NCBI GenBank assembly: GCA_965203165.1
Contig: OZ241849.1
Location: 1,680,563-1,744,562, forward strand
Direction: 5' to 3'
DNA length: 64,000 nucleotides
Source: Dehalococcoidia bacterium
Lineage (GTDB): Bacteria; Chloroflexota; Dehalococcoidia; Bin125
Part shown: in pieces, positions 1 through 64,000 of the stretch
Layout: every line of letters starts with the position of its first letter
How positions within the stretch are numbered: position 1 is the stretch's first letter
The notes under the pieces: generated by a model
The model's input: the letters and a program-made list of their open reading frames with translations, nothing else
Told to the model about the DNA's origin: nothing
The model's database searches: none
Translations under genes and position numbers: made by a program

Positions 1-2
1 CG

Positions 3-860
3 TGGCGTTACGAAGTCGTTGACCGCGAAGGTCACAACGAGCTTGGGCTGGAGGCGCAGCCCGGCACGCACGAGTTTTCCGTCGCAGCTGTGAGGCACCC
101 ACTGGAGTTGGAGACGCCTGCGGCGTTGAATTGGAGCGACGCGCTCGCATATACCGCGACAAAGCCCGCCCCGAACGTGACGCTCACCGCGACGCACGAC
201 ACGGTAACCGTATCGTGGGACCGTCAACCGCTCGCCCGGCATCCGGGCTGGAACGTAGAGCTGCTTGACGTCGAAGGAGGCGGCATGCGGAGCGACATCA
301 TGAGCCACCGGATGATCTCCGATCAAGGCAGCTCATCGGCTCGCCACACGGTGACTTTCACGCACCTGCCGCCCGATACCGCGTTCAACGTGCACGTCTA
401 CCTAAACCTCGCCGAGCACGAGCCCATCCCGTCGTGGATGGCGTCGCTCTCATCTGAACATCCGCGCACGGTTCGCACCAAACCGGCACCACCAGATTGG
501 ACCCCGTGGCCCGTCGGCGCGCAAAACCTACAAACCACTGCGACTGACGACAGCATCACCATCTCGTGGGACGCACCGTCAGATAGCGCTGCTGATCGCT
601 GGTTCGTCGAGCTGTACGACTCTACATCCGGACGTCTGCTATATGCGCGCTGGGCATACCTCAGCGAAAGCCCACTGACAATCAACCGCCTGCTTCCGAC
701 AACGACGTACCGCATCACCGTGGAGCACATCGATCTGCGAACGACTGCAACGACAGCGACCGTTACTACATCCGCTGCGGCTGCGACCGGCGCCGGCACG
801 CCCGGCTTCAGTAGTGCGTGCTACTGCCCCGATCCGACGAAACTGTTTCACGGGCAGTGA
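3..860 (+). CDS. 5'-truncated secreted repeat protein with FN3-like modules (motif TATHDTVTVSWD); paralog of the genes at 51653..53107 and 53318..55885
   Basis: The reading frame is open from the window start with no upstream stop. The TATHDTVTV(S/T)WD module is shared with the two large minus-strand paralogs. GC3-rich codon usage. Confidence 0.6.
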   Translation, partial: WRYEVVDREGHNELGLEAQPGTHEFSVAAVRHPLELETPAALNWSDALAYTATKPAPNVTLTATHDTVTVSWDRQPLARHPGWNVELLDVEGGGMRSDIMSHRMISDQGSSSARHTVTFTHLPPDTAFNVHVYLNLAEHEPIPSWMASLSSEHPRTVRTKPAPPDWTPWPVGAQNLQTTATDDSITISWDAPSDSAADRWFVELYDSTSGRLLYARWAYLSESPLTINRLLPTTTYRITVEHIDLRTTATTATVTTSAAAATGAGTPGFSSACYCPDPTKLFHGQ

Positions 861-935
861 TCGGCCGGTTGGCGAGGTGGCTCCAGCCGCCAATGACTTG
901 GTCGATCGAGGCGTAGAGCTTGAGCGTCGCTGCCG

Positions 936-1499
936 CTACCCAGTAGCCGCAGGATAACCCTCCGACGCTTTGAGGGCTTCGATTTGGGCGGTGTGCATTT
1001 GGTCGTGGACGGACTGGAAGAGCGGCCAGGCGCGGCAGGGCAGCGGGCCGAAGAAGGCGTGCTCAACCGTCACCTCGTCGTTGGGCTGCGCCGGCATTCG
1101 CAGGCCGACGGAGAGCAGCTGCTCCGAGGCCGCAACCAGCCGCTCGCGCAACTCCGCGACGCCCGCCTCGCCGACCGCGATCTGCCCCGGCGGGCCCTTT
1201 GGCTCGGTGCGTCCGTGCGCCGTGGCCTCGATGATCGCGGCGATGTTGGGCGTCGCGGTGATCAGATGGCGCAGCACCTCGGCGATCGACCACATCTCCT
1301 CCTCGTCGCCCGCGTCGGCACGCTGCGGCGGCCGCCAGACGGCCTGCGCGTCGCTCACATCCAGCGTCGCGCCGATCAGCGCGGCGCGGGCAGCGGCGAG
1401 GCGCTGCCAGATTGCGGGCCAAGGCAGCGCGGCCGCGTCTTCGAGCAGCCGCGCGCGCTGCGCGGCGATTTGGTCTTGCTGCGGTGCTTGGTCGGTCAT
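936..1499 (-). CDS. DinB/YfiT-like (DinB_2 superfamily) metal-dependent protein
   Basis: 187-aa product beginning MTDQAPQQDQ with His-rich DinB-like motifs. Its ATG overlaps the TGA of the upstream LLM gene in an ATGA arrangement. The N-terminal 295 aa of the 483-aa track ORF is an out-of-frame overlap and was rejected. Confidence 0.55.
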   Translation of the reverse strand: MTDQAPQQDQIAAQRARLLEDAAALPWPAIWQRLAAARAALIGATLDVSDAQAVWRPPQRADAGDEEEMWSIAEVLRHLITATPNIAAIIEATAHGRTEPKGPPGQIAVGEAGVAELRERLVAASEQLLSVGLRMPAQPNDEVTVEHAFFGPLPCRAWPLFQSVHDQMHTAQIEALKASEGYPAATG

Positions 1500-2401
1500 G
1501 ACTGCCGGAACTCCGTTGCGATCTCGTTGATGAAGCGGTCCATCTGCTCGGTGCGCTCGAAGGCGTTCGCGCCCAGCGTGAAATCGGGGATGATCAGCTC
1601 GTCGACGCCGACATCGATGTACTCCTGCACAGTGCGCAGCAGCTCGTCGCGCGAGCCGCCCAGCACGGGGCGTCCCGACGCGCGGGCGCGGGCGACGCGC
1701 TCCTCGTCGTCGCTGTAGAGCAGCAGCGTGCAGGCGGAGCGCTGAATTTCGGCCGGGTCGCGCGCGAGATCGCGGCAGTGCGCGTCGAGCACCCCGTTCT
1801 TGTGCCGCAGCACCTCGGGGGTTCCCCAGACATTCCACTCGGTCGCGTATTGCGCGGTAATTCGCAGCGTGCGCTTCTCGCCGCCGCCGCCGATCATCAG
1901 CGGCAGCGGCGTCTGGATCGGCTTGGGTTCCAGCGGCGCATCGACGAGCTGGTAGTGCTCGCCCTCGAAATTGCTCTTCTGGTAGCGGAACAGGTCGGTG
2001 ACGATCCGGCAGGCCTCTTCGAGCTTGTCCAGCCGCTCGCGGATCGTGCCCAGCGGGATGCCGTAGGCGGTGTGCTCGCGCTCCTGCCAACCCGCGCCGA
2101 GCCCCAGGATGAAGCGCCCGCCGGAGACGACATCGATCTGCGCCGCCATCTTGGCCACGACGGCCGGGTGGCGGTAGGTGTTGCCGCTGACCATGTGGCC
2201 CATGTGGATGCGCGGGATGCGCACGGCGAGGGCGCTGAGCACGACCCAGCTTTCGTGCTGCGTTTCGTCGTTCTGCTCCGCCACGGGCATGAAGTGGTCG
2301 GCGAACCAGAGCCGGTCCCAGCCGGTCTGCTCGGCGTGGCGGCTGACATGCAGCACCTCCGCCCAGGGATTGGCGGCGGACGGCCAAAATCCGAATCGCA
2401 T
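1496..2401 (-). CDS. LLM-class (luciferase-like monooxygenase) F420-dependent oxidoreductase
   Basis: 301-aa product with typical LLM motifs (WFADHF, GRFILGLGAGW, TIM-barrel flavin/F420 fold family). Confidence 0.85.
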   Translation of the reverse strand: MRFGFWPSAANPWAEVLHVSRHAEQTGWDRLWFADHFMPVAEQNDETQHESWVVLSALAVRIPRIHMGHMVSGNTYRHPAVVAKMAAQIDVVSGGRFILGLGAGWQEREHTAYGIPLGTIRERLDKLEEACRIVTDLFRYQKSNFEGEHYQLVDAPLEPKPIQTPLPLMIGGGGEKRTLRITAQYATEWNVWGTPEVLRHKNGVLDAHCRDLARDPAEIQRSACTLLLYSDDEERVARARASGRPVLGGSRDELLRTVQEYIDVGVDELIIPDFTLGANAFERTEQMDRFINEIATEFRQS

Positions 2402-2512
2402 CAGTCGCTCCTTCCGAGGCGTCGCGCGGCGGCTTACAGGTTAACGATTGATTGTCATCGGATCGCAGCGGGGCGGGCGGCGATACCCTGAAGCCGCAGA
2501 GGGGAGACGCCG

Positions 2513-3208
2513 ATGCGCACCGTGCTGGTGGTGGAGGACGAGCGGCATCTGGCCGAGACGCTGCGCTACAACCTCGAGGGCGAGGGCTATCGCGTGCGCA
2601 CCGCCGGCGACGGCGTCGAGGGACTCTCCCTGGCGCGCACGCTCCAGCCAGATCTGGTGCTGCTCGACCTGATGCTGCCCGCGATGGATGGCGTGGGCGT
2701 GCTGCGCGGCATCCGCGAAGAGTCGCAGGTGCCGGTGCTGCTGCTGACGGCGCGCACCTCCGAGGCCGACCGCGTGCGTGGGCTGGACCTCGGCGCGGAC
2801 GACTACATCACCAAGCCGTTCAGCGTCGCCGAGCTGCTGGCGCGCGTGCGCGCGCAGCTGCGCCGCAAGCGGCCCGAACCGACCACCGCCGCCGACCGCA
2901 CGATCGGGTTCGGCCCGCCCGACAAGCGGTTCACGCTCGACCTCAACCGCCGCCAACTGCGGCGCGGCGACGAGCCGATCGCCCTGCGCCCCAAGGAGTA
3001 CGAGCTGCTCGCCTACCTCGCGCAGCGCGACGGACGCACCTTCACCCGCGACCAACTGCTCGACGACGTCTGGGACATCACCTTCGCCGGCGGCACGCGC
3101 ACCGTGGATGTCCACGTTCGCTGGCTGCGGATGAAGATCGAGTCGCCCGACGGCCCGCCGCGTCATCTGATCACCGTGCGGGGGGCGGGCTATCGGTTCG
3201 AGCGATGA
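2513..3208 (+). CDS. OmpR/PhoB-family response regulator
   Basis: Receiver domain (VLVVEDE...DLVLLDLMLP) plus winged-helix trans_reg_C (RPKEYELL...ITVRGAGYRF). Located upstream of a PhoR-like kinase and pstS. Confidence 0.9.
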   Translation: MRTVLVVEDERHLAETLRYNLEGEGYRVRTAGDGVEGLSLARTLQPDLVLLDLMLPAMDGVGVLRGIREESQVPVLLLTARTSEADRVRGLDLGADDYITKPFSVAELLARVRAQLRRKRPEPTTAADRTIGFGPPDKRFTLDLNRRQLRRGDEPIALRPKEYELLAYLAQRDGRTFTRDQLLDDVWDITFAGGTRTVDVHVRWLRMKIESPDGPPRHLITVRGAGYRFER

Positions 3209-4602
3209 GCAGCGGGCGGGCGGGCGCGCCGTCGCCATGGGCCGCGCTGTTCGCGGCGCTGCTCTGGATCGCGGCGGGGTTGATCGCCGCCCAGGGCGGC
3301 TGGGGCGTCCCCGTGGGCATCGCGCTCGGCGCGGCGGGACTGCTGCTCCTGCTCGCGGCGATCGTCTCGGTACACCGCGCTCGGCGGCGGCTGGCTGAAG
3401 CGATCCGCACCGCCGGCGCGGGCGACGCGCCGCTCAACCCGCCCGCCGACGCCGACCTGGCGCAGGCCGTGCGCGCCGTCTCCGACGGCGTGCGCAGCGC
3501 CCGCGAGCTGCTCGGGCAGAGCCAGGCCGAGCGCGCCCAATTCGAGCATGCGCTCTCCGCCGCGGGCGACGCGGTGCTGGCGCTCGACGCCGGCGGGCGC
3601 ATCGCCTACCTCAATCCCGCCGCGCGGGAGTCGCTGGCTCCGGCCGAGGGCGTCTCTCCGCTCCGCATCGGCGCACCCCTAATCGACGCGGTGGGCGACC
3701 CCGACCTCTACGCCGCCGTCGAGACGGCGCGCGCCCAAGGCGGCTCGCAGTCGCTCGCGATCCAGCACAGCGGACGCCGCTACCGCGCCGTCGTCGCGCC
3801 GCTCGGCGAGGACGGGGTCTGGAGCGTCGTCGTCGCGCTGCACGACATGACCGAGCAGCAGGAGGCGGAGACCGCGCGGCGCGACTTCTTCATCAACGCC
3901 TCGCACGAGTTGCGCACCCCGCTGGCGACGATCTCCGCGGCCGCCGAGACGCTTGAGCGGGCGCGCGACGCCGCCGACGCGGGGCGCTTCCGCGAGATCA
4001 TCCAGATCGAAGCCGAGCGGATGAGCCAGCTGGTCGAAGAAATGCTGGCCCTGGCGCGGCTCGAGTCGGGGCTGGCGCAGCCCGATCTGCGTAACGTCGC
4101 CGCCGCCCCGCTGATCGAGCGCGCCGTCGAGCGGATGCGCCCGCAGGCCGAGCGCAACGGCCTCAGCCTGAGCGCCCGGCTCGACCCCGCGGCCGAGGAC
4201 GCGATCGAGGCCGACCCCGACCTGATCCTGCGCGCGCTGCTCAACCTGCTGCAGAACGCGATCAAGTTCACGCCCCAAGAGGGAACCATCGAGGTCTTCA
4301 CCGCAGCCGACGATCTGTCGCAGCCCGCACAGCTTTGGATCCACGTGCGCGACAGCGGCATCGGCGTCGAACCCGCGGAGCAGAGCCGCATCTTCCAGCG
4401 CTTCTACCGCATCGATCGCGCCCGCGCGATGGGCAGCGGCACCGGCCTGGGCCTGGCCGTCGTGCGCCACATCGCCGAGGTGCACGGCGGCGCGGTCTCG
4501 CTGGAGAGCGAGCCGGGCCGCGGCTCCACGTTCGGCTTCTCCGTGCCCAGATCCGCGGACGTATCCGACGCGACAGAAGCGAACTCGCTAACTACTCCTT
4601 AA
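3205..4602 (+). CDS. PhoR-like sensor histidine kinase (TM, PAS, HisKA, HATPase_c)
   Basis: The start ATG overlaps the regulator TGA (ATGA). HisKA H-box FFINASHELRTPL; G-box GTGLGLAVV. The N-terminal 250 aa of the 716-aa track ORF is an overlap artefact. Confidence 0.85.
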   Translation: MSSGRAGAPSPWAALFAALLWIAAGLIAAQGGWGVPVGIALGAAGLLLLLAAIVSVHRARRRLAEAIRTAGAGDAPLNPPADADLAQAVRAVSDGVRSARELLGQSQAERAQFEHALSAAGDAVLALDAGGRIAYLNPAARESLAPAEGVSPLRIGAPLIDAVGDPDLYAAVETARAQGGSQSLAIQHSGRRYRAVVAPLGEDGVWSVVVALHDMTEQQEAETARRDFFINASHELRTPLATISAAAETLERARDAADAGRFREIIQIEAERMSQLVEEMLALARLESGLAQPDLRNVAAAPLIERAVERMRPQAERNGLSLSARLDPAAEDAIEADPDLILRALLNLLQNAIKFTPQEGTIEVFTAADDLSQPAQLWIHVRDSGIGVEPAEQSRIFQRFYRIDRARAMGSGTGLGLAVVRHIAEVHGGAVSLESEPGRGSTFGFSVPRSADVSDATEANSLTTP

Positions 4603-4606
4603 CGCC

Positions 4607-4627
4607 TTGCCAACCTGCCATTAACCG
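4607..4627 (+). promoter_or_regulatory. Candidate PHO-box-like direct repeats (TTGCCAACC / CATTAACCG, about 11-bp phase) upstream of pstS
   Basis: Direct repeats of a (T/C)(A/C)ACC core about 65-85 nt upstream of the pstS start. A similar TTACCG/TTAACCG pair lies upstream of pstC at about 26127-26143. Confidence 0.3.
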
Positions 4628-4693
4628 CCGCCCGCCCGCTCGCGCCATACGCTGTCCCTGCCGTCAGGCGGCACAGGTCCGCGCAACGGGGCA

Positions 4694-5836
4694 ATGGGCC
4701 ATCGAGAGAGGACGAACGCTTTGACACGCTTCAACAAGCCGGGAATTCGCTGGCTGCTGCCGATGCTGCTGCTGATCGGCCTCGCGGCCGTAGCCATCGG
4801 CTGCGGCGGCGGTGACGACGCACAACAGACCGCCGTTCAGGCGACCGAGGCCGAACAGCAGCAGCCCGCCGCCGATACGGCGCAGCAGCAGGGCTCCGAC
4901 TCCTCGTCCGTCGCCGCTGACCTGTCGGGCGAGATCGCGGTCGACGGCTCCAGCACTGTCTTCCCCATCACCGAAGCGATGGCCGCCGAGTTCGGCATCG
5001 CCAACCCTGATGTCCGCGTCACCGTCGGCGTCTCCGGCACCGGCGGCGGCTTCAAGCGCTTCTGCGCGGGCGAGACGGATATCTCCGACGCCTCCCGCCC
5101 GATCCGGAGCGCCGAAGTCGAACTCTGCGATGAGAACGGGATCAGCTTCATCGAAGTGCCCGTCGCCTACGACGGTCTCACCGTCGTGGTCCACCCCGAC
5201 AACGACTGGGTCGACCAGCTCACCGTCGCCGAGCTGAACACGATCTTCCGTCCCGACGACTACGCGGTGACCTGGGCCGATGTGCGCGACGGCTTCCCCG
5301 ATGTCGAAATCTCGCTCTTCGCTCCGGGCGCCGACTCCGGCACGTTCGACTACTTCACCGAGACAATCAACGACGACGGCGGCGTCCACCGCTCCGACAA
5401 CACCACCTTCTCCGAGGACGACAACGTGCTCGTGCAGGGCGTCTCCGGCGAGCGTGGCGGAATCGGCTACTTCGGCTTCTCCTACTACGCCAACAACTCG
5501 GACCGGCTCAAGGCCGTGCCGATCATCAACGACGCCGGCGCGGCCGTCGTCCCCAGCCTCGAGACGATCAACGACGGCTCCTACAACCCGCTCTCGCGCC
5601 CGCTGTTCATCTACGTCAGCGTCGCTTCGCTGGACCGCTCGGAGGTCGCCGCCTTCGTCGAGTACTACGTCACCGACGGCGTCTTCCTGGTCGACTCGCC
5701 CGAGGTCGGCTACGTGCAGCTGCCCGAGGAGCTCTACGCCGCCGCGCTGACCCGCGCGCAGGAGCGCATCACCGGCTCCGCCATCGCGCTCGCCCAGGAG
5801 GGCCAGACCCTGGCCTCAATCTACGGCGCGGAGTAG
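4694..5836 (+). CDS. pstS: Phosphate ABC transporter substrate-binding lipoprotein PstS
   Basis: Signal peptide with lipobox (AIGC) and PstS-family motifs ([20 protein letters not shown]). Confidence 0.9.
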
Positions 5837-5875
5837 CCCTCCTCCCGGCCCCAGCGCCCCGAAACCCACCCCGCC

Positions 5876-5934
5876 GCCGAACACCACCGAACACAGCCGA
5901 ACACAGCCGAACACAGCCGAACACCACCGAACAG
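5876..5934. repeat. 11-bp tandem repeat (ccgaacacagc/ccgaacaccac), about 5 units
   Basis: Seen directly in the sequence. Confidence 0.8.
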
Positions 5935-6059
5935 CGCCTGCACCCGCCACAGCACCCCAAACCCACCCCCGCCACTTACCAAGACCTACCAAAACCTACC
6001 AAACCTGACCGCGCCCCAACCCCCCCGACCAGATACAAACCCCACCTCCAACCCCGCCA

Positions 6060-6520
6060 ACTCCGTCACACCCGCGCCCACAGCTCCGTCATACCCGCGC
6101 TTGCCGCGGGTATCTCGCCGTGCCGAGCACCAAGCCCCGTTCCCGCCACCGCCACCGTCATACCCGCGCCCACAGCTCTGTCATACCCGCGCTTGCCGCG
6201 GGTACCCCGCCGCGCCGAGCACCAAGCCCCGTTCCCGCCACCGCCACCGTCATACCCGCGCCCAAAGCTCCGTCATACCCGCGCTTGCCGCGGGTATCTC
6301 GCCGCGCCGAGCACCAAGCCCCGTTCCCGCCACCGCCACCGTCATACCCGCGCCCAAAGCTCCGTCATACCCGCGCTTGCCGCGGGTATCTCGCCGCGCC
6401 GAGCACCAAGCCCCGTTCCCGCCACCGCCACCGTCATACCCGCGCCCAAAGCTCCGTCATACCCGCGCTTGCCGCGGGTACCCCGCCGTGCCGAGCACCA
6501 AGCCCCGTTCCCGTCACAGC
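6060..6520. repeat. 92-bp tandem repeat, about 5 units, each carrying a REP1 hairpin (tacccgcg-cttgc-cgcgggta). Flanked by 43-bp direct repeats (agcaccccaaacccacccccgccacttaccaagacctaccaaa) at about 5950-5995 and 6515-6560
   Basis: Period of 92 bp between successive gtcatacccgcgcttgccgcgggta occurrences (6089, 6181, 6273, 6365, 6457). Confidence 0.85.
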
Positions 6521-6625
6521 ACCCCCAACCCACCCCGGCCACTTACCAAGACCTACCAAACCCGACCACGCCCCACCACCCCCCAACCAGCTGAACACCC
6601 CAAGCCAGGCAAGCATGAACACGCC

Positions 6626-7831
6626 CTAAGAGTGTTGGGAGAAAGAGAGACGCAGGTCGGCGAGGAGCAGCCCGGGAATCTCCATGGCCGGAAAGTGGCC
6701 ACCCTCGGGGAACTCGGTCCAGTGCGCGACATTGAAGGCGCGCTCGCACCAGCTGCGCGGAGGCAGCGGGGTGCCGCGCACCAGCCGGGCGAAGCCGGTC
6801 GGCACGGCGACGCGCTCGCCCTCGCGCAGCCGCACCTGCCCGCCCAACTCGGCCTCAACCTCCGCCGCCGGCCGGCCGGCCTCGTGGTAAATGCGCATCG
6901 AGGAGTTGATCGTCTCCGTGAACCAGTAGATCGAGATGGTCGCGAGCAGCTCATCCATCGTGAAGCGGCGCAGGATGTCGCCGCCGCGCGGCGCCTCCTC
7001 GGGGCGCATGCAGTCGCTGAGCATCCACCACTTATCCACAATCCAGGCCGCGAGCCCGACGGGCGAATCGGCCAGCCCGTAGGAGAGCGTTTGAAAGCGG
7101 GTGCCGTGGATGGCGCGGTGAGCGGCGTCTTCGCGCACGTAGGGCGCCTGCTCGTCGCGGAAGAAGCGCTCCTCTTGCTCGGATTGCGCGCGCGCGGCCG
7201 CGCCGGGCGGGGCGAGGGCGGCGGCGGTGAGGTGCAGCGCGCGCAGCCGCTCCGGATGGCGCAGGCCCAGTTGGCCGCCGACCGCCGCGCCCCAGTCGCC
7301 GCCGTGATAGGCGAAGCGCTCGTAGCCGAGCTCGCGCATCAGCCGCGCCCAGAGGTCGGCGATGGCGGCCGGGCCGAGGCCGGCGCGGCGGGGGATGTCC
7401 GACCAGCCGTAGCCGGGCAGCGAGGGCGCGACGACGTGAAAGGCGGGCGCGGTCGGATCGTCGGGCTCGGCGAGCGCGTCGATGATCTTGTGGAATTCGT
7501 AGACGGAGGAGGGCCAGCCGTGCTGGATCAGCAGCGGAACAGCGTCGGCGCGCGGGCTGCGGCGGTGGATGAAGTGGATCCGAAGCGTCTCGCCGTTGGC
7601 GCAATCAAGCGGAGCGCGAAATTGCGGGAAGGCGTTGAGCCGCCGCTCAACGGCGCGCCAGTCGAAGCGCTCAACCCAGTGCTCGCAGAGCTCGCGCAGG
7701 AACGCAAGCTCGACGCCGTAGAGCCAGGCGGAGCCGGGCACTTCAGGCAGCCAGCGGGTGTTGCGCAGGCGCTCGCGCAGCGCCGCGATTTCGGCGTCGG
7801 GAACGGCGATGGTGTAGCGCTCGGGCTGCAT
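6626..7831 (-). CDS. Epoxide hydrolase (microsomal-EH-like N-terminal domain plus alpha/beta hydrolase)
   Basis: EHN domain motifs and the HGWP oxyanion motif. Paralogous to the adjacent gene. Confidence 0.85.
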   Translation of the reverse strand: MQPERYTIAVPDAEIAALRERLRNTRWLPEVPGSAWLYGVELAFLRELCEHWVERFDWRAVERRLNAFPQFRAPLDCANGETLRIHFIHRRSPRADAVPLLIQHGWPSSVYEFHKIIDALAEPDDPTAPAFHVVAPSLPGYGWSDIPRRAGLGPAAIADLWARLMRELGYERFAYHGGDWGAAVGGQLGLRHPERLRALHLTAAALAPPGAAARAQSEQEERFFRDEQAPYVREDAAHRAIHGTRFQTLSYGLADSPVGLAAWIVDKWWMLSDCMRPEEAPRGGDILRRFTMDELLATISIYWFTETINSSMRIYHEAGRPAAEVEAELGGQVRLREGERVAVPTGFARLVRGTPLPPRSWCERAFNVAHWTEFPEGGHFPAMEIPGLLLADLRLSFSQHS

Positions 7832-7840
7832 CCCCCGCGC

Positions 7841-9022
7841 CTAGCGCAGCGGGCGGAAGAAGTCGCGGATGTCCTGCACCAACAGATCAGGCTCTTCGAG
7901 AGCGGCGAAATGGCCGCCGCGGTCGTGCACCGACCACTGCTGGATGTTGTAGCCCGCTTCGCACCAGCTGCGCGGCGCCGTGATGATCTCGCCGGGGAAA
8001 ATCGAGAAGCCGGTCGGCGTTTCGAGCCGCCCGGGCAGAAAGTTCTCCGCCTGGTTCTGGCGCATCTCGTAGTAGTAGCGCGTGCTGCTGTTGATCGTGC
8101 CGCTGAACCAGTAGATCGAGATGTTGGTCAGAATCTCGTCCTTGCTGAAGCGCTTCTCGATCTCCCCGTCGCAGTCGCTCCAGGCTCGCCACTTCTCCGT
8201 GATCCAGCCCGCCAGCCCGGCCGGCGAATCCGTCAGGCCGTAGGCCAGCGTTTGCGGCCGCGTGCCCTGGATCGCCTGATAGCCCGTCTCCTGCGCCTGC
8301 CATTCAGCCATCTTGGCGGCAATCGCCTTCTCCTCGTCGCTCCACTCTTCCTGCGGGCGGTCCGTGGGCGGGCGGCCGATCGGCATGTTGATCTGCGCGC
8401 CGACGCAGTTCTCGGGATGCTGGTAGGCGACCTGCGCGGTGACGATCGCGCCCCAGTCGCCCCCCTGCGCGCCGTAGCGCTCGTAGCCGAGCTGCTTCAT
8501 CAGCGCGCCCCAGAGCAGCGCCGTCCGCTTCTGCCCGAAGCCGCCGGCCGCGGGAATTTCCGAGAAGCCGTAGCCGGGCAGCGAGGGCGCGACGACGCTG
8601 AAGGCGTCGGCCGGGTCGCCGCCGTGCGCGGCCGGATCGGTCAGCGGACCGAGGATCTTGCTGACCTCATAGAAGGTGCCCGGCCAGCCGTGCGTAAAGA
8701 CGAGCGGCAGCGGGTTGGGACCCACGCCCTCCTGATGCACGAAATGCACCGTGTAGTCGTCCACCCCGTCGGCGCTGACCGCTTCGGTGAACTGCGGCAT
8801 GCGGTTGAGGTAGGTCTCCTGCACGCGCCAGTCGAAATCGTTGCGCCAGTATTCGCAGAGCTCCTGCATGTAGGCCAGGTTGGAGCCGTACTGCCAGCCG
8901 CTGTCCGCCACTTCGGAAGGCCAGCGGGTCTGCGCCAGGCGGCGCTTGAGGTCGCGCAGGTCGGTGTCGGTGACTTCGATCGTGAAGGGCTGCGGCATTC
9001 GGTCGGTCCTCTCCCGGCTCAA
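7841..9022 (-). CDS. Epoxide hydrolase, tandem paralog
   Basis: The same architecture as 6626..7831 (THGWPGTF). Confidence 0.85.
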   Translation of the reverse strand: MSRERTDRMPQPFTIEVTDTDLRDLKRRLAQTRWPSEVADSGWQYGSNLAYMQELCEYWRNDFDWRVQETYLNRMPQFTEAVSADGVDDYTVHFVHQEGVGPNPLPLVFTHGWPGTFYEVSKILGPLTDPAAHGGDPADAFSVVAPSLPGYGFSEIPAAGGFGQKRTALLWGALMKQLGYERYGAQGGDWGAIVTAQVAYQHPENCVGAQINMPIGRPPTDRPQEEWSDEEKAIAAKMAEWQAQETGYQAIQGTRPQTLAYGLTDSPAGLAGWITEKWRAWSDCDGEIEKRFSKDEILTNISIYWFSGTINSSTRYYYEMRQNQAENFLPGRLETPTGFSIFPGEIITAPRSWCEAGYNIQQWSVHDRGGHFAALEEPDLLVQDIRDFFRPLR

Positions 9023-9076
9023 GCGTGTGGTGGCTGCGTTGCGCAGTATCGCACCCGCGCAGGCGCGGCGGGCAGA

Positions 9077-9319
9077 TCAGCCCTCCACGACATCGCCGGA
9101 GACCGGGTCGATCCGCACGCCCTTTTCGACGACCCAGGCAAGCCCGCGCTCGATCTCGTCGGCGTCGCCTTCGAGTTCGAGCACGACCCAGCCGAAATCC
9201 TGCTCGACAGCGGCCATGCGGATGTTGGTCACGACCTCGAACTCGCGGCCGAGCAGGTAGATGACCGGCTCGCGGACGGCGTCGCCCTCGAAGGTGAAGC
9301 GGACTCGGCGCGTGGCCAT
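9077..9319 (-). CDS. Stand-alone NIL-domain protein (MetN C-terminal-like small ferredoxin-fold domain)
   Basis: 80-aa product resembling the NIL domain. Located immediately downstream of a threonine-synthase-like gene. Confidence 0.5.
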   Translation of the reverse strand: MATRRVRFTFEGDAVREPVIYLLGREFEVVTNIRMAAVEQDFGWVVLELEGDADEIERGLAWVVEKGVRIDPVSGDVVEG

Positions 9320-9358
9320 GGCGGCTCTCCTGCCCGGCTTGGGGCGCGGCTGGCTTGC

Positions 9359-10594
9359 TCAGCTCTGCCCGGCGGCGGCGAATGCGTCCTCAAACGATTG
9401 CAGCGTGCCCTCGACCGGAATCGGCCGAGTCACGTGCGGCTCGACGGCGTCGGCCGTTTTGAGGCCGCCGCCGGTGATGAAGGCGACGGTCGATTCGTCG
9501 GGGTCGATGATCTCGCGCTGGAGCGCCTGGCGCAGCCCGGCGATCGTCACGCCGCCGGCGGTCTCCGCGAAGACGCCCTCGCTCTCCGCGAGCAGCTGGA
9601 TGCCCTCGACGACTTCGGCGTCGCTGACCGAGGCCGCCCCGCCGTCGGTCGCCGCCATCGTCTTGAGCGCGTAGTAGCCGTCCGCCGGGTTGCCGATCGC
9701 CAGGCTCTTGGCGATCGTGTCCGGCTTGACCGGGCGGATGTTGGTCGTGCCGTTCTGCCAGGCGGTCGCGATCGGCGAGCAGCCCGTCGCCTGCGCGCCG
9801 ACCATCCGCACCTCCGACTCGTCGATCAGCCCGTAGCTCTGCAGCTCCTCGAAGCCCTTGTGGATCTTGGTGAAGAGCGAGCCGGAGGCCATCGGCGCAA
9901 CGCACTGCCGCGGCGCCCGCCAGCCCAACTGCTCCGCCACCTCAAACGCGAGCGTGCGCGAGCCCTCCGAGTAATAGGGCCGCACATTGATGTTGACGAA
10001 CGCCCAGTGCCGGTTGTCGGCCAGCTCCGAGCAGAGCCGGTTGACATCGTCGTAGGAGCCGTTCACCGCGACGATCGTGGGGTGATAGATCGCCGAGCCG
10101 AGCACTTTGCCGGCTTCGAGGTCGTGCGGGATGAAGACGACCGCCCGCATCCCGGCCCGCGCGGCGTGCGCCGAAACCGCGTTGGCCAGGTTGCCGGTCG
10201 AGGCGCACGCCAGCGTCTCGAAGCCCAGCTGACGCGCCCGGCTGCTGGCCACCGCGACCACCCGATCCTTGAACGACCAGGAGGGATTGCAGGTGTCGTT
10301 CTTGATCCAGAGCTCGCGCATCCCAAGCCGGCGGGCCAGATTGTCGGCGCGCAGCAGCGGCGTGCAGCCCACGTTGAGGTCGACGATGTAGTCGGCGTCC
10401 ACGGGCAGCATGTCCTTGTAGCGCCAGATCGAGCGCGGGCCGGCCTCGATCCGTTCGCGCGTCACGCGCGCCTGAATCGCGCCCCGGTCGTATTGCACTT
10501 CGAGCGGGCCGAAGCAGAAATCGCAGACGTTGATCGGGTCGAGCGGAAACTCGCGGCTGCACTCACGGCAGGCGAGGTGTGTGGCGTTGGTCAT
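9359..10594 (-). CDS. Threonine synthase family PLP enzyme with an N-terminal Zn-ribbon (ThrC or ThrC-like sulfhydrylase)
   Basis: CxxC...CxxC ribbon. PLP lysine motif SFKDR. Fold-type II PLP enzyme of about 410 aa. Confidence 0.8.
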   Translation of the reverse strand: MTNATHLACRECSREFPLDPINVCDFCFGPLEVQYDRGAIQARVTRERIEAGPRSIWRYKDMLPVDADYIVDLNVGCTPLLRADNLARRLGMRELWIKNDTCNPSWSFKDRVVAVASSRARQLGFETLACASTGNLANAVSAHAARAGMRAVVFIPHDLEAGKVLGSAIYHPTIVAVNGSYDDVNRLCSELADNRHWAFVNINVRPYYSEGSRTLAFEVAEQLGWRAPRQCVAPMASGSLFTKIHKGFEELQSYGLIDESEVRMVGAQATGCSPIATAWQNGTTNIRPVKPDTIAKSLAIGNPADGYYALKTMAATDGGAASVSDAEVVEGIQLLAESEGVFAETAGGVTIAGLRQALQREIIDPDESTVAFITGGGLKTADAVEPHVTRPIPVEGTLQSFEDAFAAAGQS

Positions 10595-10741
10595 CGTTGG
10601 GGAAGCTTTCGGGTAGGAGGCGAGAGGGCGTGCGCGCGGCCTGTTGGGGCAACCCCCAATCAGGCCTCCGGCATCGCCATGCGGCCCTCAGCCGCGGCAT
10701 CCGTCCCCGTGCAAGCGCGCGTGCTCATCGGGCGCAGCCTA

Positions 10742-11284
10742 TCACGCGACGGCCCAGGTGGGGGTTTCGATTTGGTGGATGTTGTTGGTGTTGACGATGG
10801 TTAGCAGTTCGGCGATTTGGAGCTGGTCGGGGGGGATGGCGCGGGAGGGGGCTAAGTCGGCCAGGGGGCGGAGGACGAATGCGCGCTCGCGGAGGCGGGG
10901 GTGGGGGATGTTGAGGCGGGGGTGGGCGACGGTTTGGGAGCCGTAGAGCAGGATGTCGATGTCGATGGCGCGCGGCCCCCAGCGGCGCTCGCTGCGGACG
11001 CGGCCGAGGCGGGCTTCGATGGCCTGCGTTTGGTCGAGCAGGTCGAGCGGCGCGAGGTTGGTTCGGCCGCGCAGGGCGGCGTTGAGGAAGGGCGGCTGGT
11101 CTGCGTCGCCCCAGGGGGGGGTTTCGTAGAGGGCGGAGACGCGGACGTCGGCGAGGATGGCGCGCAGCGCGGCGGCGGCGGCGCGCAGCGCGGCGCGGCG
11201 GTCGCCGAGATTCGCGCCGAGCCCGAGGAAGACATCGACGGTGGGGGCATCGGGCGCGGCGGGCAGATTGGGCATGTCAGGCAC
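10742..11284 (-). CDS. folK: 2-amino-4-hydroxy-6-hydroxymethyldihydropteridine pyrophosphokinase (HPPK)
   Basis: Motifs VFLGLGANLGD and RWGPRAIDIDIL. Confidence 0.85.
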   Translation of the reverse strand: MPDMPNLPAAPDAPTVDVFLGLGANLGDRRAALRAAAAALRAILADVRVSALYETPPWGDADQPPFLNAALRGRTNLAPLDLLDQTQAIEARLGRVRSERRWGPRAIDIDILLYGSQTVAHPRLNIPHPRLRERAFVLRPLADLAPSRAIPPDQLQIAELLTIVNTNNIHQIETPTWAVA

Positions 11285-12101
11285 GGCGGACCACGGCGTC
11301 GGCGATTTTGGCGACGCGGATCATTTCGGGCACATCGTGGACGCGCAGGAGGTCCGCGCCGTTGGCGACGGCGATGGCGGCGGCGGCGGCGGAGCCCTCG
11401 AAGCGCTCGCGCGGGGACCAGCCGAACTGCCCGCCGGTCAGGCGTTTGCGCGAGAGGCCGGCCAGCAGCGGCCGTCCGGCGGCGCGCAGCTCGCGCAGGC
11501 GGTCGAGGATTTCGTAGTTCTGCCCGGGCGGCCAGCCGAAGCCGAAGCCGGGATCGAGGATCACGCGCTGCTCGGGAATGCCGGCGGCGCGGGCGCAATC
11601 GAGCGAGGCGGCGAAGCCGTTGAGCAGGGCGGCGACGGGATCGGCGGCGGCGGGGCGTCCGCGCCGGTTGTGCATCGCGATCACGGGCGCGCCGTAGCGC
11701 GCGGCGATCTCGGCGAGGCGGGGATCGCCGCGCAGGCCGTTGATGTCGTTGAGCGCGGCTGCGCCGGCGCAGAGCGCGGCTTCGGCGACTTCCGGCTTGG
11801 TCGTGTCGATGCTGATCGGCGCGGCGACTCGGTTGGCGCGGATCGCTTCGAGCACGGGCAGCACGCGGGCCAGCTCGACTTCGAGCGGGACGGGCTGGAA
11901 GCCGGGCCGAGTGGATTCGCCGCCGAGGTCGATCAGGTCGACGCCGTCGCGGCACATTTGCAGCGCGCGCTCAACCGCGGCGTCGACGTCGGACAGCCCG
12001 TCGCCGGCGAAGGAGTCGGGCGAGAGGTTGAGGATGCCGACGATGTAGGTGCGGGAGCCCCAGACGAACTCGCGGCCGGCGATGCTGAGCGGGGCGGGCA
12101 T
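11277..12101 (-). CDS. folP: Dihydropteroate synthase
   Basis: Motifs GILNLSPDSF and DLIDLGGESTRPG of the pterin-binding domain. Overlaps folK by 8 nt. Confidence 0.9.
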   Translation of the reverse strand: MPAPLSIAGREFVWGSRTYIVGILNLSPDSFAGDGLSDVDAAVERALQMCRDGVDLIDLGGESTRPGFQPVPLEVELARVLPVLEAIRANRVAAPISIDTTKPEVAEAALCAGAAALNDINGLRGDPRLAEIAARYGAPVIAMHNRRGRPAAADPVAALLNGFAASLDCARAAGIPEQRVILDPGFGFGWPPGQNYEILDRLRELRAAGRPLLAGLSRKRLTGGQFGWSPRERFEGSAAAAAIAVANGADLLRVHDVPEMIRVAKIADAVVRRA

Positions 12102-12104
12102 GGG

Positions 12105-12641
12105 TCAGAGCTCGCGCTCGCGGACGCGGGGGCGTCCGTCCTGCTGGATGGTTTCGAGCAGCAGGCGCCGCGGGGGCGCGTCTGTCTCGCCGATTTCGAG
12201 GGCGATTTCGCTGGGCACCACCGAGTCGGGCTCCGCGCCTTCGTCAATCCGCCAGGCGCGCACGCCGGGCTCGGCGTCCATCAGCGTGACGAGCACCCAG
12301 AACGGCCAGGGATTGGGCCCGCGGTGCAGGCGGGCGATGTTGAGGTCGGTCGGAGACGGCCGCGCTTCGCTGGCGACATGCGAGTGGTAGATCACGAGCA
12401 TGTCGCCGTCGCTGCGCTCAATCGCGTTGTAGAGGTGAAGCAGTTCCTGCGGGGGGATGTTAAAGCGCCAGGGGGAGGCTTCGGCGTTGGTGGTGCGGTA
12501 GAGGGTGAGCGCGCCGTCGGCGGCGCGCGCGATGATGCCGCAGCACTCGTTGGGCGCGTCCTGCTGCGCGTGCGCGATCATCTCGTCGACCAGCTGCTGC
12601 GGGAGCGTGAGCGTGGGTTGGTCAGTCATTAGGTCGGTCAT
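12105..12641 (-). CDS. JAMM/MPN+ (Mov34) metalloprotease, Mec+/CysO-hydrolase-like
   Basis: JAMM motif ECCGII...HSHVASEARPSPTDL. Start taken at MTDLMTDQ, with ATGA overlap to the upstream gene. The track's N-terminal extension was rejected as Arg/Pro-rich. Confidence 0.8.
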   Translation of the reverse strand: MTDLMTDQPTLTLPQQLVDEMIAHAQQDAPNECCGIIARAADGALTLYRTTNAEASPWRFNIPPQELLHLYNAIERSDGDMLVIYHSHVASEARPSPTDLNIARLHRGPNPWPFWVLVTLMDAEPGVRAWRIDEGAEPDSVVPSEIALEIGETDAPPRRLLLETIQQDGRPRVREREL

Positions 12642-13252
12642 CGGGCTGCCGCTGTCTGCGTCGGCTGGCTGTTGGACCAGAAGGTACGCGCTTCGTGGTG
12701 GGGGACCTCTTCGCCCCAGCTGTCCCAGCCGGGCGCGCGGCTGCGGGCGAAGAGCTCGATCTTGGACTGGTCGGGGAACATTCGCTCGATGCGGTCGCGG
12801 ACCTCGCGCGGTTTCTCGGAGTGCCGCCCGCGCGGCGCGCTGACCAGCTGGCGAACGTCGCGGCGGCCGCGCGGCTGGGGGATGCGCCCGCGTTTGAAGA
12901 CGAGGCAGAGCTCGCACTGCGAGAGCGTGTAGTGGCCGGGGTTGACGCGCTGCTTGTCCCAGATGAAAGCGACGGTGGCCCAGGCGAAGCCCCAGGCTTT
13001 GCCCAGCTCGATCGCCTGATCGAGGTGCGGCGAGGTGGCCCAGAGGAAGAGCACGCAGTCGTCGGCTGCGATCTCCTGCACGGGCAGTTGCGCCAGGTCC
13101 CGGCTGGCGACGGTGGAAAAGTGCCGCGCCGCGCCGCCGCTGTCGCCGCTGCCGGGCCCGGCGTGCTGCAGCTGGCCTTTGTAGTCCCAGGGCGGGTCGG
13201 CGTAGATCACGGCGTAGCGCCGCTGCGGGAGCGGGGGGAACTCGGTCAGCAT
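12638..13252 (-). CDS. MT-A70 family (DPPW) adenine methyltransferase
   Basis: Hallmark YADPPWDY motif and a 204-aa length typical of the bacterial MT-A70 clade. Confidence 0.75.
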   Translation of the reverse strand: MLTEFPPLPQRRYAVIYADPPWDYKGQLQHAGPGSGDSGGAARHFSTVASRDLAQLPVQEIAADDCVLFLWATSPHLDQAIELGKAWGFAWATVAFIWDKQRVNPGHYTLSQCELCLVFKRGRIPQPRGRRDVRQLVSAPRGRHSEKPREVRDRIERMFPDQSKIELFARSRAPGWDSWGEEVPHHEARTFWSNSQPTQTAAAR

Positions 13253-13644
13253 GTCGGCTCCGGGCGCCAGTCGCGCAGCGGGCCGTCGTCGTGGCAGGCG
13301 CCGGGCGTGAGCTGCATCTTGAGCAGCGTGCGGCTGAGCTGCGGCGCGATCAGGTGGTCGAGCCAGTGCTCCCGCTCGTCTTCGGGGACGATCTGCGCGA
13401 GGTCGGCGAAGCGAATGTGGATCTCGTGCTCGTCGGCGACGATGCCGAAGTCGAGCACCGGCTTGCCCGGCCGCAGCAGGCGGCCGATCGTGTCGCTGCG
13501 CAGGATGCGGTTGTCGGGGCGCTCGAGGTAGCGCTCAAGCACGCCGGCGCGGAAGCGCAGGGGCAGCGCGGCCGCGTCGCCGCTGGCGGCGGCGCGCGCG
13601 ACCGTGCGCCGCCAGACGGGGTCCGAGGGCGGGTCCGCGGGCAT
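13246..13644 (-). CDS. Hypothetical protein (132 aa) translationally coupled to the MT-A70 gene
   Basis: GC3-rich ORF with a 7-nt overlap to the downstream gene. No recognisable domain. Confidence 0.4.
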   Translation of the reverse strand: MPADPPSDPVWRRTVARAAASGDAAALPLRFRAGVLERYLERPDNRILRSDTIGRLLRPGKPVLDFGIVADEHEIHIRFADLAQIVPEDEREHWLDHLIAPQLSRTLLKMQLTPGACHDDGPLRDWRPEPTC

Positions 13645-13653
13645 CTCGCGCGC

Positions 13654-14499
13654 TCAGGCGGAGGGGTTGTCGATCGGCACGCCGACCACGCTGCCGTACT
13701 CGGTCCAGGAGCCGTCGTAGTTGGTCGAGTTCTCGATGCCCAGCAGGTAGCGCAGCGCGAACCAGCTGTGCGAGGAGCGCTCGCCGATGCGGCAGTAGGC
13801 GATCACCGGCTGGTCGCCGCTGATGCCCTTGCTCCCGTAAATCTCGCGCAGCTCGTCGGCCGGCTTGAAGGTGCCGTCCTCGGCGACGGCGCTGGCCCAG
13901 GGAATGTTGGACGCGCCGGGCACGTGGCCCTTGCGCTGCGCGGTTTCGGGCAGGCCGGGCGGGGCCATGATCACGCCGTTGAACTCGTCGGGCGAGCGCA
14001 CATCGACCAGCTGGCCGCCCACGCCGATGTGGGCGATCACGTCGGGCAGCTTGGCGCGGATCGACTCGTCGCGCTCGGCGACCGCGATCGAGCCCGCGGC
14101 CGGCGCGGGGGCGTCGGTGCTGGTCGGGCGGCTCTCGGCCAGCCACTTGACCCGCCCGCCGTCCATCAGCGCGGTGTTGGCCACGCCGTACATCTCGAGC
14201 ATCCAGAGCGCGTAGGCCGCGAACCAGTTGTTGTTGTCGCCGTAGAGCACGATCTGCGAGTCGTCGTTCGCGCCCGCGCCGCGCAGCAGCGTTTGCACGG
14301 TCTCGCGGCTGGCCACATCGCGCTGCACCTGATCCTGCAGCTGGCTGGTCCAGTCCCAGGCCACCGCGCCGGGCGGGTGGCCCTCGTCGTACGCGCCGGT
14401 GTCGACGTCGACTTCGATCAGGCAGACGGCGGGGTCGTCGAGGTGCTCGGCGACCCACTGCGTGCTGACCAGCTTTTCGGGGTGTGCGTATTCGGTCAT
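13654..14499 (-). CDS. sseA: Thiosulfate/3-mercaptopyruvate sulfurtransferase (tandem rhodanese domains)
   Basis: Two rhodanese domains and the active-site loop CRIGERSS. Confidence 0.85.
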   Translation of the reverse strand: MTEYAHPEKLVSTQWVAEHLDDPAVCLIEVDVDTGAYDEGHPPGAVAWDWTSQLQDQVQRDVASRETVQTLLRGAGANDDSQIVLYGDNNNWFAAYALWMLEMYGVANTALMDGGRVKWLAESRPTSTDAPAPAAGSIAVAERDESIRAKLPDVIAHIGVGGQLVDVRSPDEFNGVIMAPPGLPETAQRKGHVPGASNIPWASAVAEDGTFKPADELREIYGSKGISGDQPVIAYCRIGERSSHSWFALRYLLGIENSTNYDGSWTEYGSVVGVPIDNPSA

Positions 14500-14563
14500 C
14501 GTTCTCGTCCTTTCGCGGAGCGTGCAGAGTGCTCCGCAGTTGCGCGTGTTGGGGCGGCGGGAA

Positions 14564-15544
14564 TCACCACCAGATTTTGCCCTCGATCGTTTCGTCGCCG
14601 GCGATGTCCTCGTAGTCGCGCGCCCAGAGGCCGGTGGAGAGGTACTTCCAGCCGCCGTCGGCGAGCAGGACGACGATGTGGGCGGTGTCGGCGCGCTCGG
14701 CGATGCGCTGCGCGGCGCGGACCGCCGCGCCGCAGGAGATGCCGGCGAAGACGCCCTCCTCTTCGAGCAGCGATTTGGTCACGGCGAAGGAGGTGCGGCT
14801 GTCGATCACGATGCGTCCGTCGAGCACGGACTCGTCGAGCACCGGCGGGATGTAGCCCTCGTCGAGGCTGCGCAGCCCCTGCACGAGGTCGCCGGGGTGC
14901 GGCGCGGCGGCGACGACTTTGATCTCGGCGCGCTGTTCTTTGAGGTAGCGGCCCACGCCGGTCAGCGTGCCGCCGGTGCCCAGCCCGGCGACGAAGTGGG
15001 TGATCTCCGGGCAGTCGCGCAGGATTTCGGGGCCGGTCGTCTCGTAGTGCGCGTTGGGGTTGGCGGCGTTTTCGTATTGCATGGGCATGAAGACGCTGGG
15101 GTCTTCGGCGTAGAGCTGTTTGGCCATGCGCACCGCGCCGTTGCTGCCCTGCTCGCCGGGCGAGAGGATCACTTCCGCGCCGAAGAAGGTCAGCAGGTCG
15201 CGCCGCTCGACGCTCACGCTCTCGGGCATCACGCAGCGCACCGGATGGCCGCTGAGCCGGCCGATCATCGCGATCGCCAGCCCGGTGTTGCCGCTGGTCG
15301 GCTCAAGGATCGTTTGGCCGGGCTGCAGCGAGCCGTCCGCGTGGGCGGCATCGAGCATGGACCGGGCGATGCGGTCTTTGACCGAGCCGGTCGGGTTCTG
15401 GCCCTCGAGCTTGACCCAGATCGCGGCGTCGGGATTGGGCGAGAGGTTGTTGAGCCGGACCAGCGGCGTGTTGCCGATCGTCTCCAGCAGGGAGCCGAAG
15501 CGGGCGGGCGGCGCAGCCACGGCGGCAGGGGCGGCGGTGGTCAT
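14564..15544 (-). CDS. cysM: Cysteine synthase B-like (CysM, the CysO-thiocarboxylate-dependent type)
   Basis: PLP motif SVKDR, fold-type II. The start overlaps the CysO stop (ATGA). Confidence 0.85.
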   Translation of the reverse strand: MTTAAPAAVAAPPARFGSLLETIGNTPLVRLNNLSPNPDAAIWVKLEGQNPTGSVKDRIARSMLDAAHADGSLQPGQTILEPTSGNTGLAIAMIGRLSGHPVRCVMPESVSVERRDLLTFFGAEVILSPGEQGSNGAVRMAKQLYAEDPSVFMPMQYENAANPNAHYETTGPEILRDCPEITHFVAGLGTGGTLTGVGRYLKEQRAEIKVVAAAPHPGDLVQGLRSLDEGYIPPVLDESVLDGRIVIDSRTSFAVTKSLLEEEGVFAGISCGAAVRAAQRIAERADTAHIVVLLADGGWKYLSTGLWARDYEDIAGDETIEGKIWW

Positions 15545-15819
15545 CGGCGGCCGCCCGCCAGGGCCGGCAGAATCGCCAGCACGTCGCCGTCGCTCAGCGC
15601 GGTTTCGAGACCCTCCAGGAAGCGGATGTCTTCGTCGTTGAGGAAGATGTTGACGAAGCGGCGCAGTTCGCCCTGCTCGAGCAGTTGGTCGCCGATGCCG
15701 GGGTAGGCGCGTTCGAGCGAGGCGAGCAGGTCGCCGACGTTGGCCGATTCGAGTTGGACGGACTTCTGCCCGTCGGTGAACTTTTGCAGCATCGACGGGA
15801 CGCGGACTTCAACCGGCAT
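15541..15819 (-). CDS. cysO: MoaD/ThiS-family sulfur-carrier protein CysO with a C-terminal Gly-Gly-Arg-Arg tail
   Basis: 92-aa beta-grasp protein ending ...ILPALAGGRR. Sits directly upstream of cysM. Confidence 0.8.
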   Translation of the reverse strand: MPVEVRVPSMLQKFTDGQKSVQLESANVGDLLASLERAYPGIGDQLLEQGELRRFVNIFLNDEDIRFLEGLETALSDGDVLAILPALAGGRR

Positions 15820-15856
15820 TGGGGGTGATCCTCTCCAGGGAGTCTCTGCGCCGGCG

Positions 15857-16960
15857 CTAGCCGCCGGCCGCGGCTGCGGGGCCCTCGTGGAAGGGCGAGC
15901 CGCAGAATTCTTCGTAGTCGATCAGCTCGGTGACGCTGGGCGCGTCGCCGCAGAGCGGGCAGGCGGGGTCGCGGCGGATTTTGACGGTGCGGAAGTCCAT
16001 CGCCAGCGCGTCGTAGAGCAGCAGGCGGTTCTTGAGCGGCTCGCCCTGCTCCAGCAGCACCTTGATCGCCTCGGTGGCCTGGATCGCGCCGATCGTGCCC
16101 GGCAGCACCCCGAGCACCCCCGCCTCCGAGCAGGAGGGCACCATCCCCGGCGGCGGCGGGCTGGGGTAGAGGCAGCGGTAGCAGCCCTGCCCGGGGAAGA
16201 ACGTGGTGACCTGCCCCTCGAAGAGGAAGATGCTGCCGTCGACGAGGATCTTCTCGGCCAGGAACGCGGCGTCGTTGACCAGGTAGCGGGTGGCGAAGTT
16301 GTCCGCGCCGTTGATGATCACGTCGTACTGCGGGATGATCTCCATCGCGTTTTCGGAGGTCAGCGGCTGGGTGTGGGTCTGGACGACGATGTTGGGGTTG
16401 AGGTCGGCGATGCGGTCCTGCGCGGATTCGACTTTGGGGCGTCCGATGTCGCTGGTGCCGTGGATGATCTGGCGTTGGAGGTTGGAGCGGTCGACGACGT
16501 CGAAGTCGACGATGCCGAGGGTGCCGATGCCGGCGGCGGCGAGGTAGACGAGCACGGGCGAGCCGAGCCCGCCCGCGCCGACGGCGAGCACTTTGCCGTC
16601 GATCAGCTTGCGCTGCCCGAGGGGGCCGACCTGGTCCATGATCAGGTGGCGGGAGTAGCGCTCGACCATTTCGGGCGTCATGGCCGCGCCGCCGGCGAGC
16701 GCGGGAATCACGGCCACTTCATCGCCGTCGCTGACCAGGGTGTCGGTGCCCTGCAGTGCGCGAATCTCCTGGCTGTTGAGATAGACGTTGACGTGCTCGA
16801 GCAGCTCCTGCTCGCCGTCGAAGACCATTTCGCCGAAACCCGGGTAGCGCTGGTCGAGGTCGCGCAGCACGCCGTGGACATCGCTGCCGCCGGCCTCGAC
16901 GAAGGTGCGGTTGCCGGTGATCTTGCGGAAGGGGGTGGGAATGTAGACCTTGACGGGCAT
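15857..16960 (-). CDS. In-frame fusion of a MoaD/CysO-like ubiquitin-like domain (91 aa, ending ...IPALAGG) and a ThiF/MoeB-type E1 adenylyltransferase (274 aa) joined by Ala-Ala
   Basis: ATG at 16960 with GAAGGAA about 8 nt upstream. No stop codon between GG and the E1 Rossmann motif (LAVGAGGLGSP). E1 CxxC pairs are present and there is no rhodanese domain. The track's 887-aa ORF N-terminal extension was rejected. Confidence 0.75.
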   Translation of the reverse strand: MPVKVYIPTPFRKITGNRTFVEAGGSDVHGVLRDLDQRYPGFGEMVFDGEQELLEHVNVYLNSQEIRALQGTDTLVSDGDEVAVIPALAGGAAMTPEMVERYSRHLIMDQVGPLGQRKLIDGKVLAVGAGGLGSPVLVYLAAAGIGTLGIVDFDVVDRSNLQRQIIHGTSDIGRPKVESAQDRIADLNPNIVVQTHTQPLTSENAMEIIPQYDVIINGADNFATRYLVNDAAFLAEKILVDGSIFLFEGQVTTFFPGQGCYRCLYPSPPPPGMVPSCSEAGVLGVLPGTIGAIQATEAIKVLLEQGEPLKNRLLLYDALAMDFRTVKIRRDPACPLCGDAPSVTELIDYEEFCGSPFHEGPAAAAGG

Positions 16961-16983
16961 GGGGCGTTCCTTCGCTGTTGGGC

Positions 16984-17919
16984 TCAGTCGTTGTCGAGCG
17001 GCATGCTGAGGTAGCGCTCGCCGGTGTCGCAGATCGTGGTGACGACGCGGCGGCCGGGGCCGAGCTGGCGGGCGATTTCGACGGCGGCGTGGACATTCGC
17101 GCCGGAGGAGATGCCGGCGAGCACGCCTTCCTCGCGGGTCAGCCGGCTGGTCATCGCGATCGCGTCCTCGTCGCTCACGCCGATCACCTCGTCGTAGATC
17201 TCGCGGTTCAGGACGCCGGGCACAAACGACGCGCCGATGCCCTGGATTTGGTGGACGGCGAAGCGTCCGCCCTGCAGGACGGGCGAGCGCAGCGGTTCGA
17301 CGGCGACGATTCGCAGGTCGGGCTTGCGCTCGCGGAGCCACTCGCCGACGCCCGTGATCGTACCGCCCGTGCCCACGCCGGTCACGAACGCGTCGAGTTC
17401 GCCGTCCAGCGCGGCCCAGATTTCGGGCGCGGTGCTGCGGCGGTGGATTTCCGGGTTGGAACGGTTGAGGAACTGCTGGGGCATGAAGTAGCCCGGTTCG
17501 GCCGCCAGCTCTTCGGCGGCGAAGACGGCCCCGGTCATGCCCTCGATCGCGGGCGTGAGCAGGACTTCCGCGCCGAAGCGCTCCAGCAGCCGGCGGCGTT
17601 CGCGGCTCATGTCCTCGGGCATCGTCAGGATCAGCCGGTAGCCCTTGACGGCGCAGACCAGCGCCAGGCCGACGCCGGTGTTGCCGGAGGTGGGCTCGAC
17701 GATCGCGTCGCCGGGCTGCAGCGCGCCGCTGCACTCGGCGTCCTCGATCATCGCGCGGGCGATGCGGTCTTTGACCGAGCCGCCGGGGTTGAGCGATTCG
17801 AGCTTGGCGACGAGCTCGGCGGCGGCGGGCGGCGCGACCCGGCTGAGCCGCAGCATCGGCGTCGCGCCGATCAGGTCGAGCACGGTTTCGGCGACTGGAG
17901 GCCGCTGGATGGTCGTCAC
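16984..17919 (-). CDS. cysK: Cysteine synthase A (O-acetylserine sulfhydrylase)
   Basis: PLP motif SVKDR and the TSGNTG loop, 311 aa. Confidence 0.9.
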   Translation of the reverse strand: MTTIQRPPVAETVLDLIGATPMLRLSRVAPPAAAELVAKLESLNPGGSVKDRIARAMIEDAECSGALQPGDAIVEPTSGNTGVGLALVCAVKGYRLILTMPEDMSRERRRLLERFGAEVLLTPAIEGMTGAVFAAEELAAEPGYFMPQQFLNRSNPEIHRRSTAPEIWAALDGELDAFVTGVGTGGTITGVGEWLRERKPDLRIVAVEPLRSPVLQGGRFAVHQIQGIGASFVPGVLNREIYDEVIGVSDEDAIAMTSRLTREEGVLAGISSGANVHAAVEIARQLGPGRRVVTTICDTGERYLSMPLDND

Positions 17920-17964
17920 TGAGGCTCGCGTTTCCGCTCGTGTGTGTGCGTGGGTGTGGGGCGG

Positions 17965-18399
17965 TCAGATGTGGTAGCGGCCGCCGGCAGCGGCCTCCTG
18001 GCGGGCGAGGTCTTCGACGGTGCGCCCGCCGAGCACCTGCAGAATGGCCGCCTGCACATCCGCCCAGAGGCGGACCTGTGCGGCGGCCCCCGTACAGCGC
18101 TCGACGGGCGCTTCGTCGAGGCAGGCGGCGGGCACGATCGGGCCTTCGAGCGCCTGCACGACGGCATCGAGCCGGATCGCGTCGGCGGGCAGCGCCAGCT
18201 GGTGTCCGCCCTGCGCGCCGCGCGTCGAGCGGATGAAGCCGGCCGTGCGCAGGCGTCCCAGCACCTGCCCCACGAGCGAGGCGGGAATCGCCTGGCGCAG
18301 CGCGATCTCGCTGCTGGGGATCGGCCCCGCGCCGGCCTGCTGGGCCAAATCCACGAGCGCGCGAATGCCGTAATCGCTCTTGCTGGACAGCTTCATCAT
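17965..18399 (-). CDS. Rrf2-family transcriptional regulator (CymR/IscR-like)
   Basis: N-terminal wHTH (SSKSDYGIRALVDLA). Diverges from cysH. Confidence 0.85.
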   Translation of the reverse strand: MMKLSSKSDYGIRALVDLAQQAGAGPIPSSEIALRQAIPASLVGQVLGRLRTAGFIRSTRGAQGGHQLALPADAIRLDAVVQALEGPIVPAACLDEAPVERCTGAAAQVRLWADVQAAILQVLGGRTVEDLARQEAAAGGRYHI

Positions 18400-18421
18400 G
18401 GCGGGTGGGCCGGCTCGGTTG

Positions 18422-18440
18422 GATGCCCGATTGGGGCATC
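18422..18440. promoter_or_regulatory. Palindrome GATGCCC-n5-GGGCATC in the Rrf2/cysH divergent intergenic region (candidate operator). A second palindrome CGAAAT-n6-ATTTCG lies at about 18466-18483
   Basis: Seen directly in the sequence. Sits 23 nt upstream of the Rrf2 start. Confidence 0.3.
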
Positions 18441-18513
18441 GGCGCTACGATGCTGACAATCCTAACCGAAATGGTCCGATTTCGCCCGGACGCCCCGGAG
18501 TTGTGAGTGTCGC

Positions 18514-19275
18514 ATGCCACACCAAGCGCCGCCCGATCAACCGCTGCCAGACCAACCGCTGCTTGCCGAGTACGACGCCGCCGAGGCCGCCGCGCGGCTG
18601 GAGCGCGCGCATCCGGCCGACATCGTGGCGGAGGCGCTGGAGCGCTTCCCGGGGCTGAGCATCTCGTTCAGCGGCGCGGAGGACGCGGCGCTGATCGATA
18701 TGGCGCACCGCGCGGCGGGGCCCGACGGCTTCCGCGTCTTTTCGTTGGACACGGGGCGGCTGCACGGCGAAACGCTGGCCTACCTGGAGACGGTGCGGGA
18801 GCGCTACGGGATCACGATTGAGACGTTTCACCCGCAGGCGGCGGCGGTCGGGGCGCTGGTGCGCGAGAAGGGGCTGTTCTCGTTTCGGCGCGACGGCCAC
18901 GCCGAATGCTGCGGGATTCGCAAGGTGGAGCCGCTGGGCCGGGCGCTGGAGGGCGTGATCGCCTACGCCACGGGGCAGCGCAAAGACCAAAGCCCGGGCA
19001 CGCGCGCGGAGTTGCCCGTGGCGCAGCGCGACGGAATGCGGGTGAAATTCAACCCGCTGGCCAACTTCCGCTCAGAGCAGGTCTGGGACTACATCCTGAG
19101 CTACGGCGTGCCCTACAACCCGCTGCACGATCGCGGCTTCAAGTCAATCGGCTGCGAGCCCTGCACCCGCGCGACGAACCCGGGCGAGCACGAGCGGGCG
19201 GGCCGCTGGTGGTGGGAAGAGGCGACGCAGAAGGAGTGCGGCCTGCACGCGATCAATCTGGCTGAGGACCGCTGA
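18514..19275 (+). CDS. cysH: Adenylylsulfate (APS)/PAPS reductase, thioredoxin-dependent, Fe-S type
   Basis: PAPS_reduct domain. Cys pairs CCGIRK and CEPCT are typical of APS reductases. Confidence 0.85.
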   Translation: MPHQAPPDQPLPDQPLLAEYDAAEAAARLERAHPADIVAEALERFPGLSISFSGAEDAALIDMAHRAAGPDGFRVFSLDTGRLHGETLAYLETVRERYGITIETFHPQAAAVGALVREKGLFSFRRDGHAECCGIRKVEPLGRALEGVIAYATGQRKDQSPGTRAELPVAQRDGMRVKFNPLANFRSEQVWDYILSYGVPYNPLHDRGFKSIGCEPCTRATNPGEHERAGRWWWEEATQKECGLHAINLAEDR

Positions 19276-19534
19276 GCGCCGCGCGGAGGCGGCGGGCGAG
19301 CGCGCCCGGATCGATCCGCTCGGCGGCGAGCTCAATCTCGTCGGCGTTGAGACGCAGGGCGACGACCGGCACGCGCGCCGCATGGCGCTGCGCGAGGGCC
19401 GGGTCGGACTCGACGCCGCACTCCGACCAAGGGAGGTCCAGCGCGGCGGCGATCGAGCGCACGGTTTCGCGGGCGCGATCGCAGGCGGCGCACTCGGCGC
19501 GGCGGTAGAGGACAATTCGAGGTTCCGCGTTCAT
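19253..19534 (-). CDS. Glutaredoxin-like small thioredoxin-fold protein (CxxC = CAAC)
   Basis: Start at MNAEPRIVLYRRAECAAC. 93 aa. Converges with, and overlaps, the cysH 3' end. Confidence 0.55.
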   Translation of the reverse strand: MNAEPRIVLYRRAECAACDRARETVRSIAAALDLPWSECGVESDPALAQRHAARVPVVALRLNADEIELAAERIDPGALARRLRAALSGPQPD

Positions 19535-19538
19535 CGCG

Positions 19539-20498
19539 TCAGCCCCGCGCCATCCCGCCGCGGCGCAGGCGGCCGCGCGGCGACCGACCGCCGCCCCCGC
19601 CGCCAAAGCCGCCGCCCGAATCGGAGCCCATGCGCGAGCGGCGCAGCAGCCAGGCGGCCATCACCAGCGCCGCCGCGCCGGTGACCATCGCCGTAATCTG
19701 CGGCACCGAGAGGCCGCCAATCGCCAGCGCTTCGTCGGTGCGCATGATCGAGAGCGTGCCGCGCACCAGGGCGTAGGCCAGCACGTAGACGACGAAGCGC
19801 CAGCCGTCGCCGATCGGGAAGCGGCGCATCCAGAGCAGGATGCCGAGGATCAGGAAGTCGAACAGCGGCTCGTAGCCGCCCGCCACCGGATGGACGGGCA
19901 CGGGCGCTTCGCCGGGGCGCTCGAGCGAGCCGCGAAACCAGGCGCCGACGGCCTCGCCGTTTTCCCAGACGGCCCAGGGGCCGTCGGTCTGCGGGTGGGT
20001 GTAGCGGAAGGCCCAGGGGAGGTCGGTTTGAGAGGCGAAGTGCTCGCCGTTGGCGAAGTCGCCGAAGCGCCCCACGGCCTGGCCGAGAATCATGCCCGGC
20101 GCGGCGACATCAAGCGCGACCCACTTCGGAAATTTGGGCTTGAAGATGGAGACGTAGAGGAAGCCGCCGAGCACGCCGCCGATCATCGCGCCGTAGATCG
20201 AGATGCCGCCGTCGGTCAGCGCGAAGAGGTCGCCCACATCGCGGATCTGGTCGGTGTGCTCGAGGATCCAGAGAACGCGCGCGCCAATGATGCCGGAGAC
20301 GACGGAAACGATGGCGATGCTCATCGACTCGTCTTCGTTGAGCCGCGCCTGTCGGGCCAGTCGGATGGCAAGCCAAACCCCCGCCGCAATCCCAACAGCG
20401 GTGAAAAGCCCATGCCAGGTGACTTCAAACCCGCCCGCGTCGATCAGGACGGGGTTGATCTTGATGTTGATGGCGGCGACAAGAGAGGCAAGCACCAA
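19539..20498 (-). CDS. lgt: Prolipoprotein diacylglyceryl transferase
   Basis: Lgt signature region (GARVLWILEH...) and multiple TM helices. Confidence 0.85.
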   Translation of the reverse strand: MVLASLVAAINIKINPVLIDAGGFEVTWHGLFTAVGIAAGVWLAIRLARQARLNEDESMSIAIVSVVSGIIGARVLWILEHTDQIRDVGDLFALTDGGISIYGAMIGGVLGGFLYVSIFKPKFPKWVALDVAAPGMILGQAVGRFGDFANGEHFASQTDLPWAFRYTHPQTDGPWAVWENGEAVGAWFRGSLERPGEAPVPVHPVAGGYEPLFDFLILGILLWMRRFPIGDGWRFVVYVLAYALVRGTLSIMRTDEALAIGGLSVPQITAMVTGAAALVMAAWLLRRSRMGSDSGGGFGGGGGGRSPRGRLRRGGMARG

Positions 20499-20619
20499 GC
20501 GAGCCTACCGCGCGCGGCAGTGGCGGGCGCCGCGAGCCGCGCACCAAGCCCCGCTCGCAGCGCCGACCCTCCTCCCGCCACCCCTGCGCCCCCTCCCGTC
20601 ACCCCTGCGCCCCCTCCCG

Positions 20620-20643
20620 TCATTCCTGCGTAGGCAGGAACCA
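20620..20643. repeat. REP2 element (gtcattcctgcgtaggcaggaacc)
   Basis: Member of a dispersed family. Other copies at 44828-44880, 45079-45125, 49314-49606 (x4) and 61589-61618. Confidence 0.8.
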
Positions 20644-20715
20644 GGCGATTTCGCGAGCTCTTGGCCGAGTTCTGTCTCGCCCCTCACTTGGTCTCCCGCC
20701 CAATCAGCGAGGAGG

Positions 20716-20762
20716 CGCCCCAATTCATCCCTCCCCCCTCTCTGGGGGGAGGGATGAATTGG
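20716..20762. repeat. Near-perfect 19-bp-stem palindrome ccccaattcatccctccccc...gggggagggatgaattgggg (motif recurs at about 45026-45060)
   Basis: Seen directly in the sequence. Confidence 0.7.
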
Positions 20763-20919
20763 GGTGAGGAGTGGTGCGGTAGCTCTGTGCTGGGCGCGGC
20801 GAAGCGTGGGTACGACGGGCAGAGGGTGGGTGGAGGAGCGGCCCAGGTGGGCCGTCGCAGCATCGTGGCGCGCACAGACGCTGGAAGTCCGCCTGGATTG
20901 CGAGCTCAAGACCGCCCAC

Positions 20920-22500
20920 TCAGAGCAGGCGGCGGCGCTCCCAGGAGGCGGGGATGGGCAGATCAGGGAAGCGGCCCGCGAAGTAGTCGGCCAGCGACCA
21001 GAGTTGGACTGCGGGGTATTCGCGGTCGCCGATTGCGACTCGCCCGGCGCGGCCGGCGGCGGCGCGCACGCCCGCGCTGACCTCGTCCATCGTCAGGAAC
21101 ACGCCGAGGTCGGCGCTGGCGTCGTCGAGCGCGCTGCGGAAGGCCTGCACATCGGCGGGAGCGACGCGGCCGGATTTGACCTGGGCGACAGCGAGTCCGT
21201 CGGGGCGGCGGCGGCCCTCGGTTTTGCGGAAGCGCATTCGCCCGTCGATGCCGCCGTCGCCGCGCTGGCGCTCGTTGGGGCGGAAGCCGCGCAGCCGCTG
21301 GATTGCCCAGGTCTCGAACTGGAAGGGGTCGCGGCCGGCGAGGTCGCGCGCCGAGCCGAGGTCCTGCGGCGCGCCCAGCACGCGCGGCTCGACGCCGATC
21401 TCGTTGAGCCAGTCTTCGACGATGCCGATGGCGAGATGGGTGATGTCGATTCCGGCCCAGCGGCGGCCGAGATTTTCGGCGGCGACGACGGCTGTGCCGC
21501 AGCCGCAGAAGGGATCCAGCACGAGGTCGCCGGGGTTGGAGGCGAGGCTGATGATCCGCTCGAGCAGGCGGAGCGGCTTTTGCGTCGGATAGCCCCGCCG
21601 CGTCAGATCCCGCGAGCCGAGCGGGGGAATGTCCACCCAGACATCGCCCAGCGGCATCCCGCGCTGCTCGTCGAGGTAGCGCACGTAGCGGGGCACCGCG
21701 CCGGGGCGGGCCTGGACAATGCGGCCCTCGTCGTATTCCTGCTGCATCCGCTCGCGCGTCCAGCGCCAGACGCGCGTGACGCCCAGGAACTCATAGGTGA
21801 GGTTGGGCCGCTCTTTGTGGGGATTGACCAGGTTGTCGAGGGCGTACCGCCGACCATCCGCGTCCTCATGCCGGTAGTGCTCGAGCGTCGCCGGATCGAT
21901 GTTTTTCGGGTCGTACGGGACGAATACTTCATCCATGTTCCAAACGGCGTCGGGGCTGCCCGCGTAGGCGAAGATCATGTCGTGGTTGCGGGGCAGGCGG
22001 CGGGTGGCGAGGCCTTTCGCCGCTGTTCTGCGCCAGATGATCTGGTTGCGAAAGTTGTCGCCATGAAAGGCGGCGTCCATCACCAGCTTCAGATAATGGC
22101 CGGCGGTGGTGTCGCAGTGCAGAAAGATGTTGCCGCTGGGCTTGAGCACGCGGCGCAGCTCGACCAGCCGCACGCCCATCATGCAGAGATAGGCCGTGAG
22201 CTGGTTTTCGCCGATCGAATCGGTCAGCGCGTTGAGCAGGTTGCCGGTCGGCGTGCCGTTGAGATCGAGCAGCGCGTCGACGGCGTCCGGCCCCCAGTGC
22301 CAGGTGTCTTCAAAGGCGCGGATTTGCGAGGGCGCGGTGTTGCCGCTCTCGTCGCGGAAGAGCACATTGTAGCTGGCGTTGGAATTGAACGGCGGGTCGA
22401 GATAGACGAGGTCCACCGAGTGGTCGGGAAACTCGTTGCGCAGCACATCGAGGTTGTCGCCGTAGAAGAGCGAGCCTTCAAGGCCGGTGGCGTCGGGCAT
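20920..22500 (-). CDS. N4/N6 DNA methyltransferase (beta-class: DPPF motif before FxGxG) fused to a C-terminal Mrr-like (Mrr_cat, PD-D/ExK) restriction-endonuclease domain
   Basis: Motifs YLDPPFNSN and LDPFCGCGT. The C-terminal part carries D-GGIDG...Q-K, diagnostic of the Mrr catalytic domain. Confidence 0.8.
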   Translation of the reverse strand: MPDATGLEGSLFYGDNLDVLRNEFPDHSVDLVYLDPPFNSNASYNVLFRDESGNTAPSQIRAFEDTWHWGPDAVDALLDLNGTPTGNLLNALTDSIGENQLTAYLCMMGVRLVELRRVLKPSGNIFLHCDTTAGHYLKLVMDAAFHGDNFRNQIIWRRTAAKGLATRRLPRNHDMIFAYAGSPDAVWNMDEVFVPYDPKNIDPATLEHYRHEDADGRRYALDNLVNPHKERPNLTYEFLGVTRVWRWTRERMQQEYDEGRIVQARPGAVPRYVRYLDEQRGMPLGDVWVDIPPLGSRDLTRRGYPTQKPLRLLERIISLASNPGDLVLDPFCGCGTAVVAAENLGRRWAGIDITHLAIGIVEDWLNEIGVEPRVLGAPQDLGSARDLAGRDPFQFETWAIQRLRGFRPNERQRGDGGIDGRMRFRKTEGRRRPDGLAVAQVKSGRVAPADVQAFRSALDDASADLGVFLTMDEVSAGVRAAAGRAGRVAIGDREYPAVQLWSLADYFAGRFPDLPIPASWERRRLL

Positions 22501-22506
22501 GGGGCG

Positions 22507-24759
22507 TCATTTTCGCTTCTGGACGCTGTGCGGACCAGCGTAGTCGTCGCTGAAGCGGTTGCGCAGGCGGCGGGCCGGCGCGGCGGGAGCGGGCGCGGCC
22601 TCGCCGGCGGCTGCGCGCGCGATCTGCTCCAGCTCGCGGGTCAGGCGGACGCCGTGGCCGGCCTGCCCGGCGAGCGCGATGCGGTCGTCGGTGAGGCGCG
22701 CCCAGACCCGCCGGCGGGGCATGAAAAAGGTCGTCGACATCCCCACCACGCCCAGCGCGACGCCGATCCAGAAGGGAATGCCGCCCGGGTCGCGGCGCAC
22801 ATTGAGACCGGTGAACTCGCGCGGGCCGGCGAACTCGTAGCGGTAGCCGTTGGCCACGATCTCCTGCCCCTCGTCAAGCTCGATTCGAGCCGCGCCGCCG
22901 CCCAGACCGAGCACCAGGCGGGCGGGGCGTCCGACCTGCCCGCCGGCGCTGGTGGCGTTGGTGCCCACCGCCAGATCGACATCTTCGCCGCCCATCGCGT
23001 TGATGCCCGTTTCGCTGAACTGCTCGGCGGTGCGGGCCTGCCCGAAGCGTTCGAGCGCGAGCAGCGCCTCGCCCTCCGCCCCGGGCAGGTCGGCCACGGT
23101 CGCCCAGAAAACGGACTCCGCGCCGAGATAGGTGAGCTCGACCGCGCCGACGCGGCTGGACTGGCCGCTTTCGAGGCTGCCGCCGAGCGTGGCGTCGGGC
23201 GCGCCGCCGAGGTACTCGAGCGTCGCTCCGCCGAGACGCGCGCGCGCGCCCGGCTGGAGGATGCCGCGGGCGGCCTCGTCGTTGAACGAGTAGTAGAAGA
23301 AGGTGCGCTCGTCGGCGCTCTCGCGGAAGCCGATCGCCGCGCCCCCGCCGTCGGGCAGCGCGAGCGCGGCGAGCCGCGCCTCCCCCTCGCGCAGACCAAG
23401 GCTGACGAGCCCGTCGATCAGCACCTCGCCGTCGCCGCCGGTCAGCCGCACGCGCGGGGCCCAGGGCGGCTCCCGGCCGACGCCCAGCTGCGCCGGCGTC
23501 AGCTGCCGCGCTTCGGGGGAATTGAGGTCGAGGTCGAGCAGTCGGTACCAGAACTGGAGGCTGACCTCGCCCTCGGGCGACTCGCGGGGGATCAGGGCGA
23601 CGGCGAGGCTGCGCTCGGCGGCGAGCGGAACGAGGGTGTAGCGAGCGCCCTGCGGGGCGTCGCCCGCGACGGGGTGTTGCAGGCCCAGCACATCCTCGCT
23701 GACCAGCGCGCCGCCGCGCGCGATCCGCACGCGCGGACCGACGAGCTGCTCGCCGAGGAAGTGCGCCTCGGAGTAGACCAGCTGGCCGCTGGCGTGGTCG
23801 TAGATGCGCAGCGCCGCGCCGTGCTCCCAGTAGGACGCCTGATGGACGCGGTAGCCGGCGGCATGCAGCGGGCCGTTGACCGTCACATCGCCCTCGCCGG
23901 CCGGCGCGCCGCCTTCGGCGACGCGGACCTTGCTGCGGAAGTCGAGCGCCTGGCCGTCGTCGGCGAAGCGGGCGATCGCGTCGTCGACGATGATCTGGAT
24001 CTGGGCCCGCTCCGCGCCCGGCGCGAAGAGCGGATGGCTCTCGCCCTCGGCGACCCAGAACTGGTACTCCTCGCCGCCGAACTTGGTCACCAGCGTCGCG
24101 CCGAGCAGCAGCAACAGCGCGAGATGCGTCACGAATGTCGCGAGCTGGGTCCAGCCGAAGCGATCGGCGAAGAGATCGATGGCGTCATCAGTCTCCGCAA
24201 TCGGCTCGACCCGATATCGGCGGGACCGCAGCGCCGCGCTCAGCGCGGCGGCGCGCTCACTGGGCGAAACAGGCGAGTCGGGCGCGGCGCTCTGAGGCAA
24301 GTCGAGCGCGAAGCGGTGCCGCGCTCGCTCGAAGTAGGTGGGGTTGACGCGCCGCGGCGGGCGGCGCACCGTGCGCCAGATCGGCGCCGCGCGGCTCACC
24401 GTGCAGACCGCGATCGCCACGGCCACCAGCGCGACCAGCGCGTACCAATAGGGCTGCTTGTAGAGATTGAAGACGCCTCCCTTGGCGTCATAAAACCAGG
24501 GGAATTCAGCGAGGGCGTCGGTCGCCCAGCCAAAAGTGCCGCGCTGGGCGTCGATGTGCTGCCGCACCTGCTCCGGAATGTCGGCCAGTTGCGGCGGAAC
24601 CTGCGGGATGATCACCCCGGCGGCGGAGAACAGCGCGGCGATCAGGATCAGCGCCGCAGCCCAGCGAACAGAGGTGAGCCGCCGCCAAATCCAATACGCG
24701 GGGTGGGGCAAACCAATTCGCCCGGCGGGACGGCGGGGGCTGGAGCTGACTGCCGCCAT
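22507..24759 (-). CDS. Cytochrome c biogenesis protein ResB/Ccs1-like with a long C-terminal extension
   Basis: N-terminal ResB TM region (RRLTSVRWAAALILIAALF...). Start chosen at MAAVSS; the upstream part of the track ORF is uncertain. Confidence 0.65.
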   Translation of the reverse strand: MAAVSSSPRRPAGRIGLPHPAYWIWRRLTSVRWAAALILIAALFSAAGVIIPQVPPQLADIPEQVRQHIDAQRGTFGWATDALAEFPWFYDAKGGVFNLYKQPYWYALVALVAVAIAVCTVSRAAPIWRTVRRPPRRVNPTYFERARHRFALDLPQSAAPDSPVSPSERAAALSAALRSRRYRVEPIAETDDAIDLFADRFGWTQLATFVTHLALLLLLGATLVTKFGGEEYQFWVAEGESHPLFAPGAERAQIQIIVDDAIARFADDGQALDFRSKVRVAEGGAPAGEGDVTVNGPLHAAGYRVHQASYWEHGAALRIYDHASGQLVYSEAHFLGEQLVGPRVRIARGGALVSEDVLGLQHPVAGDAPQGARYTLVPLAAERSLAVALIPRESPEGEVSLQFWYRLLDLDLNSPEARQLTPAQLGVGREPPWAPRVRLTGGDGEVLIDGLVSLGLREGEARLAALALPDGGGAAIGFRESADERTFFYYSFNDEAARGILQPGARARLGGATLEYLGGAPDATLGGSLESGQSSRVGAVELTYLGAESVFWATVADLPGAEGEALLALERFGQARTAEQFSETGINAMGGEDVDLAVGTNATSAGGQVGRPARLVLGLGGGAARIELDEGQEIVANGYRYEFAGPREFTGLNVRRDPGGIPFWIGVALGVVGMSTTFFMPRRRVWARLTDDRIALAGQAGHGVRLTRELEQIARAAAGEAAPAPAAPARRLRNRFSDDYAGPHSVQKRK

Positions 24760-24921
24760 CAACGCCTCGAATCCTCCACAAGGCAGCCTACTAGGGCGCG
24801 CCCACGCATACCGCAAACCTCGTCACCTCTACTCCACCCCCTCCGCACCAGCGCGCACACCCGCCACTGGAGCTAGTGCGCCGGCATCTGGGAAGGGCCG
24901 GAATAGGGCTGCGCCGAGTGC

Positions 24922-26013
24922 TTACTCGCCGCCGCCGCTCGCCCCCTGCTTGAGGCCGTGGCCGGTGAGCGGGACGATCACGTGCTCGTCGGGGCCAATC
25001 ACGCCGTCGCGGCGGAGTTGCTCAAGCGCGGCTACGGGCACGGCGGAGGTGGGCTCGCACCAGTAGCCCGTGCGCCCGAGCTCGCGCTGCGCCTCGAGGA
25101 TGTCTGCTTCGGCGACGCCGACGGCGGAGCCGCCGCTTTCACGTACGGCCTCCACCATCTCGGCCAGACGCGGTGGCTCGGCGACCGCGATGCCGTCGGC
25201 CACGGTGGCCGCGGCGAGCGGCGGCGACTCGCCGTTGAGGGCGGCGACGAGCGGGGCGACGGCCTGGGCCTGCGCGGCGTGCAGGCGAGGGATGCGATCG
25301 GCCTTATCGGTCTGGATCAGCTCCTGAAAGCCGCGCCAGAGGCCGAGCAGCAGCGAGCCGTTGCCGACGGGCATGACGATGTGATCCGGCAGGTGGTCGG
25401 GCGTCACACCGATCAGCTGGGAGGCGAACTCCCAGGCGAGGCTTTTCATGCCTTCGGCGAAGTAGGGGCTGAGGTTGTGCGAGAGGTAGGGCAGTCCGCG
25501 CTGCTCGGCGAAGCGCTGGGCGGCTTCAGCGGCGGCAGCGCGGGGGCCGTCGACACGGTGGGCGATGCCGCCGACGCCTTCAATTTGGGCGCGCTTCATC
25601 GGCGGGGCGGAGGCGGGCAGGAAGATGTGGGCGGTGATGCCTGCTGCGGCAGCGAAAGCGGCCAGGGCTGCGCCGGCGTTGCCGGAGGAGTCTTCGACAA
25701 ATTCGGCGGTCTTGAAGGCGCGGGCGGCACCGATCAGGATCGCGGCCCCGCGATCTTTGAAGGAGCCGGTCGGGGAGAAGAATTCGAGTTTGGCGGAGAA
25801 ACCGCCGGCGAGGGGCAGTTCGGTCAGCGGCGTCCAGCCGCCGCGCAGGGAGACGGGGAGCCAGGGGATGCGGGCTTCGTAGCGGCGCGGCGGATCGTGG
25901 TATCGGATGCAGAAGAGTCCGCCGCATTCGGGGCAGCGCAGGTCCAGACTGGGCGCGCAGGAGCGTCGGCAATCGAGGCAGACGAGGTGGTGATCGTAGT
26001 TGGGGTGGGGCAT
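24922..26013 (-). CDS. thrC: Threonine synthase (second ThrC-family paralog with an N-terminal Zn-ribbon)
   Basis: CLDC...CPEC ribbon and PLP motif SFKDRG. Start at MPHPNYDH. Confidence 0.8.
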   Translation of the reverse strand: MPHPNYDHHLVCLDCRRSCAPSLDLRCPECGGLFCIRYHDPPRRYEARIPWLPVSLRGGWTPLTELPLAGGFSAKLEFFSPTGSFKDRGAAILIGAARAFKTAEFVEDSSGNAGAALAAFAAAAGITAHIFLPASAPPMKRAQIEGVGGIAHRVDGPRAAAAEAAQRFAEQRGLPYLSHNLSPYFAEGMKSLAWEFASQLIGVTPDHLPDHIVMPVGNGSLLLGLWRGFQELIQTDKADRIPRLHAAQAQAVAPLVAALNGESPPLAAATVADGIAVAEPPRLAEMVEAVRESGGSAVGVAEADILEAQRELGRTGYWCEPTSAVPVAALEQLRRDGVIGPDEHVIVPLTGHGLKQGASGGGE

Positions 26014-26230
26014 GGGAGTGCGTCTTCCAGAATCAGGGTAGTGGGCGGCGCAGCCGCCGCTGGGCGCAGCCGCGCTGTCGTGCGTTGGGGACATATTGAG
26101 CGCTGGTTGACATGCGGAGGCGGCGCTTACCGCTTGTTAACCGTTGTCGGACTGGCGCTTCGTAGCGTTTGCCGGGTTGCCGCTATGCGTTCCCCGAGAC
26201 GGTGGGGGCGGCGGGGCAGGAGCGGGCGGG

Positions 26231-27208
26231 ATGGCTGCGCAAGCGCCGCGACAGCGCGATACGGTGGTCGGCCTGCTGGCCGAACTCTGGCGCGACAAAC
26301 TCCAACCCAGCCGCTCCGGCACCGGCCGCGAAACCCTCTCCGGACGCATCATCCACGGCGCACTCTTCATCGTCGCCACACTCTCCGCCTTCGTCACCGT
26401 CGGCATCGTCCTCGTCCTGATCTTCGAAACCGTCGAATTCTTCCGCATCATCCCCTTCGGAGACTTCTTCGGCTCCACCGAATGGTCCGCCCTCTTCGCC
26501 GAAGGACAATTCGGCGTCTGGGCACTCGTCTGGGGCACCCTGCTCGTCGCCGCCCTCGCCCTCGCCGTCGCCGTCCCCCTCGGCCTGCTCGCCGCCATCT
26601 TCCTCAGCGAATACGCCCCCCCGCGCCTCCGCGCCGTCCTCAAACCGCTCCTCGAAGTCCTCGCCGGCGTCCCCACCGTCGTCTACGGATACTTCGCCCT
26701 GCTCACCGTCAGTCCCCTCATCCGCAGCATCTTCGGCCAGGACGTCGGCATCTACAACGCACTCGCCGCCGGCATCGTGCTCGGCATCATGATCATCCCC
26801 ATGGTCTCCTCGCTCAGCGAAGACGCCCTCAACGCCGTCCCCCGCTCCCTCCGCGAAGGCTCCTACGCCCTCGGCGCAACACGCTTCGAAACCGCCGTCC
26901 GCGTCGTCCTCCCCGCCGCCTTCTCCGGCGTCGTCGCCTCCATCATCCTCGCCGCCTCTCGCGCCGTCGGCGAAACCATGATCGTCACCATCGCCGCCGG
27001 CGGCAACCCCCAATTCCTCGTCGACCCCCTCGAAGCCGTCCAGACCATGACCGCCATGATCGTCCAACTCAGCCTCGGCGACACCCCCACCACCAGCGTC
27101 GAATTCAAAGTCCTCTTCGCCGTCGCCATGACCCTCTTCGTCATGACCCTCGCCATGAACATCTTCGCCCAGTGGGTCGTCCGACGCTTCCGCGAGGAAT
27201 ACGAATGA
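26231..27208 (+). CDS. pstC: Phosphate ABC transporter permease PstC
   Basis: Six TM helices and the ABC permease EAA-like region. Start chosen at MAAQAP. Confidence 0.85.
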
Positions 27209-27525
27209 CCCCCCCGCGCCGCTTCCGCGCCGGCCGGCGCGCCGCCGCCTTCGCCGCGCTGTTCGCCCTGGTGCTCGCCCTCGGCGTTTACGCCGCCCAC
27301 ATCGGCCAGGCCACACCCAACTGGCGCGACATCGACGCCCACTACGCCCAGCTGGGCGGCGCAGACCACTCCGACGCACGCTACGACCCGGCGCTCTGCG
27401 ACGCCTTCGCTCACTCCCTGCGACTCAACAAGAACGCCTTCGCCCGCCACCCGACCATCACCAGCGGCGCCCAGAGCCGCATCTACCTGGCCGACGAATA
27501 CGCCCGCCACTGCGAGACGCCATGA
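27205..27525 (+). CDS. Small (106 aa) predicted single-TM protein inserted between pstC and pstA, coupled by ATGA overlaps at both ends
   Basis: ATG 27205 overlaps the pstC TGA and its TGA overlaps the pstA ATG. It has a hydrophobic helix [18 protein letters not shown] and GC3-rich codon usage. Confidence 0.45.
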
Positions 27526-28835
27526 CCGCCGCCGCCTTCGACCCGCCCTCCGCTCCGCGCTTCCAGCCGCGCGTCGCCCTCCGCCGACTCTTCTCCAGAG
27601 CCTTCCTCGGCGGCTGCTTCCTCGCCATCTGCGTCGGCGTCGTGCTGCTCGGCGCGCTCGTGATCGAAGTCGCAATCGACGGCGGCGCAGTGCCCGCCGC
27701 CCCTCCCAGCGGCGCGTCGCTGCCCCAGGGACTCGCCTGGCTCGCCTGGGCCTTCCCCCTGGCCGTGCTCGCCCCCTTCCTCCTGCCCCGCCTGATCCAC
27801 AAGGTCCACGACCGCGCCCGAAACTCCCCGCGCCGCTTCGCCGCGCTCTGCCTGCTCTGCGCCGCCCCCGCCGCCGTCTTCGCCCACATCATCTACGTCA
27901 GCTTCGAGGGCGCTTACTACGTCGGCGTCGAAGGTCACATCTTCGACCTGCTCGGCCAAGCCACCACCTGGCAAACCTTCCGCATCGCCCTGGCCGGCTT
28001 CCTCTTCCCCCTCCTCCTGCTCGCCGCCGCCTGGCGCGCCGCCCCACGCCTCCGCAGCCCCTCACTCATCTGGCCCGCCATCATCCTCGCCGCCTGGGCC
28101 GTCTACCTCTTCATCGAGCCCAACTTCCTCGCCTCTCCCCCCTCCCACGCTCCCGACCGCATCGGCATCTTCCCCGCACTGATCGGCACCCTCTACATGA
28201 TGACCATCACCGCCGCCGTCGCCTTCCCTCTCGGCGTCGGCGCGGCCATCTACCTCGAAGAATACGCCCGCCGCAACTGGTTCTCCCGCTTCATCCAGGT
28301 CAACATCGCCAACCTCGCCGGCGTCCCCTCAATCGTCTACGGACTGCTCGGCCTCCAACTCTTCGTCCGCGTGCTCGAATTCGACCGCAGCGTCCTCGCC
28401 GGCGCGCTCACCATGGCCCTGCTCGTCATGCCCATCATCATCGTCAGCGCCCAGGAATCCCTCCGCGCCGTCCCACCCTCAATGCGCGAAGCCGCCTACG
28501 CCGTCGGCGCAACCCGCTGGCAAGTCATCCGCCATCACGTCCTCCCCTACGCCTTCGGCGGCATGCTCACCGGCAACATCCTCGCCATGTCCCGCGCCAT
28601 CGGCGAAACCGCGCCACTCATCGCCATGGGCGCGCTCACCTTCATCGCCTTCCTGCCCGACGCCCCCACCGACGACTTCACCGTCCTCCCCATCCAAATC
28701 TTCAACTGGGTCACCCGCCCCCAATCCGCCTTCCACGAAATCGCCGCCTCCACCATCATCATCCTCCTGCTCATCCTCCTGCTCATGAACAGCGCCGCCA
28801 TCATCATGCGCCACCGCACCCGCACCGAGTGGTAA
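27522..28835 (+). CDS. pstA: Phosphate ABC transporter permease PstA (with an N-terminal extension)
   Basis: C-terminal 290 aa typical of PstA ([12 protein letters not shown]...). Confidence 0.85.
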
Positions 28836-28889
28836 TCTTCCCTATCGCGCCCCCCCGCGCCGCCGCCCGGCGCTCCGAAAGGAACTCCG

Positions 28890-29828
28890 ATGTCGCAACA
28901 GCCAGCCGCTCCGCCCGCGCCCGACCACGCGGCCGAGCAGCGCGCGCCGGCCGCCCCACAGGACCTTGGCCCCGTGATCGCCGCGCCCGAACCCGGCGGC
29001 AAAATCGACTCCGTCCACCTCGACCCCAACCGCAGCGCCGTCCGCCACACAATCCCCGACGACGTCCAACTCGCCCTCGAACTCCACGAAGTCTCCGTCT
29101 ACTACGGCTCCTTCCAGGCCGTCGACCGCATCAGCATCCAAATCCCCCGCAACCGCGTCACCGCACTGATCGGTCCCTCCGGCTGCGGCAAAAGCACCCT
29201 CCTCCGCTGCCTCAACCGCATGAACGACCTCATCCCCTCCGCACGCGTCGAAGGCGCAATCCGCTTCGGCGAACTCAACCTGCTCAGCCCCAAAGTCGAC
29301 GCCGTCGACGTCCGCCGACGCATCGGCATGGTCTTCCAAAAACCCAACCCCTTCCCCAAATCAATCTTCGAAAACGTCGCCTTCGGCGCACGCATCAACG
29401 GCTACGCCGGCGACATGGACCGCCTCGTCGAAAACTCCCTCCGCCGCGCCGCACTCTGGGACGAAGTCAAAGACGACCTCGGCAAAAGCGGCCTCGCCCT
29501 CTCCGGCGGACAGCAACAGCGCCTCTGCATCGCACGCGCCATCGCCGTCCAGCCCGAAGTCATCCTCATGGACGAACCCGCCAGCGCACTCGACCCCGTC
29601 GCCACACTCAAAATCGAAGACCTCATGCGCGAACTCGCCGAGGACTACACCATCGTCGTCGTCACCCACAACATGCAGCAGGCCGGGCGCGTCTCCGACT
29701 TCACCGCCTTCCTCCTCGCCGGCGAAGAACGCACCGGACGCCTCGTCGAATTCGGCCCCACCACCGACATCTTCACCAACCCCGCAGACCCCCGCACGGA
29801 AGACTACATTACCGGAAGGTACGGCTGA
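28890..29828 (+). CDS. pstB: Phosphate ABC transporter ATP-binding protein PstB
   Basis: Walker [10 protein letters not shown], the LSGGQQQR signature, and Walker B ILMDEP. Confidence 0.9.
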
Positions 29829-29868
29829 TCGGGCCTCGCGCCCGGCTCCCAGCGCCGGGATTCCCCTC

Positions 29869-30543
29869 ATGACACGCACCGCCTACACCAACGATCGACA
29901 GGGAGCGGTCGACCGCCTGCGCCTGCTCCACGCGCGCACCGACCGCAGCATCGTCGACGCCATGCAATCCCTCCTCCGACGCGACCTCGTCCTCGCACGC
30001 AGCGTCTGCGACGGCGACGCCGCCATCAACGAACTCCGCTACGAAATCGAAGAAACCGTCCTCAACCTCATCGCGCTCCAACAACCCGTCGCCGGCGACC
30101 TCCGCGAACTCATCTCCCTCAACGCCATCGCCTCCAACCTCGAACGCATCGCCGACCACGCCGAAGGCATCGCCCGCATCGCCATCTTCCTCGAAGACGA
30201 CCCCATCGCCGCCACCGAACCCGACCTCTGGCGCATGTCCGACCTCGTCCGCGAAATGCTCCGCAACGCCACTCGCTCCTTCCTCGACCGCGACGACGCC
30301 CTCGCGCGCAGCACCTGCGACCAGGACGACCAGGTCGACGACCTCTACACCGACCTCCACCGACGCCTCATCGCCCGCCTCGCCGGCGTCGACAGCGCCG
30401 CCGCCGACTTCGACGCCATCACCCACGTCCTCTGGTGCAGCCACAACCTAGAGCGCATCGGCGACCGCGCCACCAACATCTGCGAGCGCGCCATCTTCCT
30501 AGTCACCGGCCGCTTCCAAGAAATCAACGTCTCCAAGTACTGA
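29869..30543 (+). CDS. phoU: Phosphate-specific transport system accessory protein PhoU
   Basis: Two PhoU repeats. Follows pstB. Confidence 0.85.
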   Translation: MTRTAYTNDRQGAVDRLRLLHARTDRSIVDAMQSLLRRDLVLARSVCDGDAAINELRYEIEETVLNLIALQQPVAGDLRELISLNAIASNLERIADHAEGIARIAIFLEDDPIAATEPDLWRMSDLVREMLRNATRSFLDRDDALARSTCDQDDQVDDLYTDLHRRLIARLAGVDSAAADFDAITHVLWCSHNLERIGDRATNICERAIFLVTGRFQEINVSKY

Positions 30544-30547
30544 GCTC

Positions 30548-31165
30548 TCAGCGCGCTTCCCAGACCTGGTTCATGTCGATTTCGAGGCCGACGCAGACAT
30601 CCTTGCCGAGCAGTCGGTCGGGGCGGTCGAGCTGTTCAACAGAGCCGTCGGCGCGGTAGATCCAGACCTGCTCCTCATAGGGGTCGATCAGCCAGCCAAG
30701 CCGCACGCCGTTGTCCATCCAGCGGCGCATCCGGGAATGCCGCGCTGTAATCCACTGTTCGGGCGAGAAAACCTCCGCCACGAACGCAGGCGCGAAGTCG
30801 CGCTGCCTGCCGTGCGCTTCGAGCTGGCTGGGAGAGATCCACGAGACGGCGGGCGCGAGGACGGAGCTGTCGGGCAGGAGGTAACTCCCTCGGCTGCTCC
30901 GCGTTGCTCCACCCACCCCGGACTCCATTTCCCAGCGGCCGACAAACGCGATCAGCTTTGTGCCGACGCTCACGCTGAGACCGTCCGGCCAGGGGACCTG
31001 CACAAGCTGTCCGTTGGCGGTGCGCTCGAAGAACTGCTCGGGATTGAGCTCGCTGATCTGGAGGAGCCGCTCATTCGTGAGCTCCCAGTCGGACGGCAAA
31101 CGGATCGGAAACGGCGTGTCGCCGATCAGCGGCTCAACCTCAACGGGCTGGCGCTGGGTGACCAT
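30548..31165 (-). CDS. Uma2-family (DUF820) PD-(D/E)xK endonuclease
   Basis: Uma2 motifs (...PAFVAEVFSPEQ...). Confidence 0.7.
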   Translation of the reverse strand: MVTQRQPVEVEPLIGDTPFPIRLPSDWELTNERLLQISELNPEQFFERTANGQLVQVPWPDGLSVSVGTKLIAFVGRWEMESGVGGATRSSRGSYLLPDSSVLAPAVSWISPSQLEAHGRQRDFAPAFVAEVFSPEQWITARHSRMRRWMDNGVRLGWLIDPYEEQVWIYRADGSVEQLDRPDRLLGKDVCVGLEIDMNQVWEAR

Positions 31166-31184
31166 TGACGAACCTTCCTCGGCC

Positions 31185-31970
31185 TCAGCCGTAGCGCTCC
31201 TCGCGCCAGGGGTCGCCGTGCATGTGGTAGCCGTACATCTCCCAGAAGCCGGGCGCGTCGCGGGTGAGAAACTCGATCCCGCCGACCCATTTGGCGCTCT
31301 TCCAGAAATAGAGCGAGGGCACCACGACGCGGGCGGGCCCGCCGTGCTCAGGCCGCAGCGGCGCGCCGTCGTGCGCCACCGCGATCATCGCGTGATCGTC
31401 GGCGCGCAGGTCGGCCAGCGGAATGTTGGCGGTGTAGCCGCCGAAGCAGTGGAACATCACCGCCTCGGCCTGCGGCGAGATCTCCAGCTGGGCGAACAGG
31501 TCGCTGAGCAGCACGCCCTGCCAGGTGTTGTCGTAGCGCGACCAGTGAGTGACGCAGTGAATGTCGTTGAAGCGCTCGGAGAGCCCGAGCGCCGTGAACT
31601 GCTCCCAGTCGAAGACGCGCTCCTGCGCGACCGCGCCCCAGATCTGCAGGGTCCAGTCCTGCGTTTCCACCAGCGGCGTGCCGCCGTAGGTGAGCACCGG
31701 CCACTCGCGCACCAGCCGCTGCCCGGGCGGCAGCCGGTCATGCCCCGTGCGCGCGCGCAGCTCCTGGGCCTCGCTGAAGAGCGGGCCGCGCAGCGGCGCA
31801 GCGGGCTGGCTCGGGGGCTGCACAGAGGGCTGGGCGATGGTCGGATCTTCGGACACGGGCGCACTCCTTCGCCCGCGGACTGGGGCGGAATTCAGATTGA
31901 GCGTATCGCATCGCGGGGCGGCGGCGGGCGCGCAGGCTGTAGGCTGGCAGACAAATGGCCGGCGCGACAT
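31185..31970 (-). CDS. Sulfite-oxidase-like molybdopterin oxidoreductase (YedY/MsrP-like catalytic domain). The start is uncertain
   Basis: Oxidored_molyb domain motifs (HCVTHWSRYDNTWQG). Confidence 0.7.
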   Translation of the reverse strand: MSRRPFVCQPTACAPAAAPRCDTLNLNSAPVRGRRSAPVSEDPTIAQPSVQPPSQPAAPLRGPLFSEAQELRARTGHDRLPPGQRLVREWPVLTYGGTPLVETQDWTLQIWGAVAQERVFDWEQFTALGLSERFNDIHCVTHWSRYDNTWQGVLLSDLFAQLEISPQAEAVMFHCFGGYTANIPLADLRADDHAMIAVAHDGAPLRPEHGGPARVVVPSLYFWKSAKWVGGIEFLTRDAPGFWEMYGYHMHGDPWREERYG

Positions 31971-32518
31971 CCTCGGTTTCGGAGACGGACGCGCCGCCCC
32001 GACGCGGGCAGCTGCGCCGCCACCTGCTCTTCTTGGGCGCAGCCGCGCTGGTCGTCGCCCTGGACCAGATCACCAAGCTGATCGTGCGCGAGTCGCTGGA
32101 ACTGGGCGAACGCGAGTGGCTGGCGCAGTTTTTCGCCTTCTCGCACGTCGCGAACGACGGCGGAGCCTTCGGCATCTTCGGCGGCGCGAACACGATCCTG
32201 GCGGTTTCGGCGGTGGTCGCGATCGCGATCGTGCTCGCCTACTACCTCTGGCCGCCGCTCAATCACTGGCTGATCCGCAGCGGGTTGGCGCTGATTCTGG
32301 GCGGCGCAGTGGGCAACCTGCTCGATCGCATCTACCAGGGCCACGTGACCGACTTCATCGACTTCATCCACTTCCCCGCGTTCAATGTGGCCGACGCGGC
32401 GATCAACGTGGGCGTGGCCGCGGTGATCATCGCGATCCTGTTCCCCGACAGCCGCCGTTGGCTGGCCCGACGCCGAATGCGGCGGCAGTGGCGGCGGCAG
32501 GCGCGGCGGCAACCCTGA
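31955..32518 (+). CDS. lspA: Lipoprotein signal peptidase II
   Basis: LspA motifs (FSHVANDGGAFG and FNVADAAINVG). Confidence 0.75.
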   Translation: MAGATSSVSETDAPPRRGQLRRHLLFLGAAALVVALDQITKLIVRESLELGEREWLAQFFAFSHVANDGGAFGIFGGANTILAVSAVVAIAIVLAYYLWPPLNHWLIRSGLALILGGAVGNLLDRIYQGHVTDFIDFIHFPAFNVADAAINVGVAAVIIAILFPDSRRWLARRRMRRQWRRQARRQP

Positions 32519-32530
32519 TAGCGTGGCCCA

Positions 32531-33544
32531 ATGCCCGATCTGCCGCCCGAACTGTCGCCCGAACCGCCGCTGGAACTACTCGCCGACCGCGATGATGAGC
32601 GCCTTGATGTGTTCGTCAGCCGCCGCCTGCCCGGCGCGTCGCGCTCAGAGGCGCGGCGGCTAATCGACGACGGCCTGGTGCGCGTCGAGAGCGCGCTGGA
32701 GCGCCCCTCGTATCGGGTGCGCAGCGGGGATCTGATCGCAGTGCATCAGCGGGTCGCCCCGCCCGCCCAGCGCGCCGCCCCGACCGAGCTGGATCTGGTC
32801 TACGAGGACGAGCACCTGGCCGTGCTCAACAAACCCGCCGGGCTCACGGTGCATCCCGCGCCGGGCGAGCGGGAAACGACCCTGACCAGCGCGCTGGTGC
32901 ATCGCTGGCCCCAGCTGGCCGAGCTGGGCGGCGGCCTGCGCGCGGGGCTGGTCCACCGCCTCGACCGCGATACCACCGGGCTGCTGATGGTCGCCAAAAC
33001 GCAACCCGCCCTGGACGCGCTGCAGGCGCAGCTGCGCGAGCGCGCGATGCAGAAACGCTATTGGGCGGTGGTGATCGGCGCGCCGGATCCGGAAGTCGGG
33101 CTGATCGACGCCCCGCTCGGGCGCGATCCGGCGGACCCCCGCCGCTTCGCAGTAGTCGAGCGCGGGCGCAGCTCGCAGACCGGCTACCGCCTGCTGGAAC
33201 GCTTCGCCGACGCCGCGCTGGTCGAATGCGAGCTGATCACCGGGCGCACGCACCAGATCCGCGTGCATCTGGCCGCGATCGGGCACGCAGTGGTCGGCGA
33301 CACTGTCTACGGCGCGCCGAGCGATCAGATCGAGCGCCAGGCGCTGCACGCCCGCGCGCTCGCATTCGCGCATCCCGCCGGCGGCGAGCCGGTCAACCTC
33401 GAGCGTGAGCCGCCGGAGGACTTCCAGCAGCTGCTCGAATATCTGCGCGAAGGCGGGCTGCTGCTGGCCGCCGCCCCGCCCCGCGCGCGCCGCGAGCGCA
33501 ACCCGCACCGAACGAAGCGACGCAGGAGCCAGCATGTCCGATAG
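32531..33544 (+). CDS. rluD: RluA-family 23S rRNA pseudouridine synthase (RluD-like)
   Basis: S4 domain plus the catalytic HRLDRDTTG motif. Confidence 0.85.
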   Translation: MPDLPPELSPEPPLELLADRDDERLDVFVSRRLPGASRSEARRLIDDGLVRVESALERPSYRVRSGDLIAVHQRVAPPAQRAAPTELDLVYEDEHLAVLNKPAGLTVHPAPGERETTLTSALVHRWPQLAELGGGLRAGLVHRLDRDTTGLLMVAKTQPALDALQAQLRERAMQKRYWAVVIGAPDPEVGLIDAPLGRDPADPRRFAVVERGRSSQTGYRLLERFADAALVECELITGRTHQIRVHLAAIGHAVVGDTVYGAPSDQIERQALHARALAFAHPAGGEPVNLEREPPEDFQQLLEYLREGGLLLAAAPPRARRERNPHRTKRRRSQHVR

Positions 33545-35024
33545 CTCCCCGCCGTCCGCCGCAGCGGTGCGGGTGCGCTACGGCCCGTCGCCCACCGGCG
33601 AGCCGCACATCGGCAACATCCGCACCGCGCTGTTCGACTGGCTCCTCGCGCGGCGGCACGGCGGACAATTCATCGTGCGCATCGAGGACACCGATCAGTC
33701 GCGCCGCGTCGAGGGCGCCGAAGAGCAAATCCTCGACGCGCTGCGCTGGCTCGGCCTGGACTGGGACGAGGGGCCGGACATCGGCGGCCCGCACGCCCCC
33801 TATCGGCAGTCGGAGCGGCTGCCGCTCTACCAGGAAACGGCGAATTCGCTGATCGCGTCGGGCAACGCCTACCGCTGCTTCTGCTCGCCCGATCGGCTCG
33901 ACGCGGTGCGCAAGGCGCAGCAGCAGCAAAAGCTCGCCCCCGGCTACGACCGCCGCTGCCGCAATCTGAGCCCCGAGCAGATCGCCGAGGCCGCCGCGCA
34001 GGGCCCGTGCGTGGTGCGCTTCGCGATGCCCCTCGAAGGCGTGACGGTCGTCGAAGACGCGCTGCGCGGCCCAGTGGAGTTCCGCAACGAGCTGCTCGAC
34101 GACCACGTGCTGCTCAAGCGCGACGGCTTCCCCACCTACCACCTCGCCTCGGTCGTCGACGACCGCGCAATGCAAATCACCCACGTAATCCGCGGCGAAG
34201 AGTGGCTGCCCAGCGCGCCGCGCCATGTCGCGCAGTACGCCGCGCTGGGCTGGCAGCCGCCGATCTGGGTGCACGTTCCCATAATTCGCGGCGCCGACAA
34301 GGGCAAACTGAGCAAGCGCCACGGCGCGACCAGCGTGCGCGCCTACGCCGAGCAGGGCTTCCTCCCCGAAGCGCTGCTCAACTTCATGGCCCTGCTCGGC
34401 TGGGCCAAGGACGAATCGACCACCATCATGTCGCGCGGCGAAATGGTCGATGCGTTCTCGATCGACGGGCTGGGCCTGGCCAGCGCGATGTTCGACCTCG
34501 ACCGACTCACGGAGATGAACGCGCGCTACATCCGCGATCTCGAGCCGCAGGACTTCCTCGAACGCGGCCGCCCCTGGCTCGAAGCCGCGCTGGACCGCCC
34601 GCTCGACCTCACACCGCTCGCCCCGCTCGCCCCCTCCATCCAGGAGCGAATCAAGCTGCTCCCGGAGCTGGTCGATTACGCCGACTTCTTCTTCACCGAA
34701 GCTCCGCTCGACTACGCCAACGACGAGCTGATGGGCCGCGCCTACCGAGGCAAGCCCTGGGCCGCGCTGGAAGCGCTGGAAGCAGCGCTCAAAACGCTGC
34801 GCGAGCTGAAAGACTGGACCGCGTCAGATCTGGAAACAGCGCTGCGCAGTCTGGCCGAAGCCCGCAACGAAAAACCCGGCGCGCTCTTCACCCCAATCCG
34901 CGTAGCCGTCACCGGCAAACGAATCGCTCCCCCACTCTTCGAGACGCTGGAGGTGCTAGGCCGCGAAACGGTGCTAAATCGCCTCAACGCCGCCGCCGAG
35001 CGCCTGGCGCGGCCCGACGACTAA
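33534..35024 (+). CDS. gltX: Glutamate-tRNA ligase
   Basis: HIGH motif (PTGEPHIGN) and KMSKS (KLSKRHG). Start chosen at MSDSSPP. Confidence 0.9.
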   Translation: MSDSSPPSAAAVRVRYGPSPTGEPHIGNIRTALFDWLLARRHGGQFIVRIEDTDQSRRVEGAEEQILDALRWLGLDWDEGPDIGGPHAPYRQSERLPLYQETANSLIASGNAYRCFCSPDRLDAVRKAQQQQKLAPGYDRRCRNLSPEQIAEAAAQGPCVVRFAMPLEGVTVVEDALRGPVEFRNELLDDHVLLKRDGFPTYHLASVVDDRAMQITHVIRGEEWLPSAPRHVAQYAALGWQPPIWVHVPIIRGADKGKLSKRHGATSVRAYAEQGFLPEALLNFMALLGWAKDESTTIMSRGEMVDAFSIDGLGLASAMFDLDRLTEMNARYIRDLEPQDFLERGRPWLEAALDRPLDLTPLAPLAPSIQERIKLLPELVDYADFFFTEAPLDYANDELMGRAYRGKPWAALEALEAALKTLRELKDWTASDLETALRSLAEARNEKPGALFTPIRVAVTGKRIAPPLFETLEVLGRETVLNRLNAAAERLARPDD

Positions 35025-35134
35025 TCCACACGCGCCCCGCTTACCCTCTCCTCCAGCAGCCTCGCCCCATTTGTAGCGAAAGCCACCCCAAGCGGCTTGC
35101 CGATCCCGCTGCTCCGCTGCTACCTTTAGGGTGA

Positions 35135-35208
35135 TGGGGATTGGTCTAGTGGTAGGACGACTGACTCTGGATCAGTTAGCGGGGGTTCGAATCCTCCATC
35201 CCCAGCCA
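35135..35208 (+). tRNA. tRNA-Gln (anticodon CUG), CCA encoded
   Basis: Manual cloverleaf: acceptor tggggat/atcccca, D-stem gtct/ggac, anticodon stem actga/tcagt with loop ctCTGga, T-arm ggggg-ttcgaat-cctcc. Coordinates are +/-2. Confidence 0.85.
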
Positions 35209-35237
35209 ACCTGCCAAATCGTCCTGATTTGCCGCGT

Positions 35238-35314
35238 GGGGCATTCGTCTAGCGGCCTAGGACACCGCCCTCTCAAGGCGGAGATCGGGGGTTCGAATCC
35301 CCCATGCCCTACCA
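35238..35314 (+). tRNA. tRNA-Glu (anticodon CUC), CCA encoded
   Basis: Manual cloverleaf: acceptor ggggcat/atgccct, D-arm tcgtctagcggcctaggac (E. coli tRNA-Glu-like), anticodon stem ccgcc/ggcgg with loop ctCTCaa, T-arm ggggg-ttcgaat-ccccc. Coordinates are +/-2. Confidence 0.85.
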
Positions 35315-35392
35315 CTCTCTCCACCCAGACCTCTCTCAACCCTCGCCCGCATGCGGCGTTCCCTATGCTGAGGTTCGTCAGACTGCGAGGCG

Positions 35393-35665
35393 ATGGCGAT
35401 GAAGAACATCACAGTGGCCGTCGACGACGAGACCTATCGGTTGTCGTGCGCCAAGGCGGAGAAGCGCGGAACCTCGGTGGCGGAGTTGGTTCGCTCGTAC
35501 TTGGTCAGCCTGGCTGAAGACGAAAACGCCGAAGCAGAGTTTGAGCGCCTGCGGGCGGTCCAAGACGAGACGCTGAGGGAGATTCGCGCGCGGGGAGAGG
35601 AGTTCCGGGCGGCGGACAACCTGCCGCGCGAGGCGCTGTACGAGCGCGACAAGTTGAGCGCATAG
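35393..35665 (+). CDS. Ribbon-helix-helix (CopG/Arc-like, antitoxin-type) small protein. No partner toxin is seen
   Basis: N-terminal MKNITVAVDDETYR...VAELVRSYL is typical of the RHH DNA-binding fold. Lies just downstream of the tRNA pair. Confidence 0.5.
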   Translation: MAMKNITVAVDDETYRLSCAKAEKRGTSVAELVRSYLVSLAEDENAEAEFERLRAVQDETLREIRARGEEFRAADNLPREALYERDKLSA

Positions 35666-35689
35666 GCCGCAAACCGGACAACCTGGCGC

Positions 35690-36457
35690 TCACAGGATCC
35701 GCACGACCTCCGCTTGGTTGTCGTAGGCGATGATCCGCTCGATGTTGGCGGCGTGGCAGGCGGCGGCGATGGATTGGGCGGCGCGCTCGCGGTTGGTGGT
35801 GTTGGCGATCACGACGGCGTATTGCGCGTCGGCGGGGACATTCTTGCGCCCGCCCTGGGGGTGGGCGAGCACGGTTGCGACGATTTCGGGCGTGATTTCG
35901 CAGCAGTCGTCGGGCTCGATGCCGAGCAGCGCGCGGACGCGCTCGGGGCGGTGCGCGCGGCGCTCGTCGAGCGGCTGGCCGAGCACTTGCGCGCCAACCA
36001 CAGCGATGACGAGGTCGACGCCGTCGGGGATGACCGGCTCGTGCTCGGCCGGAGCTTTGAAGGGGCGCCCGGCGGAGCCGTCGGCTTCGACCGCGACGAG
36101 CCCGACGCCGGGCGCGCGCAGGGCGCGGGCGGGCCAGTCGGGTTGGACGCCGAGGATGCGCCCGCGGTCGCCGCGGCCGGCGCCGACGACGGCGGCGCTC
36201 AGCCCGCGGCGCTGCGCATCGTCGAGCGCGGCCGCGCGCGAGGCCTCGTCGGCGCCCACGATCAGCGGCAGCTGCTTGCTCTCGGGCGGCAGCGTCATCT
36301 TGGTCGTCGTGGTGACGATCGTCATGCCGTGTTCGGCGTTCTCGGCGTTCTCGGCGGCAAGCGCGAAGAGCAGCGTGGTTTTGCCGCCCCCGCCGACGGC
36401 GGCGGCGAGGGCCGGGCGCTCGAGGCCGAGGGCCTGGTGCAAGAGCAGCTTGGGCAT
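35690..36457 (-). CDS. yqeC: YqeC-family P-loop protein (putative selenium-dependent molybdenum hydroxylase maturation factor)
   Basis: Walker A GGGGKTT and overall similarity to the YqeC family. Start chosen at MPKLLL. Confidence 0.65.
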   Translation of the reverse strand: MPKLLLHQALGLERPALAAAVGGGGKTTLLFALAAENAENAEHGMTIVTTTTKMTLPPESKQLPLIVGADEASRAAALDDAQRRGLSAAVVGAGRGDRGRILGVQPDWPARALRAPGVGLVAVEADGSAGRPFKAPAEHEPVIPDGVDLVIAVVGAQVLGQPLDERRAHRPERVRALLGIEPDDCCEITPEIVATVLAHPQGGRKNVPADAQYAVVIANTTNRERAAQSIAAACHAANIERIIAYDNQAEVVRIL

Positions 36458-36510
36458 TGGTATCGTTCCTACCCGCACGCCTCGTTCAAGCGTAAACTCC
36501 AAAACGGAAA

Positions 36511-37152
36511 GTGGCATACACAAGCGACGACAAATTCAGCGTGGTGATTCTGGCCGGCGGGTTCGGTCGGCGGCTGGGTCGCGACAAGGCGACCTGCCCG
36601 GCGGCGGGCCGCCCGCTGTTGCACTGGACCGCGCTGGCCGCGGCGCAGGCGACGGACGACATCGTGGTGGTGCGGCGGCCTGATCAACAACTGCCCACGA
36701 CGCCGGGCGCGCCCTGGCGGGAGGCGACCGATCGCCGCCCCGAGCGCGGCCCGCTGGCCGGGCTGGAGGCGGCGCTGGAGCAGACAACGCACGATCTGGC
36801 GGTGCTCGTAGCCTGCGATATGCCGCTGACGCGCGGCGAGGTGCTGGCGGCGGTGGCATCGGCGGCGCGGGGGGTGGAAATTGCGATGCCGGTCGTGGAC
36901 GGCTACGCGCAGCCGCTGCTGGCGGCCTACCGCCGCGGCGTCGCGCCGCACGTCGGCGCGCTGCTCGACGCGGGCGAGGGGCGGCTGCGCGCGCTGCTGC
37001 CGCTCGTTGACCACACCCTGATCGCAGCAGACGATCTGCGCAGGCTCGACCCGCAGCTGGAGTCGCTGACCAATGTGAATCACGCCGAGGATCTGGAGCG
37101 GGTGGAGCGCATTCTGCGCGCCCGCAACGAGCCGATCCGCGAAGCCGAATAG
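36511..37152 (+). CDS. MobA-like NTP transferase (molybdenum cofactor nucleotidyltransferase, MocA/YgfJ-like)
   Basis: N-terminal ILAGGFGRRLG...DK motif of the MobA family. Diverges from yqeC. Confidence 0.75.
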   Translation: MAYTSDDKFSVVILAGGFGRRLGRDKATCPAAGRPLLHWTALAAAQATDDIVVVRRPDQQLPTTPGAPWREATDRRPERGPLAGLEAALEQTTHDLAVLVACDMPLTRGEVLAAVASAARGVEIAMPVVDGYAQPLLAAYRRGVAPHVGALLDAGEGRLRALLPLVDHTLIAADDLRRLDPQLESLTNVNHAEDLERVERILRARNEPIREAE

Positions 37153-37169
37153 CCCGAGGAGGACGAATC

Positions 37170-37484
37170 ATGGCCATGTACCGCCGAGTGCTGACGGGGC
37201 AAGTCGCGCCGGGCAAGCATCAGGACTTCCTGCGCGCGGTCGAGGCGGCGCTGAGCTACCAGGCGGCGCGGGGCATCGAGGCGCGCTTCTCCGTCTGGGA
37301 CGCAATCTCGGGCCCGGCCAGCCGGGTGGAGATCATCGCGGAGTTCGACAATCTGCTCGAGCTGGAGCAGTTCGAGGAGTTGGCCGCCCAGGACCAAAAA
37401 TTCGCCCAGTTGCGCCGCGCAGTGCGCGAGGCGATGGTCTTCGAGTCGACGGAGATCGCAATCTATCGGGTGCTGGTCGAATGA
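37170..37484 (+). CDS. Hypothetical small protein (possible dimeric alpha/beta-barrel, NIPSNAP/ABM-like)
   Basis: ORF with GC3 bias. Weak family resemblance only. Confidence 0.35.
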   Translation: MAMYRRVLTGQVAPGKHQDFLRAVEAALSYQAARGIEARFSVWDAISGPASRVEIIAEFDNLLELEQFEELAAQDQKFAQLRRAVREAMVFESTEIAIYRVLVE

Positions 37485-37799
37485 GAGCTGAGAGGCGCGG
37501 CGATGGTGCATGCTGATCCGCAGCGGAGGCGGGAGTACCGCGAGGCCTGGGAGGCCTGGCAGAAGCAGCTGGCGCGGCTGCACGAGGTGTTTCTGGAGGG
37601 CGAAGCGATCGCGCCGCCGCAACTCAAGGGCCTACTCAACCGCGAGGCGCGCGCGAAGCAGCGCTACGACGCGGCGCGGGAGGCGCTGCTCGGCTTGGGA
37701 CCGGCTGATGGGCGAATCAGCGCCGGGCGGATTGGACGCCCTCGCGCGCCAGACTTACACTCCGAGTGAGCGTTAGGGCGAGAGCAGCGGAGCGCTGAC

Positions 37800-38234
37800 T
37801 TGAGCGACGACTACGGCGTTGATCTGGATGAGATTCTGCGCGTGATTGAGCGCGCGGCGGTGCTGATCGTGCGCTTTGAGGTGCTCGAGCAGCGGCTGCT
37901 GGTGGACTTTCGCGCGGATGGGTCGGACGGGCCGATCATCACGCTGGTGGATCGGGTGAATTCGGCGGAGGAGCGCTTTCGGCATTTGAAGTCGCTGCGT
38001 CCGCGGATGCCGCTGCCGGAGCGGATTTTGTCGTTTCCCTGGCCGCGCGCGGTGGCGGCGTTCGATGAGGCTGGGGTGTGGGATCGGATTGCGGAGCGGC
38101 TGCGGGGTCTGGGCGTGGAGGAGGATGCGCTGGAGCGGACGCACCGCAGTCTGCATGAGGGCGAGGCGGCGGTGACGCTGGCGGCGATTCGGGGGGGCGA
38201 GGGTTTTCGCACGATTTGGGAGCGGGGCTCGTGA
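37800..38234 (+). CDS. Hypothetical protein (144 aa)
   Basis: ORF with GC3 bias, probably with a TTG start. No recognisable domain. Confidence 0.3.
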   Translation: MSDDYGVDLDEILRVIERAAVLIVRFEVLEQRLLVDFRADGSDGPIITLVDRVNSAEERFRHLKSLRPRMPLPERILSFPWPRAVAAFDEAGVWDRIAERLRGLGVEEDALERTHRSLHEGEAAVTLAAIRGGEGFRTIWERGS

Positions 38235-39328
38235 GCGGCTCTGGCGGCGCTGGGCTGCGGGTGATTGACTTTCGCAGCGACACGCTGACGCTGCCTTCGG
38301 CGGGGATGCGGGAGGCGATGGCGGCGGCGGCGCTGGGCGACGATGTGTTCGGCGAGGATCCGACGATCAACGAGTTGGAGCGTCGGGCGGCGGCGGTGGC
38401 GGGCAAGGAGGCGGCGCTGTTCGTGGCTTCGGGCACGATGGCGAATTTGACTTCGCTGCTGGCGCAGACGCAGCCGGGCGACGAGTTGATTGTGGGGCGT
38501 CTGGCGCACATTGTGCGTTCGGAGGCGGGCGGGGTTTCGCGGCTGGGTGGCGTGCTGGCGACGATTGTCGAGCAGGACGCGGACGGGGGGATTGATCCGG
38601 GCGCGGTGGCGGCGGCGGTGCGGACGGACGACATCCATCAGCCGCGCACGTCGCTGCTGGCGCTGGAGAACACGCACAATTTCTGCGGGGGGGCGGCGCT
38701 GCCGCCGGCGCGGATGCGGGAGTTGGCGGATACGGCGCACGCGCACGGTCTGCGGGTGCATGTGGACGGGGCGCGGATTTTCAACGCGGCGATCGCCTGC
38801 GGCTGCTCGGTGGCGGAGTTGGCGCGGGAGGCGGACAGCGTGTGCTTCTGCCTGTCGAAGGGTTTGGGCGCGCCGGTGGGCTCGGTGATTTGCGGCGATG
38901 GGGCGTTCATCGAGGAGTGCCGGCGGGTGCGCAAGCTGCTGGGGGGCGGCTGGCGTGAGGCGGGGATGCTGGCGGCGGCGGGGCTGTACGCGCTGGAGCA
39001 CAATGTGGAGCGGCTGGCGGATGATCACGACAATGCGCGTCGGCTGGCGCGGGGGCTGGCGGAGTTGGGCTATCCGATTCGACCCGAGGCGGTGCAGACG
39101 AACATCGTGATTTTTCCGCTGGAGCCGAGCGAGGCGCAGCCCAATCCGGCGCGGGGGCTGAGCGAGCGGCTGGCGGAGTTGGGGGTGCGGACTTCGCCGA
39201 TCGGGCGGGCGCAGCTGCGCTTTGTGACGCATCTGGATGTGGATCGCGCGGATGTCGACGAGACGCTTGGGCGGATTGCGGCGGCGGGCGTGGCGCCCGA
39301 TGTCGGGCCAGAGGGAGTCGCGCGTTGA
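38216..39328 (+). CDS. ltaE: Low-specificity L-threonine aldolase
   Basis: Beta-eliminating-lyase family motifs (FRSDTLTLP, ASGTMANL, PLP lysine CLSKGLGAPVGS). The true start may be the GTG at 38231. Confidence 0.8.
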   Translation: MGAGLVSGSGGAGLRVIDFRSDTLTLPSAGMREAMAAAALGDDVFGEDPTINELERRAAAVAGKEAALFVASGTMANLTSLLAQTQPGDELIVGRLAHIVRSEAGGVSRLGGVLATIVEQDADGGIDPGAVAAAVRTDDIHQPRTSLLALENTHNFCGGAALPPARMRELADTAHAHGLRVHVDGARIFNAAIACGCSVAELAREADSVCFCLSKGLGAPVGSVICGDGAFIEECRRVRKLLGGGWREAGMLAAAGLYALEHNVERLADDHDNARRLARGLAELGYPIRPEAVQTNIVIFPLEPSEAQPNPARGLSERLAELGVRTSPIGRAQLRFVTHLDVDRADVDETLGRIAAAGVAPDVGPEGVAR

Positions 39329-40077
39329 AGTTCGCGCGCCGCATTCTGGCGCTGGGGGGGGCGATCGTGGCGCTGGCGGCGCTGGCGGGCTGCTCGTCGC
39401 CGTCGCAGTTCGATGATCCGACCAATCCGGTGGCGCAGATTCCCTGGCCGGACTATGAGCGGTTGAGCTACGCGATTCTGGATCAGACGGATACGGAGTT
39501 GGGCACGTTTGTGATCGAGGTGGAGCGCGAGGGGGATGAGTGGGTGTTCACGCAGCGGTTCGATTTGGCGGCGACGGTGGAGGTGCGGCGGCTGCGGGTG
39601 GACGCGGAGACGCTGCGGCCGATTGAGCAGTCGCTGGAGTCGGAGTCGGGGGAGGAGCGGGTGAGCGTGCGCGGGGTCTACGGGGTCGATGCGGAGGGCG
39701 GGCTGTATGTGGATGCGGTGGTGGAGCAGGACGGGGAGCGGAAGTCGGAGCGGGTGGCGGCGGGTGAGTTCGCGTTCGACAACGACAGTTCGCCGTGGCT
39801 GTGGCGGAGCGTGGCGTTCGGGCCGGATTTGGAGTTGACCTATCGGTCGGTGAATGTGTTTCAGCGCCGGTCGCAGTTGGTGCAGTTGGCGGTGCGGGGT
39901 CAGGACACGCTGCGGGGTCCGGAGGGGGATGTGGTGGTGTGGCAGGTGGTGGTGACGCCGGGTGTGGAGATCAGTCGGGCGTGGTACGAGGTGGATGCGC
40001 CGCATCGTCTGATTCGGTGGGATCAGCAGCCGCGGCGGTATTTGCTGCGGGAGGTGTCGACGGTGCGGGGGGAGTGA
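39325..40077 (+). CDS. Hypothetical lipoprotein (signal peptide plus LAGCSS lipobox)
   Basis: TTG start overlapping the ltaE stop. Lipobox present. Confidence 0.5.
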   Translation: MKFARRILALGGAIVALAALAGCSSPSQFDDPTNPVAQIPWPDYERLSYAILDQTDTELGTFVIEVEREGDEWVFTQRFDLAATVEVRRLRVDAETLRPIEQSLESESGEERVSVRGVYGVDAEGGLYVDAVVEQDGERKSERVAAGEFAFDNDSSPWLWRSVAFGPDLELTYRSVNVFQRRSQLVQLAVRGQDTLRGPEGDVVVWQVVVTPGVEISRAWYEVDAPHRLIRWDQQPRRYLLREVSTVRGE

Positions 40078-40293
40078 TCGGGGGTGGGGCGGCGATGCGC
40101 GGCGGCCTGCCTCTGGCAGGATGCTCACTTTTCCACGTTATCTACAACGCCTCTCCAGCTCGCCTTGGCTGCCTAGTTCCCAGCTCGCTCAGGCTCACAT
40201 CACGCTGCTCACCGTCGCGCGCCCGTATCCCCTCTCGCTTCGGCTCTATGGGCGCTCTCGCCGCCGCCATCGCCTTCGCGCCCATCTGGTCAG

Positions 40294-42771
40294 ATGAAAA
40301 AGCTCGCTGTCGTGCCGGGGACGCCCGTCGCACATGCGCGGGCTGCGCTGCCGGGATCGCGGCCAGATTCGGACGGCGGCCGAGTGTGGAGCCTGGCTGC
40401 CTCGCATGCGAGAATACATGATTGCGCGATACCTGATCTCGGGGGGAGGGGGGGGATACGATCCCTCGTCCGTAGCCCCTGGCGGCTGACCCTTGCGCTG
40501 GCGGCGCTCATCGCCGTCGCCGCGCTAGCCGTCTTCTCTCTCAACACGCCGGTGAACGCCGACGCCTACCAGCCCGAGGTCCTGTTCGGTTCATGCACTG
40601 AGGTGACGGAACCGGTGTGCGTGGACGAAGAGGAACCCGGCGACGACATTGAGGTGATGGGCCTCAAGGCCATCCAAATTTCGTCGGGCACCAGCTTCGT
40701 CCTGACGCTCGGCCACGACGGCACCATCTCCTGCTGGGGCGAAACCGACGCGGTTGAGGCGATTCTCTGTGGCGTGCCGGACATCAAAGTCCAGCGGGGC
40801 AACAATGTGCGCCTGACCGCCGGCGAGAAGGCGGTTGTCGTTCTCAACGCTCACGGCCGCCCGGCGATCGATGAGACCGGCCAGGAGCCGACCCAGGGCA
40901 ACCGCTACCTGGTCGATCAGGAGGAAGTCCGCTGGTCCCAGGTCGCGGCCGGCAATGTGCATTCTTGCGGCATCACCACCGAGGGCGAGGTCTACTGCTA
41001 GGGCTCGTCCCGCGTTCTCCCCGCCATCCTGATCCCGATGGGACTTCTCGGGCTGGAAACAGACCGCGAGATCCCCAACCCGCGCTTCTATAAAGTCGCC
41101 GTGGGCGACGCGCACATCTGCGTGCTGGAGCACGAGGCGAACGTGAACAGCGACGGTGATGTGCTCATGGGGGACACCCAAGTCCGCGCCGGTCAGATTG
41201 CCGCCGGCAGCATCGTCTGCTGGGGCGACAACTCCTCCGGCTAGACCGATGTGCCGGGCGATCCGCATCCCGCCCACCGACCGCCACTTGCGCCCGAGGC
41301 TGCGTCGCCCAGCGGCGATGCCGGTGGCCCCGACAGCGATGGCACTCCCGAGTCGAAGCACATGTACGTCGACGTCACCGCCGGCGCCAACCACACCTGC
41401 GCAGTGCGCACCAGCGGCATTGTCGACTGCTGGGGCAGTGACTCACACGGCCAGAGCAGCGTGCCGATGCAACTGCGGGTGGAATTCGATCCGCCGTCCC
41501 AACCGGCGGTGATCGGCCCCGATGGTCAGTTGACGACTCTGGAGGAGGCCCGCCAGGGCCGGTTCCACAGCATTGAAGCCGGCGAGAACTACACCTGCGC
41601 GATCAACGCTGAGGGCGGCACGCTGTGCTGGGGCGCCAACATCGGCGCGAACCCGAGCGCGGTTGAGACCGTCAGCGACGCGGGCGTGGGCGGCACCGGC
41701 GAAACCGCCGTCACGAGCATGAGCATTGAGGCCGGCTACGCGGCAGGCCAGGAGTACCCGCCGGCCGGCGAGTACACCCAGATCAGCGCGGGCCGCTGGC
41801 ACGCCTGCGCGCTGCACACCTGGGACGAATTCCCGATGCGCGCCGTGAACCCTGAGGCTCCCGAGCCGGCGGCGCTGCAGGCGGTGGACGCTTCCGGGCG
41901 GCCGATCGAGCCGACGCTGCAGATCTCGCTCTCGGACGGAGCCCCTGCCAATCTGGACTGCTGGGGCAACGACGCCGGCCTCGACGGATCGGGCGGCCGG
42001 ATCAACACTGGTCGCGCAGTTCCGCCCAGCGATCTGATTCGCCGTACCAATGACAACCGGCAGGCGAGGATCACTCCTCTCAGCTGGAATCAGATCTCGG
42101 CCGGCGGCACCTTCAGCTGCGGCATCGTCAACATCGCCGGCGGCGTCGGTTCGCCGCCGCCCACTAGCGCAGGAGCGGCTGACGGCGGCCTCTTCAGCGC
42201 GACGGCGGCTGTGGAGGAAGGCGCAGTCGCTTGCTGGGGCCTCATCAACGACAACGATGTCCCGTCTCCTCACGTGATCCACACCAGGGGCACGACAAAG
42301 ATCGTCACAGTGTGCAGCGACGAAACGGTCGGCGGCAAGGCAACCATCTCCGATGGCTGGGGCAAGATCCGCGGCCGCGTTTCCGACGAGGGCGGCTTGC
42401 AGCTGGCCTTCAGTGTGATCCAGACCGGCCCGGACTTCTGGATCGAGCCGGAGTTCGGCTTCGTGCCGAGCGAGGGCAACATGGCGGTCGGCCGCTGGTA
42501 CTACAGCGAGATGATGAGCGTGCCGCGCTACGCCGACAGCGGAACGGGCAAGCCGCTGGACGCCTCAGCGTGCGACTGCGGCGACATGCAGGTCGGCCGG
42601 ATCGCGGTGCGGCTGCTGCCCAGCGGGCACTGGGAGCTCGCGCTGGCGACGCCCACCGGCGACGATCTGGTGATGGCCAACCTCCCGGACAACCACAACC
42701 GCGTTCCCACCCCGGCCGAGACCGGCAAGTGGTGGACCACCGACTGGATCAAGTGGCACGACGCCCCCTAG
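40294..42771 (+). pseudogene. RCC1-repeat (beta-propeller) membrane-anchored or secreted protein interrupted by two in-frame TAG codons (at 40999-41001 and about 41245-41247). Either a pseudogene or a candidate for amber read-through
   Basis: The three track ORFs (40294..41001, 41038..41244, 41251..42771) share one frame. The TAGs sit where the repeat consensus has W (GEVYC-TAG-G vs TISCWGE) and Q (CWGDNSSG-TAG-TDVP vs CWGSDSHGQSSVP). Confidence 0.5.
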
Positions 42772-43086
42772 CGCCGCGCCAGTAGCCCGCGCGCCCAACT
42801 CATCGGGCGCGCGGAGAACACCACGAGGCGGGCGGCTCCTCACGGAGCCGCCCGCCTCTGCGTTCAGCGCCTGCGCGCAAGACGTTCAGCGGCCTGCGCG
42901 CGGCAGGGCCATGATCGCAGCGGTGTCGGTCTGTCGTTCCGCTCAACAAGTCCCGATGGAGATCCCTGTGCGCTTTGCGGTTGTGGCATTTCCTGGGATG
43001 TGGAGCGAATTGGGACTGCATCTATGCGCTGCGGGGGTTTGGCCTGTTCACACATACCGCACGCTTCGTGATTCTCCCGCGCCCCG

Positions 43087-43330
43087 CCTCCGTCATACCC
43101 GCGCTTGCCGCGCGCGGATATCTCGCCGCGGTGAGGGCCAAGCAACCGTCCACGCCTCCCACAGCCTCGCGCGTCACCCCCATTGGGTGCCGCCGGACAT
43201 CTGGATTGGGGTGTTGCGCTGCGCGAGAGGGTCTGCGCAGGAACGACCGGAGAGGGTGGCGGAGGCAGGCGCGGGGCTCCGTGCAGAGCTCGGCGAGATA
43301 CCCGCGGCGAGCGCGGGTATGACGGAGTTG
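43087..43330. repeat. MITE-like unit: inverted REP1 copies (43089-43130 and 43293-43328) bracketing about 160 bp
   Basis: ccgtcatacccgcgcttgccgcg ... cgcggcgagcgcgggtatgacgg in inverted orientation. A GTTCACAC flank motif lies at about 43044. Confidence 0.5.
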
Positions 43331-43391
43331 ATTTAGCGCAGGTAGGGCGGAGTTGGAGGGCGGGGGTGGCGGGGTGGTGGTGGTGTGGGCG

Positions 43392-44774
43392 CTAGTAGCG
43401 CTTGTTCCAGGCGGTGGCGCGCTCGGTGAAGATGTTGGGGTTGGCTACCCAGTCGGCGTAGCCGATTTGACGGTTGTTGGTGAGCCAGTTGATGCGGGCG
43501 TCTAGGCAGTTGAGCAGCTGGGCGTCTTCGACGCGGAGCGAGAAGCCGCCGTATTCGACGGCGGGGTCGTAGGCGGTGACGGCGAGCGCGCCGGCGGAGG
43601 CCTGGACGGCGTCGGCGTTGCCCAGTTCGCCGCGGGCGAGGCCGTCGATTTGGCCGTCGAGCACTGCGGCGATGTAGGCCGACTCGTCGTCGCCCATGTA
43701 GATCACCTGCGGCAGGTCGGCATTGGGCGGGACCAAGCGGGTGCGGCCGGCGACGTTTTCGGTTTGCTCGGAGGAGGTGATCGTGAACGCGGCGCTGCCG
43801 TCGGCGACGACTACGCCGTTGGGCGTCTCGATCCGCGTTCCCGCCGCCAGCGCGCCGTCTTCGTCGGCCAGCCCGGCCAGCTGGAGCAGGCGCGCTTCGC
43901 CGGTGGTGCCGGGGACTGCGCCGATGCGGTCGTCGGAGGTGAGGTCGGCGTGGGTGCGGATGCGGTCGGCGTCGGCGGCGCGGACGAGCAGCGTCTGGCG
44001 GAAGGCGATGTGGCCGGAGGTGAAGGCGACGGCGACGCGCCCGTTGTGGTCCATCGTGCGGCTTTCGAGGATCGTGATGCCGCCGCCGACCATGTCGAAT
44101 TCGGGCTTGGTGGGCGAGAGCCAGATGTCGGACCAGACGCCGATCGGGATGCGCTCGAACGAGAGGCCGGTCTGATCCATCGTCTCGATCGCGTTGATCA
44201 GCGCCGCCTCGTAGCCGCGGTGGTCGCGGTAGCCGGACGATTCCGGGTCGCCGTCGGCGCTGTAGCTGACGGGCTCGAAGAAGGCGAAGAAGCCGAGCTT
44301 GAGGCGCTGTTCACCGCCGCAACAGAGCAGCGGCAGCGCAATTCCGCGGCTGTGGAGCCAGGAGGTGAAGCTGCGCAGGGGCGGGATGTAGCGGTCGTCG
44401 GGCAGCAGGCGGGCGTCGCTCCCGTCGACGCGGATGCCCCACTCGAAGCGTCCGTCGGCGATGCGGCGGGCGACGACGCGGGCGGCGCGTCCGTCGGGCA
44501 GCGCGATTTCGGAGCTGCGCAGCCAACCGGTCGCGCCGCGATCCAGCGAGACGAAGCGGCGCTCGGGCAGGATTGTCCGGCCGCCGATCTGGAGGCCGAA
44601 CTCGACGCGGCGGTTCTCCGCGAGGCGGGCGACCACCTGCGCGTAGTCGCCCGTGCAGCCGGCAGGTGGGGCTGGCAAAAAGCCGTTGGCTGCGACTTGC
44701 CCAAAGCCGGCGAGCGCGGCGGCGATGAGCGCGAGCAGGAAGGCGGGGCGGAGCAGGCGGGCGGTGAGCGTCAT
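43392..44774 (-). CDS. Secreted family-3 solute-binding-protein-like protein (SBP_bac_3 domain) with an N-terminal extension
   Basis: Signal peptide and the C-terminal periplasmic binding fold (GFFAFFEPVSY..., IPIGVWSDIWLSPT). Confidence 0.6.
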   Translation of the reverse strand: MTLTARLLRPAFLLALIAAALAGFGQVAANGFLPAPPAGCTGDYAQVVARLAENRRVEFGLQIGGRTILPERRFVSLDRGATGWLRSSEIALPDGRAARVVARRIADGRFEWGIRVDGSDARLLPDDRYIPPLRSFTSWLHSRGIALPLLCCGGEQRLKLGFFAFFEPVSYSADGDPESSGYRDHRGYEAALINAIETMDQTGLSFERIPIGVWSDIWLSPTKPEFDMVGGGITILESRTMDHNGRVAVAFTSGHIAFRQTLLVRAADADRIRTHADLTSDDRIGAVPGTTGEARLLQLAGLADEDGALAAGTRIETPNGVVVADGSAAFTITSSEQTENVAGRTRLVPPNADLPQVIYMGDDESAYIAAVLDGQIDGLARGELGNADAVQASAGALAVTAYDPAVEYGGFSLRVEDAQLLNCLDARINWLTNNRQIGYADWVANPNIFTERATAWNKRY

Positions 44775-44827
44775 TTTGGGAGGGCCAATCTGTGGGGGGT
44801 GTGGTGTTGGGCTAGGGCGTGTTCACG

Positions 44828-45125
44828 AATCCGTCGTTCCTGCCTGCGCGTGGGTTCCTGCCTGCGCAGGAATGACGGAAGGGGGCGCGATGTGGATGAG
44901 CGGGGCGCGGCGCGATTGGTGGGCTGGTTCGCGGTGCGATTGGTGGGCTGGCGCGCGGCGCGATTGGCGGGCTGGCACGCGGTGCGATTGGTGGGCTGGT
45001 TCGCGGCGTTCCACCCCCCACCTAACCTCCCCCCTGGAAGGGGGGAGGGATGAATTGGGGAAGGGGCGAGTATTGGGGTGGGTTCCTGCCTGCGCGTGGG
45101 TTCCTGCCTGCGCAGGAATGACGGA
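44828..45125. repeat. Composite repeat: REP2 doublet direct repeats (44828-44880 and 45079-45125) flanking a 24-bp x4 tandem (gcgattggtgggctggttcgcggt, about 44911-45005) and the GGGGAGGGATGAATTGGGG palindrome motif
   Basis: Seen directly in the sequence. Confidence 0.8.
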
Positions 45126-45157
45126 TTTGCGGGGGCGGCGGGAAGTGTGGACATGTT

Positions 45158-46420
45158 CTAGCCGATCCGGCGGAAGATGAGGCAGGCGTTTTGGCCGCCG
45201 AAGCCGAATGAGTTTTTGAGTGTGACCCGCACATCGGCCTCGCGGGCGGTGTTGGGCACGTAGTCGAGGTCGCAGTCGGGGTCGGCGTGCGCGTAGTTGA
45301 TCGTGGGGTGGATGCGGCCGTCGAGCATGCCTTTGATCGCGGCGATTGATTCGAGTCCGCCCGCGCCGCCGAAGGCGTGGCCGATCATCGACTTGGTTGA
45401 GGAGATGGCGACGCCGGCGGCGGCTTCGCCCAGCGCCTGCTTGATCGCGCGGGTTTCCGAAGCGTCGTTGAGCGGCGTCGAGGTGCCGTGCGCGTTGATG
45501 TGGTCGATCTCCTCCGGCTCGACGCCGGCGTCGTCCATCGCCCAGCGGATGGCGCGGACGGGGCCGGCTCCGTCGGCGTCGGGCATGACGAGGTGGTGGG
45601 CGTCGGCGCTGGAGCCGAAGCCGGCGATCTCGATCTGGAACTCGGCACCGCGGGCGCGGGCGGATTCCTCGCTCTCGAGGATCAACACGCCTGCGCCTTC
45701 GGCGGGGACGAAGCCGTCGCGCTGCGCGTCAAAGGGGCGGCTGGCCTCTTGGGGGTGTTCGTTGTTGGCGGTGAGCGCGCGCATCACGGCGAAGCCGCCC
45801 AGACCGAGCTGGCAGAAGCCGGCCTCGCATCCGCCGGTGATCACGATGTCGGCCTGGCCGCGGCGGATCACGTCGGCGGCTTCGCCGATCGCCTGGGTGC
45901 CGGCGGCGCAGGCGGTGACGACGGTGGTGTTGTAGCCGAGCAGGCCGAACTGCATCGCAATGTTGGCGGCGGCCATGTTGGGCAGCACGCGGGGGATGAA
46001 GAGCGGGTCGAGGCGCATGCCGCCGCGGTCGATCAGCTTGCGGGCGCCGTCCTCCAGCTCGGGGTAGCCGCCGCTGCCGTTGCCCAGCACGACGCCGATT
46101 CGCGCGCGGTCGAGCGCGTCGAGATCCAGCCCGGCGTCGTCCACCGCCTCGCGGGCGGCGGCCACGGCGAGTTGGGAGAAGCGCGCCATGCGCCGGGCCG
46201 ACTTGCGGTCCATGAAGTCCTGCGGATGAAAGTCGCGGATTTCGCCGCCGATGGTGCAGGAGAAGCCCTCGACGTCGAAGAGCGCGATCGGCTCGATGCC
46301 GCTCTCGCCGGCCAGGGCGCGCCGCCAGAATGTCTCGACGCCGTTACCCAGCGGCGAAAGCGCGCCCATGCCGGTGACGACGACGCGGGTGCGATCGGGG
46401 CGCGTGCGATCGTCCCCCAT
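45158..46420 (-). CDS. fabF: 3-oxoacyl-ACP synthase II
   Basis: KAS-II active-site regions (VTACAAG, HGTSTPLND, GHAFGGAGG). Start chosen at MGDDRT. Confidence 0.9.
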   Translation of the reverse strand: MGDDRTRPDRTRVVVTGMGALSPLGNGVETFWRRALAGESGIEPIALFDVEGFSCTIGGEIRDFHPQDFMDRKSARRMARFSQLAVAAAREAVDDAGLDLDALDRARIGVVLGNGSGGYPELEDGARKLIDRGGMRLDPLFIPRVLPNMAAANIAMQFGLLGYNTTVVTACAAGTQAIGEAADVIRRGQADIVITGGCEAGFCQLGLGGFAVMRALTANNEHPQEASRPFDAQRDGFVPAEGAGVLILESEESARARGAEFQIEIAGFGSSADAHHLVMPDADGAGPVRAIRWAMDDAGVEPEEIDHINAHGTSTPLNDASETRAIKQALGEAAAGVAISSTKSMIGHAFGGAGGLESIAAIKGMLDGRIHPTINYAHADPDCDLDYVPNTAREADVRVTLKNSFGFGGQNACLIFRRIG

Positions 46421-46422
46421 GG

Positions 46423-47892
46423 CTAGCGCTCGCGCTCGGCGGCCGGCGAGGCGTCCGGCTCGTCGGTCGCCAGGGCGTCGGCGTTGCGGAGGCAAGCGCG
46501 GGCGTTGGCGGCGAGCGAGAGCGAGCCGAGCACGGCGACCAGGTCCTCATCGCCGCCGGCCAGCTCGCGGGCGGCGGCGAGGGCCGACTCGACCGAGGGC
46601 GCGATCGCGACGGAGCCGTTCCAGTCGGCGAAGGCGGCGGTGAGGTCGGCGGCGGGGCGTGAGCGGGGGTGGTCGGAGGCGGTCAGGACGACCGCGGCGG
46701 CGCGCTCGCTGATTGCGGCGGCGATCGCGTCGAGCGCCTTGTCGCCGAGCACGCCGAGCACGACGATCAGCCGCTCGTGGGGAAAGTATTCACGCAGCGC
46801 ATCGAGCGCGCGCTGCACGGACTCGCCGTTGTGCGCGCCGTCGACGACGAGCCGCGGGGTGGCGCGCCCGCCGCGCAGCGCCTCGGGCCATTGCAGCTCT
46901 TCGAGCCGCCCGGGCCACTGCACGGTCGCCAGCCCGCTGTGGACGGCGGACTGGGGGATTTCGAGTCCCTGGGCGCGGAGCAGGTCCAGCGCGGCGACGG
47001 CGGTTGCGGCGTTCTCGATCTGGAAGTCGCCCAGCAGCGGGATCAGCAGCAGTTGCTCTTCCGGCTCGCCGGGGCGCGGCTCGCGCCGCCGCAGTCGGAA
47101 CCACTGCCCCCACGGCTCGACGCCGGCGGGCGTCCATTCGTAGGCGGCGGCGACTTCGACCAACGGCGTGGGCAGATCGTCGGCGGCGTTGCGAATTACC
47201 GCGGCGGCGGCTTCGGAGCGCTGCGGCCCCAGCACCGCGACATGCGTGCCGGCGGTCATGATGCCGGCTTTTTCGGCGGCGATCTGCTCGATGCGGTTGC
47301 CCAGGATGTCGGTGTGCTCGTAGGACAGCGCGGTGATCACCGCGGCGTCTTTCTCGCCGAAGACATTGGTGCAGTCGAGCCGCCCGCCGAGGCCGACTTC
47401 GACGACCTGGATGTCGACCTCATCGTCCCAGAAGGCGTGGAAGGCGAGCGCGGTGAGCAGCTCGAAGGTGCTGATGTGGCCCGGCTGGGCGGCGAGCTCG
47501 GCCTCGACGTGGACGCGCAGCTCGTTCGTCAGCGCGGTGAAGTATTCCTCGGGCAGCGGCTGGCCGTCGATGCGGATCCGCTCGCTGAAGGAGTGGAGGT
47601 GCGGGCTGGTGAAGAGGCCGGTGTGGAGGCCGGCGGCGCGCAGGCAGGACTCGATCATCGCGGCGGTGGAGCCTTTGCCCTTGGAGCCGGCGATGTGGAC
47701 GGTGCGGCGGCCGAGTTGGGGGGAGTCCATGCGGCGCAGCAGGGAGCCGATGCGGTCGAGCGCGAACATCGGTCGCGAGCGGCGCGGGAGCGAGCCGCGC
47801 TCGAAGTCGGCGAAGCTCATCAGCCAGTCGGTCGCGGCCTTGTAGGAGGTGATCGCGGTTGGCTCGGTGGGCGCGGGCCGGGTCTCGCTCAT
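46423..47892 (-). CDS. folC: Bifunctional folylpolyglutamate synthase / dihydrofolate synthase
   Basis: Mur-ligase family P-loop (IAGSKGKGST) and FolC domains. Start chosen at MSETRPAP. The track's 612-aa version runs through a repeated leader segment. Confidence 0.8.
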   Translation of the reverse strand: MSETRPAPTEPTAITSYKAATDWLMSFADFERGSLPRRSRPMFALDRIGSLLRRMDSPQLGRRTVHIAGSKGKGSTAAMIESCLRAAGLHTGLFTSPHLHSFSERIRIDGQPLPEEYFTALTNELRVHVEAELAAQPGHISTFELLTALAFHAFWDDEVDIQVVEVGLGGRLDCTNVFGEKDAAVITALSYEHTDILGNRIEQIAAEKAGIMTAGTHVAVLGPQRSEAAAAVIRNAADDLPTPLVEVAAAYEWTPAGVEPWGQWFRLRRREPRPGEPEEQLLLIPLLGDFQIENAATAVAALDLLRAQGLEIPQSAVHSGLATVQWPGRLEELQWPEALRGGRATPRLVVDGAHNGESVQRALDALREYFPHERLIVVLGVLGDKALDAIAAAISERAAAVVLTASDHPRSRPAADLTAAFADWNGSVAIAPSVESALAAARELAGGDEDLVAVLGSLSLAANARACLRNADALATDEPDASPAAERER

Positions 47893-47916
47893 TGCGCTTC
47901 GCTTCCTCTGCCTGCG

Positions 47917-48080
47917 CGTCGTCGACTCATCGTACGCGCTGAGTCGGCCCTGCGCAGCCGCGCCGCCACTGAGCACCTCCTCGCTCCACTCGCGGGCTGG
48001 CGCGATGTCCCTCGTGCGAGCATCGGCGCGGCGCGTTTTCCAGCCCCCGATCGGCGAAAACCTGGGCGGATTTGGCGCAC
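47917..48080. repeat. Copy 1 of a roughly 130-bp duplicated leader element (copy 2 at about 49163-49290); here immediately 5' of folC
   Basis: gcgtcgactcatcgtacgcgctgagtcggccctgcgcagccgcg...catcggcgcgg...cccgatcggcgaaaac(c)tgggcgga(t/c)ttgcgcac is shared. Copy 1 carries a 45-nt insertion. Confidence 0.7.
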
Positions 48081-48412
48081 GGAAGCGTGCGCGATGTGCG
48101 CCGGCATCTGAGTTTGGCGACGGGCGGGGCAAGCTCGCTGAGGCACACGTGACGGTGACGAGGGGCAACGCTCGATCGTCGGCTGCGCCGGCGTGGGGCG
48201 CGCTCTCGGCGCGGGAACGTAGAGCGCTAGGCTGCTCGCGGGCGGAACGCTCGGCGCTCAATGGAGTGGCGTGGGTGCTGCTTGGTACGCTGGCGCGGGC
48301 GGCTTATGCGCATAGGGGTGGTGCCGATCGCGACGATTGAAGCGTCAGGGCATCCGCGGAGACCTGCGGATCGCAGAGTGTGCGGCGGCAGCAGCTTGCT
48401 TCCCGCAGAAGC

Positions 48413-49018
48413 TCAGTACGCGCACCCGGCCTCTTTCAACGCGACGCGGGTGGTGGGGCGCAGGTCTTCTACGGCGGCTTCAAATTCGAGAATGGGAGAA
48501 CGGGTGTCTGGTGCTCTGCCGGGATCGTAGTCCCCTTCTAGGAACGTCGCCATCGTCACCATTATGTCCGCCCGGGCGAGGTGAAACTGCATGAGCTCGC
48601 TGGGGACTCTGCGAAGGACCTGGAGGTGCTGGAAATATGTATCGGTGTAGTCGTAGGCGGTTTCGGTGGCGGCGACGCGACCAAACATGTAACACCAAGC
48701 GGCGTACTCGTCGATCGTCATCTCGCGGGTGGGCTGAGGCGCTGGGGTGGTACGCGACGACTGCTGTTGCGCCTGTTCCTGCGTCTGCTCTTGCTGCAGC
48801 GACAGCTGCTGTGCCTGTTCCTGCGCTTGCAGCTCCTGATGCGTCTGCTCCTGCTGCTCGGTGGCGCTCGATGTGCTGGCAGTTGCGGGCACTGGTGTCG
48901 AGTCGTCCTCGTCTCCCCCAGCGATGGCGGCGATGATCACGACGACGATGAAGAATCCGGCGGCGGCAAGCGCGACGCGACGCAAGGTGGTGCGGTTCAT
49001 CTGCTCTCTCCAGCTCAC
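48413..49018 (-). CDS. Hypothetical membrane-anchored protein with a Gln/Glu-rich linker
   Basis: N-terminal TM helix. The low-complexity QEQ region might be spurious, but codon bias is consistent. Confidence 0.45.
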   Translation of the reverse strand: MSWREQMNRTTLRRVALAAAGFFIVVVIIAAIAGGDEDDSTPVPATASTSSATEQQEQTHQELQAQEQAQQLSLQQEQTQEQAQQQSSRTTPAPQPTREMTIDEYAAWCYMFGRVAATETAYDYTDTYFQHLQVLRRVPSELMQFHLARADIMVTMATFLEGDYDPGRAPDTRSPILEFEAAVEDLRPTTRVALKEAGCAY

Positions 49019-49313
49019 TCGGCGGGGTAGATTTGTGACTGGGGGATGTTACGGCGCTGCGTTGATGTTCCTCTGCCGGCGGCCGATGGTCGTTTGTCGT
49101 AGGGCGTAGGCCGCGACGCAACGGGCCGATCGGCCCGTTCAGCGTCGGCTTCCTGCTCGTTCTGCATGGCGTCGACTCATCGTACGCGCTGAGTCGGCCC
49201 TGCGCAGCCGCGCGGCCACCGAGCATCGGCGCGGTGCGTCTCCCATCTCCCGATCGGCGAAAACTGGGCGGACTTGCGCACCAAGCCCCGTCCACGCCTC
49301 CCCCACGCCCCCT

Positions 49314-49628
49314 TCCGTCATTCCTGCGTAGGCAGGAACCCAGGTGATCTCCAGCGCCCGTATGCGCCACGATGCCGCGACGGTCCACCTGAGCCGCTCT
49401 GCGCTGCCGCTGGACATTCAACGCCACGCTGAGCCGCTCCTACTGCGTGGGTTCCTGCCTACGCAGGAATGACGGAAGGGGCGCAGGGGCGCAGGGCGGG
49501 GTTGGGCGCCGGGTGCGGCGAGATGCTCGCGGCGAGCGCGGGTTCCTGCCTGCGCAGGAATGACGAAAGTGGCAGCGGGTTCCTGCCTGCGCAGGAATGA
49601 CGGAAAGGGCGTAGGAGTGACGGAATGT
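49314..49628. repeat. Cluster of four REP2 hairpins (one joined to a REP1-like fragment at about 49517-49567)
   Basis: ttcctgc(g/c)...gcaggaatgacgga repeated at 49314, 49449, 49540 and 49578. Confidence 0.85.
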
Positions 49629-49680
49629 GGGGCGTGTGCCCATCGGCGCTGGCGGGTTACCCTGTGGGCGGGAGTTGGCG

Positions 49681-50643
49681 ATGGCTGGCACGCTGCGCGA
49701 GACGCTTGAGGGCAATCTGGCGGGACGCGACGACGTCGAGGGCCTGATCGAGGTGGTCGAAGCGATCGCCGAGGGGGCCTCGCGGGTGGACGCGCTGACG
49801 CGCCGGGCGGCGCTCGCGGATCTGCTCGGCGAGACCGGCGAAACCAACGTGCAGGGCGAGATCGTGCAGCGGCTCGACGCGGCCGGCACCGACACGTTCG
49901 TCGAGGTGCTGAGCGAGTGCGGGCGGGTCGCCGCGCTGGCTTGCGAAGAGCTGGAGCAGGCCGTCTTCGTCAGCGACGACGCGGACCACCCCTACCTGGC
50001 GCTGTTTGACCCGGTGGACGGCTCAAGCAACATTGATGTGGCGGTGACGATCGGCTCGATCTTCGCGATTTACCGCCGTGCCGACGATGCGCCGGTCACG
50101 GAGCGCTCGCTGCTCCGCCCGGGGCGCGAGCAGATTGCGGCGGTCTACGTGGTCTACGGCTCGAGCACCGTGCTGGTCGCCGCGACGGCGGGGCGGGTGG
50201 ACGGTTTCACGCTGGATCCGGACAGCGGGGCGTTTCTGCACAGCCACCCGAACATTGCCATTCCGCAGAAGTGCGCCGCGTACAGCGTGAACGAGGGCAA
50301 CGCGGGCAACTGGGAGCCGCCGATGCAGGTGGCGGTGGCCGAGCTGCGCGAGGCCTACGGGCTGCGCTACGTCGGCTCGCTGGTGGCGGATTTTCACCGC
50401 GATCTGCTGAAGGGCGGAATCTTCCTCTACCCCGGCGACCGCAAGAGTCCCGCGGGCAAGCTGCGGCTGGGCTACGAGGCCAACCCGCTCTGCTACGTGG
50501 CCGAGCAGGCGGGCGGCGCGGGCAGCGACGGCGCGAGCCGCATTCTCGACCTCCAGCCCGAACAACTGCACCAGCGCACGCCGCTGATCGTCGGCAACGC
50601 CGACGTCGTCCAATCCGTCGTCCAACGCCTCAGCGCCGGCTGA
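49681..50643 (+). CDS. fbp: Fructose-1,6-bisphosphatase class I
   Basis: FBPase motifs (DPVDGSSNID, GDRKSPAGKLRLGYEANP). Start chosen at MAGTLRE. Confidence 0.85.
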   Translation: MAGTLRETLEGNLAGRDDVEGLIEVVEAIAEGASRVDALTRRAALADLLGETGETNVQGEIVQRLDAAGTDTFVEVLSECGRVAALACEELEQAVFVSDDADHPYLALFDPVDGSSNIDVAVTIGSIFAIYRRADDAPVTERSLLRPGREQIAAVYVVYGSSTVLVAATAGRVDGFTLDPDSGAFLHSHPNIAIPQKCAAYSVNEGNAGNWEPPMQVAVAELREAYGLRYVGSLVADFHRDLLKGGIFLYPGDRKSPAGKLRLGYEANPLCYVAEQAGGAGSDGASRILDLQPEQLHQRTPLIVGNADVVQSVVQRLSAG

Positions 50644-50679
50644 CACACCGCCGCGCGACACCTCCAAGGGAGCCCAAAC

Positions 50680-51708
50680 ATGACCACCGCCGACCTTCAC
50701 GACACCGCGCGGGCGCTCGTCGCGCCCGGCAAGGGCATCCTTGCCGCCGATGAATCGGCGCCCACGATCAAGCGGCGCTTCGACGGAATCGGGGTCGATT
50801 CGACCGAGACCAACCGCCGCGACTGGCGGCAGTTGCTGTTCACCGCCGACGGCATCGGCGACTACATCTCCGGCGTGATTCTGTTCGACGAGACGCTGCG
50901 GCAGCAGGCGTCGGACGGGCGGACGCTGGTCGAGGTGCTCAGTTCGGCGGGCGTGATTCCGGGCATCAAGATCGACAGCGGCGCGAAGGATCTGGCGGGC
51001 GCGCCCGGCGAGAAGGTGACGGAGGGCCTGGACGGCCTGCGCGAGCGGCTCGATGAGTACCGCGGGCTGGGCGCGCGGTTCACCAAGTGGCGCGCGGTGA
51101 TCGCGATCGACGAGGGGCTGCCGAGCGACTACTGCCTCGAGGTCAACGCGCACGCGCTGGCGCGGATGGCGGCGCTCTCGCAGGAGGCGGGGCTGGTGCC
51201 GATCATCGAGCCGGAGGTGCTGATGGACGGGGCGCACGACATCGCGGCCTGCGCCGACGCGACGGAGCGCGCGCTGCGCGCCACGTTCGCGGCCTGCGCG
51301 GCGCAGCGCGTGGACCTGCCGGGCGCGCTGCTCAAGCCCAACATGGTGCTTTCGGGCAAGGACGCCGCCGAGCGCGCGCCGGCCGAGACGGTCGCGGCAG
51401 AGACGCTGCGCGTCTTCCGCAACGCGGTGCCGGCCGCGGTGCCGGGCTGCGTCTTCCTTTCGGGCGGCCAGAGCGACGCGGAGGCGACGGTGAATCTCGA
51501 CGCGATCAACCGGCTCGCGGCGTCGGAGGGCGCGCCGTGGGAGTTGAGTTTCTCCTACGGGCGCGGCCTGCAGGCGACGCCGCTGGGCGTCTGGAGCGGG
51601 CAGCGGGAGAATGTCGCCGCCGCCCAGGCCGCATTCCAGCTCCGCGCCAGGCTCACCGCCGCCGCCCGCCGCGGGGAGTACAGCCCGTCGCTGGAGCAAG
51701 AGGGGTAG
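50680..51708 (+). CDS. fba: Fructose-bisphosphate aldolase class I
   Basis: Class I FBA motifs (GKGILAADES, IKIDSGAKDL, Schiff-base lysine region). Confidence 0.85.
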   Translation: MTTADLHDTARALVAPGKGILAADESAPTIKRRFDGIGVDSTETNRRDWRQLLFTADGIGDYISGVILFDETLRQQASDGRTLVEVLSSAGVIPGIKIDSGAKDLAGAPGEKVTEGLDGLRERLDEYRGLGARFTKWRAVIAIDEGLPSDYCLEVNAHALARMAALSQEAGLVPIIEPEVLMDGAHDIAACADATERALRATFAACAAQRVDLPGALLKPNMVLSGKDAAERAPAETVAAETLRVFRNAVPAAVPGCVFLSGGQSDAEATVNLDAINRLAASEGAPWELSFSYGRGLQATPLGVWSGQRENVAAAQAAFQLRARLTAAARRGEYSPSLEQEG

Positions 51709-53107
51709 GGGGCGTGGTTAAGCGACCTCTGGGGATGGGGAATACCGGGGTAACCGACAGCGCGGTTGAGCGGCTTTGGGTGGTCGCTTCCAGCTCAACA
51801 TCAGACTCGACAATCGCGACATGATCGACCACGACACGATAGGTCAAGCCCGGCTCCAGATTGTCGAACGTGTACGCTGTGGTGCCGTTGTAGACCCTCT
51901 CGTGCCTGATGCCCGAGCGCGTGGGGTGAAACAGCATCAAGCGGTAGTCGTCGTTTGCCGCGTCGGGGTACGGCGCATCCCAACTCACCGTAATGCTGTT
52001 GCTGGTTGTCGTCGTCCGTACATTTTGCGCGCCGCGCGGCGGCGCGGTCCAGCCGGGCGGCGCAGGCAGCGTGCGGACCATGGTTGAGGCCAGCAAAGGT
52101 TCCGGGGACTCGCCGAGTTGTACTCGGACCGTGTACTCGCGGTCTGGCGGAACATTGCGGAAAATGATCGTGGGAGTCCCGTCGCTGTGGTCGTCCGGAT
52201 CATAGATCTCGCCGTCGCTCACTCGTGGGCGAGCGCCAGACAGATCGTCAAGGAGGACGTAGAAGAAGCTCACCGACGGCTGCTCATCCCAGGTCACGGT
52301 CACAGTGTCATGCGTGGCGGTCGCTGATACGCCGGTGGGTGAGGTAAGCGTAGTCGCCGTACGGTCGATCCAGATCAGGGCGTTGGGCGTTTCAGATTCG
52401 ATCCGATCGCGCAGCGATGCGAACTCGAACCGGTACTCAACGCCTTTGCGCAGCCCGACGATGTTGACGTGCATCGCGTGATCGAGGTAGTGGGTATGTT
52501 CGAGCAGCTCATAAGTCCAGGCGGTCGTGCCGGTAGGGCGCCAACGGGCCAGGAAGTGAGAGGTTGCGCCGTTCGGCTTGCTGGTATCAACGGTCCAGCC
52601 GCTAACGATGTCGTTGCGATAGGCGATCAGAGGTATCGCCGGCGGAGCCGGCAGCGCCCGCGCCCTTGCCACATCGAGCGCCGCCTCGCGCCGCACGCCC
52701 CTCGAGTCCGTCACCGTCGCCGTGACCCGCTTGGCGGCCAGCGCCGCATCCTCGTCTGCGGCCTCCGCCTCGCTCAGCGCGCCGCAGTTGATGCGGACGT
52801 TGTCGGCGTCCGCGTTGACGGGGGTTCCTTCAACTTGCAGCTTGTAGGGCGGCTTGCCGACCGCGATCTGCCAGGAGATTTCAGTCAGCGTGCCCGCGGT
52901 GCAGAGCTCGCGCGAGCTTGCCAGCTCGAGCCTGAGGCGCTGGCGCCACTCGATCAGGGCCAGCCAGAGGCGTGGATCGGCTGACCAGCGCTCCACGAGC
53001 GGCGCGTCCGCATCGGGCGGCGCGTCGGCCCGCGCGGGTCCCGCCGCGCCGAGCAACGCCGCGAACAGCCCGATCAGTCCAATCAGCGCCATTGCCGTCA
53101 AGCGCAT
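51653..53107 (-). CDS. Secreted repeat protein: conserved 140-aa N-terminal domain (DPRLWLALIEWRQRLRLEL...CTAGTLTEISWQIA...INCGAL) plus FN3-like modules
   Basis: Signal peptide MRLTAMALIGLIGLFAALLGAAGPARA. Paralog of 53318..55885 and of the 5' partial gene. Confidence 0.65.
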   Translation of the reverse strand: MRLTAMALIGLIGLFAALLGAAGPARADAPPDADAPLVERWSADPRLWLALIEWRQRLRLELASSRELCTAGTLTEISWQIAVGKPPYKLQVEGTPVNADADNVRINCGALSEAEAADEDAALAAKRVTATVTDSRGVRREAALDVARARALPAPPAIPLIAYRNDIVSGWTVDTSKPNGATSHFLARWRPTGTTAWTYELLEHTHYLDHAMHVNIVGLRKGVEYRFEFASLRDRIESETPNALIWIDRTATTLTSPTGVSATATHDTVTVTWDEQPSVSFFYVLLDDLSGARPRVSDGEIYDPDDHSDGTPTIIFRNVPPDREYTVRVQLGESPEPLLASTMVRTLPAPPGWTAPPRGAQNVRTTTTSNSITVSWDAPYPDAANDDYRLMLFHPTRSGIRHERVYNGTTAYTFDNLEPGLTYRVVVDHVAIVESDVELEATTQSRSTALSVTPVFPIPRGRLTTPPTPLAPATGCTPRGGRRR

Positions 53108-53317
53108 TCAGAGACCCCTTCATTCACTGCGATGTTAGCCAGACGCGCGGGCGCGCCGTTTGGTTCCCGCGCGGCGGTCAGCGCGAACAGTGCTGCGATC
53201 CGGATGCGCATCCGAGACCTCCTGCGCTGGTCGTAATGATGAACGGGCGGAGATGAGTGTGCCCGCGCCGCGCGGGTTCGCGGCTTTCGGAGCGCATGGG
53301 CGTACCTGACGGCGCGG

Positions 53318-55885
53318 CTAGCGGCTTTGGGTGGTCGCTTCCAGCTCAACGGCGGACTCGACAATCGCGAGGTGATCGACCACAACTCGGTAGGTCAAGC
53401 CCGGCTCCAGATTGTCGAACGTGTACGATGTGGTGCCGTTGTCGACCCACTCATGCCTGATTCCGGAGCGCGTGGGGTGAAACAGCATCAAGTGGTAGCT
53501 GTCGTCCTCTGCGTCGGGGTACGGCGCTTCCCAACTCACCGTGATGCTGTTGCTGGTCGTCGTCGTCCGCACATTTTGCGCGCCGCGCGGCGGCGCGGTC
53601 CAACCTTGGGGCGGCGATGTGGTGCGTACCGTCGTGGTTGCTTCCAGCGGATCATCTGACTCGCTGAGAGACCACGTGCCCACCCGCACTCGCACCGTGT
53701 ATTCGCGGTCGGAGGGGACGTTGCGAAAGACGACCGAATACGCTTCGCCGTCATGCTCGCGCGGTATGTAGATCTCGGCATCGTCCACGCGCGGGAGCCG
53801 ATCCGACGAGCCCTCGAGGTATACGCGGAAGAAGCTTGCCGACGGCTGTTCGTCCCACGTTACAGTCACTGTGCTGTGTGTGGCCGTTGCCGACAAACCC
53901 GTTGGCTCTGCCAGCGTCCTGGTCGAGCTGCGCACCCAGCGCAAAGCCTCCGGCGTCCTGGCTTCAATGCGATGTCGCATCGTTGCAAATTCGAACTGGT
54001 AGTCGGTACCTTGACGCAGGTCCCAGAGGAGGACAGGCGCTACGCCTAGCGGCGCATGTTTGTGTTCCCACGCTCTGGTGGACCACTCGGTCGACGTCGT
54101 AGGTCGCCAGCGCATGATGAAAAGCGAAGTGGCGCCGTCCGGCTTGGTTTCGTCGCCCAGCAGTCCAGTTGTGATCGCCTCGCCGTAAGCGACTATGCCT
54201 GTGGTTCTCGGCGCAGGCAGCGCATGCGCCCTTGCCACATCGATCGCCGCCTCGCGCCGCACGCCCCTCGAGTCGGTCGCCACCGCCGTGACCCGCTTGG
54301 CGGCCAGCGCCGCATCCTCGTCCGCGGCCTCCGCTTCCGTCAGCGCGCCGCAGTTGATGCGGATGTTGTCGGCGTCTGCGTTGACGGGGGAGCTTGCGAC
54401 TTGCAGATTGTAGGGCGGCTTGCCGCCCGCGATCTGCCAGGAGATTTCCGTCAGCGTGCCTGCGGTGCAGAGTTCGCGGGAGCTTGCCAGCTCGAGTCTC
54501 AGGCGCTGGCGCCACTCGATCAGGGCGAGCCAGAGACGCGGGTCGGCTGGGTAGCCCGGCGAGCTTTGGCCCTGCACGGGCGCTGGTGTAGTGGTGACGG
54601 TTGTCGAAACCTCGACACCGTACAGGTCGAGATGAGCCACGGTGACTGTGTATGTGGTCGCGGGTGTCAGGCCTTCCAGGGTGAACGTCAGTGGTGCGCT
54701 CACCCAGCGGCTGTACGGGCGACGCCAACTCGAATGCTCGACGTAGACGATCCAGCGATCGCGCGTGTTCGGAGTGGGCGCGTCCCAAGTAGCTGTGATC
54801 GTGTCGTGCGTCGCGGTGACGCTGAGGCTCTGCGCGCCGCGCGCTGGCGCCTGCCAAGCGGTTGGCGCCGCAACCGTGGTTGCCCGGATCGTTGTACGGA
54901 GTTGCGCTTCGTCGTCGCCGTGAACTGAAACGTGAATTTTGTACTCCGTCTCCGGCTCGAGATCGATGTGCGTCACCTGGTTCGTCACAACCGCATCACG
55001 GCGCCGCATGATCACTCTCCTGCTGCGTCCAGCCCCATCAGCGCGAATGAGGTCCACGTAGACGTAACTGACCGATGGTTGATCATCCCAGCTCACGGTG
55101 ATCGTGTCGTGCGTACTGGTCGTACGGACGCCCGTTGGCGTGGTCGCGGTCGTCGCTTCAAGGTTCCCGCTCCAGATGAGCGCATCAAGCGTTGACTGCT
55201 CGATCGGATCGCGCAGCGATGCGACTGCGAATACGTAGGAGGATCTTTCGGCGAGACCGCTGAAGGCCGCTATCACGATCTCGAGCTGACCTGTCGAGCC
55301 GATGAGTTTGTATGTCCAGTTCGAATCAGTTGCAGCACGCCAGCGCATCAGCCACCAGCCGCTCCCCGCGACCCAGCTTGTGCTAACCAGGGTCCGCTGA
55401 ACCACTGGAGTGCGCAGATGCGGCGCCGGCAGCGCCCGCGCTCTTGCCACATCGATTGCCGCCTCGCGCCGCACGCCCCTCGAGTCCGTCACCACGGCGC
55501 TGATCCGCTTGGCGGCCAGCGACGCATCCTCGTCCGCCGCCTCCGCCTCGCTCAGCGCGCCGCAGTTGATGCGGATGTTGTCGGCGTCGGCGTTGACGGG
55601 GGTTCCTTCGACTTGCAGCTCGTAGGGCGGCTTGCCGCCCGCGATCTGCCAGGAGATTTCTGTCAGCGTGCCTGCAGTGCAGAGTTCGCGCGAGCTTTCC
55701 AGCTCGAGCCTCAGGCGTTGGCGCCACTCAATCAGGGCGAGCCAGAGGCGCGGATCGGCCGACCAGCGCTCCGCCGCCGGCTCGCCCGCATCCGGCGGCG
55801 CGTCGGCCTGCGCGGGTCCCGCCGCGCCGAGCAGCGCTGCCAGCAGTGCGAGCAGCCCAATCAGCGCCATTGCCGCCACGCGCAT
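53318..55885 (-). CDS. Secreted repeat protein, large paralog. The 140-aa conserved domain occurs twice; FN3-like modules follow
   Basis: Start chosen at MRVAAMALIGLLALLAALLGAAGPAQA (signal peptide). Long stretches are near-identical to 51653..53107 at the DNA level. Confidence 0.65.
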   Translation of the reverse strand: MRVAAMALIGLLALLAALLGAAGPAQADAPPDAGEPAAERWSADPRLWLALIEWRQRLRLELESSRELCTAGTLTEISWQIAGGKPPYELQVEGTPVNADADNIRINCGALSEAEAADEDASLAAKRISAVVTDSRGVRREAAIDVARARALPAPHLRTPVVQRTLVSTSWVAGSGWWLMRWRAATDSNWTYKLIGSTGQLEIVIAAFSGLAERSSYVFAVASLRDPIEQSTLDALIWSGNLEATTATTPTGVRTTSTHDTITVSWDDQPSVSYVYVDLIRADGAGRSRRVIMRRRDAVVTNQVTHIDLEPETEYKIHVSVHGDDEAQLRTTIRATTVAAPTAWQAPARGAQSLSVTATHDTITATWDAPTPNTRDRWIVYVEHSSWRRPYSRWVSAPLTFTLEGLTPATTYTVTVAHLDLYGVEVSTTVTTTPAPVQGQSSPGYPADPRLWLALIEWRQRLRLELASSRELCTAGTLTEISWQIAGGKPPYNLQVASSPVNADADNIRINCGALTEAEAADEDAALAAKRVTAVATDSRGVRREAAIDVARAHALPAPRTTGIVAYGEAITTGLLGDETKPDGATSLFIMRWRPTTSTEWSTRAWEHKHAPLGVAPVLLWDLRQGTDYQFEFATMRHRIEARTPEALRWVRSSTRTLAEPTGLSATATHSTVTVTWDEQPSASFFRVYLEGSSDRLPRVDDAEIYIPREHDGEAYSVVFRNVPSDREYTVRVRVGTWSLSESDDPLEATTTVRTTSPPQGWTAPPRGAQNVRTTTTSNSITVSWEAPYPDAEDDSYHLMLFHPTRSGIRHEWVDNGTTSYTFDNLEPGLTYRVVVDHLAIVESAVELEATTQSR

Positions 55886-55961
55886 TTGCGGCCTCCCATT
55901 CACTGCGATGCTAGCCAGACGATGGGGTGCGCTGCTTGGTTCCCGCGGTGGGGCCAGGGGG

Positions 55962-56230
55962 TGTTCACACTTCTCTAGATCCGTCATCCCGCGGCGAGCG
56001 CGGGTATGCGGGTCAATTTCGCGCGCGGGGTGGGGGAGATGGGAGCGGGGGCTTGGTACGCAGCGCGGCGAGATACCCGCGGCGGAGCGCGGGTATGACG
56101 GTTTTGCTTCGCGCGGGTGTGGCGGAGGTGTTTGCGCGGGTGTGGCGGAGGTGTTTGCGCGGGGGTGGCGGAGGTGTTTGCGCGGGTATGGCGGAGGTGT
56201 TTGCGCGGGGGTTGCGGGGTTGTTGCGTGG
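55962..56230. repeat. Two REP1 hairpins plus a 23-bp x4 tandem (ggtgtggcggaggtgtttgcgcg), preceded by a GTGTTCACAC flank
   Basis: Seen directly in the sequence. Confidence 0.85.
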
Positions 56231-56242
56231 GGCGCGCGCCCG

Positions 56243-57133
56243 CTAGCGGTTGCGGGGGGCTTGGGAGTAGTCGCCGAAGGGGCCGTCGCGCCAGGCCAGG
56301 GCGCCTTTTAGGCCTTCTTCGCGCATGCGGCGGGACCATTCGTAGTGCTGGGAGGTGAAGGTGCCGACGGCGTCGAGGTCGGTGGAGGAGCGGAGCGAGG
56401 CGTAGATGCCCATGTTTTCGTAGAAGCGGTTGATGTGGACTTTGAGTTGGGCGAGGTGGTCGGCGGGGAGGTTGGCGATGCGCTCGGCGAGGGCGAGGGT
56501 GCGCTCTTCGAGCTCGTCTTTGGGGACGGCGTAGTTGATCAGGTTGAGCTCGGCGGCCTGGGTGGCGCGGATTGGGTCGCCGGTATAGAAGAGCTCTTTG
56601 GCTTTGCGCATGTTGGTGAGCAGGGGCAGGATGGCGGAGGTGCGGCTGCCGGCGAAGCGCAGGCCGGGGTGGCCGATTTGGGTGTCTTCGGCGGCGACGA
56701 CGAGGTCGGCCATCATGGAGAGTTCGAAGCCGCCGGCGATGGCGTAGCCGTGCAGTTGGGCGATGGTGACCTTCTGCATGTTCCAGAAGTAGAGCCAGAT
56801 GTCGGTGACGCGGGCCATGCCGCCGCGGATGCCCATGATCAGGCGGTTGCCGTCGTCGTCGCTGGTGCGGAAGGCGCGGTGGACGGCGTCGGCGCCGTAG
56901 CCGCCGGCGGGGGTGAGGTCGTAACCGGCGGAGAAGGTGCGCCCGGCGCCTTTGACGATCAGGACGCGGACGTCGTCGTCGGTTTCGAAGTATTCGAGGG
57001 CGTCGCGGAAGTCGTAGATGAGTTCCTGGGAGAGGGCGTTCATTTTTTCGGGGCGGTTGAGGGTGACGACGCCGATGCGGTCGTCGGTTCCGGTGCGTTC
57101 GAGCAGGATGTTCTCGAAGGTGGGGAGGGTCAT
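56243..57133 (-). CDS. Enoyl-CoA hydratase/isomerase (crotonase family)
   Basis: Crotonase fold motifs (RPEKMNAL, GAGRTFSAGYDL). Confidence 0.85.
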   Translation of the reverse strand: MTLPTFENILLERTGTDDRIGVVTLNRPEKMNALSQELIYDFRDALEYFETDDDVRVLIVKGAGRTFSAGYDLTPAGGYGADAVHRAFRTSDDDGNRLIMGIRGGMARVTDIWLYFWNMQKVTIAQLHGYAIAGGFELSMMADLVVAAEDTQIGHPGLRFAGSRTSAILPLLTNMRKAKELFYTGDPIRATQAAELNLINYAVPKDELEERTLALAERIANLPADHLAQLKVHINRFYENMGIYASLRSSTDLDAVGTFTSQHYEWSRRMREEGLKGALAWRDGPFGDYSQAPRNR

Positions 57134-57174
57134 GGGGCGTGTCTCCGTCGGTTGCGGCTTGCGTGCCGCACAGT

Positions 57175-57855
57175 CTACTCGTCCTGCTCGGCTTCGCGGG
57201 TTCCCTGGAAGAAGTCGCGGTTGGCGCGGCGGCGGTGGACGCGTGACATGGCGCGGCGCTCCGTAATGCCGCGGCTGACGGAGCGGTTGGCGCGGGCGAC
57301 GCCGCCCGCGGAGGCGTCGAAGTTGGAGGCGCTGCGGCGGTCGATGCCGAGCTTGCGGCTTTCGGCGTAGGCGTCCTGGTTTGCGCCGAGGTAGCCGATC
57401 GTCCAGCCCTGGTTCTGGCGCTCGTCAAGCAGCTCGATGATGGTGTCGCGCTGGTAGTCGGTGCTGGCGTTTTCGAGGCCGTCGGTGAAGATCACGAGCA
57501 GTTGGTCTTCTTCGGGCAGGCGTGCGGTTTGGCGCTCGCTGATGCGGCGGTCGGCGCGGCTGATCAGCGCGCCGATCGCGTCGTAGAGCGGGGTCGTGGC
57601 GCGCGGCTCGTAGTCGTCGGCGGTGAGAGGCTTGACGTCGCCGATCGCTTCGTCGTCGACGATCAGCTCGAAGGGCTCTTGGGAGTCGAACTGGGCGATG
57701 GTGATGCGGCAGTCGTCGTCGCCGCGGCGCTGCTCGGCGAGCAGCTTGTTGGTCTCGCGGACGACGGCCTTGCGGAGTGGGCGCATGGAGCCGGAGCGGT
57801 CGATCAGGTACCAGATTTTGAGCGGCTCGGGGGCGGTTTTGGAGGTCTGGGGCAT
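57175..57855 (-). CDS. von Willebrand factor type A (vWA) domain protein
   Basis: MIDAS DxSxS motif (DRSGSM) and vWA fold. Confidence 0.7.
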   Translation of the reverse strand: MPQTSKTAPEPLKIWYLIDRSGSMRPLRKAVVRETNKLLAEQRRGDDDCRITIAQFDSQEPFELIVDDEAIGDVKPLTADDYEPRATTPLYDAIGALISRADRRISERQTARLPEEDQLLVIFTDGLENASTDYQRDTIIELLDERQNQGWTIGYLGANQDAYAESRKLGIDRRSASNFDASAGGVARANRSVSRGITERRAMSRVHRRRANRDFFQGTREAEQDE

Positions 57856-58016
57856 TGCGTTTTCCTGCTCTCTCGGCGTCCGTCTGGGGCGGCGGCGGGC
57901 CGGCCGCCCTACTTCGTGTCAGATCAACACTAACTCGCTCGGCGCAGATGTCAAGCGGCGCACTATCCTGTGGGCGTCGTGGTTGGTTGAGCAGTTGACG
58001 GAGAGGAGCGCGCGCG

Positions 58017-58775
58017 ATGTGCCACCGATACGAGGCTCTGCCGGCGGTGCCGCCGATTGCCGGGGCGGCGGTCGATCTGGAGGATCTGACGCTGCGCGCG
58101 TCGGACGGGGTGGAGTTCGCCGCGTTTCACGCGCGACCGGAGCAGTCGGGCGGGCCGGCGATCGTGGTGCTGCCGGATGTGCGCGGGTTGTTCCGCTTCT
58201 ACGAGGAGCTGGCGATTCGCTTCGCGGAGGCGGGCGTGGAGGCGGTCGCGATCGACTACTTCGGGCGCACGGCCGGCGTGGGCAAGCGCGACGCGGAGTT
58301 TGACTTCTGGCCGCATGTGCGAGGCACGACGCCGGAGGGGATCGCGGCGGATGTGGCGGCGGCGGCGGCGGTGCTGCGGGCCGACGACGCGGAGCGGGCG
58401 CTGTTCACGGTGGGTTTCTGCTTCGGCGGGAGCAACTCGTGGCTGCAAGGGGCGGCGGGGCACGGACTGAGCGGGGCGATCGGCTTCTACGGGCACCCGA
58501 CGCGGGAGGGGCTGAATGGGGGTTCCTCGCCGCTGGGGCAAGTCGAGCAGGTCGCCTGCCCGCTGCTCGGTCTGATGGGCGGCGCGGACGAGGGCATCCC
58601 GCGGGCGGAGGTGGACAAGTTCGCGGCGGCGCTGGACGCGCGAGGCGTGGCGAACGAGTTCATCACCTACGAGGGCGCGCCGCATTCGTTCTTCGACCGC
58701 ACGTATGACGAGCATCAGGACGCCTGCGCGGACGCCTGGCGGCGGGTGCAGGAGTTCATCAGCGCGAACAGCTAG
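58017..58775 (+). CDS. Dienelactone hydrolase family protein
   Basis: DLH family alpha/beta hydrolase (nucleophile elbow GFCFGG). Confidence 0.8.
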   Translation: MCHRYEALPAVPPIAGAAVDLEDLTLRASDGVEFAAFHARPEQSGGPAIVVLPDVRGLFRFYEELAIRFAEAGVEAVAIDYFGRTAGVGKRDAEFDFWPHVRGTTPEGIAADVAAAAAVLRADDAERALFTVGFCFGGSNSWLQGAAGHGLSGAIGFYGHPTREGLNGGSSPLGQVEQVACPLLGLMGGADEGIPRAEVDKFAAALDARGVANEFITYEGAPHSFFDRTYDEHQDACADAWRRVQEFISANS

Positions 58776-58811
58776 ACAGCTGGCGAGCACACACAGTAAG
58801 GAGCGGCGGGA

Positions 58812-59198
58812 ATGCGAGTGACGCAGGCAGCGGAGGGGAACACGAACCAGGCGAACGCGCCGATTTTCACGGGCGGCGATGTCTGGGTGCGCGCGCTGGC
58901 GGGGGCGATCGGCGGTCAGCAGGGCGGCGACGACGCGGATTTCAACCTGGCGGTCGTGCAGTTCGGCGCGGGCGCGCGGACCAAGCGCCACACGCACTCG
59001 TCGGAGCAGATGCTGTACGTGGTCGCGGGGATCGGCAAGGTGGGCAACGCGGAGGGGGAGCGCACGATCAGCGTGGGCGATTTCGTGATCATCCCGGCGG
59101 GCGAGGATCACTGGCACGGGGCAGGCGACACGGGCTCGCCAATGTCGCATCTGGCGATCACGCGGCGGGACAGCGTGACGGAGGTGACGGAGGACTGA
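58812..59198 (+). CDS. Cupin domain protein
   Basis: Cupin metal-binding His/Glu motifs (HTHSSEQ...HWHG). Confidence 0.7.
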   Translation: MRVTQAAEGNTNQANAPIFTGGDVWVRALAGAIGGQQGGDDADFNLAVVQFGAGARTKRHTHSSEQMLYVVAGIGKVGNAEGERTISVGDFVIIPAGEDHWHGAGDTGSPMSHLAITRRDSVTEVTED

Positions 59199-59212
59199 GG
59201 CGGGAGGGCGTT

Positions 59213-59727
59213 CAGTCGTCTTCGCGCTCGCGTTTGCGGCGTAGTTCTTCTTCCGCGCGGCACCTCGCCCCGCCCCAGATGTCCGGCGGCGCTTGGATGC
59301 CGCCTTCGCGGGGGTGGGGAGCGCGGGAGACGGGGACGGGGTTTGGTGCTCAGCGCGGCGAGATACCCGCGGCAAGCGCGGGTATGACGGAGTGGGGGGT
59401 GCGGGGGTATGACGGAGTGGCGAGCGCGGAGGTGTCGGAGTGGGGAGCGCGGGAGACGGGGACGGGGTTTGGTGCTCAGCGCGGCGAGATACCCGCGGCA
59501 AGCGCGGGTATGACGGAGTGGGGGTGCGGGGGTATGACGGAGTGGCGAGCGCGGAGGTGTCGGAGTGGGGAGCGCGGGCATGACGGAGTGGGAGCGCGGG
59601 GGTGTCGGAGTGGGGAGCGCGGGTATGACGGAGTGGGGGTGCGGGGGGTGTCGGGAGAGGGAAGCGTGAACAGGCTTTAGTCGTCTTCGCGCTCGCGTTC
59701 GCGGCGCAGCTCTTCTTCCACGCGGCG
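59213..59727. repeat. REP1-rich insert (two roughly 120-bp higher-order units) bracketed by 48-bp direct repeats. The left repeat is a duplicated 3' end (last 14 codons plus stop) of the minus-strand gene 59677..60117
   Basis: Left tcagtcgtcttcgcgctcgcgtttgcggcgtagttcttcttccgcgcgg vs right ttagtcgtcttcgcgctcgcgttcgcggcgcagctcttcttccacgcgg. Confidence 0.8.
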
Positions 59728-60117
59728 GCGTTCTTCAGCGCGGATTTGTTCGCGCAGTCGTCGCTCGTTCTCGGCGTCGTCGCTTTGCAGGCCCTCGTCC
59801 CGCCAGTCGCGCCCTCTCGCCAGCCGTTCTTTCTCGATTCGACGTTCGGTGCTCTCCGGGGCGATCAACGCGAACGCCAGACCGATCGGGCCGAGTACGA
59901 AACCGAGAAAGAAGCCTCCACAGCTGGAGCGACCTTTACTGCTCATCATCATGCCCCCGGCCACGCCGCAGGCGAGCCAGATGATCAGGGCGATGACGAC
60001 TATTTCCACTGCTGCATTCCTTCGCTTGGCGACTGTGAATTGCCGTAACCGCGGCTTGGGGTTCTCAGCCTCAGTAGCTGCTCCGCCGCGCCACCCGAAC
60101 GACATCCCAGGCCGCAA
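59677..60117 (-). CDS. Hypothetical small membrane protein with a charged C-terminal tail (...RREREREDD)
   Basis: Two predicted TM helices and a duplicated 3' end nearby. The start is uncertain. Confidence 0.4.
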   Translation of the reverse strand: MRPGMSFGWRGGAATEAENPKPRLRQFTVAKRRNAAVEIVVIALIIWLACGVAGGMMMSSKGRSSCGGFFLGFVLGPIGLAFALIAPESTERRIEKERLARGRDWRDEGLQSDDAENERRLREQIRAEERRRVEEELRREREREDD

Positions 60118-60562
60118 TGGCCACGATCGCCGCCACGCTGGCGATGCTCAGCGCGAGCAGCACGGCTGAGCCGGTATCGCCCACATCGCCGAGTTGGCGC
60201 AGGGCGAGCAGCACGCCCGCGGTGCTCGCGGCGAGAGCGATCGCCAGCCAGTGATGCACCCACTCGGCGGCGAAATTCACCGCAATCGCCACGACTACCG
60301 CGGCGTTGACCACGATCAGCAGGTGGACATCTTCAAGTCGGTTCCAGCCGCCGCGCTGGGTGCCGGTCAGCTCGTCGGCGGCCTCGATTAGCGCGTCGCC
60401 GCGCAGGCTGAGGAAGAGCACCACAATCGCCGCGCCAACCGCCCCGCCGACCAGCGGGCGAAAGAGGCGCGGGCCGATGCTCTCGAACGAGCGCGCCGGC
60501 GCGGCGCCCAGCTTGCGGCGCGCGTGCTCGCGTCCTGCCGGTTCGGCTGCTGAGTCGGCCAT
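60071..60562 (-). CDS. Hypothetical polytopic membrane protein
   Basis: Hydrophobic ORF with GC3 bias. Overlaps the downstream ORF by 47 nt. Confidence 0.35.
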   Translation of the reverse strand: MADSAAEPAGREHARRKLGAAPARSFESIGPRLFRPLVGGAVGAAIVVLFLSLRGDALIEAADELTGTQRGGWNRLEDVHLLIVVNAAVVVAIAVNFAAEWVHHWLAIALAASTAGVLLALRQLGDVGDTGSAVLLALSIASVAAIVAIAAWDVVRVARRSSY

Positions 60563-60596
60563 CGGACTCCTCCACTGCGCGGCTCCCGCGCGCAGT

Positions 60597-61376
60597 TCAA
60601 ATGTTAGACCGCGTTTGGCCGCCGTCGACGTTGAGGCACGCCCCTGTCACCCACGCCGCGCGCGGCGAGGCAAGGAACGCGACGACGTCGGCCACCTCTT
60701 CGGGACGCCCGAAGCGGCCAAACGCGATGCCGTCGAGCACGCTGCTGCGGATGCCTTCGGGGTCGGCGTCGTAGCGCTCCTGCCAGCGGCTGCCCGGCCA
60801 GGCGATCGAGCCCGGCGCGACGGCGTTGGCGCGGATGTTGCGCGGCGCGAGTTCGAGCGCGAGCGACTTGGCGTGACTGTGCACCGCCGCCTTCATCGCG
60901 TTGTACTGCGCCGAACCGCCAGCCTCGCGCCCGAAGATCGAGCCGATGTGGACGATCGCGCTGCTCTCCGCTCCCTCGCCCGAGGCGGCCGCTTCCAGAT
61001 GCGGCAGCGCCGCGCGGGTGGTGCGCACCGCCGCCATCAGATTCAGCTCGAACATCTCCTGCCAAACCTCATCGCTCTCGCCGCGAATCGACACGCCCAT
61101 GTTGTTGACCAGGATGTCGAGGCGTCCGAACACCTCAACGGCGCTCGCGACGACCCGATCCGGCGCGCCCGCCTCGCCCAGGTCGGCAGCGACGGTGTGG
61201 ACATTGCCGGGTCCTTCGGCGGCGATGCGTTGAGCGGCGGCGGCGAGCGCGTCGGGGCGGCGGGCGCAGATCGCGACATCCGCCCCCTCAGCCGCCAGCG
61301 CCCGCGCGCACCAGAGGCCAATCCCCTCCGATGCGCCCGTAATCAGCGCCGCTTTGCCGGTCAGCCCCAAGTCCAT
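60597..61376 (-). CDS. SDR-family oxidoreductase
   Basis: TGASEGIG Rossmann motif and a YxxxK catalytic region. Start chosen at MDLGLTGK. Confidence 0.8.
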   Translation of the reverse strand: MDLGLTGKAALITGASEGIGLWCARALAAEGADVAICARRPDALAAAAQRIAAEGPGNVHTVAADLGEAGAPDRVVASAVEVFGRLDILVNNMGVSIRGESDEVWQEMFELNLMAAVRTTRAALPHLEAAASGEGAESSAIVHIGSIFGREAGGSAQYNAMKAAVHSHAKSLALELAPRNIRANAVAPGSIAWPGSRWQERYDADPEGIRSSVLDGIAFGRFGRPEEVADVVAFLASPRAAWVTGACLNVDGGQTRSNI

Positions 61377-61584
61377 CAGCATCTCCAGTGCGTCGCAGTG
61401 TACGACGCGGCGGGCGCGGAGCGGGTTTGACATCGGCTGCCGACTGCACACCTCTGGGCGCACGCGGATCGACCGCCGGAGGCAACCGTGCCCGACGCAA
61501 CCGGCGTCACCACGCCCATCCCCGCTCTGACCGACGCGAAGTGCGATCTGATCGCGATGCTCGCCACCGACTAGAGCCCGTTCA

Positions 61585-62545
61585 CACTTCCGTCATTCCT
61601 GCCTGTGCGGGAATGACGGAAGTGCGGTGCAGGTGTGGCGGGGGCAGTCGCGGGGCTCCGTGCTGTGCGCGGCGAGATACCCGCGGCGAGCGCGGGTATG
61701 ACGGTCTTCTCTCGCGCGGGTGTGGCGGAGCTGTCTTGCGTGGGTACGACGGTCTTCTCTCGCGCGGGTGTGGCGGTCTTCTCTTGCGCGGGTGTGGCGG
61801 AGCTGTCTTGCGTGGGGTGGCGGTGGTGGGGCGCAGGTGTGGCGGGGGCAGTCGCGGGGCTCCGTGCTGTGCGCGGCGAGATACCCGCGGCGAGCGCGGG
61901 TATGACGATTTTCTCTCGCGCGGGTATGACGGTCTTCTCTCGCGCGGGTACGACGGTCTTCTCTCGCGCGGGTGTGGCGGAGCTGTCTTGCGTGGGGTGG
62001 CGGTGGTAGCGCGCAGGTGTGGCGGTGGCAGTCGCGGGGCTCCGTGCTGTGCGCGGCGAGATACCCGCGGCGAGCGCGGGTATGACGGTCTTCTCTCGCG
62101 CGGGTGTGACGATTTTCTCTCGCGCGGGTGTGGCGGTCTTCTCGCGCGCGGGTATGACGGTCTTCTCTCGCGCGGGTGTGGCGGAGCTGTCTTGCGTGGG
62201 GTGGTGGAGCTGTCTCGCGCGGGTGTGGCGGTGGCAGTCGCGGGGCTCTCCGTGCTGTGCGCGGCGAGATACCCGCGGCGAGCGCGGGTATGACGGTCTT
62301 CTCTCGCGCGGGTGTGACGGTCTTCTCTTGCGCGGGTGTGGCGGAGCTGTCTTGCGTGGGGTGGCGGTGGTGGGGCGCAGGTGTGGCGGAGCTGTCTTGC
62401 GTGGGTGTGGCGGAGCTGTCTTGCGTGGGTGTGGCAGAGCTGTCTTGCGTGGGTGTGGCAGAGCTGTCTCGCGCGGGTGTGGCGGTGGTGTTTTGCGCGG
62501 GTGTGGCGGTGGTGTTTTGCGTGGGGTGGCTGGCGCATGCGGGAT
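61585..62545. repeat. Higher-order tandem array of about 960 bp: one REP2 hairpin, then four roughly 200-bp units, each holding a REP1 hairpin (61674, 61877, 62057, 62266) followed by 24-bp tandem repeats (tcttctctcgcgcgggtgtggcgg / agctgtcttgcgtgggtgtggcgg)
   Basis: Seen directly in the sequence. Fills the divergent intergenic region between the SDR gene and the penicillin acylase gene. Confidence 0.85.
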
Positions 62546-62556
62546 AATCGAGCCTA

Positions 62557-64000
62557 ATGGGCTCCATGAGCAGTCTGCGGCGCGGGTCTGCGCTTGCTTT
62601 GCGGCAGGGGGTTGGGCTGCTGCGGGCGCTGGGCGGGGAGGCTTGGCCGCTGCGGGGGCGCGTTCGGCGGCGCGGGCGCGAGACTGTTTCGGGCATTGGG
62701 GCGGAGATTGAGATCATCCGCGACCACTGGGGGGTGCCGCACTGCTTTGCGGAGTCCGTGGCCGACGCGCTTTTTGCGCTGGGCTACGTGCATGCGCAGG
62801 ATCGGCTCTGGCAGATGCACTGGAGTCGGCGGGCGGCGCTGGGCCGGATTGCGGAGCTGGTCGGTCCGCTCGGGCTGCCGGCGGATCGCCTGACGCGCAC
62901 GCTGGGCATCGGGCGCGTCTCGCTGGCGGCGTGGGAGGCGACGTCGCAGCGGCAGCGCGACGAGCTCGCGCCCTATATCGCGGGGGTGAACGCCGGGGCG
63001 GCGCGCGCGCCCGCGCCGTTTGAGGCGCGGATGCTCGATGGGCGAATTGAGCCGTGGGAGCCGCCGCACTCGATCGCCTGGGGCAAGCTGCTCTCGTTTC
63101 TGCTTGCGCCGGCCTGGGAGCAGCAGTTGCTGCGGGCGGGCGTCTACGAGCGGGCGGGCGGCGAGGCGTTGCGGGCGATCGACCCGCCGATCTCGTCTGA
63201 GGCGGCGGTGGTGACGCCGCCCGAAGCGGCGTATGGGCGGCTCGCGGGGCCGGCGCAGGACGGCGCGCGGGCGCTGGCGGAGCTGCTGGGGCTGCGGGGC
63301 GGGGCGAGCAATAATTGGGCGGTCGCGGGCGCGAGGACGAAGAGCGGGCGGCCGATTCTGGCCTGCGATCCGCACCTCACCCCGGTGACGCCGCCGCATG
63401 CCTACTTCGCCCACCTGCACTGCCCGGAGTTCGACGCGGCGGGCGCGACGGTGCCGGGCCTGCCGGGGATCGTCTGGGGCTGCAACGACCAAATTGCCTG
63501 GGGTCCGACGGCGGCGATGCAGGCGATGCACATCGCGGTGGTGGAGGAGCTGAACGACGCGGGCGACGCGACGCGCACGCCGGAGGGCTGGGCGCCGATC
63601 GAGCGCAGCCGTGAGGAGATTGCGGTGCGGGGGTATCCGTCGGAGTGGATCGAGCTGCGGCGCAGCGTTCACGGGCCGATCGTCTCGGAGGCGCTCGCGC
63701 CGCAGCGCGCGCCGCAATTCCGCAGCGAGCATGCGGCGAAGCGGGCGATCAGCCTGCAGTCGGCGGTGCTGAGCCCCAACCAGAGCGGCTCGGCGATTGT
63801 GGCGCTGATGCAGGCGACGGACTGGGAAAGCTTCTCCGCGGCGGCGGGCGGGATCGACGATTTCAATCTCGCGTTCGCCTACGCGGACACGGCGGGGTCG
63901 ATCGGGATGCGGGTTTCGGGCGCGGTACCGGCGGGCGATCCGCAGGCGCTGCGGCTGCCGGTCGCGGGCTGGCTTGCGGCGGAGCAGGGCGGCGCGCCAA
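62557..64000 (+). CDS. Penicillin acylase (Ntn-hydrolase peptidase S45) family protein, 3'-truncated by the window end
   Basis: Frame-1 translation MGSMSSLRRG...IRDHWGVPH...GASNNWAV (beta-subunit nucleophile Ser) continues to the window end. Not in the ORF track because no stop codon lies in the window. Confidence 0.8.
   Translation, partial: MGSMSSLRRGSALALRQGVGLLRALGGEAWPLRGRVRRRGRETVSGIGAEIEIIRDHWGVPHCFAESVADALFALGYVHAQDRLWQMHWSRRAALGRIAELVGPLGLPADRLTRTLGIGRVSLAAWEATSQRQRDELAPYIAGVNAGAARAPAPFEARMLDGRIEPWEPPHSIAWGKLLSFLLAPAWEQQLLRAGVYERAGGEALRAIDPPISSEAAVVTPPEAAYGRLAGPAQDGARALAELLGLRGGASNNWAVAGARTKSGRPILACDPHLTPVTPPHAYFAHLHCPEFDAAGATVPGLPGIVWGCNDQIAWGPTAAMQAMHIAVVEELNDAGDATRTPEGWAPIERSREEIAVRGYPSEWIELRRSVHGPIVSEALAPQRAPQFRSEHAAKRAISLQSAVLSPNQSGSAIVALMQATDWESFSAAAGGIDDFNLAFAYADTAGSIGMRVSGAVPAGDPQALRLPVAGWLAAEQGGAP

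Follow-up and report, generated by a model that had tools for sequence, protein, structure and literature searches.

A 64,000-nucleotide stretch of DNA from a Dehalococcoidia bacterium (the window, ~70% GC) carries a gene for a ThrC-like enzyme followed by a gene for a small NIL-domain protein (Table 1). The NIL gene starts 39 nt after the stop codon of the ThrC-like gene, with the Shine-Dalgarno sequence GGAGAG, and the codon-position GC of both reading frames is typical of real genes (GC3 = 0.92 for the enzyme and 0.89 for NIL). A preliminary description of this DNA held that the window contains 2 Zn-ribbon ThrC-family genes, only one of which has a NIL partner. Both points were borne out. 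The genes at 9359-10594 and 24922-26013 each encode a Zn ribbon, no NIL gene follows the second paralog (referred to here as ThrC2; 28% identical to the 411-aa enzyme), and tblastn of the 64-kb window finds a single NIL, that adjoining the first gene. The same description placed the pair at the end of a folK/folP/JAMM/sulfur-carrier gene string. Within the window, folK, folP, the JAMM protease, the rhodanese, CysM, the ThiS-type carrier and the carrier-E1 fusion are all present, but the adjacency of pair and string is peculiar to this genome, being absent even from a relative with 97% DNA identity. DNA homology with that relative (L004) spans the leader and reaches window position 10746, within the last few bases of folK.

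Table 1. Features of the locus and of its surroundings within the 64-kb window.
Feature	Coordinates	Strand	Details
Stand-alone NIL-domain protein, predicted methionine-binding accessory/regulatory subunit	9077..9319	minus	80 aa, PF09383
MetM-like enzyme, predicted O-phosphohomoserine-dependent homocysteine synthase	9359..10594	minus	411 aa, Zn-ribbon ThrC-family PLP enzyme
5' leader between folK stop and enzyme start codon	10595..10741	minus	contains uORF
Leader uORF MSTRACTGTDAAAEGRMAMPEA, candidate methionine-sensing leader peptide	10660..10728	minus	22 codons, 3 Met
JAMM/Mec-type metalloprotease, candidate carrier C-terminus trimmer	12105..12641	minus	178 aa; Prok-JAB PF14464 76.2 bits; motif HSHVASEARPSPTD
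Tandem-rhodanese sulfurtransferase (SseA-like), candidate sulfur source for E1	13654..14499	minus	Rhodanese 98 bits
CysM/CysK-family cysteine synthase adjoining CysO-like carrier	14564..15544	minus	TIGR01136 357.6 bits, cutoff 344
ThiS/MoaD-type sulfur carrier (CysO-like), candidate donor for CysM and MetM-like enzyme	15541..15819	minus	92 aa, ends ALAGGRR, PF02597 59 bits
ThiS carrier (ends ALAGG)-MoeB/ThiF-type adenylating E1 fusion	15857..16960	minus	367 aa; Pfam ThiS 52.8, ThiF 266 bits
ThrC2, second Zn-ribbon ThrC-family paralog, outside the pair	24922..26013	minus	motifs FKDRGA / SSGNAG

The 411-aa protein belongs to the fold type II PLP family: it matches Pfam PALP (231.6 bits), carries the SFKDR lysine motif and bears an N-terminal CxxC...CxxC Zn ribbon. 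The 5 threonine synthases from the PDB that we compared all possess the motifs FKDRGM, STGNTS and NSVNPxR[IL]EG. In contrast, these active-site loop signatures of class I ThrC (FKDRGM, STGNTS and SVNPxR[IL]EG) are absent from the window enzyme, which instead displays FKDRVV, STGNLA and NVRPYYSEG; the differences from characterised ThrCs map to the PLP-lysine loop, the STGNT loop and the SVNPxR loop. The signatures FKDRVV, STGNLA and N-x-RP[YF]Y-x-EG were common to the 25 NIL- or riboswitch-linked homologs examined, with the sole exception of the first motif of L017, a regex artefact in which an earlier YKDLLP was matched. In a neighbor-joining (NJ) tree (83 sequences, 405 columns, 100 bootstraps), the window enzyme fell within a 60-member clade (92% bootstrap) together with homologs from Nonomuraea and Micromonosporaceae. 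This MetM-like clade includes none of the 5 PDB threonine synthases, and ThrC2 was placed outside both it and the clade of characterised ThrCs; hence neither paralog of the window clusters with the 5 PDB enzymes, and only the 411-aa enzyme belongs to the MetM-like clade. The split between Zn-ribbon ThrC-like proteins and characterised ThrCs was supported at 95%, and the window's own clade is nested among riboswitch- or carrier-linked Chloroflexota sequences with 98-99% support. The window enzyme is 51-53% identical to actinobacterial homologs controlled by SAM riboswitches, compared to 35-37% for the PDB ThrCs. We also sought ThrC-NIL fusions among ten unusually long homologs and found none, these proteins carrying PadR or LeuA-allosteric domains, or nothing recognisable.

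MetM and MetO form a thiocarboxylate pathway from O-phosphohomoserine to homocysteine in Streptomyces albulus, as described in papers that cite Hasebe et al. (2024). MetO is presented in the GapMind preprint (2026) as belonging to the sulfur-carrier family and acting together with Mec and MoeZ, and an upstream SAM riboswitch is reported for S. albulus metM in PMC12172450. Our assignment of the window enzyme to MetM is made by genomic context and second-hand descriptions, with a Nonomuraea locus (51% identity) serving as the nearest proxy for S. albulus MetM. At this locus, obtained with the enzyme query from a chromosome filed as a plasmid in a plasmid collection, a SAM riboswitch is followed by the homolog and, 24 nt further on, by a 91-aa ThiS/MoaD protein ending AVAGG. 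NIL is absent from this actinobacterial locus of published architecture, and the NIL query of the plasmid collection returned MetN genes only. SAM riboswitches lie upstream of the homologs in L081, L082, L083 and L089, while a ThiS-type carrier gene directly follows the enzyme gene in L082, L083, L085, L086, L091 and L092; the carrier is succeeded by ThiF-rhodanese in L091 and by homoserine dehydrogenase in L092, and L086 has the permuted order ThrC-like, ThiS, NIL. Since the sampled clade members, with a SAM riboswitch and/or a downstream ThiS-type carrier, reproduce the published metM/metO layout, context supports a MetM-type route, and judging from these sequence comparisons the gene pair most likely encodes a MetM-type homocysteine-forming enzyme rather than an ordinary threonine synthase. 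The suggestion of the preliminary description that the pair represents a MetM/MetO-type homocysteine route is thus upheld for the enzyme, which clusters with homologs linked to SAM riboswitches and carriers, but not for the NIL protein as MetO, as discussed below.

We found the NIL protein in at least 516 species-level genomes, nearly always beside the enzyme. Among the best 80 species-level genome loci encoding NIL, a ThrC-like gene lies immediately upstream in 79, the single exception (L069) being a locus without any upstream sequence. In 46 of the 80, a ThiS-type carrier ending VPAVAGG directly follows NIL, resulting in a cassette of three components; the presence of NIL and a GG-ending ThiS carrier side by side in these Chloroflexota relatives indicates that they are separate components. 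A SAM riboswitch was detected upstream in 33 of the 46 carrier-bearing sister-clade loci using nhmmer, and in 10 of 12 using Rfam. SAM riboswitches of this class turn expression off at high SAM. The adjacent carrier and the SAM riboswitch are both missing from the 34 loci of the window's clade (34/34). In the window itself, NIL is followed by epoxide hydrolases (EH) with no ThiS carrier adjacent to the pair, the sole ThiS-type genes residing at 15.5-17.0 kb, and the string ThrC-like, NIL, EH1, EH2, ThrC2 recurs in many loci of the clade.

No Rfam family matched the window leader at the gathering score, no riboswitch family was found at E<=10 over positions 10400-11400 (which returned only two weak matches to snoRNA models), and none of the 34 loci that make up the window's clade has a SAM riboswitch. 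Instead, the window and 34/34 loci of its clade share a uORF whose M-[AVG]-M-P core is invariant and whose start lies 81-175 nt ahead of the enzyme gene. Over their full length of 21-48 aa, these uORFs have a Met fraction that averages 0.19, and the richest contain 7 Met in 23-24 codons; that of the window is modest, with just 3 Met codons in 22. Hairpins were predicted in the leader, and since RNAalifold identified only two covarying base pairs, we claim no attenuator structure. Taken together, the conservation of the reading frame suggests that in the window's clade a Met-rich leader ORF probably governs expression in place of the riboswitch.

The NIL protein matches Pfam PF09383 with 60.2 bits (cutoff 24) over profile positions 1-71 of 73, and has no Pfam match to ThiS. 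Its AF2 model (pLDDT 87.5) displays a beta-alpha-beta-beta-alpha-beta, ferredoxin-like arrangement, with a low-confidence tail comprising residues 73-80. The best Foldseek matches to this model were MetN C2 domains (3TUZ, 3TUI and 3DHX; TM 0.79-0.83, rmsd 1.2-1.7 A over 74-75 residues), followed by ACT domains, and the top 50 consisted of MetN C2, ACT and ferredoxin-like folds only, with no beta-grasp fold among them. Residues N32 and A36 of NIL align with N295 and A299 of MetN, respectively. N295 hydrogen-bonds the bound methionine, and its mutation abolishes methionine binding (PMC6233128). Among 115 homologs, N occupies position 32 in 105 and D in the other 10, and the flanking residues T31, R34, M35 and V38 are invariant; the protein as a whole is highly conserved, column identity averaging 76%. 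Particular to this stand-alone NIL family is a conserved acidic tail, GDVVE[G/S]. In the window it ends VVEG (E-G, not G-G), whereas 24 of 120 homologs end in ES, and the NIL of L086 ends in L-E-S; the same DVVEG tail is found on a tandem-NIL protein in L087, which adjoins a homolog 42% identical to the window enzyme. NIL has been described as a methionine-binding regulatory domain of both MetN and L-ASST, an archaeal homocysteine enzyme, and the literature that we searched contains no mention of NIL together with MetM. Based on the model and the aligned binding site, the protein resembles an accessory subunit that senses methionine and is conserved across Chloroflexota, rather than a sulfur carrier, and we predict that it acts as a regulatory subunit. 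We also considered NIL as a stand-in for the SAM riboswitch and rejected this idea, because the two co-occur in most relatives, as the sister-clade counts above illustrate; NIL is therefore no simple substitute for the riboswitch.

Pathway helpers, namely a MoeZ-type E1 and a Mec/JAMM protease, are encoded in the window, with a separate tandem-rhodanese protein nearby. The carrier-E1 fusion scores 387-395 bits against the NCBIfam MoeB/MoeZ models and is also present in L036 and L048. The reading frame of the CysO-like carrier overlaps the start of CysM, and its product is 55% identical to the carrier preceding CysM in L036, 49-52% identical to those encoded after NIL in relatives, and 47% identical to the MetO-like protein of Nonomuraea. 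The tandem-rhodanese protein scores 134 bits against PRK11493, below the cutoff of that model. A 132-aa ORF at 13246-13644 was considered as the JAMM protein and discarded, as it matches no family; the JAMM protein is that listed in Table 1. In L036, the cassette is directly followed by the same helper string. It is plausible that the MetM-like pair shares the upstream E1.

The gene pair is a variant of an already known system, MetM/MetO. The 2 have in common a threonine-synthase homolog, a SAM riboswitch upstream and a ThiS-type carrier downstream in relatives of the window, and Mec/JAMM and MoeZ-like genes, which the window contains; moreover, the clade and signatures of the window enzyme are shared by actinobacterial loci of exactly the published layout. 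They differ in that NIL stands beside the enzyme in Chloroflexota and is absent from the actinobacterial loci, in that the window has a Met-rich leader ORF instead of an adjacent MetO or riboswitch, and in that the window E1 has a fused carrier domain but no fused rhodanese domain. Relative to the C2 domain of MetN (PDB 3DHX, 3TUZ and 6CVL), the window NIL shows the same Pfam family, the same fold (TM about 0.8) and an aligned methionine-contacting Asn; however, it is a free 80-aa protein encoded by a biosynthetic gene rather than a domain at the C-terminus of an ABC ATPase, the two are only 22-26% identical in sequence, and the acidic tail occurs in the window family only. The methanogen L-aspartate semialdehyde sulfurtransferase (MA1821, COG1900/CBS, with MA1822, NIL-ferredoxin) is likewise homocysteine-forming, with a NIL domain described as a methionine-binding regulator. 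In contrast to the window pair, its catalytic protein, substrate (aspartate semialdehyde) and sulfur chemistry are unrelated, and its NIL is fused to ferredoxin domains, whereas the window NIL is stand-alone and the enzyme PLP-dependent.

In Mycobacterium tuberculosis, CysO, CysM and Mec carry out thiocarboxylate-dependent cysteine synthesis from O-phosphoserine, using an enzyme of the CysM family. The window string resembles this system in that its carrier gene overlaps that of a CysM-type PLP enzyme and that it also encodes an E1 and a JAMM protease, and both combine a PLP enzyme with a protein thiocarboxylate; its product, however, is cysteine, and in the window it is a neighbour of the pair and a possible source of shared parts. 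Class I ThrC (Aquifex 2ZSJ, Bacillus subtilis 6CGQ, Thermus thermophilus 1UIM and M. tuberculosis 2D1F) shares with the window enzyme its fold, the PLP-lysine context and 35-37% identity over the catalytic core, and O-phosphohomoserine, the predicted substrate of the window enzyme, is probably the substrate of both. The window enzyme differs in its extra N-terminal Zn ribbon of about 55 aa, in the three active-site loops, in its separate clade, and in the methionine-type regulation of its relatives.

As the explanation that we favor, and which we judge reasonably probable as a whole, we propose that a MetM-type enzyme is joined by NIL as a methionine-responsive third component distinct from the carrier, that the pair is under leader-peptide control, and that its carrier is supplied from elsewhere. 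The enzyme would take O-phosphohomoserine and swap the phosphate for sulfur to yield homocysteine, with the sulfur arriving as the C-terminal thiocarboxylate of a ThiS-type carrier. NIL would bind methionine, or a related compound such as homocysteine, at its MetN-C2-like site and would dock on the enzyme, probably via the conserved flexible acidic tail, thereby exerting feedback control on activity. The window's clade no longer has the dedicated carrier gene or the SAM riboswitch of the ancestral cassette, and expression there has probably come under the methionine-codon-rich leader peptide. The sulfur would then probably be donated by one of two proteins encoded 5-6 kb upstream (the CysO-like carrier and the carrier-E1 fusion) or by a carrier from another part of the genome. 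A more detailed version, in which NIL is a feedback-inhibiting sensor of free methionine docked by its tail, the Met leader replaces the riboswitch, and the sulfur carrier is shared with cysteine synthesis, we advance tentatively, as one possible form of this model.

Two alternatives concern the enzyme. It might be a true threonine synthase, and perhaps the only one that the organism has, with NIL tuning the threonine/methionine branch much as SAM activates the plant enzyme. Its TIGR00260 (thrC) score of 276 bits exceeds the cutoff of 167, and although that against PRK08197 (293.6 bits) falls short of 303, its NCBIfam name would be threonine synthase; the nearest solved structures are threonine synthases as well. 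Furthermore, ThrC2 lies under every NCBIfam ThrC cutoff (e.g. 113 bits versus 167 for TIGR00260), the 64-kb window contains no canonical thrC, and a cyanobacterial MetM homolog reportedly acts as a threonine synthase and deaminase (PMC12172450). We nevertheless consider this reading quite unlikely, given that the residues in all three active-site loops differ from those of every characterised ThrC, that the enzyme's clade is separate from the ThrCs (92-95% bootstrap), that upstream SAM riboswitches and downstream ThiS carriers in many lineages fit a sulfur-incorporating methionine enzyme, and that Met, not Thr, is the residue enriched in the leader peptide. Alternatively, the pair may have been repurposed within the window's clade for another gamma- or beta-replacement with a different nucleophile, alongside the neighbouring epoxide hydrolases and ThrC2. 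The loss of both carrier and riboswitch throughout the clade, together with the recurring string that places epoxide hydrolases and ThrC2 beside the pair, makes such a change possible. On the other hand, all three active-site signatures are unchanged, the clade is nested with strong bootstrap values among riboswitch- and carrier-linked sequences, the Met-rich leader peptide preserves a link to methionine, and ThiS-type carriers are still present in the genome; a new function is accordingly very unlikely in our estimation.

The remaining alternatives concern NIL. Alongside a MetM-like enzyme, it could serve as a structural adaptor or chaperone that docks the carrier thiocarboxylate or shields a reactive intermediate, rather than as a methionine sensor. 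Consistent with this, its linkage to the enzyme (79/80, in both clades) is tighter than that of the carrier or the riboswitch, its conservation is high, and its tail is kept even in the distant tandem-NIL protein; moreover, most relatives are already under riboswitch control, which makes a second sensor for the methionine pathway less obviously necessary. Yet all characterised NIL domains that we found in the literature are methionine-binding regulatory modules, the key Asn and its surrounding strand are conserved, and MetM/MetO pairs beyond Chloroflexota manage without NIL, indicating that NIL is unnecessary for catalysis or docking as such. An adaptor role therefore appears unlikely. Far less credible is the proposal, made in the preliminary description, that NIL itself is the sulfur carrier MetO, its C-terminal Gly being thiocarboxylated by the upstream E1 and donating sulfur to the enzyme. 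The tail is conserved and modelled as flexible, and its last residue is Gly in the window as in each of the 46 group-B loci; no ThiS gene adjoins the pair in the window's clade; and an E1 is encoded 6 kb away. However, NIL has the ferredoxin-like fold of MetN C2 and ACT domains and not a beta-grasp, its tail is E-G and not G-G, and a free C-terminal Gly, which that description had asked to be checked, is replaced by Ser in 19 of the 34 species of the window's own clade, a clade that has no adjacent carrier. In addition, a true GG-ending ThiS stands beside NIL in the 46 carrier-bearing loci and in L086, and the actinobacterial locus of published type has ThiS without NIL. We regard a carrier role for NIL as extremely improbable.

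Returning to the reading of the pair as a MetM-type enzyme with a methionine-responsive NIL partner, its consequences extend beyond this locus. Enzymes of the MetM type are routinely labelled threonine synthase, which may hide the methionine route of a phylum that is large and for the most part uncultured; re-annotation of MetM-type genes could be tried with the three-motif signature and context rules described here. NIL represents an overlooked component of MetM-type systems. If it is a methionine sensor, then one small domain regulates MetN import, the archaeal L-ASST route and the bacterial MetM-type route, and the stand-alone NIL would constitute a new kind of enzyme regulatory subunit. 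Sister clades swap a SAM riboswitch for a Met-rich leader ORF, and a methionine-codon leader peptide would be an unusual type of attenuator. Should the model be correct, methionine would be controlled at two tiers in the window's clade, the leader peptide responding to tRNA charging and NIL to the free amino acid.

Both genes of the pair at 9077-10594 were borne out. The window has a GC content of ~70%, its relatives carry Chloroflexota or Dehalococcoidia names, and the ThrC-like and NIL ORFs each display the GC3 bias typical of real genes as well as clear profile matches. The enzyme bears an N-terminal CxxC...CxxC Zn ribbon followed by a PLP-enzyme core, and its NCBIfam label would be threonine synthase. 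The NIL gene follows after a gap of 39 nt and is preceded by a GGAGAG ribosome-binding site. As the preliminary description had stated, there are 2 Zn-ribbon ThrC-family genes, only one of which has a NIL gene beside it; this is the single NIL gene in the 64-kb window, and the second paralog is referred to below as ThrC2.

Positions of the features discussed, in window coordinates
Feature	Position	Strand	Details
pstS	4694-5836		
NIL, 80 aa	9077-9319	minus	single NIL domain PF09383, 60.2 bits (cutoff 24)
ThrC-like enzyme, 411 aa	9359-10594	minus	PALP 231.6 bits; TIGR00260 thrC 276 bits (cutoff 167)
Leader ORF MSTRACTGTDAAAEGRMAMPEA	10728-10660	minus	M-[AVG]-M-P core; same position in loci L001-L033 and L035
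JAMM protease	12105-12641	minus	
MT-A70 methyltransferase and 132-aa ORF	12638-13644	minus	between rhodanese and JAMM genes
Tandem rhodanese		same as pair	upstream helper set
CysO-like carrier	15541-15819	minus	ends GGRR; overlaps CysM
ThiS-ThiF fusion	15857-16960	minus	carrier domain ending ALAGG, in frame with MoeB/ThiF E1
DNA methylase fused to Mrr-type nuclease	20920-22500	minus	
ThrC2, Zn-ribbon ThrC family	24922-26013	minus	real gene; no NIL neighbour
pstC, pstA, pstB, phoU	26144-30543		

According to 2 citing papers (GapMind 2026 preprint; PMC12172450), MetM is a threonine-synthase homolog that converts O-phosphohomoserine to homocysteine using sulfur that the carrier protein MetO supplies as a thiocarboxylate, with Mec and MoeZ as helpers. 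The latter also places a SAM riboswitch ahead of metM in Streptomyces albulus, and reports threonine synthase and deaminase activities for a cyanobacterial MetM homolog (PMC12172450). The family of the window enzyme differs from characterized ThrCs (five solved structures) at 3 motifs, displaying FKDRVV versus FKDRGM, STGNLA versus STGNTS, and N-x-RP[YF]Y-x-EG versus NSVNP-x-R-[IL]-EG. In a neighbor-joining tree built from 83 sequences over 405 columns with 100 bootstraps, the window enzyme and actinobacterial homologs formed a 60-member clade (92% bootstrap) that excluded ThrC2, while all Zn-ribbon ThrC-like proteins stood apart from the characterized threonine synthases (95% bootstrap). Identity of the window enzyme was 51-53% to riboswitch-linked actinobacterial proteins and 35-37% to threonine synthases in the PDB. 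In OZ241913.1, a complete genome from this species, the ThrC-like protein is 99.8% identical to that of the window. The phylogeny suggested earlier as a check on the 2 paralogs thus grouped the window enzyme with riboswitch- or carrier-linked homologs, away from the PDB threonine synthases, and left ThrC2 outside that clade.

Gene context pointed the same way. In Nonomuraea gerenzanensis (locus L082), a SAM riboswitch precedes a homolog with 51% identity to the window enzyme, followed after 24 nt by a 91-aa ThiS/MoaD protein ending in AVAGG; no NIL was present at this locus, whose layout is exactly the metM/metO arrangement as described in the citing papers. The PLSDB record involved (NZ_LT559118.1), an 11.85-Mb replicon classed as a plasmid and bearing only 10 annotated features, is evidently the N. 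gerenzanensis chromosome. Among further members of the 60-member clade sampled from metagenomes, a SAM riboswitch lay 5' of the ThrC-like gene in L081, L083 and L089, and a ThiS gene lay 3' of it in L083, L085, L091 and L092, followed by ThiF-rhodanese in L091 and by homoserine dehydrogenase in L092. Taken together, the motifs, clade membership and riboswitch/ThiS contexts indicate that the window enzyme is probably a MetM-type homocysteine synthase, its predicted reaction being that of MetM as the citing papers describe it. The proposal of a MetM-type homocysteine route is likely with respect to the enzyme, and fails with respect to NIL as MetO. C-terminal fusions were also observed in ThrC-like homologs (P0340, P0367, P0369, P0374, P0379, P0382 and P0354), 6 to a PadR winged helix and one to a LeuA allosteric domain; this family acquires regulatory modules repeatedly.

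An alignment of NIL homologs was used to scan one genome per species, yielding 516 relatives, of which the 80 best loci were compared. Except for 3 with generic or probably mis-binned labels (L047, L054 and L068), these 80 bore Chloroflexota labels, among them Dehalococcoidia, Tepidiformaceae (including the cultured Tepidiforma flava), Thermoflexus and Anaerolineaceae. The ThrC-like gene was directly 5' of NIL in 79 of these best 80, the exception (L069) being without upstream sequence. Group A, which includes the window, comprised 34 loci with 74-100% enzyme identity to the window; NIL was followed by epoxide hydrolases, often then by ThrC2, and there was no upstream SAM riboswitch (RF00162). 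Group B comprised 46 loci (58-70% identity), in which NIL was followed after 8-185 nt (810 nt in one locus) by a ThiS-type carrier typically ending in VPAVAGG, and RF00162 was found upstream in 33 of 46 by nhmmer and in 10 of 12 by Rfam. Comparison of the 2 groups therefore yields the ancestral Chloroflexota cassette, namely SAM riboswitch, ThrC-like gene, NIL and ThiS carrier, in that order. A one-strand string of ThrC-like gene, NIL, 1-3 epoxide hydrolases and ThrC2 was observed in L001, L005-L008, L010-L012, L014-L016, L018, L021, L022 and L024-L026. In T. flava (L042, 4756-5977), the ThrC-like match fell into 2 overlapping pieces (4756-5421 and 5372-5977), which suggests a frameshift or assembly error in this strain's copy.

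The preliminary description had cast NIL as the sulfur carrier MetO, a reading that we reject. In 46 loci NIL adjoins a true ThiS-type carrier with a GG terminus, and in L086, where the order is permuted to ThrC-like, ThiS (ending in GG) and NIL, the NIL protein ends in L-E-S. The AlphaFold model of NIL (pLDDT 87.5) adopts a beta-alpha-beta-beta-alpha-beta fold; its best structural matches were MetN C2 domains (TM 0.79-0.83, rmsd 1.2-1.7 Å), followed by ACT domains, with no beta-grasp among the top 50. Inspection of the C-terminus for a carrier-type Gly likewise spoke against this role: the window tail is E-G rather than G-G, and Ser replaces Gly to give E-S in 19 of 34 species of group A, whose loci have no carrier next to the pair.

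The characterized NIL domains found in the literature are methionine-binding regulatory modules (PMC6233128; PMC12068725). The MetN C2 domain binds L-methionine across its dimer interface, where N295 hydrogen-bonds the ligand and N295A abolishes both binding and trans-inhibition (PMC6233128); the NIL domain of archaeal L-ASST, a homocysteine enzyme, is described as methionine-binding and activity-regulating (PMC12068725). HMMER alignment to MetN matched N295 and A299 with N32 and A36 of the window NIL. Among 115 NIL homologs, position 32 was occupied by N (105) or D (10), and T31, R34, M35 and V38 were invariant. NIL was about as conserved as the enzyme, and was kept beside it in groups A and B with or without carrier or riboswitch. 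Because MetM/MetO pairs outside Chloroflexota (L082, L083, L085, L091 and L092) do without it, NIL is unnecessary for catalysis as such. In the reading that we favor, NIL would be a small methionine-sensing subunit exerting feedback control on the ThrC-like enzyme; we put this predicted regulatory role at about even odds. Small ACT-type regulatory subunits control other amino-acid enzymes, and the feedback logic proposed here is comparable to theirs. That NIL is an adaptor instead of a methionine sensor is a serious rival. The C-terminal tail GDVVE[G/S], modeled with low confidence in the monomer yet highly conserved, fits a candidate docking element. In L087, a 191-aa protein (5960-6535) containing 2 NIL domains and ending in the same kind of tail, DRDVVEG, is encoded ~700 nt 3' of a ThrC-like gene whose product is 42% identical to the window enzyme.

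With respect to sulfur supply, helper genes lie 1.5-6 kb upstream of the pair on the same strand. A ThiS-MoeB/ThiF fusion is also present in L036 (8228-9337) and L048 (11321 up to the end of the locus), and in L036 the same helper string is directly 3' of the full cassette. For the E1-fused ThiS domain, service as a free carrier would require proteolytic release, and the RR following GG in the CysO-like carrier implies that its C-terminus is trimmed, with the JAMM protein as the presumed protease. Dedicated MetO-type carriers make up a separate orthologous group, none of whose members was found within the 64-kb window; since such a carrier is absent there, the enzyme would borrow the CysO-like or the E1-fused carrier, or use one encoded elsewhere.

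The position of the pair at the end of the folK/folP/carrier string, previously regarded as meaningful, is not conserved, even in a relative that is 97% identical at the DNA level; there, the DNA 5' of the leader corresponds to 31.1-34.6 kb of the window. A ~20-kb block, mostly minus strand and holding the whole sulfur/folate/ThrC gene set, splits pstS from pstC, pstA, pstB and phoU. Because close relatives carry the pst and sulfur/folate/ThrC segments in other orders, rearrangement has taken place recently. The MT-A70 methyltransferase, the 132-aa ORF, for which no family match was found, and the methylase-Mrr fusion resemble restriction-modification or mobile material lying within the string of sulfur genes.

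Upstream of the enzyme, group A possesses an ORF whose M-[AVG]-M-P core is invariant (34/34 loci and the window) and which starts 81-175 nt ahead of the enzyme start codon. These ORFs (for example, MMTKRMTVDAMMLGRMAMPTVLPR) span 21-48 codons when counted from the first ATG in frame; methionine makes up a mean fraction of 0.19, with as many as 7 Met in 23-24 codons. Judged by sequence, the ORF looks like a candidate methionine-codon leader peptide. The leader RNA, 147 nt long in the window, displayed predicted hairpins with weak covariation, and the ORF may act as a methionine leader-peptide attenuator. We found no mention of a NIL partner of MetM/MetO in the searchable literature. Taken together, these findings describe a MetM/MetO-type cassette to which a NIL partner has been added. 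The window's clade has lost the adjacent carrier, and in place of the SAM riboswitch it has a Met-rich leader ORF, which retains the link to methionine.

Follow-up and report, generated by a model that had tools for sequence, protein, structure and literature searches.

A Chloroflexota operon with a probable mycobacterial-type CysO route to cysteine and an extraneous MT-A70 methyltransferase gene

The chemistry by which O-phosphoserine is converted to cysteine through CysO-thiocarboxylate has been described (PMC3227635). A locus from Dehalococcoidia (Chloroflexota), contained in a 64,000-nt window (the whole stretch of DNA analysed), carries genes resembling those of this pathway packed together with others, and an earlier note had read it as going further than the known route, with an MT-A70 methyltransferase sitting inside the operon. 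This raises the question of which genes belong to the pathway and how far the locus departs from systems already described. We consider it likely that this is a sulfur-assimilation operon in which cysteine is made via a Mycobacterium tuberculosis-type protein-thiocarboxylate route beside a conventional CysK, and to which the MT-A70 gene is extraneous.

Eleven minus-strand genes, from Rrf2 to FolK, lie on the gene map where the earlier note had placed them, spaced by at most 64 nt or overlapping, with successive gaps in the order given below of 45, 23, 37, -4, 64, 9, -7, -4, 3, and -8 nt. The interval originally assigned to the unit, 12105-18399, holds the nine genes from Rrf2 to JAMM, while folP and folK fall outside it. 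The long open reading frames at 12105-12917 and 15857-18520 are over-extended, with true starts at 12641 and 16960, respectively. Pfam family calls were counted when they scored above the gathering threshold, as all of those listed did, including the MoaD-like (ThiS) and JAMM (Prok-JAB) domains.

17965-18399, minus: transcriptional regulator of the Rrf2 family (CymR/IscR-like), opening the unit (Pfam Rrf2, E=4.8e-31)
16984-17919, minus: CysK, cysteine synthase of the O-acetylserine sulfhydrylase A type (Pfam PALP, E=1.3e-76)
15857-16960, minus: ThiS::ThiF fusion (Pfam ThiS, E=5.9e-14; ThiF, E=2.3e-79)
15541-15819, minus: CysO, free CysO-like sulfur carrier (Pfam ThiS, E=7e-16)
14564-15544, minus: CysM, M. 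tuberculosis-type (O-phosphoserine) sulfhydrylase (Pfam PALP, E=2e-68)
13654-14499, minus: tandem-domain rhodanese, thiosulfate sulfurtransferase type (Pfam Rhodanese, E=5e-28, two domains)
13246-13644, minus: protein of 132 aa from a small orphan family sharing an invariant motif
12638-13252, minus: MT-A70, M.MunI-like type II DNA N6-adenine methyltransferase, predicted (Pfam MT-A70, E=5.8e-24)
12105-12641, minus: JAMM/MPN+ zinc metallopeptidase, Mec+/desampylase-like (Pfam Prok-JAB, E=2.4e-21)
11277-12101, minus: folP, dihydropteroate synthase (Pfam Pterin_bind, E=1.1e-66)
10742-11284, minus: folK (HPPK), final gene of the packed run (Pfam HPPK, E=4.1e-40)
18452-18484, no strand: conserved rrf2-cysH intergenic block (alignment of 31 loci)
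18514-19275, plus, divergent from the operon: cysH, APS/PAPS reductase (Pfam PAPS_reduct, E=1.1e-43)
19253-19534 (start trimmed), minus: Glrx-like (DUF836) gene (Pfam Glrx-like, E=1.2e-8)

No terminator-like site was found within the operon on its own strand, and a search at the operon found no riboswitch. The same gene order was found in 37 related loci when gene neighbourhoods were compared, and this recurrence argues that the arrangement is more than chance. A five-gene core of Rrf2-CysK-Ubl::E1-CysO-CysM is widespread in the Chloroflexota, including more distant members. In three distant loci (L089, L097, and L098) no JAB gene adjoins this core, so the JAMM peptidase is either not obligatorily linked to it or is encoded elsewhere, and in one further locus (L014) an inversion parts JAMM, MT-A70, folP, and folK from the cys genes. 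Adjacency of JAB, folP, and folK is kept in every relative having JAB, with folP here beginning 3 nt past the JAMM gene; folP and folK would be conserved, co-transcribed passengers downstream of it.

The proposed CysO/CysM/JAMM (Mec+-like) core was borne out by closer comparison. The best PDB match of CysM is M. tuberculosis CysM (3DKI, E=2.8e-95; next family, 6e-73), and in the alignment of the two the equivalent of Arg220 (GLR) is kept and the C-terminal EGKIWW tail aligns; TIGR01136 also passes its cutoff. CysO, whose stop is overlapped by the start of cysM by 4 nt, has M. tuberculosis CysO as its best PDB match (3DWG_C, E=2.4e-22). The translation of the single JAMM gene of the locus, which shares 4 nt at its start with the end of the MT-A70 gene, contains the motif E...HSHx7SxxD, and its PDB matches include 2KKS and Pyrococcus JAMM1 (5LDA); the NCBIfam desampylase model gives 55.5 bits, below cutoff. 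The E1, rhodanese, CysK, and Rrf2 that had been placed alongside this core all hold, as does the presence of both CysM and CysK (PALP, E=2e-68 and, rounded, 1e-76), the latter scoring 421.8 bits with TIGR01139 against a cutoff of 351. The rhodanese has the active-site loop CRIGER and matches the Thermus thermophilus enzyme 1UAR (E=1.8e-92) as well as M. tuberculosis CysA2/SseA (3AAX/3HZU).

A pair of carrier domains had also been proposed, the first a protein of its own and the second joined to the E1, and both prove to be CysO-like: they share 41% identity, and M. tuberculosis CysO (3DWG_C) is the top match of each. In the fusion, the ubiquitin-like (Ubl) domain occupies residues 1-91 and ends in PALAGG, followed by a MoeB-type adenylyltransferase with GxGxxG, two CxxC motifs, and a loop Cys but no rhodanese domain, for which Escherichia coli MoeB (1JW9) is the best solved match. 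Across fusion representatives the internal diglycine (PA[LI]AGG) is kept in 118 of 120, while the linker that follows it varies from 2 to 9 residues and has no conserved internal Met. The free CysO ends ...ALAGG-RR, two residues beyond its diglycine, and a tail of 1-20 residues follows the GG in all readable loci of the clade. This tail and the conserved internal GG of the fusion point to putative JAMM-dependent maturation of the carriers.

A pathway can be proposed from these parts, in which the O-phosphoserine specificity of CysM, thiocarboxylate formation, and all JAMM cleavages are predicted by homology. The MoeB-type E1 would adenylate the C-terminal glycine of CysO; because, unlike MoeZR, this E1 has no rhodanese fused to it, the separate tandem rhodanese would be the likely source of the persulfide sulfur that yields CysO-COSH. 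CysM would then join O-phosphoserine and CysO-COSH, and JAMM would free cysteine and regenerate CysO, steps demonstrated for the M. tuberculosis homologues. Since the CysO of this clade extends past its GG, and since the E1 bears a second CysO-like domain joined to it via a conserved GG, the single JAMM most likely also trims pre-CysO, and it may sever the Ubl from the E1; QbsD/QbsE, HvJAMM1, and MoaX offer precedents. In the quinolobactin QbsE/QbsD/QbsC and archaeal SAMP/HvJAMM1/UbaA systems, a JAMM peptidase reportedly uncovers or regenerates the GG terminus of a Ubl sulfur carrier. As here, those carriers are synthesised with additional residues at the C terminus or within a linear fusion, whereas the outputs there are siderophore, molybdenum cofactor, tRNA thiolation, and protein conjugation and the output here would be cysteine, with cleavage predicted. 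The E1 could additionally serve a MoaD or ThiS encoded elsewhere in the genome. The 132-aa protein belongs to a small orphan family that always lies between rhodanese and JAMM and has the invariant motif P-[GA]-A-C-H-D-D-G (ACHDDG); more speculatively, this Cys-containing protein may assist the supply of persulfide sulfur to CysO.

The role of the fused Ubl can be read differently. It might stay uncleaved, acting as a cis-docking, autoinhibitory, or partner-recruiting domain while sulfur is carried on free CysO only. ThiF-fused Ub-like domains were indeed given a probable role other than that of the neighbouring free ThiS (Iyer et al. 2006; PMC1779556), the linker is just 2-9 residues, and the fusion also occurs in the three distant loci without an adjacent JAB. 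The near-invariant PA[LI]AGG, however, would make little sense unless a free Gly-Gly carboxylate or recognition by JAMM were needed, the linker is unconstrained in both length and sequence, and cleaved Ubl fusions have precedent in, for example, MoaX (PMC3227635), and we regard an uncleaved Ubl as possible but doubtful. It is also conceivable that the Ubl, E1, and JAMM serve mainly or additionally in protein conjugation of the SAMPylation/TtuB-like kind, in which CysO, the released Ubl, or both would be placed on target lysines (for example those of CysK or CysM) and removed by JAMM to regulate sulfur metabolism. Near-threshold NCBIfam scores for SAMP1 (57.9 bits; cutoff 60), UbaA (368 bits), and desampylase, and the Pyrococcus JAMM1 match, lend themselves to this reading, as does the archaeal precedent, where SAMP1 and HvJAMM1 are reported to regulate a metabolic enzyme reversibly (PMC4443979). 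All three scores nevertheless fall under the NCBIfam cutoffs, translation of the carrier gene is coupled to that of an M. tuberculosis-type CysM, the carrier's best match is M. tuberculosis CysO, and E2 and E3 are absent, making conjugation unlikely here, although, as dual function is known in archaea, it would be compatible with the thiocarboxylate route.

Expression of this route may be coordinated with cysH. The Rrf2 protein passes the cutoff of NCBIfam rrf2_super and scores 93.8 bits with the CymR model, below cutoff. Between the divergent rrf2 and cysH lies a palindrome, CGAAAT-N6-ATTTCG, at 18467-18484, and the intergenic block has the consensus GAAATnnnACnATTTC..GATTnTC across the 31 aligned loci; this block is a candidate Rrf2 operator and promoter region, where a Rrf2/CymR-like repressor would bind the palindrome and control both directions. 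The translation of cysH carries CC...CxxC and ECGLH motifs, which mark it as putatively of the APS-reductase type, and its divergent placement is kept in relatives. A glutaredoxin-like gene had been grouped with cysH as divergent, but it is on the minus strand, downstream of lgt in an order conserved in relatives, and convergent with cysH, and therefore lies outside the divergent unit. Its Pfam match spans residues 30-107 of the untrimmed long ORF.

The MT-A70 gene had been taken as an operon component, and here the evidence points elsewhere. Its product, with an intact DPPW motif, has a full-length match to PADLOC MTase_II (PDLC03262, E=4e-61) and matches the PHROG 359 DNA methyltransferase (E=1.7e-66). 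The gene is missing from five sister operons (L087, L088, L093, L094, and L096), and homologues with 67-80% identity stand in unrelated contexts, in some 50 loci spread over five phyla. In a conspecific genome (L045) the flanks are 97-98% identical (58-60 identical bases per 60), falling to just 34-55 per 60 over precisely the extent of the MT-A70 gene, a gene-for-gene replacement by an allele of 76% identity with breakpoints at the gene ends. A MunI-family restriction enzyme lies beside the swapped allele and is likewise paired with MT-A70 in L016, L006, and L056, and restriction enzyme homologues adjoin MT-A70 in these three and in L021. The insertion site also harbours tandem duplicates and decayed remnants, one locus (L004) having a decayed MT-A70 fragment and PaREP1 there. 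M.MunI has been grouped with MT-A70 (PMC4738411), and the MunI-type type II systems (R.MunI, PF11407, with an M.MunI/MT-A70-clade methyltransferase) share with this locus the fold, the DPPW motif, the full-length type II match, and, in the four paired loci, the adjacent enzyme; the methyltransferase of our window differs in being solitary, with no restriction enzyme found within the 64,000 nt.

The gene could in principle be integral and selected, its product acting on operon promoter DNA, on an RNA, or on a protein of the pathway, which would couple sulfur and SAM supply to methylation. Its position and the overlap of its stop with the JAMM start are the same in 37 of 37 loci, the DPPW motif is unbroken, and the host operon feeds cysteine, methionine, and SAM in turn, as well as folate. 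Set against the absence from sister operons, the type II methyltransferase match, the restriction enzyme pairing, the allele swap, the unrelated contexts elsewhere, and the duplicated and decayed copies, such a role is highly improbable, and MT-A70 as an integral part of the pathway is largely refuted. We read the gene as a lineage-specific, exchangeable restriction-modification remnant encoding an M.MunI-like type II DNA adenine methyltransferase. A mobile restriction-modification cassette would have lodged between the 132-aa and JAMM genes in one subclade, with MT-A70 as its sole survivor here, and would have been exchanged between strains by recombination; co-expression with the operon may bring a secondary benefit.

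How far, then, does the locus exceed what is known? Common to it and to M. tuberculosis mec-cysO-cysM (Rv1334-1336) with MoeZR are a GG-bearing carrier of the ThiS/MoaD fold, a CysM that is nearest to the M. tuberculosis enzyme and retains the counterpart of Arg220, a JAMM peptidase, E1 and rhodanese functions, and CysK. The locus differs in that its operon itself encodes the E1, which belongs to the MoeB type (two CxxC motifs) and not to the MoeZ type and has a separate tandem rhodanese in place of a fused one; in addition, CysO is tailed after the GG, a Rrf2 regulator takes the place of AosR, CysK, folP, and folK lie within the same unit, and a 132-aa orphan protein is added. The component combination and the fusion architecture were both catalogued by Iyer, Burroughs and Aravind (2006; PMC1779556), the former as operon class 4c (ThiS/MoaD, E1, JAB, and cysteine synthase, including Chloroflexus) and the latter as ThiF with an N-terminal Ub-like domain and a neighbouring free ThiS. 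The E1 of class 4c is rhodanese-fused, unlike the Ubl-fused, rhodanese-free E1 here, and the Ubl-ThiF fusions occurred mostly in thiamine operons. The extra components claimed earlier are present, but a five-gene core including Ubl::E1 is common in Chloroflexota, operons and fusions of these kinds were described in 2006, and the locus departs from known systems less than had been proposed. It is probably a Chloroflexota version of the known mycobacterial-type CysO route, with MT-A70 as a leftover mobile restriction-modification gene outside the pathway.

The eleven minus-strand genes running from Rrf2 to folK are separated by 45, 23, 37, -4, 64, 9, -7, -4, 3 and -8 nt. As the G+C content of the window (~70%) yields many long spurious open reading frames (ORFs), gene starts were fixed from the position of the encoded domain together with upstream context, giving the following layout:

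Genes of the operon and the divergent cysH
17965-18399, minus strand, Rrf2 regulator
16984-17919, minus strand, CysK
15857-16960, minus strand, ThiS::ThiF fusion (Ubl::E1)
15541-15819, minus strand, CysO
14564-15544, minus strand, CysM
13654-14499, minus strand, tandem rhodanese
13246-13644, minus strand, 132-aa protein
12638-13252, minus strand, MT-A70
12105-12641, minus strand, JAMM (JAB) peptidase
11277-12101, minus strand, folP
10742-11284, minus strand, folK
18514-19275, plus strand, cysH, divergent from the operon

An HMM check placed every Pfam assignment of the earlier note above its gathering threshold. The glutaredoxin-like gene that the note had set divergent from the operon was misplaced; it lies on the minus strand after lgt, convergent with cysH. 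Three ORFs at 6101-10804 (+), 20764-24876 (+) and 15857-18520 (-), of 1567, 1370 and 887 aa, were rejected as artefacts of the 70% G+C content, being antisense to, or over-extending, real genes. A promoter scan returned 0 promoters and a terminator scan none inside the operon on its own strand, with a terminator count equal to the shuffled expectation; both scans are uninformative at 70% GC. An Rfam search of the operon revealed no element or riboswitch.

Gene order was compared across 86 loci, seeded from MT-A70, whose homologues number in the thousands, and gathered through six context look-ups and a scan that took one genome from each species; the window proteins were then mapped onto each locus by tblastn. 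This revealed that the whole order, with cysH divergent and then Rrf2-CysK-Ubl::E1-CysO-CysM-rhodanese-132aa-MT-A70-JAB-folP-folK, recurs in 37 of the 86, all from Dehalococcoidia/Chloroflexota MAGs, at identities of 53% to 100%, in support of the grouping of these genes in the earlier note. The Ubl::E1 fusion is represented by at least 120 clusters at 63-92% identity, nearly all with ThiS+ThiF architecture. One compared locus, L045 (OZ241913.1, a 3.4-Mb Dehalococcoidia chromosome), shares 97% DNA identity with the window over 7.5 kb and thus belongs to the same species. More distant Chloroflexota loci depart from the shared order as follows:

Gene orders at further Chloroflexota loci
L087: Rrf2-CysK-Ubl::E1-CysO-CysM-JAB-FolP::FolK
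L096: as L087, with a 1-Cys peroxiredoxin (10560-11195) between CysM and JAB
L088: Rrf2-Ubl::E1-CysO-CysM-rhodanese-125aa-JAB-FolP-FolK
L089, L097, L098: five-gene core only, with no JAB near the core

What stands between cysM and the JAMM gene therefore varies among Chloroflexota: nothing in L087, and the peroxiredoxin in L096. L096 also carries sulfite reductase and ATP sulfurylase genes beside cysH. At another locus, L014 (2577-12400), the stretch Rrf2-CysK-Ubl::E1-CysO-CysM-rhodanese-132aa lies inverted on the opposite strand and MT-A70-JAB-folP-folK remain together, so that transcription of the JAMM gene is separated from that of its presumed substrates. Operons combining ThiS/MoaD, E1, JAB and cysteine synthase genes, Chloroflexus included, as well as ThiF proteins that begin with a Ub-like domain and are encoded beside a free ThiS, were reported by Iyer et al. 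in 2006 (PMC1779556). The core is thus widespread, and this kind of operon has already been described.

Synteny between the window and L045 stops directly after folK, at ~10750, indicating that the block downstream, including a thrC-like gene, is strain-specific. This gene was rejected as a member of the system, as its adjacency to the operon is not kept in relatives. It is one of two threonine-synthase-like PALP genes, 9359-10594 (-) and 24922-26094 (-), whose products both have a Cys-rich, zinc-ribbon-like stretch at the N terminus; with CysK and CysM counted, a 17-kb span encodes four PALP enzymes. Tandem epoxide-hydrolase paralogues (EHN plus alpha/beta hydrolase) lie at 6626-7831 (-) and 7841-9022 (-), and a glutamyl/glutaminyl-tRNA synthetase gene at 33405-35314 (+) is followed by tRNA-Gln(CTG) and tRNA-Glu(CTC). 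An intergenic repeat of ~25-40 nt with 94-97% identity occurs at 20602-20642 and in six further copies (44853-44888, 45099-45124, 49306-49340, 49450-49489, 49541-49565 and 49578-49603), with a palindrome reported alongside it at 20718-20764; several copies are also present at the L045 locus, and it looks like a REP/MITE-type element.

In the intergenic region between rrf2 and cysH, 31 loci share a conserved block, which in the window holds the palindrome CGAAAT-N6-ATTTCG (18467-18484). The regulator belongs to the Rrf2 superfamily and is CymR/IscR-like but below equivalog cutoffs, scoring 93.8 bits against a cutoff of 195 for the CymR equivalog. The palindrome is a plausible candidate for an Rrf2 operator serving both divergent units.

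The earlier note had read the core as a CysO/CysM/JAMM route to cysteine, a reading that homology and conserved context support. In M. tuberculosis (Mtb), MoeZR loads CysO, CysM adds O-phosphoserine, and Mec+ frees cysteine (PMC3227635). The nearest solved relative of CysM from the window is the O-phosphoserine sulfhydrylase Mtb CysM (3DKI; 2.8e-95, with the next group at 6e-73), a match ~22 orders of magnitude better than that to E. coli-type CysM or CysK. In alignment, the window protein shares the Arg of the Mtb ALR motif (GLR here; Arg220 in our own numbering of the tagged Mtb chain) as well as the C-terminal ...EGxxW tail, and by these two subtype features CysM is predicted to be of the O-phosphoserine sulfhydrylase subtype. 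CysM exceeded only the cutoff of the cysK/M subfamily model, and CysK exceeded that of the cysK equivalog. Free CysO matches Pfam ThiS and has Mtb CysO as its top PDB match (2.4e-22); the E1-fused Ubl is 41% identical to free CysO and also matches Mtb CysO. The E1 aligns over its full length with E. coli MoeB and has two CxxC motifs, the criterion for a MoeB-type E1 (PMC3227635), without a rhodanese domain, and is thus MoeB-type rather than MoeZR-type. Whereas Mtb MoeZR joins a MoeZ domain to a C-terminal rhodanese, the rhodanese here is a separate gene; the two proteins are plausibly equal in function to MoeZR despite their differing architecture. The rhodanese is of the thiosulfate sulfurtransferase type, with a CRIGER loop and top matches to T. 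thermophilus rhodanese and Mtb CysA2/SseA. The JAMM protein, encoded in the carrier's operon, matches Prok-JAB (E=2.4e-21) and has an intact E...HSHx7SxxD motif, read in translation as NECCG...HSHVASEARPSPTD. By homology, the operon proteins are predicted to form CysO-COSH and CysO-Cys. Similarity of the operon proteins to Ubl conjugation systems (SAMP/UbaA/JAMM1, TtuB) was sub-threshold only.

CysO from the window does not end at its Gly-Gly, which is followed by RR, and in every readable locus of the related Dehalococcoidia/Chloroflexota set 1-20 unconserved residues (A, AR, AH, RR, DHPVVGGHR and others) extend past ALAGG, suggesting that the carrier needs processing. In L088 and L089, CysO ends at GG, as in Mtb. 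The fused Ubl ends in PA[LI]AGG in 118 of 120 fusion representatives, and a variable linker of 2-9 residues leads into the E1. A separate internal start for the E1 is unlikely, as the first residue of the E1 domain is Met, Leu or Val among homologues. That the Gly-Gly is invariant though internal points to cleavage, or at least recognition, of the fused Ubl; that this domain instead stays uncleaved we consider somewhat unlikely, though a real alternative. JAMM processing of Ubl proteins has precedents in QbsD/QbsE and in the action of HvJAMM1 on linear SAMP fusions. The MoaX fusion is a further precedent (PMC3227635). Cleavage of both the CysO tail and Ubl::E1 by the JAMM protein is thus a candidate maturation step for which these features argue.

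Searches of Pfam, NCBIfam, PHROGs and PADLOC with the 132-aa protein returned no match. Only 30 clusters at ≥59% identity came up in a word-indexed search, and 65 in a profile search against 1.84 billion representatives; the alignment has an invariant P-[GA]-A-C-H-D-D-G...R.W motif. The position of the gene is constant, after the rhodanese (L088, L091, L092) and before JAB (L088, L093, L094), and it is missing together with the rhodanese from L087 and L096. It was also considered as a partner of MT-A70 or a restriction enzyme (REase), and this was rejected because it is found without MT-A70 between rhodanese and JAB (L088, L092-L094). Its co-occurrence with the rhodanese and its conserved cysteine lead us to guess that it may act with the rhodanese in carrier loading. 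A joint scheme, which we regard as improbable as a whole, would have one JAMM trim the pre-CysO tail and excise the Ubl of the E1 to feed two parallel thiocarboxylate branches, CysO to CysM and the freed Ubl to the adjacent CysK-type enzyme or another acceptor, with the ACHDDG-containing 132-aa protein as a new persulfide relay or carrier-loading factor.

The earlier note had singled out MT-A70 as an unexpected component of the operon, and its distribution, family matches and allele exchange explain it instead as a mobile restriction-modification remnant. The sister operons L087, L088 and L096 lack the gene. So do L093 and L094, in which a 132-aa homologue stands directly before JAB. Homologues 67-80% identical occur at ~50 loci in unrelated neighbourhoods, several on complete chromosomes, in Acidobacteriota, Alphaproteobacteria, Gemmatimonadota, Acidimicrobiia and other Dehalococcoidia; such identity across phyla suggests horizontal spread. 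No shared neighbour was found in these non-cys contexts, only lineage-specific genes and GC-rich spurious ORFs, and across MAGs of Chloroflexota and the four other lineages MT-A70 is mostly solitary. The protein matches Pfam MT-A70, with a DPPW motif seen in alignment, and covers the whole length of the PADLOC type II methyltransferase model (MTase_II, 204 residues; 4e-61). It also matches the DNA methyltransferase family PHROG 359 (1.7e-66). Iyer et al. placed M.MunI with the MT-A70 clade (PMC4738411). An exact-sequence look-up of the window MT-A70 gave no match.

Comparison with the conspecific L045 revealed an allele swap at this position. The flanks agree at 58-60 of every 60 bases, but within the exact limits of the MT-A70 gene only 34-55 of 60 match; one breakpoint falls in the final codons of the 132-aa gene and the other where the MT-A70 stop meets the JAMM start. 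In a neighbour-joining tree of the MT-A70s, where grouping is mostly by lineage, the two alleles fall in different subclades. Ahead of its allele L045 carries an additional 178-aa ORF encoding a MunI-family type II REase (Pfam PF11407, 2.4e-14; PADLOC REase_II). Homologues of this enzyme flank MT-A70 in three further loci (L016, L006 and, frameshifted, L021) and in L056, from another phylum. None was found anywhere in the 64-kb window, and the window MT-A70 is thus solitary; relative to a MunI-like type II system, the window matches the DPPW-containing methyltransferase but lacks its adjoining cognate REase. Signs of turnover at the same position include a decayed MT-A70 N-terminal fragment with a PaREP1 (HEPN-like) gene at the rhodanese-JAMM hot spot of L004 (8784-10004), two tandem MT-A70 copies together with the frameshifted MunI-like REase in L021 (9453-11950), and a partial duplicate of the 132-aa gene in L011 (8466-8567). 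Taken together, these results make MT-A70 very probably a DNA adenine methyltransferase of the M.MunI kind, solitary here and seated in a recombination hot spot, and not a cysteine-pathway enzyme.

At 20920-22500 (-), flanked by resB and lgt and 2.5 kb upstream of the operon, lies a gene whose product joins an N6_N4 DNA methylase to an Mrr_cat restriction-endonuclease domain; as it is present in only some relatives (L001, L009, L011, L012 and L045), it is a second variable restriction-modification-type gene nearby. Among the related MAGs, at least MPMJ and MPNM are from symbionts of the sponge Aplysina aerophoba, a community reportedly enriched in restriction-modification genes (PMC5649159). 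A literature search for MT-A70 in sponge symbionts returned nothing specific.

The locus thus offers a clean case of a restriction-modification cassette lodged in a biosynthetic operon, with alleles swapped there, and cautions that operon membership alone is a poor guide to function. Once MT-A70 is set aside, three features stand out: a MoeB-type E1 that is encoded within the operon and bears a second carrier as a fusion, the CysO tail present in every readable locus of the clade, and the stand-alone rhodanese with its new 132-aa partner. The Mtb system has neither this arrangement of the E1 nor a tailed free carrier. The E1 fusion and tailed carrier make bacterial JAMM-dependent Ubl maturation directly testable, and the 132-aa proteins are flagged as a small uncharacterised family linked with both rhodanese and JAMM. 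The Mtb-type protein-thiocarboxylate route is recognized here as a conserved operon in Chloroflexota of the class Dehalococcoidia, sponge-symbiont relatives included.

Follow-up and report, generated by a model that had tools for sequence, protein, structure and literature searches.

Does a ubiquitin-like sulfur carrier that extends two residues beyond its Gly-Gly end depend on a protease before it can act, and is that protease the JAMM enzyme encoded in the same gene run? The question is raised by a cysteine-biosynthesis locus within 64,000 nucleotides of Dehalococcoidia DNA (the window, meaning the whole stretch analysed). The answer we consider probable, with some reserve, is that Chloroflexota (here Dehalococcoidia) have their own form of the M. 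tuberculosis thiocarboxylate-dependent cysteine pathway, in which the JAMM protease would cut after GG in CysO-Cys, in the tailed CysO and in the fusion of a ubiquitin-like (Ubl) domain with an E1 enzyme. The identities of the genes, the tail, the gene overlap, the fusion and the conservation of all these are read from sequence data, while every cleavage event, the sulfur donor and the substrate of CysM are inferred. The features are, in order of transcription:

17965..18399, minus strand: Rrf2-family regulator, first of the gene run (Pfam Rrf2 4.8e-31)
16984..17919, minus strand: cysK, classical O-acetylserine sulfhydrylase, 311 aa (NCBIfam cysK equivalog 421.8 bits, cut-off 350.95)
15857..16960, minus strand: Ubl-E1 fusion, 367 aa (Pfam ThiS and ThiF in one open reading frame)
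16693..16688, minus strand: G90-G91 of the fused ThiS/MoaD domain (residues 1-91, ending PALAGG, then an AA linker)
16681..15857, minus strand: MoeB-type E1 part from M94, two CxxC motifs, no rhodanese domain (NCBIfam MoeB 3e-118)
15541..15819, minus strand: cysO, 92-aa ThiS/MoaD-fold sulfur carrier with the C-terminus PALAGG-RR (sequence read; Pfam ThiS 7e-16)
15555..15550, 15549..15544 and 15543..15541, minus strand: G89-G90, the R91-R92 tail and the stop of cysO (sequence read)
15541..15544, minus strand: ATGA overlap of cysO stop and cysM start, translational coupling (sequence read)
14564..15544, minus strand: cysM, PLP enzyme, 326 aa, O-phosphoserine sulfhydrylase as in M. tuberculosis by type (Pfam PALP)
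13654..14499, minus strand: stand-alone two-domain rhodanese, 281 aa, CRIGERS active-site loop (Pfam Rhodanese 4.9e-28, two stretches)
13246..13644, minus strand: 132-aa protein of unknown function, invariant C-x-DDG motif
12638..13252, minus strand: MT-A70 / type II DNA N6-adenine methyltransferase, DPPW motif (Pfam MT-A70 5.8e-24)
12105..12641, minus strand: JAMM/MPN+ metalloprotease, Mec+-like, 178 aa (Pfam Prok-JAB 2.4e-21)
12386..12345, minus strand: JAMM motif H86-x-H88-x7-S96-x2-D99, with E32, aligned to solved JAMMs

From cysO to the JAMM gene all genes share one strand, no gap exceeds 64 nt, and the coding strand between the two has no terminator-like site. Chloroflexota loci conserve the order Rrf2-cysK-UblE1-cysO-cysM-(rhod-unk132)-JAMM, with the Rrf2 gene at the head, and in rearranged clusters (L033, L043) the JAMM gene still adjoins cysM. 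In all loci with both genes, the 132-aa protein is encoded between rhodanese and JAMM, and the stand-alone rhodanese is its constant partner. The MT-A70 gene, with further matches to phrog_359 (1.7e-66) and PADLOC MTase_II (4e-61), occurs in the cluster only in a close clade (L001-L024), at variable positions, and probably lies outside the sulfur system. The insertion of such an unrelated gene directly ahead of the JAMM gene is an observation against the proposed pathway.

The carrier tail and the cysO-cysM junction

Read on the minus strand, the 3' end of cysO is ctg gcg ggc ggc cgc cga tga, that is L-A-G-G-R-R-stop, and the cysM ATG (15544..15542) and the cysO stop have the four bases ATGA in common, so that the two-residue extension past Gly-Gly and the overlap of stop and start, both claimed by the original prediction, can be read directly from the DNA. 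The overlap dictates that the last tail codon is NNA (CGA for R, CAA for Q), as it is in every relative that uses ATGA; in relatives the junction stands at the same place as ATGA, TGATG or TAATG. The best solved relatives in a PDB search, M. tuberculosis CysO (3DWG_C, 2.4e-22) and the A. orientalis carrier (4N6E_B), both end with GG, and the alignment with the former reaches as far as the GG.

An identical CysO, RR included, is encoded in the independent MAG OZ241913.1 (locus L001), and a CysO cluster of 97% identity carries CR. A tail follows PALAGG in 28/28 protein matches (at least 78% identity to CysO) and in 28/28 genome loci (at least 67% identity). These relatives share an unchanging PALAGG but differ in the tail (RR, CR, AR, ER, DR, AQ, SR, AA, SS, C and others). 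Tail lengths run from 1 to 14 residues, with many different first residues; Ala occupies P1' in 42 of 82 CysO tails. In some relatives a lone Cys is the whole tail, which makes the translation product identical to the CysO-Cys intermediate of the pathway. As judged from these alignments, the tail is conserved as a feature and not as a sequence, which fits the expectation for a discarded peptide.

The same comparisons bear on whether RR is an artefact of sequencing, assembly or gene calling and the real CysO ends with GG. The window is metagenome-derived and 70% GC, and nothing was found in support of an artefact; the independent MAG has the same RR although it differs elsewhere (its MT-A70 is only 76% identical), every close relative is tailed, and the junction retains the cysM start codon throughout. 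The misassembly that the original prediction had allowed for fails on these comparative data, which refute an artefactual origin and leave it practically no probability.

In the ThiS/MoaD/CysO mechanism a free GG end is required for adenylation, and the predicted need to expose GG beforehand agrees with this established chemistry. CysO would be made as a precursor, CysO-GG-RR, and a second carrier as the N-terminal domain of the E1, either of which could be adenylated only after the peptide bond past GG had been cut. The tail itself would hold no information. It would simply result from the overlap of cysO with cysM and be tolerated, since the pathway cannot do without a post-GG hydrolase in any case.

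The Ubl-E1 fusion

The fusion is widespread in Chloroflexota, with the Ubl-E1 architecture found in 119/120 best homologues. P-A-[LIVM]-A-G-G of the fused Ubl is kept in 114/114 parsable homologues, while the linker that follows is variable and spans 3-10 residues between GG and the E1 motif. Ala is P1' in 83/114 fusions, and thus the commonest P1' residue in fusions and CysO tails alike. Residues 89-94 of the junction have a pLDDT below 50 in the AF2 model, which predicts a flexible junction. In distant relatives Leu replaces the Met after the linker; the E1 of those genomes is therefore without an internal Met start and made only as a fusion.

Might the fused Ubl instead stay on as a regulatory or docking domain of the E1, with the stand-alone CysO as sole carrier? 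Iyer et al. 2006 concluded so for Ubl-ThiF fusions beside a stand-alone ThiS (PMC1779556), and here a stand-alone carrier gene begins 37 nt downstream of the fusion. However, GG is strictly conserved next to residues that drift both in length and in sequence, a pattern difficult to account for if the GG had no use, and split versions of Ubl and E1 exist (L038 and L079), which are likewise tailed. Permanent retention of the domain is accordingly regarded as quite improbable, and release of the fused carrier by cleavage is preferred.

The E1 part scores 394.7 bits against NCBIfam MoeB and 387 bits against MoeZ, each below its cut-off. Its two CxxC motifs are invariant and a rhodanese domain is lacking, and it is not an E1 of the MoeZ type, which has a C-terminal rhodanese domain fused and no CxxC pairs; activation accordingly departs from that in mycobacteria, a point against the proposed pathway. 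The separate rhodanese, which matches NCBIfam 3-mercaptopyruvate sulfurtransferase at 5.5e-39 (under cut-off), is presumed to be the persulfide donor in place of the rhodanese domain of MoeZ.

The JAMM protease in a proposed cysteine pathway

The JAMM peptidase is co-encoded with cysO as predicted, the Prok-JAB gene lying 2.9 kb downstream on the same strand in the same gap-free gene run. The two genes are not adjacent, as JAMM comes four genes downstream, past cysM, rhodanese, the 132-aa gene and MT-A70. A 270-aa open reading frame from 12917 was rejected as the JAMM gene; it is an over-extension, and the real ATG overlaps the upstream MT-A70 stop via ATGA. The E...HxHx7Sx2D motif is intact (E32, H86, H88, S96 and D99 all present) and aligned with those of the PDB matches 2KKS (3.8e-13) and PfJAMM1 5LDA (1.2e-6), and the protein is 32-37% identical to JAMM proteins encoded in actinobacterial mec-cysO-cysM loci. 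That this is a single JAMM holds within the 64-kb window, which encodes one JAMM and one E1 in all, and the claim is limited to that window.

CysM finds its best PDB match in M. tuberculosis CysM (3DKI/3DWG, 2.8e-95; next family 6e-73), which points to O-phosphoserine as its substrate, while CysK has CysK enzymes as its best PDB matches. Given a CysM of this type, the primary task expected of the JAMM is hydrolysis of CysO-Cys, the reaction of Mec+. The original prediction had set the mycobacterial release of cysteine from the CysO-cysteine adduct apart from the present case; the role is correctly described but, with CysM orthologous to the M. tuberculosis enzyme, most likely applies here too. 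Such a role already explains the presence of the JAMM, so that its being encoded with cysO does not argue specifically for trimming. The prediction that the one JAMM both matures CysO and cleaves the fusion is thus supported in part. By analogy, tail trimming and fusion cutting would be natural extensions of the Mec+-type role, and the operon JAMM is the likely trimmer of both the CysO tail and the fused carrier.

The JAMM could, on the other hand, be a Mec+-type CysO-cysteine hydrolase only, with tail and junction cut by another peptidase, a general carboxypeptidase or endopeptidase encoded elsewhere. The presence of a JAMM within 10 kb does not track tailed CysO (28/38 vs 6/11, Fisher p=0.28) and is weakly associated with the fusion (29/37 vs 5/12, p=0.03, not corrected for phylogeny). 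Eight of the 37 full-length fusion loci, for example L035, L039, L054, L060, L061 and L072, are without a JAMM in this range, seven of which also have a tailed CysO; their JAMM may be located elsewhere in the genome. The protease cutting mycobacterial MoaX after GG, moreover, has been reported as unidentified (PMC4326299). Tails of 1 to 14 residues with many starting residues are nevertheless a poor fit to a sequence-specific carboxypeptidase, only JAMMs have been shown to do such trimming on sulfur carriers, and the bond cut by Mec+ in CysO-Cys is chemically the same GG-X amide. We assign a separate trimming peptidase a small though appreciable probability.

A ubiquitin-like protein, an E1 and a JAMM could also constitute a protein-conjugation system, SAMP/TtuB-like or antiviral Bil/CBASS-like, with the JAMM as deconjugase. 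Among the top NCBIfam matches are indeed SAMP1, the SAMP-activating E1 UbaA and desampylase, but all score under curated cut-offs (57.9/60, 367.9/450 and 55.5/130, respectively), and the weak PADLOC E1-E2 matches (1e-16) cover the E1 domain only, compared with 3e-118 for MoeB. With neither an E2 domain nor an E2 gene present, and in a context confined to the metabolism of cysteine and sulfur, with an Rrf2 regulator in charge, conjugation is very unlikely, and as the sole function it is contradicted by CysM and CysK.

In the favoured cysteine pathway, the JAMM would have three substrates: the CysO-Cys amide adduct that arises each time CysM turns over (as with Mec+), newly made CysO with its two-residue tail, and the Ubl-E1 fusion, cut at GG|AA. 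The MoeB-type E1 would adenylate the freed GG carboxylate, persulfide sulfur from the separate rhodanese would convert it to a thiocarboxylate, and CysM would consume this CysO thiocarboxylate together with O-phosphoserine. A bolder proposal, which we consider unlikely, is a protease-gated pathway with the 132-aa protein as an undescribed sulfur-relay or adaptor protein, filling in for the rhodanese domain that MoeZ has and this E1 lacks. With E1 production confined to the Ubl fusion and every carrier molecule starting out tailed, JAMM activity may then switch on the whole thiocarboxylate route.

Comparison with known systems

The combination of tailed carrier, fusion and JAMM is a well-precedented arrangement and not a new one, and the current understanding of sulfur-carrier systems is unchanged by it. 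It is a clean illustration, across a whole phylum, that the C-terminus of a ubiquitin-like sulfur carrier comes under relaxed selection where a post-Gly-Gly hydrolase is obligatory, such that tails and even enzyme fusions can accumulate, comparable to the accumulation of tails and fusions in the ubiquitin precursors of eukaryotes. Of practical use is the annotation of cysteine biosynthesis in uncultured Dehalococcoidia, and a conserved uncharacterised 132-aa protein is flagged in the cluster.

The nearest counterpart is the CysO/CysM/Mec+/MoeZR pathway of M. tuberculosis, in which Mec+ hydrolyses CysO-Cys (Burns 2005, summarised in PMC3227635). The carrier and CysM are nearest to M. tuberculosis CysO and O-phosphoserine sulfhydrylase, cysO is directly upstream of cysM and a JAMM gene lies within the cluster. 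In contrast to M. tuberculosis CysO, which ends at GG, the present carrier has an RR tail; the E1, encoded inside the cluster, is MoeB-type with CxxC, without a rhodanese domain and with an N-terminal Ubl; rhodanese is a separate gene; and JAMM comes last in order, not first. Genes for CysK, Rrf2, the 132-aa protein and the DNA methyltransferase go beyond the M. tuberculosis set.

Residues past GG together with a full-motif JAMM in the same cluster are shared with QbsE/QbsD, CxnE/CxnF, HcyS/HcyD and MetO/Mec. HcyS(-Ala)/HcyD was reportedly described by Krishnamoorthy & Begley in 2011 as a case of tailed carrier plus JAMM. QbsD trims CF off QbsE, and CxnF has been proposed to trim a decapeptide (SEAARAEESR) off CxnE (PMC5925218), while the GapMind preprint counts Mec among the requirements for maturing MetO. 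Trimming first and adenylation second would be the logic common to these systems and the present one. They make siderophores, antibiotics or homocysteine, whereas the present system is a primary cysteine pathway, in which the protease would also have to act in every catalytic round to set the product free.

Linear carrier fusions cut by a JAMM are represented by MoaD-MoaE of D. radiodurans, which DRJAMM cuts after Gly (PMC8832034), M. tuberculosis MoaX and the SAMP fusions processed by HvJAMM1. As in these, the partner enzyme comes straight after a MoaD-like domain whose GG is internal, but the partner here is the E1 and not MoaE; cleavage past GG is required for function in those systems and, by likeness, may be so here. 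The literature searched yielded no experimental case of a Ubl-E1 fusion that is cleaved.

Cleavage of fused ThiS/MoaD by JAB proteases was predicted already in 2006 by Iyer, Burroughs & Aravind (PMC1779556), whose Table 1 row 4c, which includes Chloroflexus, assembles the same parts (ThiS/MoaD, E1, JAB and cysteine synthase), and who also described a Ubl at the E1 N-terminus beside a stand-alone carrier. The E1 of row 4c, however, has a rhodanese domain fused and not a Ubl, and the Ubl-ThiF fusions of Iyer 2006 come from thiamine operons and were thought to differ in role from the carrier.

The gene run and its JAMM protease

Between 18399 and 10742 every gene is read from the minus strand, neighbours being separated by -8 to +64 nt, and a simple scan of the coding strand gave no terminator-like sites between them. 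The promoter and terminator scan found no promoter-like sites and terminator matches at chance level only, and no riboswitch came up when 8.5-19.5 kb was searched with Rfam, where the sole match was a sub-threshold miRNA.

Genes of the run in order, with coordinates where the text needs them
Minus strand: Rrf2 regulator
Minus strand: CysK, classical (NCBIfam cysK equivalog, 421.8 bits, above cut-off)
15857..16960, minus strand: ThiS-ThiF (Ubl-E1) fusion, 367 aa
Minus strand: CysO, 92 aa, nearest to M. tuberculosis CysO (3DWG_C) and A. orientalis CysO (4N6E_B)
Minus strand: CysM, 326 aa, judged by sequence clearly of the M. tuberculosis O-phosphoserine sulfhydrylase type (3DKI/3DWG at 2.8e-95 versus 6e-73 for the next group)
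Minus strand: rhodanese, two domains, stand-alone, CRIGERS loop
13246..13644, minus strand: 132-aa protein, no family match
12638..13252, minus strand: MT-A70 DNA N6-adenine methyltransferase
12641..12105, minus strand: JAMM metalloprotease, 178 aa
Minus strand: folP
Minus strand: folK

The original prediction had a JAMM peptidase co-encoded with CysO, and the gene indeed lies in the same run, is the sole JAMM gene of the 64-kb window and retains E32, H86, H88, S96 and D99 on alignment to 2KKS and PfJAMM1 (5LDA). A 270-aa ORF for this gene was rejected as an over-extension, since the ATG at 12641 shares an ATGA with the stop codon of the gene before it. The order Rrf2-cysK-UblE1-cysO-cysM-(rhodanese-132 aa)-JAMM-folP-folK repeats across Chloroflexota, and where the cluster is broken up, in the relatives' loci L033 and L043, JAMM still adjoins cysM like in actinobacterial mec-cysO-cysM loci, an arrangement that fits a primary role of the Mec+ type, the mycobacterial CysO-Cys hydrolase.

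JAMM and E1 occur once each in the window and Ubl domains twice, with 41% identity between the two. A SAMP-like or antiviral conjugation system built from these parts is very unlikely, as an E2 is missing, every equivalog match for it is below cut-off and the gene context is purely metabolic; a defence-system reading likewise failed on the scores from PADLOC, PHROGs and NCBIfam.

The conserved 132-aa protein, encoded between rhodanese and JAMM, is the least understood element of the cluster: it carries an invariant C-x-DDG motif, has just 65 representatives in a set of 1.84 billion proteins and obtained neither a family assignment nor a structural match. Its apparent fusion to JAMM in the locus L075 was dismissed, as two separate ORFs are present there. 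The MT-A70 gene, phage-type or type II with a DPPW motif, sits inside the cysteine operon and overlaps the 132-aa gene upstream and JAMM downstream (ATGA). It is confined to the close clade with a variable insertion site: the Dehalococcoidia MAG L001 (OZ241913.1) has a 560-bp spacer and a 76%-identical copy, L017 a duplication and L024 a 3-kb insert.

Beyond folK, a thrC-like gene follows within 150 nt in the window (~10600-10750), while L001 has none within 4.7 kb after folK, which points to a synteny break between the window and this near-identical MAG. The gene (9359-10594, minus strand) encodes a 'threonine synthase' with an N-terminal zinc ribbon, 63-68% identical to certain Chloroflexota thrC products whose genes precede a third ThiS-like carrier, a pair that resembles MetM/MetO of the route from O-phosphohomoserine to homocysteine; in the window an 80-aa NIL-domain ORF of the MetN C-terminal type (9077-9319, minus strand) follows instead of the carrier. 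Possibly the thrC-like protein makes homocysteine, with CysO or the fused Ubl as a borrowed carrier. The GapMind preprint, citing Hasebe 2024, lists Mec as necessary to mature MetO in the new route to homocysteine.

The CysO tail at the cysO-cysM junction

Direct reading of the minus strand (15600..15541) gives ctg gcg ggc ggc cgc cga tga, which translates as L-A-G-G-R-R-stop, and the four bases ATGA at 15544..15541 are common to cysO and cysM, the cysM ATG consisting of the last base of CGA and the TG of the stop; both the extended carrier end and the overlap had been noted with the original prediction and are borne out. While the CysO proteins of M. tuberculosis (3DWG_C) and A. orientalis (4N6E_B) stop exactly at Gly-Gly, the window protein continues with RR. 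That this tail is an artefact has a probability close to nil: in a scan with one genome per species, CysO of L001 is 100% identical, RR included, and the protein cluster at 97% identity has a CR end, which excludes the misassembly that would have undone the prediction. As the other L001 genes are 97-100% identical to those of the window and MT-A70 only 76%, L001 is closely related but independent.

Of the 120 best CysO homologues, those with 78% identity or more, 28 in all, without exception have a tail behind an invariant PALAGG, mostly of exactly two residues (CR, AR, ER, DR, AA, AS, RH, SS, AG, SA etc.). Below about 77% identity most homologues end with GG; in total, 38 of the 120 are without a tail. 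In the separate set of genome loci, tails of 1-14 residues are found in 28 of 28 loci with at least 67% identity. The CysO body changes much more slowly than the tail, and the tail sequence is thus not under protein-level selection. Across relatives the cysO/cysM junction is kept as ATGA, TGATG or TAATG; the tail-final R (CGA) and Q (CAA) recur because the ATGA overlap demands an NNA last codon. In several relatives the encoded tail is a single Cys, so that the primary CysO product and the pathway's CysO-Cys adduct are the same molecule. Nine-residue tails with a second GG in the loci L008, L014, L019 and L020 (DHGYVGGAA, DHPVVGGHR, DLSVAGGSS and ALRVGGGSS) suggest a partly duplicated C-terminal motif.

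The Ubl-E1 fusion

The E1 part of the fusion is MoeB-like (3e-118) with two invariant CxxC motifs and without a rhodanese domain. Of the 120 best homologues, 119 share the Ubl-E1 architecture, annotated already by JGI as adenylyltransferase plus converting-factor small subunit. P-A-[LIVM]-A-G-G is kept in the fused Ubl of all 114 parsable homologues, in which the linker from GG to the conserved E1 motif has 3-10 residues of variable sequence; more distant genome loci have up to about 25 extra residues after the GG. That the fused Ubl is never released is distinctly unlikely, as this invariant GG speaks against it. Ala occupies P1' in 83 of the 114 fusions and 42 of 82 CysO tails. After the linker, close relatives have Met and distant ones Leu, which makes a separate E1 by internal initiation impossible in those distant genomes. 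In L038 and L079 Ubl and E1 are split, and the free Ubl bears its own tail. In the AF2 model both domains are folded and residues 89-94 (AGGAAM) have pLDDT <50, which is compatible with an exposed cleavage site but a weak hint of one.

The ...AAAAGG-stop end of the E1 (15857-15865, minus strand) was rejected as a conserved second GG terminus upon comparison of the loci L001-L029, as relatives end with HEN, AAGS or AAGA; common to some close relatives only, it is probably a coincidence.

Co-occurrence of JAMM with the tail and with the fusion was scored within 10 kb at 49 loci flanked by 6 kb or more on either side. JAMM is found at 28 of 38 tailed and 6 of 11 untailed CysO loci (Fisher p=0.28), and at 29 of 37 fusion loci versus 5 of 12 without fusion (p=0.03); both tests are weak and uncorrected for phylogeny. 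Eight fusion loci, among them L061 (OY969711.1), lack a JAMM in this range. Trimming by another peptidase is considered unlikely.

Proposed processing and known systems

Carriers of the ThiS/MoaD/CysO type can be adenylated only when the carboxylate of their last Gly is free (PMC3227635, PMC4326299); consequently, the RR tail and the junction of the fusion both have to be cut. In mycobacteria CysM joins O-phosphoserine and CysO thiocarboxylate, and Mec+ hydrolyses the CysO-Cys amide (PMC3227635), which chemically is CysO with a one-residue tail. On the simplest reading, the operon JAMM would cut after GG irrespective of what follows and would thereby release cysteine each cycle, trim newly made CysO and free the fused Ubl and E1, all cleavage steps that we infer. 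The stand-alone rhodanese would provide the persulfide, as does the own domain of MoeZ in mycobacteria. The tail would have arisen by neutral drift where two translationally coupled genes meet, tolerated since the hydrolase is there in any case.

An extended carrier with a trimming JAMM, HcyS-Ala/HcyD, was reportedly described by Krishnamoorthy and Begley in 2011. Trimming has been documented or proposed for QbsE-CF/QbsD and CxnE-decapeptide/CxnF (PMC5925218). The original prediction that JAMM matures CysO and cuts the fusion is reasonable and not new in kind. The parts list of ThiS/MoaD, E1, JAB and cysteine synthase, Chloroflexus included, was published in 2006, with the Ubl on the N-terminus of ThiF described beside a stand-alone carrier and JAB cleavage of fused ThiS/MoaD predicted to free the C-terminus (PMC1779556). 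The literature searched yielded no experimental report of a cleaved Ubl-E1 fusion; cutting of a linear fusion by JAMM has been shown for D. radiodurans MoaD-MoaE (PMC8832034), and M. tuberculosis MoaX requires cleavage after GG (PMC4326299). Set beside these systems, the locus represents a CysO/CysM/JAMM pathway of mycobacterial type in Dehalococcoidia, in which the carrier is made as a precursor and a Ubl is fused to the E1.
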